NCBI GenBank assembly: GCA_030390025.1
Contig: CM059431.1
Span: 134,976,001-135,040,000, forward strand
Direction: 5' to 3'
DNA: 64,000 nucleotides
Source of the DNA: Squalus acanthias
Lineage: Eukaryota
In this document: positions 1-64,000 of the stretch, in pieces
How positions within the stretch are numbered: the stretch's first letter is position 1
How the letters are laid out: each line of letters begins with the position of its first letter
Position numbers and translations under genes: made by a program
Notes under the pieces: model-generated
What the model was told of the DNA's origin: nothing
Databases searched by the model: none
What the model saw: the letters and a program-made list of their open reading frames with translations, nothing else

Positions 1-1822
1 TAGGAGAGCTAGGAGGGGGCATGAGAAGTCCTTGGCGGGTCGGATCAAGAAAAACCCCAAGGCTTTTTACTCTTATGTGAGAAATAAAAGAATGACCAGG
101 GTGAGGGTAGGGCCAGTCAAGGACAGTAGTGGGAACTTGTGCATGGAGTCAGAAGAGATAGGAGAGGTGATGAATGAATACTTTTCGTCAGTGTTCACCG
201 AGGAGAGGGGCCATGTTCTTGAGGATGAGAGTGTGATAAAGGTGGATAGGCTGGAGGTGGTAGATGTTCTGAGGGAAGATGTTTTAGCAATTTTGAAGAA
301 CTTGAGGGTCGATAAGTCCCCTGGGCCAGATGGGATATATCCAAGGATTCTTTGGGAGGCAAGGGAGGAGATTGCAGAGCCTCTGGCTTTGATCTTTGGG
401 TCCTCACTGTCCACGGGGATGGTGCCAGAGGACTGGAGAGTGGCGAATGTTGTTCCTCTCTTCAAGAAAGGAAATAGGAATGACCCTGGTAATTATAGGC
501 CGGTTAGGATTTATGACCATTTGGAAAGGGGCAACTTAATCAGGGGTAGTCAACACGGATTCGTGAAGGGTAAGTCTTGCCTAACAAATTTGATTGAATT
601 CTTTGAGGAGGTAACTAAGTGTGTAGATGAAGGTAGAGCAGTTGATGTCGTATACATGGATTTTAGTAAGGCGTTTGATAAGGTTCCCCATGGTCGGCTC
701 ATGAAGAAAGTAAGGAGTTGTGGGATAGAGGGAAATTTGGCCGATTGGATAAGTAACTGGCTATCTCATAGAAGGCAGAGGGTGGTGGTGGATGGAACAT
801 TTTCGGACTGGAGACCAGTTACCAGCGGTGTGCCACAGGGGTCGGTGCTGGGTCCTCTGCTGTTTGTGATTTTTATCAATGACTTGGAGGAGGGGACTGA
901 AGGGTGGATCAATAAATTTGCTGATGACACCAAGATTGGTGGAGTAGTGGATGAGGTGGAGGGCAGTTGTAGGCTGCAAAGAGACATTGATAGGATGCAG
1001 AGCTGGGCCGAAAAATGGCAGATGGAATTTAACCCTGATAAGTGCGAGGTAATTCATTTTGGTAGGGCAAATTTGAATAAGGATTACAGGGTCAACGGCA
1101 GGGTTCTGAGGAACGTGGAGGAGCAGAGGGATCTGGGGGTTCATATCCACAGATCTCTGAAGGTTGCCACTCAAGTGGATAGAGCAGTAAAGAAGGCCTA
1201 TGGTGTGTTGGCGTTTATTAACAGAGGGTTTGAGTTTAAGAACCGTGAGGTTATGCTGCAACTGTACAGGACCTTGGTGAGACCACATTTGGAATATTGT
1301 GTGCAGTTCTGGTCACCTCACTATAGGAAGGACGTGGAAGCATTGGAAAGAGTGCAAAGGAGATTTACCAGGATGCTGCCTGGTTTGGGGAGGAGGTCTT
1401 ATGAGGAAAGATTGAGGGAGTTGGGGCTTTTCTCTTTAGAGCGGAGGAGGATGAGAGGCGACTTAATAGAGGTTTATAAGATGATGAGGGGGATAGATAG
1501 AGTGGATGTTCAGAGACTATTTCCTCGGGTAGAGGCAGCTGTTACAAGGGGGCATAACTATAAGGTGCATGGGGGGAGATATAGAAGGGATGTCCGAGGT
1601 AGATTCTTTACTCAGAGAGTGGTTGGGGTGTGGAATGGACTGCCTGCTGTGATAGTGGAGTCGGACACTTTAGGAACTTTCAAGCGGTTATTGGATAAGC
1701 ACATGGAGCACACCAGAGTGATAGGGAGTGTGATAGCTTGATCTTGGTCTCGGACAATGCTCGGCACAACATCGAGGGCCGAAGGGCCTGTACTGTGCTG
1801 TACTGTTCTATGTTCTATGTTC
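1..1822 (+). mobile_element. CR1-clade LINE, 3' part (RT half of ORF2, 3'UTR, microsatellite tail)
   Basis: ORF 32-1741 has [30 protein letters not shown] and FADD motifs. The SLTSVVGKL segment after NYRPV is deleted in frame. Ends in (TTCTATG)n at ~1806-1822. Confidence 0.95.
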
Positions 1823-2443
1823 ATGGTGTTGAAGGCTGTCGGAGTGCAGCTCGGAACAGAGTGTTAAGCTGCGAGTTTGGTGAGTGAGGGAGTAAATCTT
1901 AAAGGTTAATCTCTTTTTTTATAACATCTAGTCTTGTGTGCTTGCAATTAGCATTTAACTTAAATTTAAATTTACTGTTTCAAGTTTTAAGTTTCTTCCA
2001 GGCTTGGGCAGGGCTAAGCAAGCTCTGTGCTGGAGAGCAGGTGAGAGTAATTAATTAATTAACTGGTCTAATCTGGTTCTGTAACTGCCAGAGAGCTCAC
2101 TTATTTAAATCTCAGCAGTATAAATAAGGGAGCCTAGAGTGCAGTTTGTCCTGGAGTGCAGCTCGGAACAGAGTGTGAATCTGCGAGTTTGGTGAGGGAG
2201 TTCGGGGAGGGAGGTGTTCCTTTCTTTTTTCTATCTTTGTCAGCTTCCAGGAGAGCAGGAACTAAAAAGCTGCACAAGAGGGGACAGAGAAGCAACGGTG
2301 AGTATTTATACAGTATCTCCATACTCCAGTTGTTAAAGTAAAAATAAGGTCTCTAGTTTAGAGTAAGTAGTGTTTAAAGGGAAGTAAGGTCCCTAGTGTA
2401 TTTAATATTCTTTAATTTAAAGGGAGTAAATTAAGGGTAGGAC

Positions 2444-3388
2444 ATGGCAGGGCAGCTCGGCAGCATGGAGTGCTCCTCCTGTGCTATGTGGGAAGTCAGG
2501 GACACTTTCGGAGTCCAGGGTGAACACATGTGCAGGAAGTGGCTGCAACTGCTTGAAATCTGCATTTCGGAGCTGGAGCTGCGGCTGGAGTCACTGTCGA
2601 GCATCCGCTAAGCTGAGATCTTCGTGGATAGCACGTTTAACGAGGTGGTCACACCGCAGGTAAAGAGTGTACAGGCAGACAGGAAATGGGTGACCGCCAG
2701 ACAGAGTAAAAGAACTAGGAAGGTAGTGCTGGAGTCCCCTGGGTCCATCTCCCTCTCCAACAGATTCTCCGTTTTGGATACTGATGGGGGAGATGGTTTC
2801 TCAGGGGAATGCAGCAAGAACCAAGTCCGTGGCACTATGAGTGGCTCAGCTGCACAGGGCGGGAGGAAAAAGAGTGGGAGAGCAATAGTGATAGGGGATT
2901 CTATCGTAAGGGGAACAGATAGACGTTTCTGTGGCCGCAGACGTGACTCCAGGATGGTATGTTGCCTCCCTGGTGCCAGGGTCAAGGATGTCACTGAATG
3001 GCTGCAGGGCATTCTGAAGGGGGAGGGCGAATAGTCAGAGGTCGTGGTTTACATTGGTACCAACGACATGGGTAGAAAGAGGGATGAGGTCCTGCAACAA
3101 GAATTTAGGGAGCTAGGTGGCAGATTAAAAAGCAGGACTTCAAAGGTTGTAATCACTGGATTACTCCTGGAGCCACATGCTAGTGAGTATAGGAATAGGA
3201 GGATAGAGCAGATGAATGCATGGCTAAAGAGTTGGTGCAGGAGGGAGAGCTGTAGTTTCCCGGATCACTGGGTCTGCTTCTGGGGAAGGTGGGACCTGTA
3301 CAAGTCGGACGGGTTGCACCTGAACCGGAACGGGACCAACATCCTTGCGGGGAGGTTTGCTAGTACTGTTGAGGGGGATTTAAACTAA
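2444..3388 (+). pseudogene. CR1 ORF1 (N-terminal Cys motif, coiled coil, SGNH esterase), with in-frame stops
   Basis: MAGQLGSMECSSC... continues in frame with ORFs 2624-3034 and 3044-3388. Motifs IVIGDS, IGTND and DGLHLN are the SGNH blocks of CR1 ORF1. Confidence 0.9.
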
Positions 3389-3389
3389 C

Positions 3390-5888
3390 TTGGCAGGGGG
3401 ATGGGATACGGAGTGGAGCTACAGTCAGGGGGAGATAGAGGAACAGATATGTAGGCAAATCTCAGAGAAGTGTAGAAATAATAGGGTAATAAAAGTAAGG
3501 GATTTCAACTTCCCCAATATTAACTGGGATAGTCAGAGTGTGAAAGGCTTAGAGGATGTGGAATTCTTAAAGTGCATCCAGGAGAGCTTTTTGAGCCAGC
3601 ATGTAGAAAGTCCTACAAGACAGGGGGCGGTACTGGACCTAATTCTGAGGAATGTAGCTGGGCAAGTGGTAGAAGTGTTAGTAGGAGAGCATTTTGGTGA
3701 CAGTGACCATAATTCGGTGAGATTTAAGGTAGTCATGGAAAAGGACAAAGATGGACCGGAGATAAAGGTTCTAAATTGGGGGAAGGCCAATTTTAATATG
3801 ATAAGGCAGGATCTGGCCAAAGTGGACTGGGATCAGCTACTTGTAGGAAAATCCACATCAGAGCAGTGGGAGTCTTTCAGAAAGGAAATAGAGAGAGGAC
3901 AATGGCAACGTGTTCCCGTAAAGGTCAAGGGTGGGATCAACAAGCCCAGGGAACCCTGGATGTCAAGGGATATACAAGAATGGATTAGGGAAAAAAAGGG
4001 AGGCTTTTGGCAGATAAAAAGGACTAAAAACAGTGGAAGCCCTAGAGGAGTATAGAAAGTGCAGGGGGTTACTTAAAAAAGAAATTAGGAGAGCGAAGAG
4101 GGGGCATGAAAAAACACTGGCGGGCAAAATAAAGAAAAATCCCAAGGTGTTTTATAAGTATATTAAGGGCAAGAAGATAACCAGGGAAAGAGTAGGGCCC
4201 ATTAGGGACCAAAGTGGCAATCTGTGTGTAGAGCCGGAAGATGTAGGTGAGATTTTAAATGAATATTTTGCATCTGTGATCACTATGGAGAAGGACAATG
4301 TAGGCATAGAAATCAGGCAGGGGGATTGTGATATACTTGAACAAATTAGTATTGAGAGGGAGGAGGTACTAGCGGTTTTAGCGGGCTTAAAAGTGGATAA
4401 ATCCCCAGGTCCAGACGAGATGTATCCCAGGCTCCTGTGTGAGGCAAGGGAGGAGATTGCAGGGGCTCTGACACAAATTTTCAGAACCTCTCTGGCCACA
4501 GGGGCGGTGCCAGAGGACTGGAGAACAGCTAACGTAGTACCATTATTCAAGAAGGGTAGTAGGGATAAACCAGGGAATTACAGGCCGGTGAGCCTAACAT
4601 CAGTAGTAGGGAAATTATTGGAAAAAATTCTGAGGGACAGAATTAGTCTCCACTTGGAGAGGCAAGGATTAATCAAGGATAGTCAGCATAGCTTTGTCAG
4701 GGGGAGATCATGTCTGACCAATTTGATTGAATTTTTCGAGGGGGTGACTAGGTGTGTGGATGAGGGTAGTGCAGTTGATGTAGTCTACATGGACTTCAGT
4801 AAGGTTTTTGACAAAGTCCCACATGGGAGACTGGTCAAGAAGGTAAGAGCCCATGGGATCCAGGGCAATTTGGCACATTGGATCCAAAATTGGCTAGTGG
4901 CAGGAGGCAGAGGGTGATGGTCGAAGGTTGTTTTTGTGACTGGAAGCCTGTGTCCAGTGGTGTACCGCAGGGATCGGTGCTGGGTCCTTTGCTGTTTGTC
5001 GTGTACATTAATGATTTAGATATGAATGTAGGAGGTATGATCAGTAAGTTCGCAGATGACATGAAAATTGGTGGAGTGGTAAATAGCGAGGAGGGAAGCC
5101 TCAGGCTACAGGACGATATAGACGGGTTGGTCAGATGGGCAGAACAGTGGCAAATGGAATTTAACCCTGAAAAGTGTGAGGTGATGCATTTTGGGAGGAC
5201 TAACAAGGCAAGGGAATACACAATGAATGGTAGGACCCTAGGAAGGACAGAGGATCAGAGGGACCTTGGTGTGCATGTACATAGATCCCTGAAGGCAGCA
5301 GGACTGACAGATAAGGTGGTTAAAAAGGCATATGGGATACTTGCCTTCGTTAGCCGAGGCATAGAATAGAAGAGCAGGGAGGTTATGATGGAGCTGTACA
5401 AAACACTAGTTAGGCCACAGCTGGAATACTGTGTGCAGTTCTGGTCGCCACACTATAGGAAGGATGTGATTGCTTTGGAGAGGGTGCAGAGGAGATTCAC
5501 CAGAATGTTACCTGGGCTGGAGCGCTTCAGCTATGAAGAGAGACTGGACAGGCTGGGGTTGTTTTCCTTAGAGCAGAGAAGGCTGAGGGTGGACCTGATT
5601 GAGGTGTACAAAATTATGAGGGGCATAGATAGGGTAGATAGAAAGGAACTTTTCCCCTTAGTAGAGGGGTCAATAACCAGGGGGCATAGTTTCAAGGTAA
5701 GGGGCAGGAGGTTTAGAGGGGATTTGAGGAAAAACTTTTTCACCCAGAGGGTGGTTGGAATCTGGAACTCACTGCCTGAAAGGGTGGTAGAGGCAGGAAC
5801 CCTCACAACGTTCAAGAAGCATTTAGATGAGTACTTGAAATGCCATTGCATACAAGGCTACGGACCAAGTGCTGGAAAATGGGATTAG
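3390..5888 (+). pseudogene. CR1 ORF2 (APE endonuclease + RT), frameshifted, endonuclease N-terminus deleted
   Basis: DFN, LDL and SDH endonuclease motifs; RT motifs across ORFs 4033-4917, 4878-5369 and 5385-5888. About 433 bp are missing at 3420 relative to the sister copy at 53754-54186. Confidence 0.92.
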
Positions 5889-6061
5889 AATAGACAGGGC
5901 TTGATGACCGGCGCGGACACAATGGGCCGAAGGGCCTCTTTCTGTGCTGTATAACTCTGACTCTATGAAGAGGGGAGGGTAGGGGAGATTTGTAGGAATT
6001 ACATCTTACTTTTTAAAAATATATCCTTAAGATTGGCAAAGAGAGAATATTTTTTAAATAA

Positions 6062-7905
6062 GTTTATGCGATGTTGGCCACGCTGGCTAGGCCAGCATTT
6101 ATTCCCCATCCCTAGTTGCCCTTGAGAAGGTAGTGGTGAGCCACCTTCTTGAACCACTGCAGTCCATGTTGTGCAGGTACTCCCACAGTGCTGTTAGGTA
6201 GGGAGTTCCAGGATTTTGACCCAGCGACGATGAAGGATCGGCTATATACGTCTAGGTCAGGATGGTATGTGACTTGGAGGGTAACTTGGAGGTGATGGTG
6301 TTCCAATGCGCCTGCTGCCCTTGACCTTCTAGGTGGAAGAGGTCGTGGGTTTGGGAGGTGCTGCCGAAGAAGCCTTGGCGAGTTGCTGCAGTGCATCCTG
6401 TAGATGGTGCACACTGCAGCCATGGTACGCCGGTGGTGGAGGGAGTGAATGTTTAAGGCGGTGGATTTGGTGCCAATCAAGTGGGCTGCTTTGTCCTGGA
6501 TGGTGTCCAGATTCTTGAGTGTTGTTGGAGCTGCACTCATCCAGGCAAGTGGAGAGTATTCCATCACACTCCTTGTGCCTTGTAGATGGTGGAAAGGCTT
6601 TGGGGAGTCAGGAGGTGAGACACTCGCCGCAGAATACCTCGCCTCTGACCTGATCTTGTTGCCACAGTATTTATGTAGCTGGTCCAGTTAAGTTTCTGGT
6701 CAATGGTGACCCCCAGGATGTTGATGGTGGGGGATTCGGCGATGCTAATGCCATTGAATGTCATGGGGAGCTGGTTAGACTCTCGCTTGTCAGAGATAGT
6801 CATTGCCTGCCACTTCTGTGGCGCAAATGTTACCTGCCACTTATCAGCCCAAGCCTGAACTTCATCCAGGTCTTGTTGCATGCGGGCATGGACTGCTTCA
6901 TTATCTGAGGAGTTGTGAATGATGCTGAACACTGTGCAGTCATCAGCGAACATCCCCATTTCTGACCTTATATTGGAGGGAAGGTCATTGATGAAGCAGC
7001 TGAAGATGGTGGGGCCTAGGAAACTCCCTGAGGAACTCCTGCAGCGATGTCCTGGGGCTGTGATGATTTACCTTCAACCACCACAACCATCTTCCTTTGT
7101 GCTAGGTATGACTCCAGCCAGTGGAGAGTTTTCCCCCCGATTCCCATTGACTTCAGTTTTACTAGGACTCTTTGAGGCCACACTCAGTCAAATGCTGCCT
7201 TGATGTCAAGGGCAGTCACTCTCACCTCACCTCTGGAATTCAGCTCTTCTGTCCATGTTTGTACCAAGGCTGTAATGAGGTTCGGAGCTGAGTGGTCTTG
7301 ACGGAACCCAAAATGGGCATCAGTGAGCAGGTTATTGATGAGTAAGTGCCGCTTGATAGCACTGTCGATGACACTTTCCATCACTCTGCTGATGATTGAG
7401 AGTGGACTGATGGGGCGGTAATTGGCCAGGTTGGATTTGTCCTGCTTTTTGTGGACAGGGCATACCTGGGCAGTTTTCCACATTGTCGGATAGATGCCAG
7501 TGTTGTAGCTGTACTGGAACAGCTTGGCTGGAGGTGCGGCTAGTTCTGGAGCACAAGTCTTCAGCATGATAGCCGGGATGTTGTCGGGACCCATAGCCTT
7601 TGCTTTATCCAGTGCGCTCAGCCGTTTCTTGATATCACGTGGAGTGAATCGAATTGGCTGAAGACTGGCTTCTGTGATGGTGGGGACATCAGGAGTAGGC
7701 CGATATGGATCATCCACTCGGCACTTCTGGCTGAAGATGTTTGCAAACGCTTCAGCCTTATCTTTTGCACTCACATGCTGAGCTCCACCATCATTGAGGA
7801 TGGGGATATTCATGCAGCCTCCTCCTCCAGTTAGTTGTTTAATGGTCCACCACCATTCACGACTGGATGTGACAGGACTGCAGAGCTTTGATCTGATCCG
7901 TTGCT
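6062..7905 (-). mobile_element. 5'-truncated LINE of a second, divergent CR1-group lineage (RT region + 3' tail)
   Basis: Minus ORFs contain KAMGPDNIP, NYRPIS, ALDIKAAFD, MFADD and SWNSLP. The tail has AATAAA followed by GCTGGCCTAGCCAGC. Confidence 0.9.
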
Positions 7906-10839
7906 TGAGAGTAGAATGGAGGTTAACATAAAAGAGAACCCAAAAGTCTTTGTAAACAATAAGCAGGTAGTAAGAGGCAGGTTGGGGCCTAGGGTCCCGA
8001 ATTTAAATAAAGGAAACTACGATGGTATGAGGCGCGAGTTGGCTAGGATGGATTGGGGAGCGTTACTTAAAGGGTTGATAGTGGATAGGCAATGGCAAAC
8101 ATTTAAAGATCGCATGGATGAACTACAGAATTTGTTCATCCCTGATTGGCATAAAAATAAAACAAAAAAGGTGACTCAACCGTGGCTAACAAGGGAAATT
8201 AGGGATAGCATAAGATCAAAGGAAAGGACATATAAATTGGCCAGAAAAAGCAGCAAACCTGAGGATTGGGAGCAGTTTAGGATTCAGCAAAGGAGGACAA
8301 AGGATTAATTCAGAGGGGGGGAAATAGAATATGAGAGTAAGCTTCCAGGGAACATAAAAACTGACTGTAAAAGCTTCGATAGATATGTGAAGAGAAAAAG
8401 ATTGGTGAAGTCAAGCGTAGGTCCCTTGCAGTCAGAATCAGGGGAATTTATAATGGGGAACAAAGAAATGGCAGACCAATTAAATACATACTTTGGTTCT
8501 GTCTTCACAAAGGAGGACACAAATAAACTCCCAGAGATGTCGGGGAACATAGGGTCTAATGAGAGGGAGGAACTGAATGAAATCAGTATTTGTAGGGAAA
8601 TGGTGATAGGGAAATTGATGGGATTGAAGGCCCCAAGGCCTGATAATCTACATCCTAGGGTACTTAAGGAAGTGGCCCTAGAAATAGTAGATGCATTGCT
8701 GGTCATCTTTCAAAATTCTATTGACTCTGGAACAGTTCCCGTGGATTGGAGGGTAGCTAATGTAACCCCACTATTTAAAAAAGGTGGCCGAGAGAAAACG
8801 GGGAATTATAGACCGGTAAGCCTGACATCGGTAGTGGGCAAAATGCTAGAATCCATTATAAAAGATGTAATAGCAGAGCACTTGGAAAACAGTGACAGGA
8901 TCGGACAAAGTCAACATGGATTTACAAAAGGTAAATCATGCCTGACTAATCTACTGGAATTTATTGAGGATGTAACTGGTAGAATAGATAAGGGAGAACC
9001 AGTGGATGTGGTGTATTTGGACTTTCAGAAGGCTTTCGATAAGGTCCCGCATAAGAGATTAGCGTGCAAAGTTAAGGCACATGGAATTGGGGGTAAGGTA
9101 CTGATTTGGATAGAGAACTGGTTGGCAGACAGGAAGCAAAGAGTTGGAATAAACGGGTCTTTTTCCGAGTGGCAGGCAGTGACTAGTGGGCTACCGCAGG
9201 GATCAGTGCTAGGAACCCAGCTATTCACAATATATATTAATGATCTAGACGAGGGAACTAGATGTAATATCTCTAAGTTTGCAGAAGACATAAAGCTGGG
9301 TGGGCATGTGTGCTGTGAGGAGGATGCAGAGAAACTCCAGTATGATTTGGACAGGTTGGGTGAGTGGCAGATGCATGGCAGATGCAGTATCATGTGGATA
9401 AATGCGAGGTTATCCACTTTGGTGGCAAAAACAGGAAGAAAGATTATTATCTGAACGGCAATAGATTGGGAAAAGGGGAAGTGCAACGAGATCTGGGAGT
9501 CCTTGTGCATCAGTCGCTGAAGGTAAGCATGCATGTGCAGCAGGTGGTTAAGAAGGGAAATGGTACGTTGGCCTTCATAGAGAGAGGATTCGCGTACAGG
9601 AGCAAGGATGTCTTGCTGCAGTTGTACAAGGCCTTGGTGAGACCACACCTTGAGTATTGTGTGCAGTTTTGGTCGCCTTATCTGAGGAAGGATGTTCTTG
9701 CCATGGAGGGAGTGCAGCGAAGTTTCACCAGACTGATACCTGGCATGGCAGGAATGACGTATGAAGAGAGATTGGGTCGATTAGGGCTTGTATTCGCTAG
9801 AGTTTAGAAGAATGAGAGGGGATCTCATTGAAACTTTTAAAATTCTAACAGGACTAGACAGACTAGATGCAGGAAGGATGTTCCTGATGGTGGGGGAGTC
9901 CAGAACCAGAGGTCACAGTCTAAGGATAAGGGGTAAGCCATTTAGGACTGAGATGAGGAGGAATTTCTTCACCCAGAGAGTGGTGAACCTGTGGAATTCT
10001 CTACCACAGAAGGCAGTTGAAGCCAATTCATTAAATATATTCAAGAAGGAGATAGATATATTTCTTAAGGCGAAAGGGATCAACGGATATGGGGAGAAAG
10101 CAGGGACAGGGTACTGAATTTGGATGATCAGCCATGATCTCATTAAATGGTGGAGCAGGCTCGAGGGGCCGAATGGCCTACTCCTGCTCCTATCTTCTAT
10201 GCTTCTATACTTCTATGCTTCTATTAGGGACAAAGAAGGTGCTTCGAGGCGCAGGGCAAGGCTAGAATACTCAATGAGTACTTTGTATCGGTGTTTACTA
10301 AGGAGGTGGATGCTGACAAAATATCGGTAGCAGTGGAAAAGCTAGAAGCAATTGAAGGCGTGAAAATTGATAGACAGGATGTACTGGAAAGGCTGGGTAT
10401 GCTTAGAGTGGGTAAGACGCCTGGTCCAGATGGTGGACCTTAGCTACAAGGACAGGTTCGAGAAGCTAGATTTGTTTTCATTAGAGCAAACGAGGTTGAG
10501 GGGTGATTTGATAGAGGTGTACAAGATTATGACGGGTTTGGATAGGCTAGACGGGAAAAGGCTGTTCCCACTAGTGGATGGTACAAGGACTAGGGACACA
10601 GATTTAAGGTTTTGGGCAAGAGATACAGGGGGGACGTGAGGAAAAACCTGGAATTCGCTGCCGACGGAAGTGGTTGACGTGGAGACACTCAATGGGAGAC
10701 TGGATAGGCACTTGAGGGAAATAAACTTGCAGGGCTACGGGGATAGAGCGGGGTAATGGGACTGACTGGATTGCTCTACAGAGAGCTGGCATGGACTCGA
10801 TGAGCAGAATGGCCTCCTTCTGTGCCGTTATGGCTCTCT
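7906..10839 (+). mobile_element. Old, internally deleted CR1 fragment split by a nested CR1
   Basis: ...GRLGP at 7980-7991 resumes as IRDKEG at 10224. RT core is deleted at ~10432. The 3'UTR reaches 10839 and tail repeats resume at 12345-12362. Confidence 0.8.
7992..10223 (+). mobile_element. Nested 5'-truncated CR1 (ORF2 fragments + (TTCTATGC)n tail)
   Basis: ORFs 8387-9454, 9364-9807 and 9788-10117. CTA is shared at both junctions. Confidence 0.92.
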
Positions 10840-12344
10840 GGGCTCGATTTTAATAGCCCTGAGGAGGCGGGTTTGGAGGCGGGTCAGCAGTGAAAATCAG
10901 CAATATGGCTTCAGACTGCCAACCCGCCGCCATGCGATTTTCGTGAGTGTCGGGTCAGTCGCTCCCAAACTGACCCGACTGGAACCGGTGGGACAGCTAG
11001 TTAAAGCAGTTAACAGCCTTGTTAATCCTATTTTTATAGTGGTTTCCCATTTTCGTGCTTCTGGCTCCTGTTTCCCATCTTGTGAGAAACACGCCAGCTG
11101 CAAGGAGATGAGTTTCTCGAGGACATGATTTATGGTCATTGGTGCAGCACTTTAAAAGTGCTCCTGTAAAATGGCTGACATTCAAATGGCTGACATTCAA
11201 ATGCAACAACTTTGTTGCTGGAGGTTTGGGATAAGATTTTGCAAATCTACTGACCTTGTGACTGTTCAAGCTGACACCCATCTGCAGTGTTACCTGATTG
11301 GAATAATTTCAGGCCACTTTGAGTGTATGCTTGCAAGCTTCTTGCCTCAACTGAAATCTATAGCAATGGGATGGGAACTATTTACATCCTCTCATTCTGG
11401 TCGTCAGATTCGGAGGAAGAGCAGCCACAGCATCATCACAACCAGCCACAACAGTAGCACCAGCCCCAGGAGCACCAACCTCCTCCTCACCCATCTGATG
11501 CTGCACTGGACACAGGACATCAGTCCCTGACAAAAATTGCTGACCAGGAGGCATCACCATGGCCAGATTTTCTTCACCTGATGCTGTAAACCCTGGCTGC
11601 CACATGGTGCGCCAGGTTGACACCATCCCACACCAGCACCGTGAAGCATCCCTTTAATGTCCAAGCCATTCCATGCACACTCATCACTATAGCGGGGGGC
11701 TAGTTATGACTGAACAATCACTGGAACTCAGTAAGACACTTCTCAATGTGCACTCAGATCTGTCCAATAAGAGGCACTTTTGGAAAAAGATATTACACTG
11801 TATGACAACAGAATTACCAGAAACATCACATGGACATTGGCTAAACCTCTCAAGTGCCTACCCTTGTATGTTGTTAGTTAGTATGCTTGCAGTAGGATGA
11901 GGGTGAGTGTGAGGGGTAAGGAAGTGATAAAGTAGATAGAGAGGTTTGGGTGGAGAGGTTCAAGGTAAGTTGGTGTCCTGGGGAGGTTTCTTCTGCCCTT
12001 GGAAGGGAAGATAACCTCCCTGCGTGCTGTGACTCCCTCCATAAGCATATGGTGGAAGTCATTGGAGAGCCTGTGTGCAAGTGTTCACCTTTGTGCAGTG
12101 ATTGTCAGTGCGGCACCTCAATGCTGTCAAATACTGACAGATCAACTGTCAAAATAAAATTGTCCCTTTAAGGAAACCGGCAGATGACGCGTCATCAAAT
12201 GACATCATCAGACCCGCTTCCTGTTAATTGGTGGGCTTAACAAGGCCAATCAAGGGAAAATCACGTCTGCAGAGCAGAGGCAGCTGGGGGCGGGACTGGA
12301 ACCCGGAAACCAGCTGACCCGCCTCCAGAATTAAATTTGCGGCC
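10840..12344. mobile_element. Non-autonomous PIF/Harbinger derivative (copy A)
   Basis: Degenerate TIRs GGGCTCGATTTTAA / TTAAATTTGCGGCC and an inverted subterminal 15-mer TGGAGGCGGGTCAGC. Internal blocks are colinear with 13940-15649 and 48586-57141. Flanks are TCT/ACT. Confidence 0.75.
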
Positions 12345-13478
12345 ACTGACTCTATGACTATGTTTAGGAAGAGAACCAAAAAAGGGGACAAACACAAACC
12401 ATTTTATTTTGTCTGTCATTCTATAGCCCTAACAAGTCCCAGGAATAATGTAAATATAGATTTCCTCTTAAATGTGTAGTGGAGTGTTAATAGAAACAAG
12501 AGCTATGTAATGATGTATAAACATTGTAGGAAGCTACTTTAGAAGAAACCACTATTTGTTTATTGAGAAAAACACAGAAAATACTTTGATTAAACTAATA
12601 ATGTACAGTTTCGATTTGGTATATGTTTGAAATAGGAGATTAAAAACTGAGAGTAAACTGAAGTTTGTTTCCCGCTATTTAATTGCGAAATACCTAAAAT
12701 AATTTGACACTTCTCATGATAAGAGCAGGGATTAATATTGTGGAGAATGTTTGAGAGAAAAACATTAGAAGCGAAATTCGTAAATTAACATCTTTACGTC
12801 AACATATTAGTAAACATTTCCAAGTCAGTCTGATTGATTGGTTCTCCTGTCCAGGAAGAAAGACAAAAGCTTATTTCTGTTAAATCATAGCTTTTCCTGC
12901 TTTTTGTTTTTAATTCAGTGACACAAATTGTGTAAGTGTTTTTCTGCACTTGTGAATAAGTGCTGCATTTCTGACATATTACATGGCGGTGGTGCTGGTT
13001 CAAGAAGACAACGTTTATTAATGGAAGTGATTGAAGTTGAAAATACGGATACCTGTTTTTGTTCAGTTCTTTTTAAGACTGTGAACTAAAGACTGCAGCA
13101 CTTTATATTTGTTGGTTGTCTGGTTGCATTGTAATTAATCTAATTACTAATGTGAACGTACAGCATGTCAGGCCATAGGAAAGCTGCTGCTCCTGCTGCC
13201 TGTGGTATAGAGACATGAGGGATGGGCGAAAATTAATACTAATTGCACAAATAGATATGCCTCTTTCAGCTCACCTTGGGCTTCTGGATTGTTTGACAAT
13301 ACATAACCTTGTAACTGAGTGACGTTTCTGAAGTGTTAATGCATTATTATGCAATTTTTTTATATCCCAGTCATTTCTGACAAGTAATTTTTTTTCTAAA
13401 AAATAGAGTTTGTACATGATGAACTAAAAGCTTTTAATTAATTCTACCGTATAAAAAACTTACAGAATGGGCATGTAA

Positions 13479-15880
13479 ATGACAAATGAATATCAATATA
13501 GATAAGTGTGAGGTGGTGCATTTTGGTAAGAGGAATAAGGAGGCTACCTACTCCTTGGAAAATAAGAGTCTACATGATTTAATTCATAAATCATTAAAAG
13601 TAGCAATGCAGGTTAAAAAAAAGCCATAAATGTGCAAATAAGCACTGGGGTTCATTTCTGGAGGAATAGAATTCAAAAGCAGAGAAGTTATGTTAAACTT
13701 GTATAGAACCTTGATTATACCATACTTGGAGTACAGTTCTGGTCTCCATATTACAAAAAGGATACAGAGGTACTGGTGAAAGTGCAAAACAGATTTACTC
13801 GGATGATACCTGAACTGAGAGGCTACAACTATCAGGAACGACTGAACAGGCCGGGACTCTAGAGAAAAGACCGACAGGTAACCATGATGGAGGTCTTTAA
13901 AATTATGAAGGGGCTTGAAAGGGTAGACGTAGAGAAGATGGGGGGAGTTTTTCTAGCGGGGGTCAGCGGGCGCGTTTGGTGGTGGGACAGCTGTGAATTT
14001 TTTTTTTGACTGCGAGTAGGGAACCCGCTGTCAACCCACCTCCACGCTAGTCCCCCAGATGTCGGGTCTTTCATCGCTGAACAGACCCGACACCATGCGG
14101 CGGGGGACGCAATTTAGATTATTAAGAGCTTGTTAACAGGCACTTAAAAACTATTTTAAGCTCACCTTTAGATTTTAAGAGTGCTCGCGGTTCATGTCAG
14201 GTAAGGAGGTCGGGAGTTGTGTCAGCATGGGATGATTTCTTAACTTGACAGCTGCAAATGTTCTATAAAAGGTCCCATTTCATAGCTGTTCACTTTCCAA
14301 GTTTAGAAGCTGTTGCTTACTGCATTTGGAAGTCAGATTGAGCTTTATGCAGCTTGCAAGTGTTTGAAGCAAACCTCTCGCATCACCTGCATCGCTTCTG
14401 TCATCCCCACTTCACCTGCCATCTATTCCATCAGCATCGGTGCCCTTGAAACTATCTTACCTTGGTCCTCAAAATCCCACCACGATCAGCCCCAACACCA
14501 GCAGCACCAGGCACACCAGCAGCACCAACAACAACACCAACCTTCTCTGCAATCAACTGATGCTGCACAGGGCATCAGCACCCAACCACATTGCTGCCCG
14601 GGACGCCAGGGATGGCCTCACCATAGCTAGATTTACTTCACTTGACGCTGTACACCCTGGCTGCCACATGATGCGCCAGGTTGGCACCACCCCACACCAA
14701 CACCATAAAGCATCCCTATAATACCCAAGCCATTCCTTTCACGCTCATTGCCATTGTCTCACCATTCACTGCAACTCACTAAGCCACTTCCAAAGGTGCA
14801 CACAAATCTGTCCAAGAACGCAAAGTATTGAAAATAAAGATTTCAATGTTTGACAGCATGTTAACAGAAACTTCACATGAACATTGGCTAAAACACCCAA
14901 GTGCCTACCCTTGTCTGTTGTTACTTGGTATGATTGGATTAGGATGAGGGTGAGTGTGAGGGGTTGCTAGTGAGATGGGGAAGTGATAATGCAGATAGAG
15001 CGAGATTGGCGGAGGTGCAAGGTAAGTTTGTGAGAGTAAGGATGTGCAGGAGTAGGGTAGAGAAGGCAGAGTGATGGGGATGTGATGAGTGGCACAGCAG
15101 GATGAGGTTGAGTGTGGCTTTGCAGTAACATTTCGTGATCTGCTGACATCATTGAAAGGTTTGCGCCACTGCAGCCTGGTCCTCCTGACGACATCCCTGC
15201 TTGTGTCCTCCTGTGCAATGTGCAACCAGGCTGCGTTGATCTCCTGGGGAGGTGTCTTCCGCCCATGGGAAGGGAAGAGGACCTCCGTGTGTGCTGTGAC
15301 TCCCTCCAGAAGCATATGGAGGGAGTCATGGGAGAGCCTGGGTGCAGCCCTGCACCTTTGTGCAGTGTTTGTCAGTGTTTGCAGTATCTCAATGCTGTAG
15401 AACACTGACAGCACAATTGTCAAAATCAATTTACGCATGGTCCCTTTAAGGAAACCAGCTGATGCCGTGTCACCAAGTGATGTCATCAGACCCGCTTCCT
15501 TCAATTGGCCGGGAAACACACTGGGCGGGCTTAACAAGCCCAATCAGAGGAAAATCATTTCACAGAGTGGGCTGGAGGCAGCAGCGGGGTCGCAGCCCCC
15601 CACCGACCCCGGCCACACCAGACCCGCCTCAGTAGGCGAAATCACGGCCGATGTTTCCACTTATGGGGAGTCCAAAACTAGGGGCCATAAGTATAAGAGA
15701 TAGTCATTAATAAATCCAATAAGGAATTCAGGAGAAACTTCTTTACTCAGAGAGTGATGAGAATCTGGAACTCACTACCACATGCATTTAAGGGGAAGCT
15801 AGATAGGTACACAAGAGAGAAAGGAATAGAAGGATATTTTGATAAGATAGTGAGGAGGCTCGTATGGAGCATAAACATGC
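13479..15880 (+). mobile_element. Old CR1 3' fragment hosting Harbinger derivative B
   Basis: DKCEVVHFG-like start. ...GTAGAGAAGAT resumes as GTTTCCACTT after 15652. Same subfamily as 46563-47385. Confidence 0.85.
13940..15649. mobile_element. Non-autonomous PIF/Harbinger derivative (copy B) retaining Myb/SANT exon 1
   Basis: 3-bp TSD GAT (13937-13939 / 15650-15652). Minus ORF 14905-15543 contains AAPRLSHDSLHMLLEGV...W...WRKPFND. The transposase N-terminus (Q/H-rich) is fused to its C-terminus (HIAARDARDGL). Confidence 0.85.
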
Positions 15881-16342
15881 AAGCTCTTTGGGGTAAAAAT
15901 TCGGTTGGTTAGCGCCTCCTGGGGGTGCTAACAAATTACCGCCCGAGCACGGTGATTTTAGCACCGCCTGTGAAATTGACCTCGCAGTTTGCGGTGGTGC
16001 AAAACACTACCGCCACGGTCTCCTGCACCCTGAGATCGTGACGTCATCGAAGCACGCATCATCCCGGTAGCGCCCCGGACCGGAAATTGATTCTCGCCCC
16101 CTGCCTCAGCGCCTGGTGCTAGGAACGACAGGTAGAGGGGGGCGTTTTGCAGTTGGCTGGGAGCTGGAGGAGCGCTATTTAAAGGCGTGCGCTTCCTGCT
16201 TTTTCCTGTCGGCAAAATATTCTGAGACAGGGAGAGAGGCGTCTGGAGACATTTAACGCTGTCCTACAAGGAGTTTTGTTCCTCAGCAAGTCTTTTCAGG
16301 TTCCCATTTCTGTCAGCTTTATTACTACCACATTTAGATTAA

Positions 16343-17504
16343 ATGGGGGCTGTACTAACTCGGGGCCTCGTCCCCCAGCTTCACCGTCGGAGGCAGCGGA
16401 GGGGGAGAGAGAGAGTGGAAAACGTGGCCAGAGGGAGGAGGGCCAACAGGGCTCTGCACAGAAGACCTTACCCTCCCAGGTTATTCTGGGAACAATTCTC
16501 ATAAATCCATCTGTCAGAGGAGCAGTGTTTCCACAGGCTCTGCTTCAGCAAGGAGGTGGTCACAGAGCTCTGCCACCTCCTGCAACCAGAGCTCCAGCCT
16601 CAGCTCAGGACCAGGACATCTCTGTCGGTGGTAGTAAAGGTGACAGTGGCTCTCAATTGCTACGCCAGCAAATCCTTCCACGGCTTCCACAGGGGATATT
16701 GCGAACATCTCCCAGTTCGCCGTCCATTGTTGCATCCAGGAGGTCACAAATGCTCTCTACAAAAGGAGAAGGGAGTACATCTCGTTCCCCATGACCCGAG
16801 ACAAACAGCGTGAACGCGCATGTGTCTTCGCTAGGATAGCGGGCTTCCCAATGGTTCAGGGTGCCATTGACTGCACACATGTGGCATTGCGGGCACCTCA
16901 TGAAAATGCAAAGGTTTTCTGCAACCGCAAAGACCTCCACTCTCTCAACGTCCAGTTGGTTTGCGACCAGAGACAGCGCATCCTTGCCGTCAATGCCCAC
17001 TATCCTGGTAGCAGCCACAATGCATTCATCCTGCGCCAGACTGGTGTCCCAGACCTGTTCCAACCACCACATCAAGCTCGCGGCTGGCTCCTCGGGGACA
17101 AGGGTTATCCACTCTGCACCTGGCTGATGACACCGCTCCGTAACCCCAACACTCCTGCTGAGCTCACCTACAACGAGAGCCATAGCACCACCAGGAACCT
17201 GATTGAGCAGACTATCGGTGTGCTGAAGCAACGCTTCCGGTGCCTTGACCACTCTGGAGGAGCCCTGCAGTACTCTCCCGACTGAGTATCGGTTTTCATT
17301 GTTGTGTGCTGCATGCTTCACAACCTCGCCATTCTGAGGACCCAGCCATTCCCACCAGGGATTGGTGGACCACCTCAGGAGGAGGAAGAGGGAGAGGAGG
17401 AGGTGGAGGAGAAGGGTGAGCAGCAACAACATGGGAGGGAGGTGCTCAATATTGCTTCTGCACAGGCTGTTCGTGAATGCCTGTTAAGACACCGCTTTAG
17501 ATGA
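16343..17504 (+). pseudogene. Harbinger (HARBI1-like) DDE transposase, with stops and a frameshift
   Basis: [53 protein letters not shown] and CCMLHN motifs; acidic tail. Confidence 0.92.
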
Positions 17505-17802
17505 ATGACAGAGAAGATGGCTTTTCGGATGAACAAGCATATCATTACAACCGTCCCACAGCCCCCATTACTGGGCAAAGCTCCAATTAGTAAAATGAAC
17601 AAAGTTGTAACGTTTCAATAAAAAAATTATTTTTCTGAACAACTGTGTCTTATTAAGCACAACCAATAACAAACGAACACAACAATTCATTAACGAACAA
17701 AACTGCTTCTTACCACATCGAGATGAGTCTTAACAGAGTGAGCAATATATTTACATCCAACTTTGGGACAAACGTTCCCCCCATTTGTTAGAGAATTTTT
17801 AG

Positions 17803-19671
17803 TTATTCACCCTTCGAGAATGATCTCCCTCCCCTTCGCACTACCCCCCTTCCAACCCTACTGCTGCTCCGTAATGTGGCCCCAGTGGCTGCAGCAAAAC
17901 TGGCAGAAGGCTGCTGAATGTCAGATCCAGAGACTGCAGATGGCCTTGAAGAACGCCCTTGACCAGCTCTGGGCCTGGAGGGCCTGGCTGCAGACTGCAC
18001 CAACTCTGCATGGGCGGCAGCGGTCTGGGCTGGCTGGGTTACAGGCTGTGGCAAGTGCAATAGCAGAGGAATACTGGCAGCAGGAATACTGTCATCCTGA
18101 GAGACGACAGCACCTTCCTGCTCGACCGACACACTGCCACTCCCCCGGCGCAGAACCTCAGCATCCGGAGCAATCTGCTCGAGCACAGATTGCTGCCCTG
18201 CTGTGGCACTGTCAGATCCCCAGTGGACAGTGGTCGACCCAGATACGATGGCAGCAGTCAGCGCTTGCGTGGCATCATTCTGAGACTGCATGAGAGCAGT
18301 CTGACATTGGATGGCACCAACCAATGACTCGATTCCAGCACTAAGCTGTTGCATTGCATCGGCCTGTGCTGCAATAGATGCTGCCACCTCACCCATTACA
18401 CGCGGCATGGGGTCTGGGTCCCTACGGTCTGTCTGGAATTCAACCATCCTCTGCAACGAGACAAGGATGGGTTCAAGGGTTTGCGCACAGATGACAGCTT
18501 TGCTGGCCACGGTCTCCTCCACGCTGCTAGCCAGTGCATCCATGCTCTCGGGCACCCTTGCCATTGCACCCATGAGCTCGGTATGCATGCTCATCGCCTG
18601 AATATTCATCGCCACGATATCGAGGTCCTCATCCGAGTCCTGTGCAGCAGAACTCGTACGTGCACTTACCCTCCAGGGAGATGGCCCCCGAGCTTCCCTC
18701 CCCCCATGGCGTTGCTGCAGCCCGCTGGGTCCTGGAGCTTCACACACGTCAGATCCAAATCCCCTGCTCCTCTCCAGTGAACGCGTGGCCCCAGTATCGG
18801 ATGTCTTGCCCTCAGGAGATGCAGCGGTGAGGCGCCGACTTTGTGTTCCTCCTCCTCTCCTGCGTCGCTGACACTGGGAGACTGAGGGACAGGCTGGTCA
18901 GATGGTGGCTCACTATCTGAAAGCAGGAAGGTACAAGAGTGGCTTTAATGTGAGGGCAGGGGGGCAAGAAGCGAGCAAGGAATGGAGACAGTACAGTTAG
19001 ATGCAAAGTGGGAAAGGCTGGTGTTGTGAGGGGGAAGTGGTATGAGAGAGGAGATAAAGATGATGAACATACCGTTGCTGTCCCCAAGGAGGTTGACCTC
19101 TCCAAGTGCCACAGCGCCCACGACATGACTGGTGTTGAGTCTGTGAACTCGCTCTCCTGCTGTGTGAGGGGGTGCAGCTCTGCCTGACCTCCTCCTGTGC
19201 ATTGTTGCTCCCTCCGGTTATGTGAAAGCTTGGCCTGCAAGAAAAACGACTGAGTGTGCAGCCATGTGTTTGGAAGATGTGCCTACCATAGTTGAATAGC
19301 CGGTAATGTCTGCAAGGTGTGGGATGTGGATGTGACTTTGAGTAGATGGGCATAGTTGTTGGGCGAGTATTAGGGATTTGGGACTGTGCACAGAGTGAGG
19401 TTCAGATGGTGGGATGTAAAGGTATTTCATGCATCTACTCACCACCCAAGTGAGGTCGTTGAACTTCTTGAACTGTACGTCCTTTGGACCAGGCTCCTGG
19501 ATGAATGTACTGGGCCACCTCCCTCCACACCCTTGTAAACTCCTGGGGCAATGGCCTCCTGCCAGTCTCTGGAAACAGCACTGCCCGTCGGAGTTCCACA
19601 GTGACAACCAGAGCCACCAATACCTGGTCACTAAACTGGCGAGCTATCTCCTTGGGCCTCTGAGAAGCCAT
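17803..19671 (-). pseudogene. Three-exon Myb/SANT DNA-binding partner gene of Harbinger E
   Basis: Exon 1 19671-19443 (FSDQVL...W...KKFNDL, donor GTGAGT). Exon 2 19234-19073 (AKLSHNRREQQCTGGG). Exon 3 starts at 18916. GT-AG boundaries read on the minus strand. Confidence 0.85.
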
Positions 19672-19782
19672 GATAATCTTGGCTGCAGATTTACACCTCT
19701 TTGCAGGCCCAGGTCAAACGCAGCAATGAGCAGGGTGTGGCTGTGAAGGATGATGGACCCTCCCCTTTAAGAACTGGACGGC

Positions 19783-20074
19783 AATTAATTAAATAAATCT
19801 GGAATAAAAAGCTAGTATCAGTGACCATGAAACTACCGGATTGTTGTAAAAACCCATCTGGTTCACCAATGTCCTTTAGGGAAGGAAATCTGCTGTCCTT
19901 ACCCCATCTGCCCTATATGTGACTCCAGCAATGTAGTTGACCCTTAACTGCCCTTTGAAATGCCACTTATTCAAGAAGGTGGCTCACCACCACCTTCTTG
20001 AGGGAAATTAGGAATGGGCAATAAATGCTGGCCTTGCCAGCGACACCCACAACCCGTGTATGAATAAAAAAAAA
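19783..20074 (+). mobile_element. SINE (5'-truncated) with a LINE-derived 3' tail
   Basis: Body matches 37760-38020. The last ~100 nt match the reverse complement of 6063-6153. Ends in an A-run. Confidence 0.8.
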
Positions 20075-20084
20075 TTTAAAACCC

Positions 20085-21445
20085 AACTTTTTCACCATAA
20101 CCCTGCAAATGAGTCCTTTTCAAGTACATATCCAATTGTATTTTGAAATCGTTCCTATGTAATCTGCTTCCACCACCTTTTCACGTAGTGCGTTCCATAT
20201 CTTAACAACCCTCTGAGTGAAATCATTTCTTCTCATTTCGCCTCTAGTTCTTTTGCCAATTATTTTAAAACTATGACCTTTAGTTACCAACCCACTTGCC
20301 AGTGGAAACAGTTTATCCCTACTTGCTCTATCAAAAACCCTCATAATTTGGAATATCTTTATTAGTTCTCCCCTTAACCTTCTCTGCTCTAAGGAGAGCA
20401 ATCCCAGCTTCTCCAATATCTCCACATAACTGAAGTTCCTCATCCCTGGTATCATCCTGGTAAACCTCCCCTGTATCCTTTCCAAGGCCTTGACATCCTT
20501 CCTAAAGTGTTGTGCCCACAATTGTACACAATACTCCACCTGAGGCCTAGCCAGTGATTTGTAAAGGTTTAGCGTGACTTCCTTGTTTTTGTATTTACAA
20601 AGCCAAGTATCCCATATGCTTTCTTTTCTGCCTTATCAACTTGCCCTACAAACTTCAAATATTTGTGAATATACATCCCCCAGTTCCCTTTGCTCTTGCA
20701 CTCCCCTCAAAATAGTACCGTTTAGATTATACTGCCTCTCCATGTTGTTCCTCCGAAGTGCATCACTTCACACTTATCCTCATTAAATTGCATCTGTCAT
20801 GTGTCTTCCCATTTCGCCAGTCTGTCTATGTCCTCCTGAAGTCTGCTACTATCTCCCTCACTATTTACTACGTTGCCAAATTATATATCATTCGTAAACT
20901 TTGAAATTATACTCCCTATACTGAGGTCCAGGTCATTTATATATAACAAGAAAAGCAATGGTCCTAATACTGATCCCTGGGGGACCTCACTGCATACTTC
21001 TCTCCTGTCAGAAAAACATCCATTCACCACTGCTCTCTGCCTCCTATCCAAGTTACCACCGTCCCTTTAATCCCATGTGCAAGGGCACTGGCGGAGTGGC
21101 AGTGGTGGGAGGACGAATGCTGTCATCCTGAGAGAGGACAGTAGATTTGTCCTCCACAGAGCCACTGCCACTACCTTTGTGCGGCACCTCAGCATTCCTA
21201 GCCATCTGTTGGAGGACAGATTGCTGGAACGCTGTGACACACTGCAAGCCCCTGGTAAACCCAGCCACAATGGCAGCAGTCTGAGCTTGCATGAGAGCAG
21301 TCTGAGCTTGCTTCTACTTTCTGAATAAATCTGTTATGAGGTACTTTATGAAATAGCTTTTTGAAAGTACATATATACAACACTACTTTCATCAACCCTC
21401 TCTGTTACTTCATCAAAGAATTCAGTGAGGTTAGTCAGATTTACC
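20085..21445 (-). mobile_element. Decayed CR1 3' fragment
   Basis: Minus ORF 20120-20539 (EYCVQLWAQH...FTQRVV); GSVLGP and HKVPH remnants. Confidence 0.85.
21081..21311 (-). other. Terminus-free internal fragment of a Harbinger Myb/SANT exon 3 inserted into a CR1
   Basis: Similar to 23117-23377. The host CR1 reads CCCATGTGC|TTCTACTTTC across the insert, with TGC at both junctions. Confidence 0.75.
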
Positions 21446-22171
21446 TTATTCTGTGGCAATCTTGCACCCTCTCAAAGTGGAGTCTCTATCACCTTTAGGG
21501 TCATGAATTGATTCAAGGGCAAGAAAACTTTGAGAGGCACAGAGAAAGCATAGAGAGGGTGGCGGGGTGGGGGGGGGGCAGGGTGCTGGTGGCTGGTGGC
21601 TGCAGACTAGCAAGAGGGACTAGCTGAATTCTGCTGAATATATAGGACAAGTTGCTTGAGCAAGAATATGGATAAAAACAGAACTAAAAGCAACTGGCAT
21701 AGATGTAACTAACCATAGTATTGGTTAAAGCTAGTTATAGATAAGTAGGGTGGTTAGCTTAAATGAAACTTACAGATTACATGAATTTGATGGTGAAAGG
21801 CTTAAAGTACTGTCTTGGGCAGACAATTAAATGCCCAGGGGATGACAACTAGAGTACCCATGACTGGGAGCAAGTGGGCTGACCATAACACTTGAAGTCA
21901 GAAGCAAGGCCTTCTCCACTTGCAGTACCACTCCCTGTCACCTCACCAACTTTAAACAACTCTTGAAAGCTCCAAACACTTCCATTAACTTACATACAGC
22001 CAGTAGACATTAATCAGCAACTGATCTCAGTGTGGTTGATGTTCCCTTTAAATATTGCTGGTAGGGGGCAATGTTCCCCCTAATTGTTTTTTGGGTGCGC
22101 AGTCCCTTTAACAGGCTGCACAGCCCATTCAAAGTTTCACGCATGCGTGAAATTTCATGTTGGAAAAGCTC

Positions 22172-22713
22172 TGACCAGAGAGAAGCAGGCAGAGCATGCG
22201 CGTGGCTTTCCCAGGATAGCGGGCTTCCCCATGGTGCAGGGCGCCATCGACTGCACACACATGGCTTTGCGGGCGCCACATCTAAATGCTGAGATGTACC
22301 GCAACCGCAAAGGTTATCACTCGCTGAATGTGCAGTTGGTGTGCGACCGTGCTCAGCACTCATGATGGTGAATGCCCAATATCCTGGCAGCAGTCATGAT
22401 GCTTTCATTCTGCGCCAGTCCGCAGTTCCCTCAGTCTTTGAGCCACCAAGACAAACCAGAGGGTGGCTACTGGGCGACAAGAGCTATCCGCTGACTACCT
22501 GGCTCACGACTCCGCTCCACAACCTAACCACACGTGGACAGCATACGTACAATGAGGGCACAGCCCTTGCCACCAGGCATATGGTGAACAGCTGAAGAGG
22601 AGGAGGAGGAAGAGGAAGCTGAAGAGGAGGAAGCAGAAGGGAGGAGGCAACCCAGACAGCCCCTTTCTGCCTGGGCTGTCTGTGATCAAATCATCCGACT
22701 GAGGTTCCAGTGA
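22172..22713 (+). pseudogene. Harbinger transposase fragment (element F)
   Basis: GAIDCTH, NRKGYHSLNVQLVCD, YPGSSHDAFILRQS and LLGDKSYP motifs. The C-terminal core is deleted. Confidence 0.88.
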
Positions 22714-23380
22714 ACACAACCCCAATTCCACATTCACCATCAGTCCCACACCTTACCCTCCCTCTGTTACTGACCATCACAGCGACCTCTTGGCCACAAT
22801 GCTGAAATTAAAGCCACCACAAAAAAAACATTCTATATCAACTTTATACATCAATCCATCAAATATTACATTAAATCACCCTTGTGTATTCTCTTAGTGT
22901 CTTCTATGTGCCTTTGCCTGTCCTAGTGCTCCTACAAAGTGCTACCCCAGTGGCTGCACCATGGCTGGTGGAAGGCTGCTGACTTTCAGTGGGGGAGGCT
23001 GCAAATGGCCTTGCAGGATAACTTTGAGCAGCTCTGGGTCTAGAAGGCCCGGCTGCGGACGGCGCCACTTTGGCATGGGCGGCAGCAGTCTGGGCTGTCT
23101 GGCTGACAGGCAACAGCAAGGGCACTGGTGGAGTGGCAGTGCTGGGAGTATGAATGTTGTCATCCTGAGAGAGAACAGCAGGTTCGTGCACCACAGAGCC
23201 ACTGCCACTCCCCCGGGGCAGCACCTCAGCAATCCTAGGAATCTGTTGGAGGACAGATTGCTGGGCTGCTGTGACACCCTGCAAACCCTTTCCACACTAG
23301 TAACCGCAGCCACAATGGCAACAGTCTGAACCTGCGTGGCAGCAAGCTGAACCTGCATGAGAGCAGTTTGAGCTTACGTG

Positions 23381-24624
23381 GTATAGACCATCTGACGATG
23401 CCACCTTCCATACCAGTGCTTCCGACATGTCTTCCTTTTTCCTCAACCGAGGATTCCCCTCTATGGTGGTTGACACGGCCCTCGACCGTGTCCGTTCTAT
23501 CTCCCACACTTCTGCCCTCACCCCTGCCCCTCCCTCCCGGAACCACGATAGAGATCCCCTTGTCCTCGCCTTTCACCCCACCAGCCTCCACATTCAACAG
23601 ATCATCCTCCGCCATTTCCGCCACCTCCAGCGTGATCCCACCACCAAACGCATCTTCCCCTCACCTCCCCTTTCAGCATTCCACAGGGACCGCTCCCTCC
23701 GCGACACCCTAGTCCACTCCTCTATCGCCCCCAGCACCCCTTCCCCTTCGCCCGGCACCTTCCCGTGCAAGCGCAGGAGATGCAACACATGCCCTTATAC
23801 CTCCCCTCTTCCCACTGTCCAGGGCCCCAAACACCCCTTCCAGGTGAAACAGCGATTTACTTGTACTTCTTGCAATTTAGTGTACTGTATTCGCTGCTCA
23901 CGATGTGGTCTCCTCTACATTGGGGAGAGCAAACGCAGATTGGGTGTCCGCTTTGCGGAACACCTCCGTTCAGTCCGTAAGGGGGACCCCGAGCTCCCGG
24001 TGGCCTGTCACTTTAATTCTCCGCTCCACTCCCACTCTGACCTCACCGTCCTCGGCCTCTTGCATTGCTCCATGGAAGCTCAGCGTAAGCTCGAGGAACA
24101 GCACCTCATCTTTCATTTAGGCACCCTACAGCCCTCTGGACTCAACATCGAGTTCAACAATTTCAGATCATAACCTCAGGCCCCTATCACATTTATATAT
24201 TTTTATTTTATTTTTTCATCCACCCTTTTGTTTGGCCTTTTTTTCCCTCCCAGAAGCTGGCAGCTGTCCTTCATTCTGCCAGCGCATCTCACACTTCATC
24301 TAGCCTCAACCTGTCACATTACCACCTCCTCTTGCCTTGATTATCTCTTAATATCTCTCAATGTCTCTTAATCTCTCCTGCTTTCTATCCTACCACTGAC
24401 CTTCCCTTTTGTTCTTTCATCCCCTCCCCCTTTTCCCAGCTTTATACTTGCTTTAAATCTATTTAATTTCCTGCTTTTTTCCAGTTCTGACGAAAAGACT
24501 TCGACTGGAAACGTTAACTCTGTTTTTCTCTCCACAGATGCTGCCTGGCCTGCTGAGTTTTTCCAGCGTTTTCTGTTGTTATTTCGGATTTCCAGCATCC
24601 GCAGTATTTTGCTATCGTTTTTCG
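23381..24624 (+). mobile_element. Penelope-like retroelement, 5'-truncated (RT C-terminus, GIY-YIG endonuclease, tail)
   Basis: ORF 23427-24173 has CKRRRCNTC, NLVYCIRC..CGLLYIGE, RFAEH, VACHFN and PSGLN. Flanked by GAGCTTACGTG (23370-23380) and GAGCTTGCGTG (24625-24635). Confidence 0.93.
24483..24519 (+). ncRNA. Putative minimal type-I hammerhead ribozyme motif (decayed) in the Penelope tail
   Basis: AGTT-CTGACGA-(14 nt)-GAAA-CGTT-AACT. Both core boxes are in order, stem I is AGTT/AACT and stem III is the palindrome ACGT. Stem II is imperfect. Confidence 0.5.
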
Positions 24625-25545
24625 GAGCTTGCGTGACTTCAGTCTGAGCTTCCACTGCAGTACTCAGACATTGGGTCGCTTCCGCCTGTGCTGCAATGGA
24701 AGCTGAGACATCGGCCATCAGACCCTGCATTATGGTTGGGTCCACAAGTGCGTTAGTGGAGTTCACCATCAATTCCATGCTGGAAATCATGGGCTCCAAG
24801 CTCTGTACAACGCCCTGTGCAAGGTTGGTGCTGGACTCCTCCATGCTCCTTGACATTGCACTCAGGCATTCTGGCAGGCCTGCCAATGTACCAAGCATTT
24901 CATTGTGCATACCCATCAGCCTTCTTCTGTAGGCCGCCCCATCGAAAGCCTCATCTGAGTCCTTTGCAGCAGAACTCATGTGCGACCTCGTGCTCCAGGG
25001 AGCTGGCACCTGCACTACACTTTCCCCCTGCCTTGGCTGCAAGCCACTCGTGCCCAGTGTCGCACCACGTGCAGATCCCGTGTCTAACCTATCCTCTAAA
25101 ATATGCGGAGTGTCAGTATCTGAGCTGGTGGCTCAAGGTGTGAAATCGAGTGACGCTGTGATCACTTTCTTCCTGCTCCTCCACCAGTGCCTGGCCAGGT
25201 GGCAGTTCTTGGCTATCTGAAAGGAGAATGCACAAGGGTAAGCTTGTGGTGATGGGACATGGGAAAGCAAGAGGGGCATGCTTATGCCATCTGCAGCTTG
25301 TAAGTCAGAAGAGATAGCGGGAAGAGGGGGAAGTGGGATGTGAGAAGAAGGATTAGATATGAGGATACCATCGTCTTGGATAGCTTCAGGCCTGCCGCTG
25401 GCCACGGCTTTAGTGATTGTCCTGCCAAGAATAGTCAGCACCGTCTCCTCCAGGAGGGGGAGATTATGTAAGCAGGCCTGTGTCCATTCACGAAGCCCCT
25501 GCTGGCCCAGATTGTGAGTGACCTTGTTCTGTAAGAGAAAGGAAA

Positions 25546-28500
25546 GTGTGTCAGTGAGTGTGGTGCAATGTGTTTGGGTGCAGTGTGTTAGTGAGTGTGG
25601 TGCAATGTGTTTGGGTGCAGTGTGTCAGTGAGTGTGGTGCAATGTGTTTGGGTGAAGTGTGTCAGTGAGTGTGGTGCAATGTGTTTGGGTGAAGTGTGTC
25701 AGTGAGTGTGGTGCAATGTGTTTGGGTGAAGTGTGTCAGTGAGTGTGATGCAATGTGTTTGGGTGAAGTGTGTCAGTAACTGTGGTGCAATGTGTTTGGG
25801 TGAAGTGTGTTAGTGAGTGTGGTGCAATGTGTTTGGGTGCAGTGTGTCAGTGAGTGTGGTGCAATGTGTTTGGGTGAAGTGTGTCAGTGAGTGTGGTGCA
25901 ATGTGTTTGGGTGAAGTGCGTCAGTGAGTGTGGTGCAATGTGTTTGGGTGAAGTGTGTCAGTGAGTGTGATGCAATGTGTTTGGGTGAAGTGTGTCAGTA
26001 AGTGTGGTGCAATGTGTTTGGGTGAAGTGTGTCAGTGAGTGTGGTGCAGTGTGTTTGGGTGAAGTGTGTCAGTGAGTGTGGTGCAATGTGTTTGGGTGAA
26101 GTGTGTCAGTGAGTGTGGTGCAGTGTGTTTGGGTGAAGTGTGTCAGTGAGTGTGGTGCAATGTGTTTGGGTGCAGTGTGTCAGTGAGTGTGGTGCAGTGT
26201 GTTTGGGTGAAGTGTGTCAGTGAGTGTGGTGCAATGTGTTTGGGTGAAGTGTGTCAGTGAGTGTGGTGCAATGTGTTTGGGTTATGTGTGTCAGTGAGTG
26301 TGGTGCAATGTGTTTGGGTGAAGTGTGTCAGTGAGTGTGGTGCAATGTGTTTGGGTGAAGTGTGTCAGTGAGTGTGGTGCAATGTGTTTGGGTGAAGTGT
26401 GTCAGTGAGTGTGGTGCAATGTGTTTGGGTGAAGTGTGTCAGTGAGAGTGGTGCAATGTGTTTGGGTGAAGTGTGTCAGTGAGTGTGGTGCAATGTGTTT
26501 GGGTGAAGTGTGTCAGTGAGTGTGGTGCAGTATGTTTGGGTGAAGTGTGTCAGTGAGTGTGGTGCAATGTGTTTGGGTGAAGTGTGTCAGTGAGTGTGGC
26601 GCAATGTGTTTGGGTGAAGTGTGTCAGTGAGTGTGGTGCAAAGTGTTTGGGTGATTCGTGTGTCAGTGAGTGTGGTGCAATGTGTTTGGGTGAAGTGTGT
26701 CAGTGAGTGTGGTGCAATGTGTTTGGGTGAAGTGTGTCAGTGAGTGTGGTGCAATGTGTTTGGGTAAAGTGTGTCAGTGAGTGTGGTGCAATGTGTTTGG
26801 GTGAAGTGTGTCAGTGAGTGTGGTGCAATGTGTTTGGGTGAAGTGTGTCAGTGAGTGTGGTGCAATGTGTTTGGGTGATGTGTGTGTCAGTGAGTGTGGT
26901 GCAATGTGTTTGGGTGAAGTGTGTCAGTGAGTGTGGTGCAATGTGTTTGGGTGAAGTGTGTTAGTGAGTGTGGTGCAATGTGTCTGGGTGAAGTGTGTTA
27001 GTGAGTGTGGTGCAATGTGTTTGGGTGAAGTGTGTCAGTGAGTGTGGTGCAATGTGTTTGGATGATGTGTGTGTCAGTGAGTGTGGTGCAATGTGTTTGG
27101 ATGATGTGTGTGTCAGTGAGTGTGGTGCAATGTGTTTGGGTGAAGTGTGTCAGTGAGTGTGGTGCAATGTGTTTGGGTGAAGTGTATCAGTGAGTGTGGT
27201 GCAATGTGTTTGGATGATGTGTGTGTCAGTGAGTGTGGGTGCAATGTGTTTGGGTGAAGTGTGTCAGTGAGTGTGGTGCAATGTGTTTGGGTGAAGTGTG
27301 ACAGTGAGTGTGGTGCAATGTGTTTGGGTGAAGTGTGTCAGTGAGTGTGGTGCATTGTGTTTGGGTGAAGTGTGACAGTGAGTGTGGTGCAATGTGTTTG
27401 GGTGAAGTGTGTCAGTGAGTGTGGTGCAATGTGTTTGGGTGAAGTATGTCAGTGAGTGTGGTGCAGTGTGTTTGGGTGAAGTGTGTCAGTGAGTGTGGTG
27501 CAGTGTGTTTGGGTGAAGTGTGTCAGTGAGTGTGGTGCAATGTGTTTGGGTGAAGTGTGTCAGTGAGTGTGGTGCAATGTGTTTGGGTGAAGTGTGTCAG
27601 TGAGTGTGGTGCAATGTGTTTGGGTGAAGTGTGTCAGTGAGTGTGGTGCAATGTGTTTGGGTGAAGTGTGTCAGTGAGTGTGGTGCAATGTGTTTGGGTG
27701 AAGTGTGTCAGTGAGTGTGGTGCAATGTGTTTGGGTGAAGTGTGTCAGTGAGTGTGGTGCAATGTGTTTGGGTGATATGTGTCAGTGAGTGTGGTGCAAT
27801 GTGTTTGGGTGATGTGTGTGTCAGTGAGTGTGGTGCAATGTGTTTGGGTGAAGTGTGTCAGTGAGTGTGGTGCAATGTGTTTGGGTGAAGTGTGTCAGTG
27901 AGTGTGGTGCAATGTGTTTGGGTGAAGTGTGTCAGTGAGTGTGGTGCAATGTGTTTGGGTGAAGTGTGTCAGTGAGTGTGGTGCAATGTGTTTGGGTGAA
28001 GTGTGTTAGTGAGTGTGGTGTAATGTGTTTGGGTGAAGTGTGTCAGTGAGTGTGGTGCAATGTGTTTGGGTGAAGTGTGTCAGTGAGTGTGGTGCAATGT
28101 GTTTGGGTGAAGTGTGTCTGTGAGTGTTGGCAGTGTGTTTGGGTGAAGTGTGTCAGTGAGTGTGGTGCAATGTGTTTGGGTGAAGTGTGTCAGTGAGTGT
28201 GGTGCAATGTGTTTGGGTGAAGTGTGTCAGTGAGTGTGGTGCAATGTGTTTGGGTGAAGTGTGTCAGTGAGTGTGGTGCAATGTGTTTGGGTGAAGTGTG
28301 TGTCAGTGAGTGTGGTGCAATGTGTTTATGCGAAGTGTGTCAGTGAGTGTAATGCAATGTGTTTGGGTGAAGTGTGTCAGTGAGTGTGGTGCAATGTGTT
28401 TGGGTGCAGTGTGTCAGTGAGTGTGGTGCAATGTGTTTGGGTGAAGTGTGTCAGTGAGTGTGGTGCAATGTGTTTGGGTGCAGTGTGTCAGTGAGTGTGG

Positions 28501-31500
28501 TGCAATGTGTTTGGGTGATGTGTGTGTCAGTGAGTGTGGTGTAATGTGTTTGGGTGAAGTGTGTTAGTGAGTGGTGCAATGTGTTTGGGTGAAGTGTGTC
28601 ACTCAGTGTGGTGCAATGTGTTTGGGTGCAGTGTGTCAGTGAGTGTGGTGCAATGTGTTTGGGTGAAGTGTGTCAGTGAGTGTGGTGCAGTGTGTTTGGG
28701 TGAAGTGTGTCAGTGAGTGTGGTGCAATGTGTTTGGGTGAAGTGTGTCACTGAGTGTGGTGCAATGTGTTTGGGTGCAGTGTGTCAGTGAGTGTGGTGCA
28801 GTGTGTTTGGGTGAAGTGTGTCAGTGAGTGTGGTGCAGTGTGTTTGGGTGAAGTGTGTCAGTGAGTGGTGCAATGTGTTTGGGTGAAGTGTGTCAGTGAG
28901 TGTGGTGCAATGTGTTTGGGTGAAGTGTGTCAGTGAGTGTGGTGCAATGTGTTTGGGTGAAGTGTGACAGTGAGTGTGGTGCAATGTGTTTGGGTGAAGT
29001 GTGTCAGTGAGTGTGGTGCAATGTGTTTGGGTGAAGTGTGTCAGTGAGTGTGGTGCAATGTGTTTGGGTGAAGTGTGTCAGTGAGTGTGGTGCAATGTGT
29101 TTGGGTGAAGTGTGTCAGTGAGTGTGGTGCAATGTGTTTGGGTGAAGTGTGTTAGTGAGTGTGGTGCAATGTGTTTGGGTGAAGTGTGTCAGTGAGTGTG
29201 GTGCAATGTGTTTGGGTGAAGTGTGCCAGTGAGTGTGGTGCAATGTGTTTGGGTGAAGTGTGTCAGTGAGTGTGGTGCAATGTGTTTGGGTGAAGTGTGT
29301 CAGTGAGTGTGGTGCAATGTGTTTGGGTGAAGTGTGTTAGTGAGTGTGGTGCAATGTGTTTGGGTGAAGTGTGTCAGTGAGTGTGGTGCAATGTGTTTGG
29401 GTGCAGTGTGTCAGTGAGTGTGGTGCAATGTGTTTGGGTGAAGTGTGTCAGTGAGTGTGGTGCAGTGTGTTTGGGTGAAGTGTGTCAGTGAGTGTGGTGC
29501 AATGTGTTTGGGTGAAGTGTGTCAGTGAGTGTGGTGCAATGTGTTTGGGTGAAGTGTGTCAGTGAGTGTGGTGCAATGTGTTTGGGTGAAGTGTGTCAGT
29601 GAGTGTGGTGCAATGTGTTTGGGTGAAGTGTGTTAGTGAGTGTGGTGCAATGTGTTTGGATGATGTGTGTCAGTGAGTGTGGTGCAATGTGTTTGGGTGA
29701 TGTGTGTCAGTGAGTGTGGTGCAGTGTGTTTGGGTGAAGTGTGTCAGTGAGTGTGGTGCAATGTGTTTGGGTGCAGTGTGTCAGTGAGTGTGGTGCAATG
29801 TGTTTGGGTGAAGTGTATCAGTGAGTGTGGTGCAATGTGTTTGGGTGAAGTGTGTCAGTGGGTGTGGTGCAATGTGTTTGGGTGAAGTGTGTCAGTGAGT
29901 GTGGTGCAATGTGTTTGGGTGAAGTGTGTCAGTGAGTGTGGTGCAATGTGTTTGGGTGAAGTGTGTCAGTGAGTGTGGTGCAATGTGTTTGGGTGAAGTG
30001 TGTCAGTGAGTGTGGTGCAATGTGTTTGGGTGATGTGTGTGTCAGTGAGTGTGGTGCAATGTGTTTGGGTGATGTGTGTGTCAGTGAGTGTGGTGCAATG
30101 TGTTTGGGTGAAGTGTGTCAGTGAGTGTGGTGCAATGTGTTTGGGTGAATTTTGTCAGTGAGTGTGGTGCAATGTGTTTGGGTGAAGTGTGTCAGTGAGT
30201 GTGGTGCAATGTGTTTGGGTGAAGTGTGTCAGTGAGTGTGGTGCAATGTGTTTGGGTGAAGTGTGTCAGTGTGTGTGGTGCAATGTGTTTGGGTGAAGTG
30301 TGTCAGTGAGTGTGGTGCAATGTGTTTGGGTGAAGTGTGTCAGTGAGTGTGGTGCAATATGTTTGGGTGAAGTGTGTCTGAGTGTGGTGCAATGTGTTTG
30401 GGTGAAGTGTGTCATTGAGTGTGGTGCAATGTGTTTGGGTGAAGTGTGTCAGTGAGTGTGGTGCAATGTGTTTGGGTGATGTGTGTGTCAGTGAGTGTGG
30501 TGCAATGTGTTTGGGTGAAGTGTGTCAGTGGGTGTGGTGCAATGTGTTTGGGTGAAGTGTGTTAGTGAGTGTGGTGCAATGTGTTTGGGTGAAGTGTGTC
30601 AGTGAGTGTGGTGCAATGTGTTTGGGTGAAGTGTGTCAATGAGTGTGGTGCAATGTGTTTGGGTGATATGTGTCAGTGAGTGTGGTGCAATGTGTTTGGG
30701 TGATGTGTGTCAGTGAGTGTGGTGCAATGTGTTTGGGTGATGTGTGTCAGTGAGTGTGGTGCAATGTGTTTGGGTGAAGTGTGTCAGTGAGTGTGGTGCA
30801 ATGTGTTTGGGTGAAGTGTGTCAGTGAGTGTGGTGCAATGTGTTTGGGTGAAGTGTGTCAGTGAGTGTGGTGCAATGTGTTTGGGTGAAGTGTGTCAGTG
30901 AGTGTGGTGCAATGTGTTTGGGTGAAGTGTGTGTCAGTGAGTGTGGTGCAATGTGTTTATGCGAAGTGTGTCAGTGAGTGTAATGCAATGTGTTTGGGTG
31001 AAGTGTGTCAGTGAGTGTGGTGCAATGTGTTTGGGTGAAGTGTGTCAGTGAGTGTGGTGCAGTGTGTTTGGGTGAAGTGTGTCAGTGAGTGTGGTGCAAT
31101 GTGTTTGGGTGAAGTGTGTCAGTGACTGTGGTGCAATGTGTTTGGGTGAAGTGTGTCAGTGAGTGTGGTGCAGTGTGTTTGGGTGAAGTGTGTCAGTGAG
31201 TGTGGTGCAATGTGTTTGGATGATGTGTGTGTCAGTGAGTGTGGTGCAATGTCTTTGGGTGAAGTGTGTTAGTGAGTGTGGTGCAATGTGTTTGGGTGAA
31301 GTGTGTCAGTGAGTGTGGTGCAATGTGTTTGGGTGAAGTGTGTTAGTGAGTGGTGCAATGTGTTTGGGTGAAGTGTGTCACTGAGTGTGGTGCAACGTGT
31401 TTGGGTGCAGTGTGTCAGTGAGTGTGGTGCAATGTGTTTGGGCGAAGTGTGTTAGTGAGTGGTGCAATGTGTTTGGGTGAAGTGTGTCACTGAGTGTGGT

Positions 31501-34500
31501 GCAATGTGTTTGGGTGCAGTGTGTCAGTGAGTGTGGTGCAATGTGTTTGGGTGAAGTGTGTCAGTGAGTGTTGTGCAGTGTGTTTGGGTGAAGTGTGTCA
31601 GTGAGTGTGGTGCAATGTGTTTGGGTGAAGTGTGTCACTGAGTGTGGTGCAATGTGTTTGGGTGCAGTGTGTCAGTGAGTGTGGTGCAATGTGTTTGGGT
31701 GCAGTGTGTCAGTGAGTGTGGTGCAATGTGTTTGGGTGCAGTGTGTCAGTGAGTGTGGTGCAATGTGTTTGGGTGAAGTGTGTCAGTGAGTGTGGTGCAG
31801 TGTGTTTGGGTGAAGTGTGTCAGTGAGTGGTGCAATGTGTTTGGGTGAAGTGTGTCAGTGAGTGTGGTGCAATGTGTTTGGGTGAAGTGTGTCAGTGAGT
31901 GTGGTGCAATGTGTTTGGGTGATGTGTGTCAGTGAGTGCGGTGCAATGTATTTGGGTGAAGTGTGTCAGTGAGTGTGGTGCAATGTGTTTGGGTGAAGTG
32001 TGTCAGTGAGTGTGGTGCAATGTGTTTGGGTGAAGTGTGTCAGTGAGTGTGGTGCAATGTGTTTGGGTGAAGTATGTCAGTGAGTGTGGTGCAATGTGTT
32101 TGGGTGAAGTGTGTCAGTGAGTGTGGTGCAATGTGTTTGGGTGAAGTGTGTCAGTGAGTGTGGTGCAATGTGTTTGGGTGAAGTGTGTCATTGAGTGTGG
32201 TGCAATGTGTTTGGGTGAAGTGTGTCAGTGAGTGTGGTGCAATGTGTTTGGGTGAAGTGTGTGTCAGTGAGTGTGGTGCAATGTGTTTATGCGAAGTGTG
32301 TCAGTGAGTGTAATGCAATGTGTTTGGGTGAAGTGTGTCAGTGAGTGTGGTGCAGTGTGTTTGGGTGAAGTGAGTCAATGAGTGTGGTGCAAAGTGTTTG
32401 GGTGAAGTGTGTCAGTGAGTGTGGTGCAATGTGTTTGGGTGCAGTGTGTCAGTGAGTGTGGTGCAGTGTGTTTGGGTGAAGTGTGTCAGTGAGTGTGGTG
32501 CAATGTGTTTGGATGATGTGTGTGTCAGTGAGTGTGGTGCAATGTGTTTGGGTGAAGTGTGTCAGTGAGTGTGGTGCAGTGTGTTTGGGTGAAGTGTGTC
32601 AGTGAGTGTGGTGCAATGTGTTTGGGTGAAGTGTGTCAGTGAGTGTGGTGCAATGTGTTTGGGTGAAGTGTGTCTGTGAGTGTTGGCAGTGTGTTTGGGT
32701 GAAGTGTGTCAGTGAGTGTGGTGCAATGTGTTTGGGTGAAGTGTGTCAGTGAGTGTGGTGCAATGTGTTTGGGTGAAGTGTGTCAGTGAGTGTGGTGCAG
32801 TGTGTTTGGGTGAAGTGTGTCAGTGAGTGTGGTGCAATGTGTTTGGGTGAAGTGTGTCAGTGAGTGTGGTGCAATGTGTTTGGGTGAAGTGTGACAGTGA
32901 GTGTGGTGCAATGTGTTTGGGTGAAGTGTGTCAGTGAGTGTGGTGCAATGTGTTTGGGTGAAGTGTGTCAGTGAGTGTGGTGCAATGTGTTTGGGTGCAG
33001 TGTCAGTGAGTGTGGTGCAATGTGTTTATGCGAAGTGTGTCAGTGAGTGTGGTGCAATGTGTTTAGGTGAAGTGTGTTTCAGTGAGTGTGGTGCAGTGTG
33101 TTTGGGTGAAGTGTGTCAGTGAGTGTGGTGCAATGTGTTTGGGTGAAGTGTGTCTGTGAGTGTGGTGCAATGTGTTTGGGTGAAGTGTGTCAGTGAGTGT
33201 GGTTCAATGTGTTTGGGTGAAGTGTGTCAGTGAGTGTGGTGCAATGTGTTTGGGTGGAGTGTGTCAGTGAGTGTGGTGCAATGTGTTTGGGTGAAGTGTG
33301 TCAGTGAGTGTGGTGCAGTGTGTTTGGGTGAAGTGTGTCAGTGAGTGTGGTGCAATGTGTTTGGGTGAAGTGTGTCAGTGAGTGTGGTTCAATGTGTTTG
33401 GGTGATGTGTGTCAGTGAGGGTGGTGCAATGTGTTTGGGTGAAGTGTGTCAGTGAGTGTGGTGCAATGTGTTTGGGTGAAGTGTGTCAGTGAGTGTGGTG
33501 CAATGTGTTTGGGTGAAGTGTGTCAGTGAGTGCGTTGCAGTTTTTTTGGGTGAAGTGTGTCAGTGAGTGTGGTGCAATGTGTTTGGGTGAAGTGTGTCAG
33601 TGAGTGTGGTGCAGTGTGTTTGGGTGAAGAAAGTCAATGAGTGTGGTGCAATGTGTTTGGGTGAAGTGTGTCAGTGAGTGTGGTGCAAAGTGTTTGGGTG
33701 AAGTGTGTCAGTGAGTGTGGTGCAATGTGTTTGGGTGAAGTGTGTCAGTGAGTGTGGTGCAATGTGTTTGGGTGAAGAAAGTCAATGAGTGTGGTGCAAT
33801 GTGTTTGGGTGAAGTGTGTCAGTGAGTGTGGTGCAATGTGTTTGGGTGAAGTGAGTCAATGAGTGTGGTGCAATGTGTTTGGGTGAAGTGTGTCAGTGAG
33901 TGTGGTGCAATGTGTTTGGGTGAAGTGTGTCTGTGAGTGTTGGCAGTGTGTTTGGGTGAAGTGTGTCAGTGAGTGTGGTGCAATGTGTTTGGGTGAAGTG
34001 TGTCAGTGAGTGTGGTGCAATGTGTTTGGGTGAAGTGTGTCAGTGAGTGTGATGCAATGTGTTTGGGTGAAGTTTGTCAGTGAGTGTGGTGCAATTTTTT
34101 GGGTGAAGTGTGTCAGTGAGTGTGGTGCAATGTGTTTGGGTGAAGTGTGTCTGTGAGTGTTGGCAGTGTGTTTGGGTGAAGTGTGTCAGTGAGTGTGGTG
34201 CAATGTGTTTGGGTGAAGTGTGTCAGTAAGTGTGGTGCAATGTGTTTGGGTGAAGTGTGTCAGTGAGTGTGGTGCAATGTGTTTGGGTGAAGTGTGTCAG
34301 TGAGTGTGGTGCAATTTTTTGGGTGAAGTGTGTCAGTGAGTGTGGTGCAATGTGTTTGGGTGAAGTGTGTCAGTGAGTGTGGTGCAATGTGTTTGGGTGA
34401 AGTGTGTCAGTGAGTGTGGTGCAATGTGTTTGGGTGAAGTGTGTCAGTGAGTGTGGTGCAATATGTTTGGGAGAAGTGTGTCAGTGAGTGTGGTGCAATG

Positions 34501-34960
34501 TGTTTGGGTGAAATGTGTCAGTGAGTGTGGTGCAATGTGTTTGGGTGAAGATGTGTCAGTGAGTGTGGTACAGTGTGTTTGGGTGAAGTGTGTCAGTGAG
34601 TGTGGTGCAGTGTGTTTGGGTGATGTGTGTCAGTGAGTGTGGTGCAATGTGTTTGGGTGAAGTGTGTCAGTGAGTGTGGTGCAGTGTGTTTGGGTGAAGT
34701 GTGTCAGTGAGTGTGGTGCAATGTGTTTGGGTGAAGTGTGTCAGTGAGTGTGGTGCAATGTGTTTGGGTGAAGTGTGTCAGTGAGTGTGGTGCAGTGTGT
34801 TTGGGTGAAGTGTGTCAGTGAGTGTGGTGCAATGTGTTTGCGTGAAGTGTGTCAGTGAGTGTGGTGCAATGTGTTTGGGTGATGTGTGTCAGTGAGTGTG
34901 GTGCAGTGTGTTTGGGTGAAGTGTGTCAGTGAGTGTGGTGCAATGTGTTTGCGTGATGTG
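25546..34960. repeat. 37-bp minisatellite, roughly 250 tandem units
   Basis: Consensus GTGTGTCAGTGAGTGTGGTGCAATGTGTTTGGGTGAA repeated head to tail with point variants and 2-nt indels; no spacers. Confidence 0.98.
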
Positions 34961-35372
34961 CCTGTCGTGGTTAAATGACTGACAGTGTGTGCAAGCTGTG
35001 AGATGTGGGTGTAAGTCTTGCAACAGTGGTAAGTGTGTGAGGGTGAGGTGAAGTCGTGTTTGGCAGAGATTGTTGGTAGGTGAGTAATGGGGGTGTGGTG
35101 CATTGAGCAGTCTGTGAGGCTAGTGGTGCAGATGGTGGGATATCGCATTTGAAGATTAATTCACTGACCTTGACCGCTTAACTGATGTCATGAAATTTCT
35201 TCCCGCACTGCATCCAGCTTCTCAGGGCGACACTGCTGCCATTTTATTTTGAGTTTGCCTGAAGGGCCTCCTGGCCCGCTGTGGGAATAGGACCTCTCAC
35301 CTCCTTTCCACCTCCTGCACCAAGGCCCTCAGTGCTGCATCAGAGAACCTTGCTGCACGCTCTCTCCCCTGT

Positions 35373-35505
35373 TCAGCTGCTAAGGCCCTAAGCGCTGGAA
35401 TTCCCTCCCTAAACCTCTCTGCCTCTCTATATCTCTTTCCTCCTTTAAGACGCTTCTTAAAACCTACCTCTTTGACCAAGCATTTGGTCATCTGCTGTAA
35501 TATCT
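35373..35505 (+). mobile_element. L2 LINE 3'-end fragment
   Basis: Translates as WNSLPKPL...SSFKTLLKTYLFDQAF, a typical L2 ORF2 C-terminus. Confidence 0.75.
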
Positions 35506-35525
35506 CCTTTTTCCTGTTTGAACCT

Positions 35526-36852
35526 CGACAAATATAGGAACAGGAGTAGGCCATTTAGCCCCTCGAGCCTGTTTTGCCATTCAATGAGATCATGGCTGAT
35601 TTGTGACCTAACTCCATAGACCTGCCTTTGCTACATATCCCTTATTACCTTTGGTTAATAAAAATCTATCAATCTCCAATTTAAAATTAACCTAGCATCA
35701 ATTGTCGTTTGTGGAAGAGAGTTTCAAACTTCTACCACCCTTTGTGTGTTGGAGTGTTTCTTAACTTCACTCCTGAAAGTTCTGGCTCTAATTTTTAGAC
35801 GATGTCCCCAGTCCAAGACTCCCCAACCAGCGGAAATAGTTTCTCTCTATCTACCCTATCAGTTCCCCTTAATGGGCCAGATATTCCGATCCCTACGGGT
35901 GGGTACGTGCTGTGTACCCACCCGTAGGGACATCGGAAATGCTAGTTTCAGGCATGCACTGCGCATGTGCTGGAAACCGGCATTTCCGATCTGTCAAGAA
36001 TGCTCTTGACAGATCCTCCCGCTGCCCGGGAGAAGGGCCTCTGCGGGCGGACACTTCCACTTTTTGGAGACCCTCCGCCCGCAGAAAACCCTTACAATTC
36101 TTGCGCCTGGTAAAAGCAGGCATAAGCCCTGCTTTTACCAGGATAAGAGTTGAAAAAAGTTTTTAAAACATTTTTCACTGATTTATCATTTAAAAATACT
36201 TTAAAAAAAAGGTAAGTTTATTTTTGGCCCTGTAAAAAACTTTAATTATTTTTTTCAAAAATTTTAATTTTTGTTTAAAATAGTTAATTTATTGTAATTT
36301 CAAGTCATTTTAAAAATGTGATTTAAAAAAAAAAATTATTTAAAGTTTTACTATGTTTTGGGGGTGATCTCCATTCATATATTTGACAGGTCTTCCTGTC
36401 AAATGTATGAAGGGAGATTTCCTTCTGTGATTGGCTCCCCATGGCCCACATGATCCCAGGGACGCTGTGAACTACATGCGTCTCTGGGATACGTGGGCCC
36501 TGCGCACCTGCAGTTTGGAGAGGCCCAGCATTGGAACTGTGCGCCTCCCGGGAGCCCTCAGGTAAGGGCGCAGATTTTTCCAGATCGCAGTCCTCCGCCC
36601 GCGGGAGACCTGCGATCGGAATATCTGGGCCAATATCTTGAAAACGTCAATTAAATCACACTGTAACCTTCTAAATTCCAGGGAATACAACCCTAGTTTG
36701 TGTAATCTCTCCTCGTAATTTAACCCTTGGAGTCCAGGTATCATTCTGCATAATCTATGCTGCATTCCCTCCAAGGGCAATATATACTTCCTAAGGTGTG
36801 GTGCCCAGAATTGAAAACCGTACTCTAGATGTGGTCCAACCAGGGTAAACCT
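35526..36852 (-). mobile_element. CR1 3' fragment hosting MITE C, flanked by an 18-bp direct repeat
   Basis: PHLEYGFQFWAPHLRK...LEFRRL. TTTTTCCTGTTTGAACCT occurs at 35508-35525 and 36853-36870. Confidence 0.85.
35874..36631. mobile_element. Harbinger-type MITE C (758 bp) with several internal hairpins
   Basis: TIR GGGCCAGATATTCCGATC / GATCGGAATATCTGGGCC (17/18). TSD AAT at 35871-35873 and 36632-36634. The host CR1 is contiguous after removal. Confidence 0.92.
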
Positions 36853-37664
36853 TTTTTCCTGTTTGAACCTAGGCAAACAGTGAAGGTAGGCTATTTGACC
36901 ATAGTTATTGTCCCAGTCAAATCCAATCCTATCCTTGCCCGATATCCACAAGCATGCCTGTTTTCCTGCAAACCACCTCATTTTCTCCTCTGTAGCCCAT
37001 GGGTGCTAACTCAGAACAGACTGAGATTCAAAATTTCCCCAGGTACATCAAAGTAACAAAGTTATCTCAAAATACAGTTCAAACATTTTTTTTTCAAACC
37101 AATTTACTCATTGGAAGTATATTGTAGCTGTTATAAATAGAACAGGTCAAGGCCTATCACCGCAATATAATAAATATCCCCAGTGGTGAAGCTGACCATA
37201 TCCACTCACGAATTGATCAATGTGGTGAATTATCCAGTCAGCATCAAATGTGGGGAAATTATTAAATCACACTGTTGCCCTTGACATATCCTTTGTATGT
37301 CCAGCACTTTTTCAAATAAAACATAATAAATTAAAAAAAGCAATTTCAAATTTGTAATTTAATCTCTGGGATCAGGTGATGGTATAAACTATCCAATTCT
37401 CTACGGTGTCTTTAAACTGTAGGCAGTAGTTTGTCAGCATTAGAGAGGTGTAAGCCAGCAGTACCAAGATATTTTGCCAGCTCTGTACCACTTAGTACTT
37501 GGATAAAGCTCTGTGCATCAAAACCTAAATCCGCATACAAAGTCCCACTCATTAACACATTAATCTTATGACATTGTTAATGTTAGGAAAGAATTAACTG
37601 TCCTGCTGGCTCTTGATTAGCACTAAAAATGTAAAGGCAATTCACTCAATCTTGAAAAACTTGA

Positions 37665-38020
37665 AAACTAATTGTCCCGAGGCATGCACTAATAATTCAG
37701 AGAATGTGAGTTCAAATTCCACCGTAACAGCTTGATATTTGAATTCAGTTTTACAAAATCTGGAAATAAAAAGCTGGTATCAGTAAAAGTGACCATGAAA
37801 CTTTACATTGTTGTAAAAACTAAAACCTAACTGATTCACTAATGTCCTTAGGGAAGGAACCCTGCTGTCCTTACCTGGTCTGGCCTATATGTGACTCCAG
37901 TCCCACACCAAAATATGGATTCTTTGCTGCCCTCTGAAGTGGCCTAGCAAGTTATATAGGGCAACCAGTAGCAGTCAATAAATGTTGGCCTTGCCAGTGC
38001 CACCCATAAGAATGAAATAC
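37665..38020 (+). mobile_element. tRNA-type SINE, second (older) copy
   Basis: B-box-like GAGTTCAAATTCC at ~37708-37720. Body and AATAAATG-TGGCCTTGCCAG tail match 19783-20074. Confidence 0.75.
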
Positions 38021-38127
38021 AAAAATCTATACTGTTGCAGTCATAACCCTCAGTTCCACACTACTCTTCATCTCATCTGATGCTTTAACAAAGATCTATT
38101 TTTCTTTCTTTCAGATAGAAAGATACT

Positions 38128-38380
38128 GGGGGTAGAGTTTTGTCTCGTTTATGTTAGGAATGCAATCCAGGCGAAATCGGCCGAATCAGCGCAAAACATT
38201 GGGGAAATGTAATCATGAGTTATGCCCAAAACCATTTATTTTGTGTTTTCCGCAATCTTTTATGCTGGTTTACGATTCAATTCACCCACAAAACTGGTCA
38301 CACCCCAAGTTGACATTGCGAGATTCCACCAATTGCGCTGGTGAGGGAAGGCTCTTCAAATTGCACTCGTTTTCTTAAGC
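38128..38380. mobile_element. Possible truncated Harbinger/MITE end
   Basis: Starts GGGGGTAGAGTTT, like the other Harbinger termini, followed by CpG-richer sequence. No partner TIR found. Confidence 0.35.
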
Positions 38381-39341
38381 ACAAAGGCACTAGTATGCAC
38401 ATTTTAAAAGTTTTTTTCATATCAAAAAATATTTAATTTACTAAGAAACTGTCTAGTACATAAAAACATAAGAAGAACATAAGAAACAGGAGCAGGGTAG
38501 GCCATATGGCCCCTCGAGCCTGCTCCGCCATTCAATAAGATCATGGCTGATCATCGACCTCAACTCCACTTTCCCGCCCGATCTCCATATCCCTTGATTC
38601 TCCTAGAGTCCAAAAATCTATCTATCTCAACCTTGAATATACTTAAAGACTCAGCATCCATAGCCCTCTGGGGCAAAGAATTCCAAAGATTCACAACCCT
38701 CTGAATGAAGAAATTCCTCCTCATCTCGGTCTTAAATGGCCTACCCGTTAACCTGAGACTATACCCCTTAGTTCTAGACACTCCAGCCAGGGGAAAACAA
38801 CCTCTCAGCATCTATCCTCTCAATCCCCTTCAGAATCTTGTATGTTTCAATCTCTCATTCTTCTAAACTCCAGAGAGTATCGGCCCATTCTACACAATCT
38901 CTCGTCATAGGACAGCCCTCTCATCCCAGGAATCAATCTAGTGAACCTTCGTTACACCGTCTCCAAGGCAAGTATATCCTTCCTTAGATAAGGAGACCAG
39001 AACTGTGCACAGTACTCCAGGTGTGGTCTCACCAAGGCCTGTACAATTGCAGCAAGACTTCCTTACTCTTATACTCCAACCCCCTTGAAATAAAGGCCAA
39101 CATGCCATTTGCCTTCCTTATTGCTTGCTGTACCTGTATGCTAGCTTTCTGTGTTTCTTGCACGAGGACACCCAAATCTCTCTGAACACCAATATTTAAA
39201 AGTTTCTCACCATTTAAAAAATATGCTGTTTTTTTATTCTTCCTACCAAAATGAATAACCTCTCATTTCGCTACATTATACTCCATCTGCCACCATACTC
39301 CCCACTCACTTAGTCTATCTATAGCCCTTTGCAGACTCTTT

Positions 39342-40003
39342 GGGCTGGATTTTGAATGACCCATGGAGTCGGGTTTGGAGGCGTGTGGGGGGTTAAATTT
39401 GCGGGGTTGGGGTTTCCGACCCCAACCTGCCTCCACGCAATTTTGACAAAATCAGTCGCGGGGTTCCCAACTCTCTCCCGCCTCCAAGAGGCGGGAGAGG
39501 CCATTACAGCCCTTAACAAGCCCTAAATTGGGTCTGTAATGCTATTTTGAATCGTTGTAGCTAGTTTAACCCTTTTCTGACGTGAAGTACACCTGGTGTG
39601 AAACACTCCAGTGAAACCTGGCGGGAGCACAAGTGGATAGCTGACTATGAGCTGCAGGTCCACTATTATAACGGAGATGTGATGAAGGTGGTAGTAGTAG
39701 GTCTCTCTCTCTCTCTCACACACATATTTGCATCCAGTCCCACTCACATCAGAAGCAATGCAGACAGGTCCTCTCTCACCAGTAGCCAGACAATCTGAGA
39801 GCAGGCACTCAGCAATGATGACATCATCAGAGGCGGGTTTCAGACTGAAACCACTAATTAGTTCATGGGTTCCCACATGCTGCAACTCAATTGCCCAATT
39901 AAGTGAAAATTGCATCAGGCATCCACATTAATCTGGAGTCGGGGGGGAAACACGAAATGCGGATTACACGACCCCAACCCGACCCCAAGACAAAATCCAG
40001 CCC
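39342..40003. mobile_element. Harbinger-type MITE D (662 bp)
   Basis: Perfect 13-bp TIR GGGCTGGATTTTG / CAAAATCCAGCCC. TSD TTT at 39339-39341 and 40004-40006. Confidence 0.92.
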
Positions 40004-41995
40004 TTTGTGTTCTGCTCACAGCTTACTGTCCCGCCTAGCTTTGTATCGTCAGCAAACTTGGATACATTATACTCTAACCCTTCATCCAGGTCATTAATAT
40101 AGATTGTAAATAACTGAGGCCCCAGCACTGATCCTTGCGGCACCCCACTAGTTACAGCCTGCCAACCTGAAAAAGACCCGTTTATCCCGACTCTCTGTTT
40201 TCTGTCCGTTAACCAATCCTCTATCCATGCTAATATATTACCCCCAACTCCATGAGCTCTTATCTTGTGTAATAACCTTTTATGTGGCACCTTATTGAAT
40301 GCCTTTTGGAAATTCAAATATACTATATCCACTGGTTCCCCTTTATCTACCCTACTAGTTACATCCTCAAAAAACTCGAATAAATTTGTCAAACATGATT
40401 TCCCTTTCATGTTGACTGTGCCTAATCATGTTATGATTTTCTAAGTGCCCTGATACCACTTCCTTAACAATGGATTCCAGCATTTTCCCGACGACTGATG
40501 TCAGGCTAACTGGCCTGTAGTCCCCGGTTTTCTCTCTTCCTCCTTTCTTGAATAGCGGTGTTACATTTGCTACCTTCCAATCTCTGGGACCGTTCTAGAT
40601 GCTAGGGAATTTTGGAAGATCAAAACCAATGCATCCACTATCTCTGCAGCCACCTCTTTTAGAACCCTAGGATGTAGGCCGTCAGGTCCAGGGGATTTGA
40701 CGGCTTTTAGTCCCATTAGTTTCTCTAATATTTTTCTCTACTTATATTAATTACGTTGAGTTCCTCACCCTCATTAGACCATTGGTTCCCCACCATTTTT
40801 GTTATGCTTTTTGTGTCTTCGACTGTGAAGACAGATACAAAATATTTGTTTAATGTTTCTGCCATTTCCTTATTCCCCATAATAATTTCTCCTGTCTCAG
40901 CCTCTAAGAGATCAATGTTTACTTTTGCTACTCTCTTCCTTTTTACATACTTGTAGAAGCTCTTACAATCTGTTTTTAATTTCTTGCTAGTTTTCTCTCA
41001 TATTCTATTTTTTCCCTTTTTATCAACTTTTTGGTAATCCTTTGCTGCTTTCTGAAACTCTCCCAATAAATAGTGGTGGGAAAGGTTCAAGTGAGGGGAA
41101 ATTTAGAAAGTTAAAGAGAAAGGACAGGGCAATAGTGCAGGGTAGCGATGTGGGCAATGAAAACCAGAGTGTGACAGGAAGGGACAGAGCGTACAAACAT
41201 AAGCTCAGAGTAAGGAAAAATGATAAAAAGACAAAATTAAAGGCTCTTTATCTGAATGCATGCAGCGTTCATAACAAGATAGATGATTTGACAGCACAAA
41301 TAGAAATAAATGGGTATGATCTAATACCCATCACAGAGACATGGTTGCAATATGACCAAGGCTGGGAACTGAATATTCAGGAGTATTTGACATTTTGGAA
41401 GGATAGACAGAAAGGAAAAGGAGGTGGGGTGGCTCTGTTAATAAAGGATGAGATCAGTACAGTAGTGAGAAATGATCTTGGCTCGCAAGTTCCAGATGTA
41501 GAATCAATTTGGGTGGAGGTAAGAAATAGTAAGGGAAAGAAGGCACTGCTGCGAGTCGTCGATAGGCCCCCTAACAGTAGCTACACTACAGGACAGAGAA
41601 TAAACCAAGAAATAATGGGGGCTTGTAAGAAAGGTACTGCAATAATCGTGGGCGATTTTAATCTTCATATAGATTGGACAAATCAAATTGGCAAAAGCAG
41701 CCTTGAGGACGAGATCATAGAGTATATTCGGGACAGTTTCTTGGAATAGTACATTGTGGAACTGACCAGGGAACAGGCTATTTTAGATCTAGTAATGTGT
41801 AATGAAACAGGATTAATTAATGATCTCATAGTAAAGGATCCTCTCGGGAAGAATGATCATAAAATTATAGAATTCCACATTCAGTTTGAAGGTGAGAAAC
41901 TTGGGTCTGAAACTAGAGTATTAAACTTAAATAAAGGCAATTACAAAGATATGAGGAGAGTTGGCTGGGAAAGTAAATTAGAAGGTAAAACGGTA

Positions 41996-43470
41996 TTTCT
42001 TGGCTTCAGGTGTGGTGCTGGAGGACTGCTAATGTCGTACCCTTGTTTAAAAAGGGAGAAAAGGATAGACCGATTAATTACAGGCCAGTCAGCCTAACCT
42101 CGGTGGTGGGAAAATTATTGGAAAGAATTCTGAAGGACTGGATAAATCTTCATTTAGAAAGACACAGATTAATCAAGATAGACAGCACGGATTTGTTAAG
42201 GAAAATTCATGTCTGACACACTTGATTGAATTTTTTGAGGAGGTAACAAGGAGGGTAGATGAGGGTAGTGCGATTGATGTAGTGTATATGGACTTTAGCA
42301 AGGCTTTTGATAAGGTTCCACATGGCAGACTGGTCACGAAGTTAAAAGCCCATGGGATCCAGGGCAAAGTGTCAAGTTAGATTCAAAACTGGCTCGGAGG
42401 CAGGAAGCAGAGGGTAATGGTTGATGGGTGTTTTGTGACTGGAAGGCTGTTTCCAGTGGGGTTCCGCAGGGCTCAGTACTAGGTCCCTTGCTTTTTGTGG
42501 TATATATCAATGATCTAGACTTGAATATAGGGGGTATGATTAAGAAGTTTGCAGATGATACTAAAATCGGCTATGTGGTTGATACTGAAGAAGGAAGCTG
42601 TAGACTGCAGGAAGATATCAATAAATTGGTCAGGTGGGCAGAACAGTGGCAAATGGAATTCAATCTGGAGATGTGTGAGGTAATGCATTTGGGGAGGGCT
42701 AACAAGGAAAGGGAATACATATTAAATGGTAGAACACAGAGTTGTGTAGAGGAACAAAGGGACATTGGAGTGCATGTCCACAGATCCTTGAAGGTAGCAG
42801 GCCAGGTAGATAGGGTGGTTAAGAAGGCATACGGAATGCTTGCCTTTGTTAGCCATGGCATAGAATACAAGAGCAGGGGGGTTGTACTTCAACTGTATAA
42901 AACACTAGTTAGGCCTCAGCTAGAGTACTGCATGCAGTTCTGGTCACCACATTACAGGAAAGATGTGATTGCACTAGAGAGGGTACAGAGGAGATTTACA
43001 GGAATGTTGCCGGGAGCAGAGAATCTTAGCTATGAGGAAAGACTGGATAGGCTGGGTCTGTTTTCCTTGGAACAGAGTAGGCTGAGGGAGACCTTATTGA
43101 GGTGTATAAAATTATGAGGGGCCTAGATAAAGTGGATAGAAAGGACCTATTTCCCTTAGCAGAGGGGTCAAAAACCAGGGGGCACAGATTTTAAGTAATT
43201 GGTGGAAGGTTTAGAGGGGATTTGAGGGGAAATTTCTTCACCCAGAGGGTTGTGGGGGTCTGGAACTCACAGCCTGAAAGGGTGGTAGAGGCAGAAACCC
43301 TAACCACATTTAAAAAGTACTTGGATGTGCACTTGCGATGCTGTAACCTGCAGGTCTATGGACCTAGAGCTGTGAAGTGGGATTAGGCTGGATAGCTCTT
43401 TGTTGGCCGGCGCAGACACGATGGGCCGAAATGGCCTCCTTCCGTGCTGTAACTTTCTATGATTCTATGA
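41996..43470 (+). mobile_element. Nested 5'-truncated CR1
   Basis: ORF 42428-43117 has [10 protein letters not shown] and FADD; tail TTCTATGATTCTATGA. Confidence 0.9.
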
Positions 43471-43796
43471 AAAGCAGTGGCAGACATTTAAAGAGATATT
43501 TCATGACTCTCAACAAAGATATATTTCAGTGAGAAAGAAAGACTCGAAGAGAAGGATGAACCAGATATGGCTAACCAAGGAAGTTAAGGATGGTATCAAA
43601 TTGAAAGAAAAGGCATACAATGTTGCAAAGATTAGTGGTAGGCCAGAAGATTGGTAACATTTTAGAAACCAACAAAGGATGACTAAAAAAATAATAAAGA
43701 GGAGAAAATAGTTTATGAGAGTAAACTAGCAAGAAATATAAAAACTGACAGTAAGAGCTTCTACAAGTATATAAAAAGGAAGAGAGTAGCTAAAAT

Positions 43797-44925
43797 TCTT
43801 TGTTCCAGTCCTACTCAGGTCCCCTCCCTCACCTCTTTTTCTGGTACATCGATGACTGTATCGGTGCCGTTTCCTGCTCTCGCCCTGAACTAGAAAAGTT
43901 AATTCACTTTACTTCCAATTTCCACCCTTCCCTCACCTTCACATGGTCCATCTTCAACTCTTCTCTCCCGTTCCTTGACTTCTCTGTCTCCAATTTCTGG
44001 CAATAGGCTATCGACAAACATCCACTACAAGCCCAGTGACTCCCACAGCTACCTGGACTACACTTCCTCCCACCCCGCATCCTGTAAGGACTCTATTCCA
44101 TTCTCCCAGTTTCTCCATCTCCGCCGCATCTGCTCTGACGATGCCACCTTCCATACTAGTGCTTCCGACATGTCTTCCTTTTTCCTCAATCGAGGATTCC
44201 TCTCTACTGTGATTGACACGGCCCTTGACCATGTCCGTTCTATTTCCCACACTTCTGCTCTCACCCCTTCCCCTCCCTCCCAGAACCACGATAGGGTTCC
44301 CCTTGTCCTCACCTTTCACCCCACCAGCCTCCACATTCAACGGATCATCCTCCACCATTGCTGCCACCTCCAACGTGATCCCACCACCAAACGCATCTTC
44401 CCCTCACCTCCCCTTTCAGCATTCCGAATGGACCGCTCCCTCCGCGACACCCTGGTCCACTCCTCAATCACCCCTAACAGCCCTACCCCTTCGCCTGGCA
44501 CCTTCCCGTGCAAGCGCAGGAGATGTAACACCTGCCCTTTTACCTCCTCCCTTCCCACTATCCAAGGCCCCAAACACCCCTTCCAGGTGAAACAGCGATT
44601 TACTTGTACTTCTTGCAATTTAGTATACTGTATTCGCTGCTCACAATGCGGTCTCCTCTATATTGGGGAGACCAAACGCAGATTGGGCGACCGCTTTGCG
44701 GAACACCTCCATTCAGTCCGTAAGGGTGACCCTGAGCTTCCGGTCACCTGTCACTTTAATTCTCCGCTTCACTCCCACTCTGATCTCTCTGTCCTCGGCC
44801 TCTTACATTGTTCCAATGAAGCTCAACGTAAGCTCAAAGAACAGCACCTCAGCTTTCGATTAGGCACTTTGCAGCCTTCTGGACTCAACATTGAGTTCAA
44901 CAATTTCAGACTGTAACCCCTGCCT
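43797..44925 (+). mobile_element. Penelope-like element fragment (RT palm/thumb + GIY-YIG), tail absent
   Basis: YIDD and LPFLD in ORF 43800-44006. ORF 43975-44916 is highly similar to 23427-24173. Confidence 0.93.
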
Positions 44926-46562
44926 CCATTCTTCAGGCTGTATGATTTTGCCATCCCCATTTGCAACATTTTATCTTTCCTGCCTCCTACCTTAGCACAG
45001 AATGTTCCTTCAATTCGACAAGGTGCCACATAAAAGGTTACTGCATAAGATAAGAGCTCATGGTGTTAGGGTTAATATATTAGATTGGATAGAGAATTGG
45101 CTAACTAACAGAAAACAGAGAGTCAGGATAAATGGGTCATTTTCAGGATGGCAATCTGTAACTAGTGGGGTACCACAGGGATCAGTGCTGGGCCTCAACT
45201 ATTTTCGATCTATATTAATGACTTGGATCAAGGAAGCGAGTGCATTGTAGCCAAATTTGCGGACGATACAAAGATAGGTGGGAAAGCAAGTTGTGAGGAG
45301 GACATAAAGGGTCAGCAAAGGGATATAGATAGGTTAAGTGAGTGGGCAAGAATTTGGCAGATGGAGTATAATGTGGGAAAATGTGAAGTTAATCCACTTT
45401 GGTAGGAATAATAGAGAAGAAAAATATTTAAATGGAGAAAGACTACAAAATGCAGCAGTACAGAGGGATTTGGGTGTCCTCGTACATGGAACACAGAAAG
45501 TTAACATGCAGGTGCAGCAAATAATTAGGAAGGCAAATGGAATGTTGGCCTTTATTTCAAGGGGGATGGAGTATAAAAGTAGAAGTCTTGCTACAACTCT
45601 ATAGGGTGCTGGTGAGACCACACCTAGAGTACTACGTACAGTTTTGGTCCCCTTATTTAAGGAAGGATATACTTGCATTGGAGGCAGTTCAGAGAAGGTT
45701 CACTAGGTTGATTCCTGGGATGGAAGGGTTGTCTTATGAGGAAAGGTTGAGCAGGTTGGGCCTATACTCATTGGAATTTAGAAGAGAGGTGATCTTATTG
45801 AAACATATAAGATTATGATGGGGTTGGACAAGGTAGATTCTGAGAGGATGTTTCCCCTCGTCAGGGAATCTAGAACAAGGGAGCATAGTCTCAGACAGAA
45901 TAAGGAGGAATTTCTTCTCTCAGAGGGTTGTAAATCTTGGGAATTCTTTACCCCAGAGAGCTGTGGAAGTTGAGTCATTGAATATATTCAAGGCTGAGAT
46001 AGACAGATTTTTGAGGAACAGGGGAGTCAAGGGTTATGGGGAGTGGGCAGGAAAGTGGAGTTGAGACCAAAATCGGATCAGCCATGATCTCATTAAAGGA
46101 TGGAGCAGGCTCGAGGGACCGAATGGCCTACTCCTGCTCCTATTTCTTATGTTCTTATGTTCAATCCTCAGGCTTACTACGATTCTTCACAACATTATAA
46201 GCTTCTTTTTTCAATCTAATGCTATCCTTAACTTCTTTAGTTAGCCACGGATGGATCACTTTTCTCACTGTTGGAGTTTTTGTTTCTCAGTGGAATGTAT
46301 TTTTGTTGAGAATTATGAAATATTTCTTTAAATGCTAGCCACTGCTTATCTACTGCCATACCTTTGAATCTATTTTTCCAATCTACCTTAGCCAACTCGC
46401 CCTCATACCTATGTAATTGGCTTTATTTAAGTTTAAGACTCTAGTTTCTGACTGAGGCAAGTCGCTCTCAAACTTAATATGAAATTCTATCATGTTGTGA
46501 TCACTCTGCCGCAGAGGATCCATTACTATGAGATTGCTAATTAACCCTGTCTCATTACACAA

Positions 46563-47385
46563 TCGTGTATACAGGAAGACATTCATAAACCTGCAGAATG
46601 GGGGTGCAATTGGCAAATTAATTTCAATATGGATAAGTGTGAGGCGGTGCATCTTGGTCGGAAGAATAAGGAGGCCACATAATGCTTGGATAATTAGAGT
46701 CTGAATGGGGTAGAGGAGCAAAGAGATCTAGGGGTACAGATACACGAATCACTAAAAGTAGTGACGCAGGTTAATAATGCCATTAAAAAAGCAAACCAAG
46801 CACTGGGGTTCATTTCTAGAGGGATAGAATTGAAAAGCAGTGAAGTCATCTTAAACTTGTATTGAACATTGGAATACTGTGCACAATTCTGGTCTCCATA
46901 TTATAGAAAGGATATAGAGGCATTGGCGAAAGTGCAACAAAGATTCACAAGGATGAAACCAGAACTGAGAGGATATACTTAGCAGGAAAAGCTGAATAGG
47001 CTGGGGCTTCTTTCTCTAGAAAAGAGAAGGCTGAGTGATGAACTGATAGAGGTTGTTAAGATAATTAAAGGGTTTGATAGGGTAGACGTAGAGAAAATGT
47101 TTCCACTTGTGGGGGAGTCCAAAACTGGAGGTCATAAATATAAGATAGTCACTAATAAATGCAATAGGGAATTTAGGAGAAACTTCTTTACCCAAACAGT
47201 GGTGAGAATGTGGAAAACGCTACCACAAGGAATAGTTGAGGCAAATAGCCTAGATGCATTTAAGGGGATGCTAGATAAGCATAGGAGAGGGAAAGGAATA
47301 GCAGGATATGCTGGTAGGGTTAGATGAAGTAGGGTGGGAGCAGGCTAGTGTGGAGCATAAACGTTGGCATAGACCAATTAGGCCG
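46563..47385 (+). mobile_element. Old CR1 3' fragment
   Basis: ORF 47097-47327 (MFPLVGESKTGGH...FFTQ); same subfamily as 13479-15880. Confidence 0.82.
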
Positions 47386-47511
47386 ATGTAACCTGATGTA
47401 CACCAATGAAACTAGTAAATTGTTCAGTATAGTTTATTAAAGTCATTTTCAGTTATTTTAAATCAGGTTACTCATAGGTGGAGGACTGGACACTCTTATT
47501 AAAAATGCTTA

Positions 47512-47940
47512 TTTTTGACCCCGAGATGAGCTTCCCACCACATATTTGCGCCATCACTAAGACCGCATATTTCCACCTCTGTAACATTGCTCTGTAACAT
47601 TGCCCGACTCCACCCCCGCCTCAGCTCATCTGCTGCTGAAACCTTCATCCTTGCCTTTGTTACCTCTAGGCTTGACTATTTCAACACACTCCTGACCGGC
47701 CTCCCATCTTCCACCCTCCATAAACTTCAGGTCACCCAAAACTCTGCACCCCATATCCTAACTCACACCAAGTCCTGTTCACCCAGCACCCCCGAGCTTG
47801 CTGACCCACATTGATTCATGGTTAAGCAATGCCTTGATTTTAAAATTCTCACCCTTGTACCCATCTCTACCTCTGTAACCTCCTGCAGCCCTACAATCCT
47901 CTGAGATATCTGCAGTCCTCCAATTCTGGCCTCTTGATTC
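47512..47940 (+). mobile_element. L2 LINE ORF2 C-terminal fragment
   Basis: AYFHL.NIARL...AFVTSRLDY.N.LL.GLP...LQ..QNSA, a typical L2 signature. Confidence 0.85.
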
Positions 47941-48189
47941 CCTCTCCAGTGATTGTGTTTATGGCAACACCGTGCTCAATTACCCAAAACATTACCCCAG
48001 ATCTGAGACCAAGCAGAATTAAGCTGTACCAGGACCTTCTCGAATCAATGGCCCCCACGATCACAATAGCCTCGGCTCCGTTTTAAGAGGGTAGAAAATT
48101 CGCAAAACATTTACAAAAAACAGATTTTAGTAATAGTGTAAGGCTTTTGTCAGTTAACATTGAAATTTTCTTTTTAAATGTAGAACTGT

Positions 48190-48314
48190 TGTAATATACT
48201 TGGGTAGAACAAATGAAGGACAGAGACACGATGAGTTGCTAGTCCATGTACTGGCTTTATTAGGCCAGAGTGAACTGAGCATGCTCAAACCAAACCATGT
48301 GATAATACATTACA
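48190..48314 (-). repeat. 3' LTR (125 bp) preceded by a polypurine tract
   Basis: TG...CA ends. The minus-strand PPT AAGGGGGAA at ~48320-48328 is adjacent. AATAAA lies on the minus strand inside the LTR. Confidence 0.9.
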
Positions 48315-49957
48315 CTGCATTCCCCCTTAAAAAAATGTATGTATTCCCCTCTCAAATACAACAAAACTATGGTCTCACCTTTCCCAGCATTACATGTACC
48401 ACATAACAAAACTCCTGGCTTTTTTTCTTTTAAATGAACTACAAACCCAGTTTAATAACAGGTTTGTAGAGCCCTCCTGATCTCTGTACAGAAGGTTTTG
48501 GTGTTGAACCAATTTTCGGGCTGTTTTGTTTTGGTTCCAAACTCAAAGATGATCCTATTTCTATCTCAGACTTGTTTGAACCTATGGCCGGAATATTCTG
48601 GGGTCCCTGCGGCGCGATTGGAGGTGGGTCGGGTGGGAAATTTAAAATAAGTTGCAGCGGGTCGGGGACCCGCCGTCATCCCACCCCCAGGTGCCATTCC
48701 CTTGGGCGTGTTTGCCGGTGTGGCAACGACCCGACCTGCACAGGTGGGTGAACTAATTCAAATCATTAACATGTATTTGTCAGACTGTTAAGAGCGTTTT
48801 TCAGCCTAGCTTTCGAATTTCCCTGGCTGACCTCAGGATTCACGCAGCTCGGGAACCACGTCTGTCAGCCTGAGGCGGGAGTTGAGTGGCCATTGCTCCA
48901 GCCGATTAGATGATAGCATGAAATGTACTGTAAAACCTCCTACCTTACAGCTGGTCACTTTCCTCAGGCAGAAGCGGTTGCTGACTGCATCCCCAGCACA
49001 CATTTCGCTTTCTACAGGCTGCAAGTGTTTCCAGCAAAGTCGCTATCCAGTCTCACCTCATTGTTACAACCTTTTTACACCACTGACAGCTTGCTCCTCT
49101 GATCTCGACTTGATCTGCCATCTATTCGATCAGCATGGGTGCCGTTTATACTGTCTCACCTTGGTCCTCAGAATCGGACCATGATGAGCCCCAACACCAG
49201 CAACACCAACAACAACACCACCAACCTTCTCCTCAACCACCTGATGCTCCACAGAACAGAGGGCATCAGCGCAGGCCTGCACCGCGCCAGAGACGATACC
49301 CCCAACACAGGGTATACAGGCAGCGGATGAGCTTCCTCAACATAACTGAGCAGCAGTGCCAAAGGAGGCTCAGGCTATCGCATCAGGTTGTCGCATACAT
49401 TTGCACATTGCTCGAGCAAAAGCTGCAACCCAGAGGTGCGGGTGGACACGCATTACCAGTGGCTGTCAAAGTCACCAGCACCCTCAACTTCTTCACCTCA
49501 GGTTCCTTCCAGGGATCTGCAGCAGACATTTGCGGCATCTCGCAGTTGGCCGCCCACAGATGCATCACACAGGTCACCAATGCCCTCTTTGACTAGTCAG
49601 CCAATTATATCAACTTTGCCACTGATTAAGCCAATGTTACTGAGCGGGCGCTTGGCTTTACCACTCTGGCTGGCTTCCCATGGGTGCAGGGCATCATCGA
49701 CTGCACACGTGTGGCCATCAGGGCACCCCATCATCACTCTGGAGTCTTTGTCAACCGCAAGGGCTTCCCTTCCCTCAATGTGCAGCTCGTCTCCATAGGA
49801 AGATCATCATTCATGTGTGCACCAAATTCCCTGGCAGCTGCCATGACTCTTTCGTCCTTCGCGAGTCCACCCTCCCTCAGCTCTTCACTCCTCCAAACAG
49901 ACTTTCTGGCTGGCTGCTTGGAGACAAGGGCTATCCACTGAAGACGTGGCTCATGAC

Positions 49958-51334
49958 TCTCTTAGGCAGTCCCTCGGAACCGAGGATGACTTGCTTCCAC
50001 ACTAAAACTGAGTTCTCAGGTGACTGATGAGTCCAATGCGGGACCTACAGTCACAGGTGGGGCAGACGGTGGTTGAAGGGGCGGATGGGTGGGGTGCTTG
50101 GGTTGACGTGCGCTCCTTCCGCTGTTTGCGCTTGGCTTCCGCTTGCTCCCGGTGAAGAGGCTCAAGGTGTTCGGTGCCTTCCCGGATGGCTCTTCTCCAC
50201 TTTGTGCGGTCTTGGGCCAGGGATTCCCAGGTGTTGGTGGGGATGTTACACTTTTTCAAGTAGGCTTTGAGGGTGTCCCTGAAGCGTTTCCTCTGCCCAC
50301 CTGGGGCTCTCTTGCCGTGTCGGAGCTCCGAGTAGAGCGCTTGTTTTGGGAGTCTTGTATCGGGCATGCGGACAATGTGGCCCATCCATCGGAGCTGATC
50401 GAGCGTGGTCAAAGCTTCGATGCTGGGGATGTTGGCCGGAGCGAGAACACTGACGTTGGTGCGCCTATCCTGCCAATGGATTTGCAGGATCTTGCGGAGG
50501 CAGCATTAGTGGTACCTCTCCAGTGTTTGAGGTGCCTGCTGTACATGGTCCATGTCTCTGAAGCATACAGGAGGGCGGGTATCACTACTGCTCTGTAGAC
50601 CATGAGCTTGGTGCTGGGTTTGAGGTCCTGGTCTTCAAACACTCTCTTCCTCAGGCGACCGAAGGCTGCACTGGCACACTGAAGGCGGTGTTGAACTTCG
50701 TCACGACGTCTGCCCTTGTTGACAGTAGGCTCCCGAGGTATGGAAAGTGGTCCACATTGTCCAAGGCCTCGTCATGGATTTTGATAATCGGGGAGCAGTG
50801 CTGTGTGGCGGGGGCAGGTTGGTAGAGGACCTTTGTCTTACGGATGTTTAGAGTAAGGCCCTTGTTCTTGTATGCTTCGGTGAAGGTGTTAACGATGGTT
50901 TGGAGTTCGGCCTCAGAGTGTGCGCAGACGCAAGCGTCGTCTGCATACTGTAATTCGATGACAGAGGATGGGATGACCTTGGATCTGGACTGGAGGCGAC
51001 GGAGGTTGAACAGTTTCCCGTTTGTTCTGTAGATTAGCTCCACTCCAGCGGGGAGCTTACTGAGGGTGAGATGGAGCAGTGCAGCTAGGAAGATCGAGAA
51101 GAGCGTTGGTGCGATGACACAGCCTTGCTTGACCCCGGGCCATACGTGAATTGGGTCTGTGATGGATCCGTTGGTTAGGATCACGGCTTGCATGTCGTAG
51201 TGAAGCAGGCGGAGGATGGTGACAAACTTTTGAGGACAGCCGACACTCCATAATCCCTCAAGGTTGACGGTGTCGAAGGCCTTTGTGAGGTTAAAGAAGG
51301 CCATGTACAGCGGTTGGTGCTGTTCCCTGCATTT
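49958..51334 (-). mobile_element. RTE-clade LINE, 5'-truncated
   Basis: GVKQGCVIAPTLF, LQYADD, FPYLGS, LLYASETW, LRWMGH..RM and a C-terminal C..C...H motif. 22-bp TSD at 49936-49957 and 51335-51356. Confidence 0.93.
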
Positions 51335-51413
51335 CACTGAAGACATGGCTCATGACACCCTTGAGAAGACCAAGTACTGAGGCCCAGGAGAGATACAATG
51401 AAAGCCACGTTTC

Positions 51414-51488
51414 CTCAAAATACGCTTCAGATGCCTTGCTCAAAATACGCTTCAGATGCCTTGCTCAAAATACGCTTCAGATGCCTTG
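51414..51488 (+). repeat. Perfect 3 x 25-bp tandem repeat inside the transposase
   Basis: CTCAAAATACGCTTCAGATGCCTTG three times. Confidence 0.95.
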
Positions 51489-51989
51489 ACAGATCTGGAG
51501 AAGCCCTTCAGTATGCACCAGCCAGCATCTCCAGAATGGTCGTGGTCTGCTGTGCCCTGCACAACATAGCGCAGCAGCTAGGATTAGCGCTACATGAGGA
51601 GCAAGGCGCTGAACGCACAGCCTTTTCAGAGGAGGAGGACGAGCATCAGCTGTTAGACGAGGAGGAGCAGGAACTGGAAGAACCTGCGGGCCAGATCCCA
51701 CCAGCACCCGAGCACATTGCTGCCCGGGAGGCCAGGGATGGCCTCATCATGTCCAGATTTACTTAACTTTATGCAGTACACCCATATGGCTGCCACATGC
51801 TGCGCCAGGTTGGCACCACCCCACAGCAACACCATAAAGGATTCTTACAATGACCAAGCCATTCCTTTCACACTGACCACCATTGCTGGAGGTACTGTTA
51901 GGTATCACCATTCACTGCAACTCACTAAGCTGCTTCCAAAGGTGCACACAAATGTGTCCAAGACGGAAAAGTGGTGAAAATAAAGATTT

Positions 51990-54900
51990 TTATGGTTGAC
52001 AATACATTAACGGAAACGTGACATTAACATTAACTAAAACACCCAAGTGGTTACCCTTGTGAATGTACTTGTGTGTCATCTTTCTCTTCCGCGTGCCTCT
52101 CCGAGGTGCTACCCCTGTGGCTTCAGCAGAGTTAGAGGCAGCCTGCTCACTTCCCTGCTGCGACTGCTTAAACACACTTGGCGGACGTCCTCTGGGTTTT
52201 GGAGTCTGTGATGGCCCCGCCAAAGTCTTCTCCTCCTGGACTGTGCAGGCCATCACGATCCGAGGAGCCATCTGGGGCTCTGACTGAGGGGGTGACAATG
52301 TGTAAGCACTTTGAGAGGAGCCCACACTTTCATGTCCCTTCTCACTGTCATCCCTCTCATGAGCCACTTGCACTTCCCTGCTAGCAAGGAGCTGGAGAGC
52401 ACCTTGCTGCACATCAGTGGGGACATGAGGATCCACGTTTACGCTGACATCCCTGCTGGACAGGCGGTCTATGAGCCTCTGCCATCTATTCTCCATAGAG
52501 ACCATGTGCTCCTGTGAGTGGTGTATTAGCTGCTCCATGCAGGTGGCCATCCTTTCCATGGAAGAGCCAACAGTCGCCATTGCCTGCAACACGGTGGTGC
52601 TCATGTTGGAGATGGACTCTTCCATTCTCTGAACATTTGCAGACATCATGTTCGCAAAACCTGTCAAAACCTCCTCGACTTCTTGCTGCACCTCCAGGAT
52701 CGCCCTATTTCTGGATGGCCCCCGAGACTCAGCGTCTGCATGCAGCTGAGCAGAGCTGGGAGCATCCTGCACCCTCCGGCGAGGAGTCTCCACTGCTGTC
52801 CCTGTCTCCACCATCTGCTCTTGCTCACTTGTGACTTGTGACGGACCGAGTGACGACACTACTCTATCTCGCGTGGGACCCACCGAGGTGTGCTTCTCTG
52901 TGCTGGTGCTGGGTGCACTCATGCCTGGTGACGCTGCACCCTCAGCGGCTGAAGGCTCCTCTGAGGAGTCGTCTTCCTCTTCCTCCTGGACAGTGGGGGG
53001 GCTTTTGATGGACCTGTGGGGGAGAGTAAAGAGATGAATTAGATATGCCATGTGAAGAATGGGTGCACATACAATTATGCACATGATGACCATTCAGTGG
53101 CTGATGACATCAGTGCCCATATGAGTGACTGCTGTGTGCCATGTGCTGTATGATATGTAATTCTGTCACCAGGTTGCTGAGATGTCCCCCTCTCTCCGTC
53201 TCCCACCTCCAGCTGCTCAGCCACTCCCGATACTTCCAACACAGCCTCCTCTGCTGTTGTGAGGGTAGCAATTGATGGAGGCCCACCTCCCGTTCGCTCC
53301 CTCTCCCTCTTATTGTGGGCTCTCTTCTCCTGCAAGGAGGGAAAGAGAAGGTTGAGTGAGAGTAATGGAATGAGTGTAAGGAATGGATGGGTTACATCTT
53401 TAAAGGGAGACTATAATGGATTAGGGTGGCATTGCCAAGTGGCCTTTTTGCATGTTGTTAGTTGGTATGGACCTCAAAGGTTGTAATCTCTGGATTACTC
53501 CCGGTGCCACGTGCTAGTGAGTATAGGAATAGGAGGATAGAGCAGATGAATGCGTGGCTAAAGAGTTGGTGCAGGAGGGAGGGCTTTAGTTTCTTGGATC
53601 ACTGGGTCTGCTTCAGGGGAAGGTGGGACCTGTACAAGTCGGACGGGTTGCACCTGAACCGGAACGGGACCAACATCCTTGCGGGGAGGTTTGCTAGTAC
53701 TGTTGGGGGGGGTTTAAACTAACTTGGCAGGGGATGGGATACGGAGTGGAGCTATAGTAGGGGGTGATGCACAGCCAAATATAGAGGAAAAAACAAGTCA
53801 GCCTGGAAGGCAGAGCAAATATGTAACGGCAAAAAGGAGTATGGCAAGGCTGGATGGCATTTATTTTAATGCAAGGAGTCTTGCGAGTAAGGCAGATGAA
53901 TTGAAGGTGTTGATGAACACATGGGAGTATGATATTGTTGCTATCACAGAGACATGGTTGAGGGAGGGGCAGGACTGGCAGCTCAATATTCCGGGGTATA
54001 GAATCTTCAGGCGAGACAGAGGGGGGTGTAAAAGAGAAGGGGGTGTCGCAATATTAATCAAGGAGTCAATTACTGCTGTAAGGAGGGATGATATCTAAGC
54101 AGGTTCCTCTAATGAGGCCATATGGGTAGAACTTAAAAACAAAAAGGGGGCAAGCACTTTGCTGGGAGTGTACTATAGGCCCCCAAACAGTCAGGGGGAG
54201 ATAGAGGAACAGATATGTAGACAAATCTCAGAGAAGTGTAGAAATAATAGGGTAATAATAGTAGGGGATTTCAAATTCCCCAATATTAACTGGGATAGTC
54301 AGAGTGTGAAAGGCTTGGAGGGTGCAGAATTCTTAAAGTGCATCCAGGAGAGCTTTTTGAGCCAGCATGTAGAAAGTCCTACAAGAGAGGGGGCGGTACT
54401 GGACCTAATTCTAGGGAATGTAGCCGGGCAAGTGGTAGAAGTGTTAGTAGGAGAACATTTTGGTGACAGTGACCATAATTCGGTGAGATTTAAGGTAGTC
54501 ATGGAAAAGGACAAAGATGGACCGGAGATAAAGGTTCTAAATTGGGGGAAGGCCGATTTTAATATAAGGCAGGATCTGGCCAAAGTGGACTTGGATCAAC
54601 TACTTGTAGGAAAATCCACATCAGAGCAGTGGGAGTCTTTCAGAAAGGAAATAGAGAGAGTACAACGGCAACATGTTCCCGTAAAGGTCAAGGGTGGGAC
54701 CAACAAGCCCAGGGAACCCTGGATGTCAAGGGATATACGAGAATGGATTAGGAAAAAAAGGGAGGCTTTTGGCAGATACAAAGGACGAAAAACAGTGGAA
54801 GCCCTAGAGGAGTATAGAAAGTGCAGGGGGTTACTTAAAAAAGAAATTATAGAGCGAAGAGGGGGCATGAAATAACACTGGCGGGCAAAATAAAGGAAAA

Positions 54901-56863
54901 TCCCAAGGTGTTTTATAAGTATATAAAGGGCAAGAGGATAACCAGGGAAAGAGTAGGGCCCATTAGGGACCAAAGTGACAATCTGTGTGTAGAGCCAGAA
55001 GATGTAGGTGGGGTTTTAAATGAATATTTTGCATCTATGTTCACTATGGAGAAGGACGATGTAGGCATAGAAATCAGGCAGGGGGATTGTGATATACTTG
55101 AACAAATTAATATTGAGAGGGAGGAGGTACTAACGGTTTTAGCAGGCTTAAAAGTGAATAAATCCCCAGGCCCAGACGAGATGTATCCCAGGCTGCTGTG
55201 TGAGGCAAGGGAGGAGATTGCAGGGGCTCTGACACAAATTTTCAGAACCTCTCTGGCCACAGGGGAGGTGCCAGAGGACTGGAGGACAGCTAACGTAGTA
55301 CCATTATACAAGAAGGATAGTAGGGATAAACCAGAGAATTACAGGCCAGTGAGCCTAACATCAGTGGTAGGGAAATTATTGGAAAAAATTCTGAGGGACA
55401 AAATTAGTCTCCACTTGGAGAGGCAAGGATTAATCAAGGATAGTCAGCATGGCTTTGTCAGGGGGAGATCATGTCTGACCAATTTGATTGAATTTTTCTA
55501 GGGGGTGACTAGGTGTGTGGATGAGGGTAGTGCAGTTGATGTGGTCTTAATGGACTTCAATAAGGCTTTTGACAAAGTTCCGCATGGGAGACTGGTCAAG
55601 AAGGTAAAAGCCCATGGGATCTAGGGCAACTTGGCACATTGGATCCAACATTGGCTTAGTGGCAGGAGGCAGAGTGTGATGGTCGAAGTTTGTTTTTGTG
55701 ACTGGAAGCCTGTGTCCAGTGGTGTACCGCAGGGATCGGTGCTGGGTCCTTTGCTGGTTGTAGTGTACATTAATGATTTAGATATGAATGTAGGAGGTAT
55801 GATCAGTAAGTTTGCAGATGACACGAAAATTGGTGGGGTGGTAAATAGCGAGGAGGGAAGCCTCAGGCTACAGGACGATATAGACGGGTTGGTCAGATGG
55901 GCAGAACAGTGGCAAATGGAATTTAACCCTGAAAAGTGTGAGGTGATGCATTTCGGGAGGACTAACAAGGCAAGGGAATACACAATGAATGGTAGGACCC
56001 TAGGAAGGACAGAGGATCAGAGGGACCTTGGCGTGCATATACATAGATCCCTGAAGGCAGCAGGACAGGTAGATAAGGTGGTTAAAAATGCATATGGGAT
56101 ACTTGCCTTCATTAGCCGAGGCATAGAATATAAGAGCAGGGAGGTTATGATGGAGCTGTACAAAACGCTAGTTAGGCCACAGCTGGAATACTGTGTGCAT
56201 TTCTGGTCGCCACACTATAGGAAGGATGTGATTGCATTGGAGAGGGTGCAGAGGAGATTCAACATTCAAGAAGCATTTAGATGAGCAGTTGAAACGCCAT
56301 AGCATACAAGGCTACGGACCAAGTGCTGGAAAATGGGATTAGAATAGACAGGGCTTGATGGCTGGCGCGGACACAATGGGCCGAAGGGCTTCTTTCTGTG
56401 CTGTATAACTCTATCTATGACTCTATGATTGCATTAGGATGAGGTGAGTGTGAGGGGTGGCTGGTAAGATAGGGATGTGATAATATAGATAGAGAGGGAT
56501 AGGTGGACGTGTATGATATGTTGGTGTGAGTAATGACGTGCATGAGTAGGGTTGGGAACGCGGAATAATGGGGATGTGATGAGAGGTGCAGCAGGATGAA
56601 GTTGAGTGTGGCTTTGTACTCACCTTTCCTGATCTAATGAGATCATTGAAACGTTTCCGGCACTGCACCCAGGTCCTCCTGAACACATCCCTGCTGTTCA
56701 CCTCCTCGGCAATTTGGAGCCAGACTCTTTTTGTCTCCTGGGGAGGTCTCTTCTGCCCATTTGAAGGGAAGAGGACCCCCCTGCGTGCTCTGACTCCCTC
56801 CACAAGCATATGGAGGGCGTCATCGGAGAACCTGGGTGCAGCCCTCTGCCTCTGTGCAGTCAT
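51990..56863 (-). pseudogene. Three-exon Myb/SANT partner gene of Harbinger G
   Basis: Exon 1 MTAQRQRAAPRFSDDAL...W...RTWVQCRKRFNDL with donor GTGAGT at ~56623. Exon 2 53329-53170 (EKRAHNKRERERTGGG). Exon 3 from 53013 has a long open frame. Confidence 0.88.
53470..56427 (+). mobile_element. CR1 (ORF1 C-terminus to tail) inserted in intron 1 of the G Myb/SANT gene
   Basis: Closely similar to 3137-5968, with ~308 bp deleted at 56260. TATG occurs at both junctions. Confidence 0.92.
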
Positions 56864-57154
56864 CTCTCCAACTGTTTGGAGCAATCAAAACCTCCAGTGT
56901 GCTGCCTGCACACTCCTCAATGAACCTTCAAATGCAATGTGACCATGGCTCCCTTAAATATCCCAGCTGAAAACGCATCATTGATGACATCATCAGACCT
57001 GCCGGATAACGCGCAGGGCGGGCTTAATAGGCCCCATTATCGCGAAGTCGATCTCAGCAGCGGGATGAAAGCAACAACGGGTCACAACCCGCCACGCCGA
57101 CTGCCCGCACCCGACCCGCCCAGCTACAGAAAATTCCAGCCTATATGTTTCACT

Positions 57155-59491
57155 TCAATCTTCTTTGCTGATGAGTGATTCAAGATCACTGTCCAATCTC
57201 GGCCAGTAAACAAAGCTTCTTGTAATTGATTTCATACTGATGATCCCTGGATGTTCAGTACGAAGTTCGGCCAGAATATCTCTCAAAGAAGTAGGCACCA
57301 CCACTCTGTTTCCCCACTTGATACAACCTTGCTCACAAGACAATTCAGTATGACAGTTATAGAATAGTTTCAATTCTGTGTCCATACACTGATCAGTCCA
57401 TCCATTCAAGGTGTTTTCATACACTCTCTTCAGTCCTTTTGAGTCTCATCTGCAATCTCAGTTGCATTCACGGGAAAGTCTTTGTCAACTGCAGCTAGCG
57501 TGAAAATCTCACCTTCATTCCAACACACAAGTCCTCGTGTGGCAACCTGGACAAGGTATCTGCGATTGCGTTTTGCTTTGAAGTGCGATATTCAATCGTG
57601 TAGTCATATTGTGACAACAGCACTGCCCAATGTTACATTCTTGATGCGGCCATTGCAGGGATGGCAGATTTGGGCCCCAATTTGGTAGGAGTGGTTTGTG
57701 ATCGGCTATCAGGGTAAACTTTCTTCCGATCAGGAACTGTTGGAATTTTTTGATTCCAAACACTATGGCGAGTGCTTCCTTTTCAATTTGCACGTAGTTT
57801 CTTTCATTCTTTGTGAGGGTTCGCGATGCAAAGGCGATTGGTTTCTCTTGGCTGCCATCCATTATGACAGCTCCCACACCATAGCTGGAAGCATCACATG
57901 CAAACTTAAGCTCATGCTCTGTGTCGTAGTGCACAAGTAGGGCATCACTAGAGAGACTTCTCTTACAAGCGTCATAAGCTTCCTGTTGAACTTCGTCCAC
58001 TTCTACTGGACATCCTTCTTGAGGAGCTCGTGCAATGGAGCTAACATGGTCGCTAACTCAGATAATAAAAATGCGTAGTACTGGACCATTCCAAGGAAAG
58101 ATCTTAACTCAGACATGTTCAGTGGCTTTGGAGCATTGATGACAGCATCAACCCTTTCCTTCACTGGTTGCAAGCCATTTGCATCAACTTTCAGACCAAA
58201 GTACACAACCTCAGGCTGCACAAAAGCACATTTGCTCCTTTTCAATTTGACATTGTGGGCATTCAACCTTTGAAGCACTATATCTAACAATTCTAGATTT
58301 TCTTCCACTCTGCTTGTTGCGATCAGCATATCGTCTTCATTGCATAAGCAATTTGGAAAATCTTATCCATCATAGCCTGGAAGATTTTGGGGGAGGACTT
58401 TACACCATACGGCAGCTTGGTGTATGAGTACAGTCCCTTGTGTGTGTTGATGGTGAGATGCTGTTGACTCTCTGTCAACATTCATAGAAGCATAGAAGAT
58501 AGGAGCAGGAGTAGGCCATTCGGCCCCTCGAGCCTGCTCCGCCATTTAATGAGATCATGGCTGATCATCCAAATTCAGTACCCTGTCCCTGCTTTCTCCC
58601 CATATCCCTTGATCCCTTTAGCCTTAAGAAATATATATAACTCCTTCTTGAATATATTTAATGAATCGGCCTCAACTGCCTTCTGTGGTAGAGAATTCCA
58701 CAGGTTCACCACTCACCATTCAGCTGAGCGTAAGCATGCGACAGGTCAAGCTTGGAGAAAACCTTTGACCCAGAGAGTGCTGCATACAAATCTTGCAATG
58801 TAGGTAACGGGTTCTGCTCATCGTCAACTGCTTGGTTGATATTAACTTTGTAGTCACCACACAAGCGTGCAGTTTTGTCTGCTTTGGGCACTACCACAAT
58901 CGGGGTAGCCCATTCACTTTTGTCAGCTTTTACTAGCAGTCCATTCTCTCTCAACTTCGCTAGCTCTTCCTGCACCTGACTTTTCAACGCATAGGGGACC
59001 AGCTTTGCCTTACAATAGAGAGGCTTTGTGTTAGACTTGATGTGGATATGAGCATCATACCCAGTGATGCCCTCATAACTGTCTGTGAACATGCTTTCAT
59101 ACTTGTTCAGCATTGTGTCAAGTCGCTTCCTTGAAGCATCTACACTGAAGACATTTTTCCAGTCTAGTTTTAACTTTCTCAACCAGTCTTTGCCCATGAG
59201 AGTTGACCTGTTGTTGTAGCTCGCTACAATAATAGGCAGCTTTACTGACTGGCCATTGTGTTGAACTGTACATTCCATTTGTCCACATGTCTCTAGGATT
59301 TCTCCAGAGTAGGTTTTTAACTCTACGGTACTCTTTGTAAATGGTACTTGATTAAACTTACTCTCATATGTGTCCTCACTCATGATAGAGCAGTCCGCCG
59401 CCATACGGAAGTCTTTCTCATGACTATTAGCATTGCCGCTAATGGCATAGATACTGTAGATGCCTAGTTCTTCAACATCAGGTGTATTCAC
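57155..59491 (-). pseudogene. Gypsy pol remnant (protease, RT, RNase H, integrase N-terminus)
   Basis: SEWATPIVVVPK, RLCGDYK, KLDLSHAY, LRSFLG, ACDASSYGVGA, IAFASRTL, EKEALA, ADHKPL and HPGI motifs. The integrase core is missing. Confidence 0.9.
58485..58716 (-). mobile_element. Short CR1 3'-end insertion in the Gypsy RT
   Basis: Matches the reverse complement of ~9980-10210. CATTCA is duplicated at 58479-58484 and 58717-58722. Confidence 0.9.
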
Positions 59492-59765
59492 TTCAATATT
59501 GTGAACTCTTCCCTTTTGTTGTCACTGCTTTGCATTGCCACTAGAATGGTTCTTACTTTCTGCTTTAGATCTAGCTCTGCAAGCTGTTGAAATATGGCCT
59601 TGCTTCTGTCAGTGAAAATACTTCACATTTCTGTATTTGCAGGACTGTGGTAAGTGATTTCCATTGCTTTTGACTTGATCTCACAGCTTTAGGTTTGGCA
59701 GTGGCTTTGTGACTGTAGACCTCAGCTGCACTAGTCACTTGAGTTGGACGGAGCTCCCTAGCATT

Positions 59766-62518
59766 ACATAGATTACATAGATTACAAAGAAGATAGGAGC
59801 AGGAGTAGGCCATCCGGCCCTTCGAGCCTGCTCCGCCATTTAATGAGATCATGGCTGATCCTCCAATTCAGTATCCCGTCCCCGCCTTCTCTCCGTAACC
59901 CTTAACCCCTTTTGCCTGTAGAAATATATCTAATTCCCTCTTAAATATATTTAATGAGCTGGCGTACACTGCCCTCTGTGGCAATGAGTTCCACAGGTTC
60001 ACCACCCTCTGAGTGAAGAAATTCCCCCTCATTTCTGTCCTAAATGGTTTAGCCCTTATCCTTAAATTATGTCCTCTAGTTCTGTTCTCACCCGCCAAGG
60101 GAAACATTCCTTCTGCATCTAGTCTGTCTAGACCTGTCAGAATTTTATACACTTCTATGAGGTCCCCTCTCAATCTTCTAAACTCCAGTGTGTACATCCC
60201 TAAACTACATAGTCTCTCCTCATAGGTCAATCCCGCCATTCCTGGTATCAGCCTGGTGAATCGCCGCTGCACCCCCTCCATGGCAAGAACATCTTTCCTC
60301 AGATGAGGCGACCAAAACTGTACACAGTACTCGAGGTGTGGTCTCACCAGTGCCCTGTACAGCTGCAGCAAGGTATCCCTGTTCCTGTATTCCAACCCTT
60401 TTGCTATGAAGGCCAGCATACCGTTTGCCTTCTTGACCGCCTGTTGCACCTGCATGCTCGCCTTCAGTGACTGGTGTACAAGAACACCCAGGTCTCTCTG
60501 TACTTCCCCCTCTCCCAATTTATTGCCATTTAAATAATAATTTGCCCCCCCGTTCCTGCACCCAAGGTGGATAACTTCACACTTGTCCACATTATAGTGC
60601 ATCTGCCATTTATCCGCCCAATCACCCAGTCTGTCCAAATCGCTCTGGAGCTTCCTGGTCTCCTCCTCTGAGCCCACCCTCCCTCCTAGTTTAGTGTCGT
60701 CTGCAAATTTGGAAATGCTGCATCCGACTCCCTGATCCAGGTCATTAATGTAAATTGTGAACAGCTGGGGACCCAGGACAGATCCCTGTGGTACCCCACT
60801 TGTTACTGCCTGCCATTCAGAAAATGAGCCGTTTATTCCAACTCTCTGTTTTCTATCTGACAGCCAGTTCTCTATCCACGTCAATACTTTCCCCTTTATC
60901 CCATGAGCTTCAATTTTCCATGCTAATCTTTTATGTGGGACCTTATCGAAGGCCTTTTGGAAGTCCAGGTACACCACATCTACTGGCTCTCCCCCATCTA
61001 TTTTACCAGTTACTCCCTCAAAAAATTCCAATAGATTAGTCAAGCACGATTTACCCTTTGTAAATCCATGTTGACTCTGTCCTATCCTGTCCCCATTTGC
61101 TAAGTGCTCCGCTATTTCATCCTTAATGATGGACTCCAGCATTTTGCCCACAACTGATGTAAGGCTTACAGGTCCGTAATTACCTGCTTTTTCCCTACCC
61201 CCCTTTTTGAATAGTGGGGTAACGTTAGCTACCCTCCAATCCATGGGCACTGTTCCCGAGTCTAATGAATTCTGAAAAATCATACTTAGTGCATCCGCTA
61301 TCTCTAGGGCCACCTCCTTCAGTACCCTAGGATGCATGTTATCAGGCCCTGGGGATTTGTCCACCTTCAATCCCTTTAGCTTCCTTAACACCATATCCTT
61401 AGAGATATTGATTTGCGTCAGTTCCTCCTTTGCCAATGTCCCTATTTTTCCCGATATCCCAGGGAGGTTTTTTGTGTCTTCCTTCGTAAAGACTGACCCA
61501 AAGTATGCATTTAGTTGGTCTGCCATTTCCTTATTTCCCGTTATATATTCCCCCGTATCTGACTGCAATGGACCAACTTTGGTTTTCACCAGTCTTTTCC
61601 TCTTGATATACTTATAAAAGCTTTTGGAGTTAGTTTTTATATTTTCCGCCAGCTTGCTTTCGTAAGCTATTTTGCCCCTCTTGATTAAGCCCTTTGTCCT
61701 CCTTTGCTCTATCTTAAACTGTTCCCAATCTTCCGCTCTGGCGCTTTTTTTGGCTATTTTATACGCCCTATCTTTGGATTTTATGCTGTCTCTAATTTCC
61801 CCTGTTATCCACGGTTGAGTCACCTTTTTAGATTTCCTTTTATGCCAGATTGGTATAAACAATTTTTGCAATTTTGTCATTCTATCTTTAAATGCTTGCC
61901 ATTGTTTATCTACCTCCAGTCCTCCCAGGAACGTTGTCCAATCAGACCTACTCAGTTCCTGTCTAATGGCATCATAATTCCCCTTGTTTAAATTCAGGAC
62001 CTTAGTCTCTGAGTCAATTTCTTCGCTCTCCATTTCGAGTGAGAAATCGATCATGTTATGATCGCTCTGACCCAAGGGTCCCCGTACAACAAGATTACTA
62101 ATTAGTCCCTTCTCATTGCACAGTACCCAGTCCAATATAGCCTGTTCCCGAGTTGGTTCCTCGACATATTGATCCAGATAACCATCCCTTAAACACTCGA
62201 GGAATTCCTCCTCCTCATTATTTTTACTGATTAGGCTAGTCCAATCTATATGTAAGTTAAAGTCACCTATGATGACAGCTGTGCTCTTATTGCACGCTTC
62301 TCTAATTTCCCTCGTGATGCCCTCCCCAACCTCTATTTTACTATTTGGAGGCCTATATACCACTCCTATTAATGTTTTTCGCCCCTCGCTATTTCTTAGC
62401 TCCACCCATATAGATTCTGTATTAACTGAGTTAATATCCTTCCTTTCAATTGCATTTATCCCCTCTTTTACCAGCAATGCTACCCCTCCTCCCTTTCTTT
62501 TTTGTCGATCCTTCCTAA
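59766..62518 (-). mobile_element. Young 5'-truncated CR1 inserted in the Gypsy gag
   Basis: gag reads MASKN|ARELR across it, with ATT at both junctions. Minus-strand tail is (TGTAATCTA)n. Confidence 0.93.
59868..62477 (-). CDS. CR1 ORF2 (partial APE endonuclease + complete RT), uninterrupted 869 codons, N-terminus missing
   Basis: [36 protein letters not shown] and FADD motifs, with no stop or frameshift. Confidence 0.9.
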   Translation of the reverse strand: MLVKEGINAIERKDINSVNTESIWVELRNSEGRKTLIGVVYRPPNSKIEVGEGITREIREACNKSTAVIIGDFNLHIDWTSLISKNNEEEEFLECLRDGYLDQYVEEPTREQAILDWVLCNEKGLISNLVVRGPLGQSDHNMIDFSLEMESEEIDSETKVLNLNKGNYDAIRQELSRSDWTTFLGGLEVDKQWQAFKDRMTKLQKLFIPIWHKRKSKKVTQPWITGEIRDSIKSKDRAYKIAKKSARAEDWEQFKIEQRRTKGLIKRGKIAYESKLAENIKTNSKSFYKYIKRKRLVKTKVGPLQSDTGEYITGNKEMADQLNAYFGSVFTKEDTKNLPGISGKIGTLAKEELTQINISKDMVLRKLKGLKVDKSPGPDNMHPRVLKEVALEIADALSMIFQNSLDSGTVPMDWRVANVTPLFKKGGREKAGNYGPVSLTSVVGKMLESIIKDEIAEHLANGDRIGQSQHGFTKGKSCLTNLLEFFEGVTGKIDGGEPVDVVYLDFQKAFDKVPHKRLAWKIEAHGIKGKVLTWIENWLSDRKQRVGINGSFSEWQAVTSGVPQGSVLGPQLFTIYINDLDQGVGCSISKFADDTKLGGRVGSEEETRKLQSDLDRLGDWADKWQMHYNVDKCEVIHLGCRNGGANYYLNGNKLGEGEVQRDLGVLVHQSLKASMQVQQAVKKANGMLAFIAKGLEYRNRDTLLQLYRALVRPHLEYCVQFWSPHLRKDVLAMEGVQRRFTRLIPGMAGLTYEERLCSLGMYTLEFRRLRGDLIEVYKILTGLDRLDAEGMFPLAGENRTRGHNLRIRAKPFRTEMRGNFFTQRVVNLWNSLPQRAVYASSLNIFKRELDIFLQAKGVKGYGEKAGTGY

Positions 62519-63010
62519 ATTCTTAGACGCCATCTCCATAGATAGGGCAATTTTGCATGCTGTGTCAAATGTTAGGTTCGGAGTGTTCAGTAATTTGGAC
62601 TGTGTGCGCTCATCCACCAGTCCACACACAAACTTATCTCACAACACACGATCCAAAAATGTGCCGAAGTTACAATGCAAAGACAGGTTCTTAAGAGCTA
62701 CAATGGACTCACTGATGGTTTCACTTTGTTTTTGGTTTCTGGTACCAAACTTATAGCTCTCTGCTATTTCTAACGGCTTTGGGTCGAAATGGTCCTCGAG
62801 TTTCTCGACAATGTCTTCAAATGACATATCCTTCGCTTTCGCTGGCGCGAGTAGGTTTGTCAACGTTCCACAGACATCTGGCCCGATCTCTGTTAGAAAA
62901 ATTGCTTTCTTCCGTTCACGAATTACTTTATTTTGAGCTTGAACATTCTCATCTGCACCTTCTGTCTCAATAACGTTATTGGCCCTAAAAAAACATCTCT
63001 ATCTGCTCAA
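62519..63010 (-). pseudogene. Gypsy gag N-terminal remnant
   Basis: NLLAPAK...LEDHFDPKPLEIAESYKFGTRNQ...CNFGTFLD. Confidence 0.82.
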
Positions 63011-63336
63011 TGTAAGAACTGAATGGTTCGTGAGCTCAGTCATAAATGCCAAGGCTTCTGATGAATCCCATAGGCATGGCCATGATTGTCCCGATCCTGT
63101 CGAACAGTGAGTCAGCACCCTACCTGCGTACCTTTGCGAATCAATGCCACTGTTGCTGTGTATACATACACATGAAAGCGAAGCAGACAATTCTGCATTA
63201 GCATTAACGGTAAAACATCGCAAAAACTCAGTTTAGGTGTCACAAATTCACCTTAAACTTGTCCACTCGAAGGTTGACACTGTGTCCTTCGATGATCCCT
63301 AAAAATGGCTTTGGGATTCCATCCTCCTCCCCAAAA

Positions 63337-63458
63337 TGTAATATATGTGGGTAGAACAAATGAAGGACAGAGACACGATGAGTTGCTAGTCCATGTACTT
63401 GCATTAGGCCAGAGTGAACTGAGCATGCTCTTACCAAACCATGTGACAATACATTTCA
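63337..63458 (-). repeat. 5' LTR (122 bp) followed by a PBS-like sequence
   Basis: Direct repeat of 48190-48314. Minus-strand TGGGGAGGAGGAT at 63333-63321 is adjacent. Confidence 0.9.
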
Positions 63459-63508
63459 ACTGTAGATTCACTTTTCCTGATTTGAGTTGAATCTAATTAC
63501 AAACTTAC

Positions 63509-63721
63509 AAAAATCGGAGGTACAAGCATTTACATACTTCTAACTTTATAATGATTGTTTGTTTACGATTGTATGTTACTTTGCAAGGTCTATGGATTGT
63601 CTGACAGACAACACATTTGCAATTAATCCGTTACGTTTTGCAATATATTCTGTTCATTCTTTAAGTACATAAATACCTTTTGATGCCAACCACGACTGCG
63701 TGCCAGCTGCATTCCATTCAT
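63509..63721 (-). CDS. Candidate first two coding exons of an unidentified host gene
   Basis: ATG 63721 to 63677 (MNGMQLARSRGWHQK), a 76-nt GT-AG intron, then exon 63600-63509, open in phase with donor GTAAGT. No homolog recognised. Confidence 0.3.
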
Positions 63722-63724
63722 TGT

Positions 63725-63960
63725 CCATGCGCCAGGCGCCCGGCCGCAAGGTGCTTGCCATCTCCTCCGATTGGCTGTAATAGCACCAGCCCTGCGACTG
63801 TGATTGGTTGACGTCTTCAACATTCTTCCTGAATTGACATGGTTCTCGGATTCCGATTGGTTAGAGATGGAATTAGGAGCTCAGTCTTTGAAGACAATTG
63901 GCTGCGTTTGGTGCCTCGCTCCTTGAAAGTTGACGCTGATTCGCTGGCGCGCTGAAGCTA
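63725..63960. promoter_or_regulatory. CpG-rich promoter-like region with four CCAAT boxes, a CRE-like site and an E2F-like site
   Basis: ATTGG at 63770, 63803, 63856 and 63897; TGACGTC at 63809; TTTGAA at 63887; TGGCGCGC at 63945. Non-repetitive and CpG-retaining. Confidence 0.6.
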
Positions 63961-64000
63961 CAAACCTTCCTCTTTGTCGCTCCATCTGGTAAATGTTGAG

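Follow-up and report, generated by a model that had tools for sequence, protein, structure and literature searches.

A 254-unit minisatellite probably derived from the 3′ end of a Harbinger Myb/SANT intron in a decayed shark element

Results

A Harbinger remnant with a broken Myb/SANT gene

The window analysed here, a 64-kb stretch of Squalus acanthias DNA, contains a Harbinger element (F) in which both a DDE transposase and a Myb/SANT-like gene, the pair found in autonomous PIF/Harbinger elements, are present as convergent remnants. The Myb/SANT gene lies on the minus strand. Its exon 1 remnant (35169–35371) lacks a start codon, carries a TGA (35299–35297), a frameshift with deletion and a TAA (35180–35178), and is 58% and 50% identical to shark Myb-like proteins in two frames; its match to PF13873 (E 0.054) is below the cut-off. 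At the expected site of the start codon the remnant adjoins a plus-strand LINE 3′-end fragment (35372 to approximately 35500), which we take from its translated text to belong to L2/CR1. Exon 2 (25369–25528, 160 nt) is in frame after a phase-0 intron and is followed by the intron 2 donor at 25368. The first part of exon 3 (24641–25216) has a frameshift near 25135 and 55% identity to P0001; it is split from the last part (22900–23360) by an insertion with approximate borders at 23361 and 24640. This insertion includes a Penelope-type GIY-YIG reading frame (PF01541, E 0.0013, below the cut-off), a second copy of which, 91% identical, lies at 44134–44918. The transposase fragment (22156–22586, plus strand) is truncated and frameshifted, with 61–67% identity, in two frames, to the PF13359 transposase piece of the sister element E.

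P0001 and P0002 are UniRef entries annotated as "myb-related transcription factor, partner of profilin-like" from Pristiophorus japonicus. Exon 3 of F is 54–56% identical to them over 165 residues, and the position of the exon 1/2 junction is the same. The protein search retained two of 324 candidates of near-equal length and none of 1,129 longer ones. Searches of metagenome contigs, which were not weighed as evidence, gave 210 pattern hits but no confirmed relative for P0001, and no match to a 22-nt pattern from the repeat unit described below. No Rfam match was found over 22000–37000. Scanning of the flanks one at a time, with left and right ends unpaired, revealed no terminal inverted repeats, and comparison of 35371–42000 with the upstream regions of copies D, E and H gave a 25-bp hit but no extended match.

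Read from its sequence, the Myb/SANT gene is a dead pseudogene, broken in several independent ways: a start replaced by a LINE, two stops, two frameshifts and the Penelope-type insertion. With these lesions and a truncated transposase, F has none of the intact frames of an autonomous element. The pseudogene status of the host gene was absent from an earlier, sequence-only reading of this DNA.

Intron 1 is filled by a 37-bp minisatellite

Intron 1 runs from a donor GT at 35168 to an acceptor AG ending at 25529 on the minus strand, as the sequence-only reading had placed it, and is 9,640 nt long and in phase 0. Its 5′ part (34958–35168, 211 nt) is unique, is homologous to intron 1 of E, and ends in an imperfect copy of the last bases of the repeat unit. 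The array follows at 25546–34957. The polypyrimidine tract and acceptor AG (25529–25545, 17 nt) are single-copy and lie outside the unit. The array had been described as running directly into this tract; the adjacency holds, although the letters then quoted contained one T too many.

The 9.4-kb, 37-bp minisatellite of the earlier reading was confirmed by the TRF run that it had called for, which returned a single array at 25544–34960 (period 37, 254.1 copies, 95% matches, score 16974). Parsing unit by unit gave 254 units of 37 bp, 9,412 bp in total, arranged head to tail and thus within the 10–100 bp range of minisatellite units. The units are C/A-rich on the gene sense strand. The consensus occurs exactly in 113 of the 254, the mean substitution from consensus is 2.2% per base, and 54 distinct substitutions were found. 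Variant units are interspersed in the manner expected from unequal exchange or conversion: a rare three-unit haplotype repeats at spacings of 36, 71 and 107 units, and rare adjacent pairs recur six times, against a mean of 0.3 (maximum 4) in 300 permutations. Since the window contains no N and the longest exact repeat within the array is 273 bp, a simple assembly duplication is argued against.

A single unit in the sister element and in other family copies

Intron 1 of E (19235–19442, minus strand, 208 nt) carries one homologue of the unit, present as a single copy close to the 3′ end of the intron. Alignment of the unique 5′ part of the F intron with the E intron gave a z of 5.9, a score reached by none of 1,000 shuffles; the unit itself gave a z of 3.6 (3 of 1,000 shuffles), the match falling at the 3′ end of the E intron. 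Reduced to one unit, the F intron would measure 265 nt, in agreement with the estimate of about 260 bp in the sequence-only reading and its comparison with the 208 bp of E. No homology to the F intron was seen in the introns of copies D and H (z −1.3 to 0.9) or in a stretch examined from copy G.

Four public sequencing runs (X1, X3, X9 and X18), kept as contigs, were compared with this region; being built from short words, such contigs give neither array lengths nor locus counts. The rows listed from them comprise 24 of 1,056 loose ends, 15 of 204 joints and 40 of 208 variants. Loose contig ends occur behind position 25580, directly upstream of one unit, in all four runs (in 136/9,562 of the matching contigs in X1, 202/11,016 in X3, 317/6,264 in X9 and 2/118 in X18); as an end at this position can also be the 5′ junction of an array, these counts need not all stand for one-unit copies. 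By eye, the X1, X3 and X9 consensuses match the unique intron flank of F at 24–25 of 30 bases, and X18 record 12 reads through exon 2, the tract and one unit before departing from the F stretch. As contig ends in four runs pass from a unit into one and the same unique stretch of intron, copies with a single unit exist in the family. Together with the E alignment, this makes it well supported by sequence comparison that the unit originated at the 3′ end of intron 1 in the Harbinger Myb/SANT gene, as had been proposed along with the presence of a single unit there in other family copies. A foreign satellite inserted in the intron was considered and rejected, the unit being collinear with the single-copy intron end of E.

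Tandem units at other loci

Among the joints listed, go-back joints of 38–80 bp were found in X1, X3 and X18. X1 record 8 extends from exon 2 through two units and differs at 28 of 182 letters, so that it represents a different locus. Tandem forms are thus seen at other loci, in runs of more than one organism, with one distinct locus carrying at least two units. The ratio of second-unit to tract depth, a crude measure, is 2.2 and 2.8 in organisms A and B and 0.83 in organism D, a signal that varies from organism to organism. The unique DNA of F differs from the X1 majority at 30 of the 38 places listed in 446 bp, or at least 6.7% by hand count. The consensus of the array is identical to the run majority; the sole in-unit differences listed, at 25581 and 25589, are sites where the last two units of F deviate from F's own consensus. 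The occurrence of tandems at other loci makes it probable that the tandem state predates the F copy or recurs. While the intronic origin of the unit suggested by the sequence-only reading stands, its birth in this particular copy is doubtful, given the tandems at other loci and in more than one organism.

The stretch compared with the runs carried only two units, which left no way for the 35169/25528 junction to show up among the joints. X18 was taken as RNA by guess; one deep contig crosses the acceptor unspliced, and the rows listed include no joint in which exon 1 is spliced to exon 2 or exon 2 to exon 3. Neither observation was weighed as evidence.

Branch-point content of the unit

In the last unit, overlapping CTCAC and CTGAC (25551–25558) form a predicted branch point whose A bases, at positions −27 and −23 relative to the exon, lie where branch points are usually found. 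Judged from these motifs, the amplified unit holds the strongest branch-point candidate. The F intron has 241 occurrences of CTCAC and 215 of CTGAC, and 249 of the 254 units have at least one yUnAy; the statement that each unit carries a branch-point-like motif is accordingly correct for all units but the remaining few. The density is, however, that of the surroundings: the unit has 2 yUnAy in 37 nt, as against 10 in 211 (5′ part of F), 10 in 202 (D) and 9 in 196 (H), or roughly 1.8 per 37 nt for three out of four intron stretches examined outside the repeat, and 94% of 5,000 shuffled units have one. Enrichment of the motif in the unit was rejected on these grounds, and a special branch-point content of the satellite is not supported, the unit being level with the background of these C/A-rich introns. 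This background argument fails for E: its intron contains no more than 3 yUnAy in 208 nt, and the 10 nt carrying CTGAC are missing from it.

The figure of about 250 candidate branch points was an overstatement, as only the last unit is followed by the tract and AG. Pyrimidine runs of at least 7 number three in the array, each more than 8 kb from the acceptor and none in the AG-free zone. That zone, about 250 nt long, is a by-product of the unit itself being AG-free. Branch-point positions are not spared from substitution (T30, 5; G31, 13; A32, 5; C29, 12). The case for a splicing role of the array is weak, and a functional effect in the F copy is moot because the gene is dead.

Discussion

Origin of the array

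We think it likely, with good confidence, that the array is a neutral transposon-derived minisatellite raised by slippage or unequal exchange from a segment of intron 1. The family's C/A-rich intron 1 ends in about 55 nt made up of one 37-nt segment, the tract and the AG. An imperfect short direct repeat, GACA..CAC with a 2-nt gap, stands before the first unit and ends each unit, a pattern scored without a chance control; the unit is in this way flanked, imperfectly, by the kind of repeat on which slippage models depend. Slippage or unequal exchange between these repeats could have produced the first duplication. The unit would end just before the pyrimidine tract because the short repeat lies there, and would hold pentamers resembling branch points because these are found in almost every 37-nt stretch of the F intron. 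As the tandem state is present at several loci, it may have arisen in a progenitor and travelled by transposition, or it may recur at a weak spot. In F, repeated unequal exchange or conversion would have raised the tandem to 254 units. This growth was probably unconstrained, the gene being presumably already dead, although the data fit either order of gene death and array growth.

That the array instead expanded once, from F's own single unit after F had died and unrelated to the tandems elsewhere, appears unlikely. With an array divergence of 2.2% below the copy divergence of at least 6.7%, the array is, by divergence, younger than the copy, and no other long array was seen directly in the short-word contigs, which cannot give array lengths. 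Yet a unit taken from a decayed copy should show private changes, whereas the array consensus equals the run majority (suggestive only, the chance of zero private changes being about 8% at 6.7%), and X1 record 8 shows two or more units at a separate locus. It is hardly credible that the array is an unrelated satellite that entered the intron, or an artefact of assembly. The unit is low in complexity and the array length is that of the assembly, but insertion is already contradicted by the collinearity with E, the listed loose ends beside the unit are by eye all Harbinger intron, exon 2 or more units, and the 54 substitutions and 273-bp longest exact repeat speak against an artefact.

An effect of the array on splicing is also quite improbable. 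On this view, additional units in active elements would have supplied decoy branch points or CA-rich protein sites, slowing intron 1 removal and thereby adjusting or shutting down the Myb-like helper, and F would be a relic. The unit stops exactly at the pyrimidine tract and contains the likely real branch point predicted at −23/−27, the acceptor is preceded by the AG-free zone, and tandem forms are common to several loci. Each unit has seven ACAC/CACA words, and hnRNP L was reportedly found to bind CA repeats by Hui et al. in 2003. Against this stand the background motif density, the 94% of shuffled units with a yUnAy, the unspared branch-point positions and the dead gene. Distant branch points are recognised through an adjacent pyrimidine tract (PMC1431707); F shares their long AG-free zone, but its three pyrimidine runs are far off and no upstream branch point has an adjacent tract. 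The repeated splice signals of the human F7 minisatellite can function when tested, but are normally silent (PMC1557585). In its boldest form, which we rate as very unlikely, the idea would be that minisatellites are born repeatedly at the 3′ end of intron 1 in a shark Harbinger family that is abundant: active elements would have carried multi-unit introns whose unit number tuned helper splicing, through decoy branch points or CA-rich sites, as a length-coded transposition brake, and F would be an overgrown relic.

On the neutral reading, the locus offers a clean case of minisatellite birth, with a single-copy parent, a flanking short repeat, a locus with two or more units and an array of 254 units, all within one transposon family. 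With its many copies, the family could serve as a natural series in which to ask if arrays are recurrent or inherited. Greater importance would follow only from arrays that are present in intact copies and alter splicing there.

Comparison with known systems

The available text of PMC9179366 describes fish PIF/Harbinger elements with a DDE transposase and a Myb/SANT-like gene, as in F, and does not use the word "tandem"; unlike them, F is fragmentary, neither of its genes is intact, and the search for terminal repeats found none. Intron 7 of human F7 has a 37-bp VNTR with 5′ pseudo-sites (PMC1557585). Both are 37-bp intronic minisatellites that repeat part of a splice signal beside the authentic one, but F7 repeats a complete donor site in a live gene, whereas F repeats a degenerate pentamer, without tract or AG, in a pseudogene. 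F thus has no splice site within the unit of an expressed gene, and the equal unit length is a coincidence.

In the model of Haber and Louis (1998), as given in PMC6947457, minisatellites arise between flanking repeats of 5–10 bp. The GACA..CAC of F resembles such a repeat, but is imperfect, and the first duplication is inferred rather than observed. The same text speaks of minisatellites of "up to 100 units", with no agreed limit; the F array, with 254, is longer. Transposon-derived minisatellites and satellites include miDNA4 (from a Xenopus tropicalis MITE), Xstir from Xmix and ENSAT1 from Atenspm, and minisatellites from Alu, B1 and MaLR are also described (PMC9659126 and PMC6947457); the word "Harbinger" is absent from the main text of both reviews. 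As in these cases, the tandem unit was once a short stretch inside a mobile element, and one-unit and multi-unit copies coexist in one family; in F that stretch belongs to a spliceosomal intron in a Harbinger with two genes, as opposed to a MITE body, TIR, LTR or UTR. The F array looks like an unusually traceable new case of this already known class, an ordinary repeat and not a splicing device.

Structure of the array and of its host intron

Intron 1 of the Myb/SANT gene of Harbinger element F lies on the minus strand, with the donor GT at 35168 and the acceptor AG ending at 25529. Its 9,640 nt comprise 211 nt of unique sequence, 9,412 nt of array and 17 nt of pyrimidine tract plus AG; reduced to one unit, the intron would measure 265 nt. 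TRF identified a single period-37 array (25544-34960; 254.1 copies, 95% matches), and unit-by-unit parsing resolved 254 units (25546-34957), 113 of them identical to the consensus and 31 carrying an indel, with a mean substitution of 2.2% per base. These values bear out the numbers of the sequence-only reading, whose observation as a whole was confirmed; the junction between array and tract is as it described, except that its quoted sequence held one T too many in the tract. The window contains no N and no exact repeat within the array is longer than 273 bp, which makes a simple duplication by the assembly unlikely. Intron 1 of all four Myb copies (14890-15130, 56430-56623, 34958-35168 and 19235-19442) shares a strong C/A bias of the sense strand, even between subfamilies without alignable intron homology.

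Two of 324 candidate proteins matched the F gene, both automatic UniRef models labelled Pristiophorus japonicus. The F exon 1 translation ends ...KKFHDIS*AVK and exon 2 starts NKVTHN...; the models read KKLNDLTRLVK-GKVADN at this position. Exon 1 aligns with them in two frames (58% and 50% identity) and exon 3 at 54-56%. By homology to these shark proteins intron 1 is real, its splice being a predicted one. PF13873 scores weakly against F exon 1 (E 0.054) and well against Harbinger copy H (56624-56863; E 2e-12); PF13359 matches the transposase piece of the sister element E (E 2e-31), recognised in the window by its 208-nt intron. Judged by its lesions, the F gene is dead. The start codon is absent from exon 1, which is adjoined at 35372 by a LINE 3'-end fragment that we take to be L2/CR1; exon 1 carries TGA at 35299, a frameshift with a deletion and TAA at 35180. 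In exon 3 the frame shifts near 25135, and an insert of about 1.25 kb that includes a GIY-YIG frame interrupts the exon; the partner transposase persists as a frameshifted fragment (22156-22586). F exon 3 has a short counterpart of 81% similarity at 21079-21311, a further Harbinger piece.

Genomic neighbourhood

At least five Harbinger remnants of divergent subfamilies (14400-15600, 16640-19780, 22150-35370, 49100-53100, 56420-57140) cluster in 45 kb amid many LINE fragments. Upstream of F, a CR1-like LINE contains a 760-bp non-coding element (35874-36631) bounded by terminal inverted repeats of 22 nt (91% complementary). It includes several palindromes and has ATT on either side, resembling a Harbinger MITE flanked by a duplicated 3-bp target. 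Two CR1-like LINE copies (3135-5502 and 53469-56264) are 94-96% identical, the latter breaking the Harbinger copy at 49-53 kb. A comparatively young LINE at 59868-62522 keeps an endonuclease/reverse-transcriptase frame of 884 uninterrupted codons; fragments at 57515-59521 read by eye like Gypsy-type LTR retrotransposon pol (protease, RT, RNase H). Another Harbinger transposase remnant holds three identical 25-bp units in a row (51414-51488), a second, small Harbinger-born tandem.

Origin of the unit

The unique part of the F intron aligned with the E intron (19442-19235) at z 5.9, a score reached by none of 1,000 dinucleotide shuffles. The unit aligned with the end of the E intron, directly preceding its tract, at z 3.6 (3 of 1,000 shuffles); the last ~10 nt of the unit, carrying CTGAC, are missing from E. 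The introns of Harbinger copies D and H showed no homology to the F intron in alignments with shuffles. Contigs of 4 of the 24 listed public sequencing runs were compared with 25100-25625 at 80% likeness, yielding 9,562 matches in X1, 11,016 in X3, 6,264 in X9 and 118 in X18. Loose ends behind 25580, immediately upstream of a single unit, make up the biggest group in X1, X3 and X9 alike (136, 202 and 317 contigs; 2 in X18). Compared by eye, the consensuses of X1, X3 and X9 share 24-25 of 30 bases with the unique flank in F. Part of these ends may be 5' junctions of arrays and not one-unit copies. A clearer case is X18 record 12, where exon 2, tract and one unit are followed by other sequence; in X9, loose sequence downstream of the unit reads as tract, AG and exon 2. 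Together with the E alignment, these contigs place the unit at the same intron position in other family copies, which is the check that the sequence-only reading had proposed, as far as the contigs reach: among the 24 of 1,056 rows listed, every loose end beside the unit is Harbinger sequence or further units.

The contigs also indicate tandem units outside F. Among 15 of 204 joints listed, go-back joints of 38-80 bp occur in X1, X3 and X18 and none in X9; contigs fitting two places number 1,182, 1,627, 233 (X9) and 18 (X18). X1 record 8 runs from exon 2 through two units at depth 9, and its 28 other letters in 182 mark a different locus. X1 record 6 differs from 25343-25562 at 5 of 220 positions at single-copy-like depth; it may be an orthologue of this locus or else a sister copy of recent origin. 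The depth at 25589 (second unit) relative to 25543 (tract) is 2.2, 2.8 and 0.83 in X1, X3 and X9, a crude hint, which gives no copy number, that in organisms A and B arrays are more frequent than in organism D. Of the 38 variant places listed within 446 bp, a hand count finds the unique DNA of F departing from the X1 majority at 30, a divergence of at least 6.7%, the listing covering 40 of 208 variant rows. The only two listed differences within units fall where the last two F units depart from the F consensus, so that the array consensus corresponds to the common unit. This is suggestive of an inherited or exchanged tandem, a better fit than a unit private to F that was amplified after decay; in that case the pattern would arise by chance in about 8%.

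Expansion and splicing

The sequence just ahead of the first unit closes with ACGACAGGCAC, and every unit with CTGACACAC; the two form an imperfect short direct repeat. The slippage model of Haber and Louis, as described in PMC6947457, derives minisatellites from such repeats, and the first duplication would have arisen by slippage between them. Later growth is visible in a rare three-unit haplotype that recurs at distances of 36, 71 and 107 units, as well as in recurring rare unit pairs (6 against 0.3 expected); the array in this copy would have grown after the gene had died.

The sequence-only reading was partly supported: derivation of the unit from the 3' end of a Harbinger Myb intron stands, and an enrichment of branch-point motifs in the unit was rejected. 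The unit holds 2 yUnAy, against ~1.8 per 37 nt in the unique part of F (10 in 211 nt), D (10 in 202) and H (9 in 196), with fewer in E (3 in 208); among 5,000 shuffled units, 94% contained the motif and 57% contained it twice or more. Motif positions in the array are not spared from change. Candidate branch-point adenines of the last unit lie at -27 and -23, the usual position, so that the true branch point probably lies inside the amplified unit. A distant branch point is recognised through the tract next to it (PMC1431707), which would make upstream units poor competitors: T accounts for 6 of the 37 bases of the unit, and the array has only 3 pyrimidine runs of at least 7 and 15 AG, each preceded by at most 4 T in 19 bases. 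The ACAC/CACA words (7 per unit) suggest that any transcript effect would more likely involve hnRNP L binding than branch-point choice. That active elements carried the array as a length-coded splicing brake seems very improbable.

Relation to known systems

A search of titles and abstract openings, mostly of open-access papers, found no report of a minisatellite located within the intron of a Harbinger Myb gene. A human catalogue of splicing-linked tandem repeats exists (PMC10078293). The 37-bp VNTR of human F7 repeats a splice signal whose additional sites are normally silent, according to PMC1557585; this class, like that of distant-branch-point exons, was rejected for the F array. Birth of tandem repeats inside transposons is well known (PMC6947457, PMC9659126), and it is to these transposon-derived minisatellites that the array belongs, alike in kind and in working.
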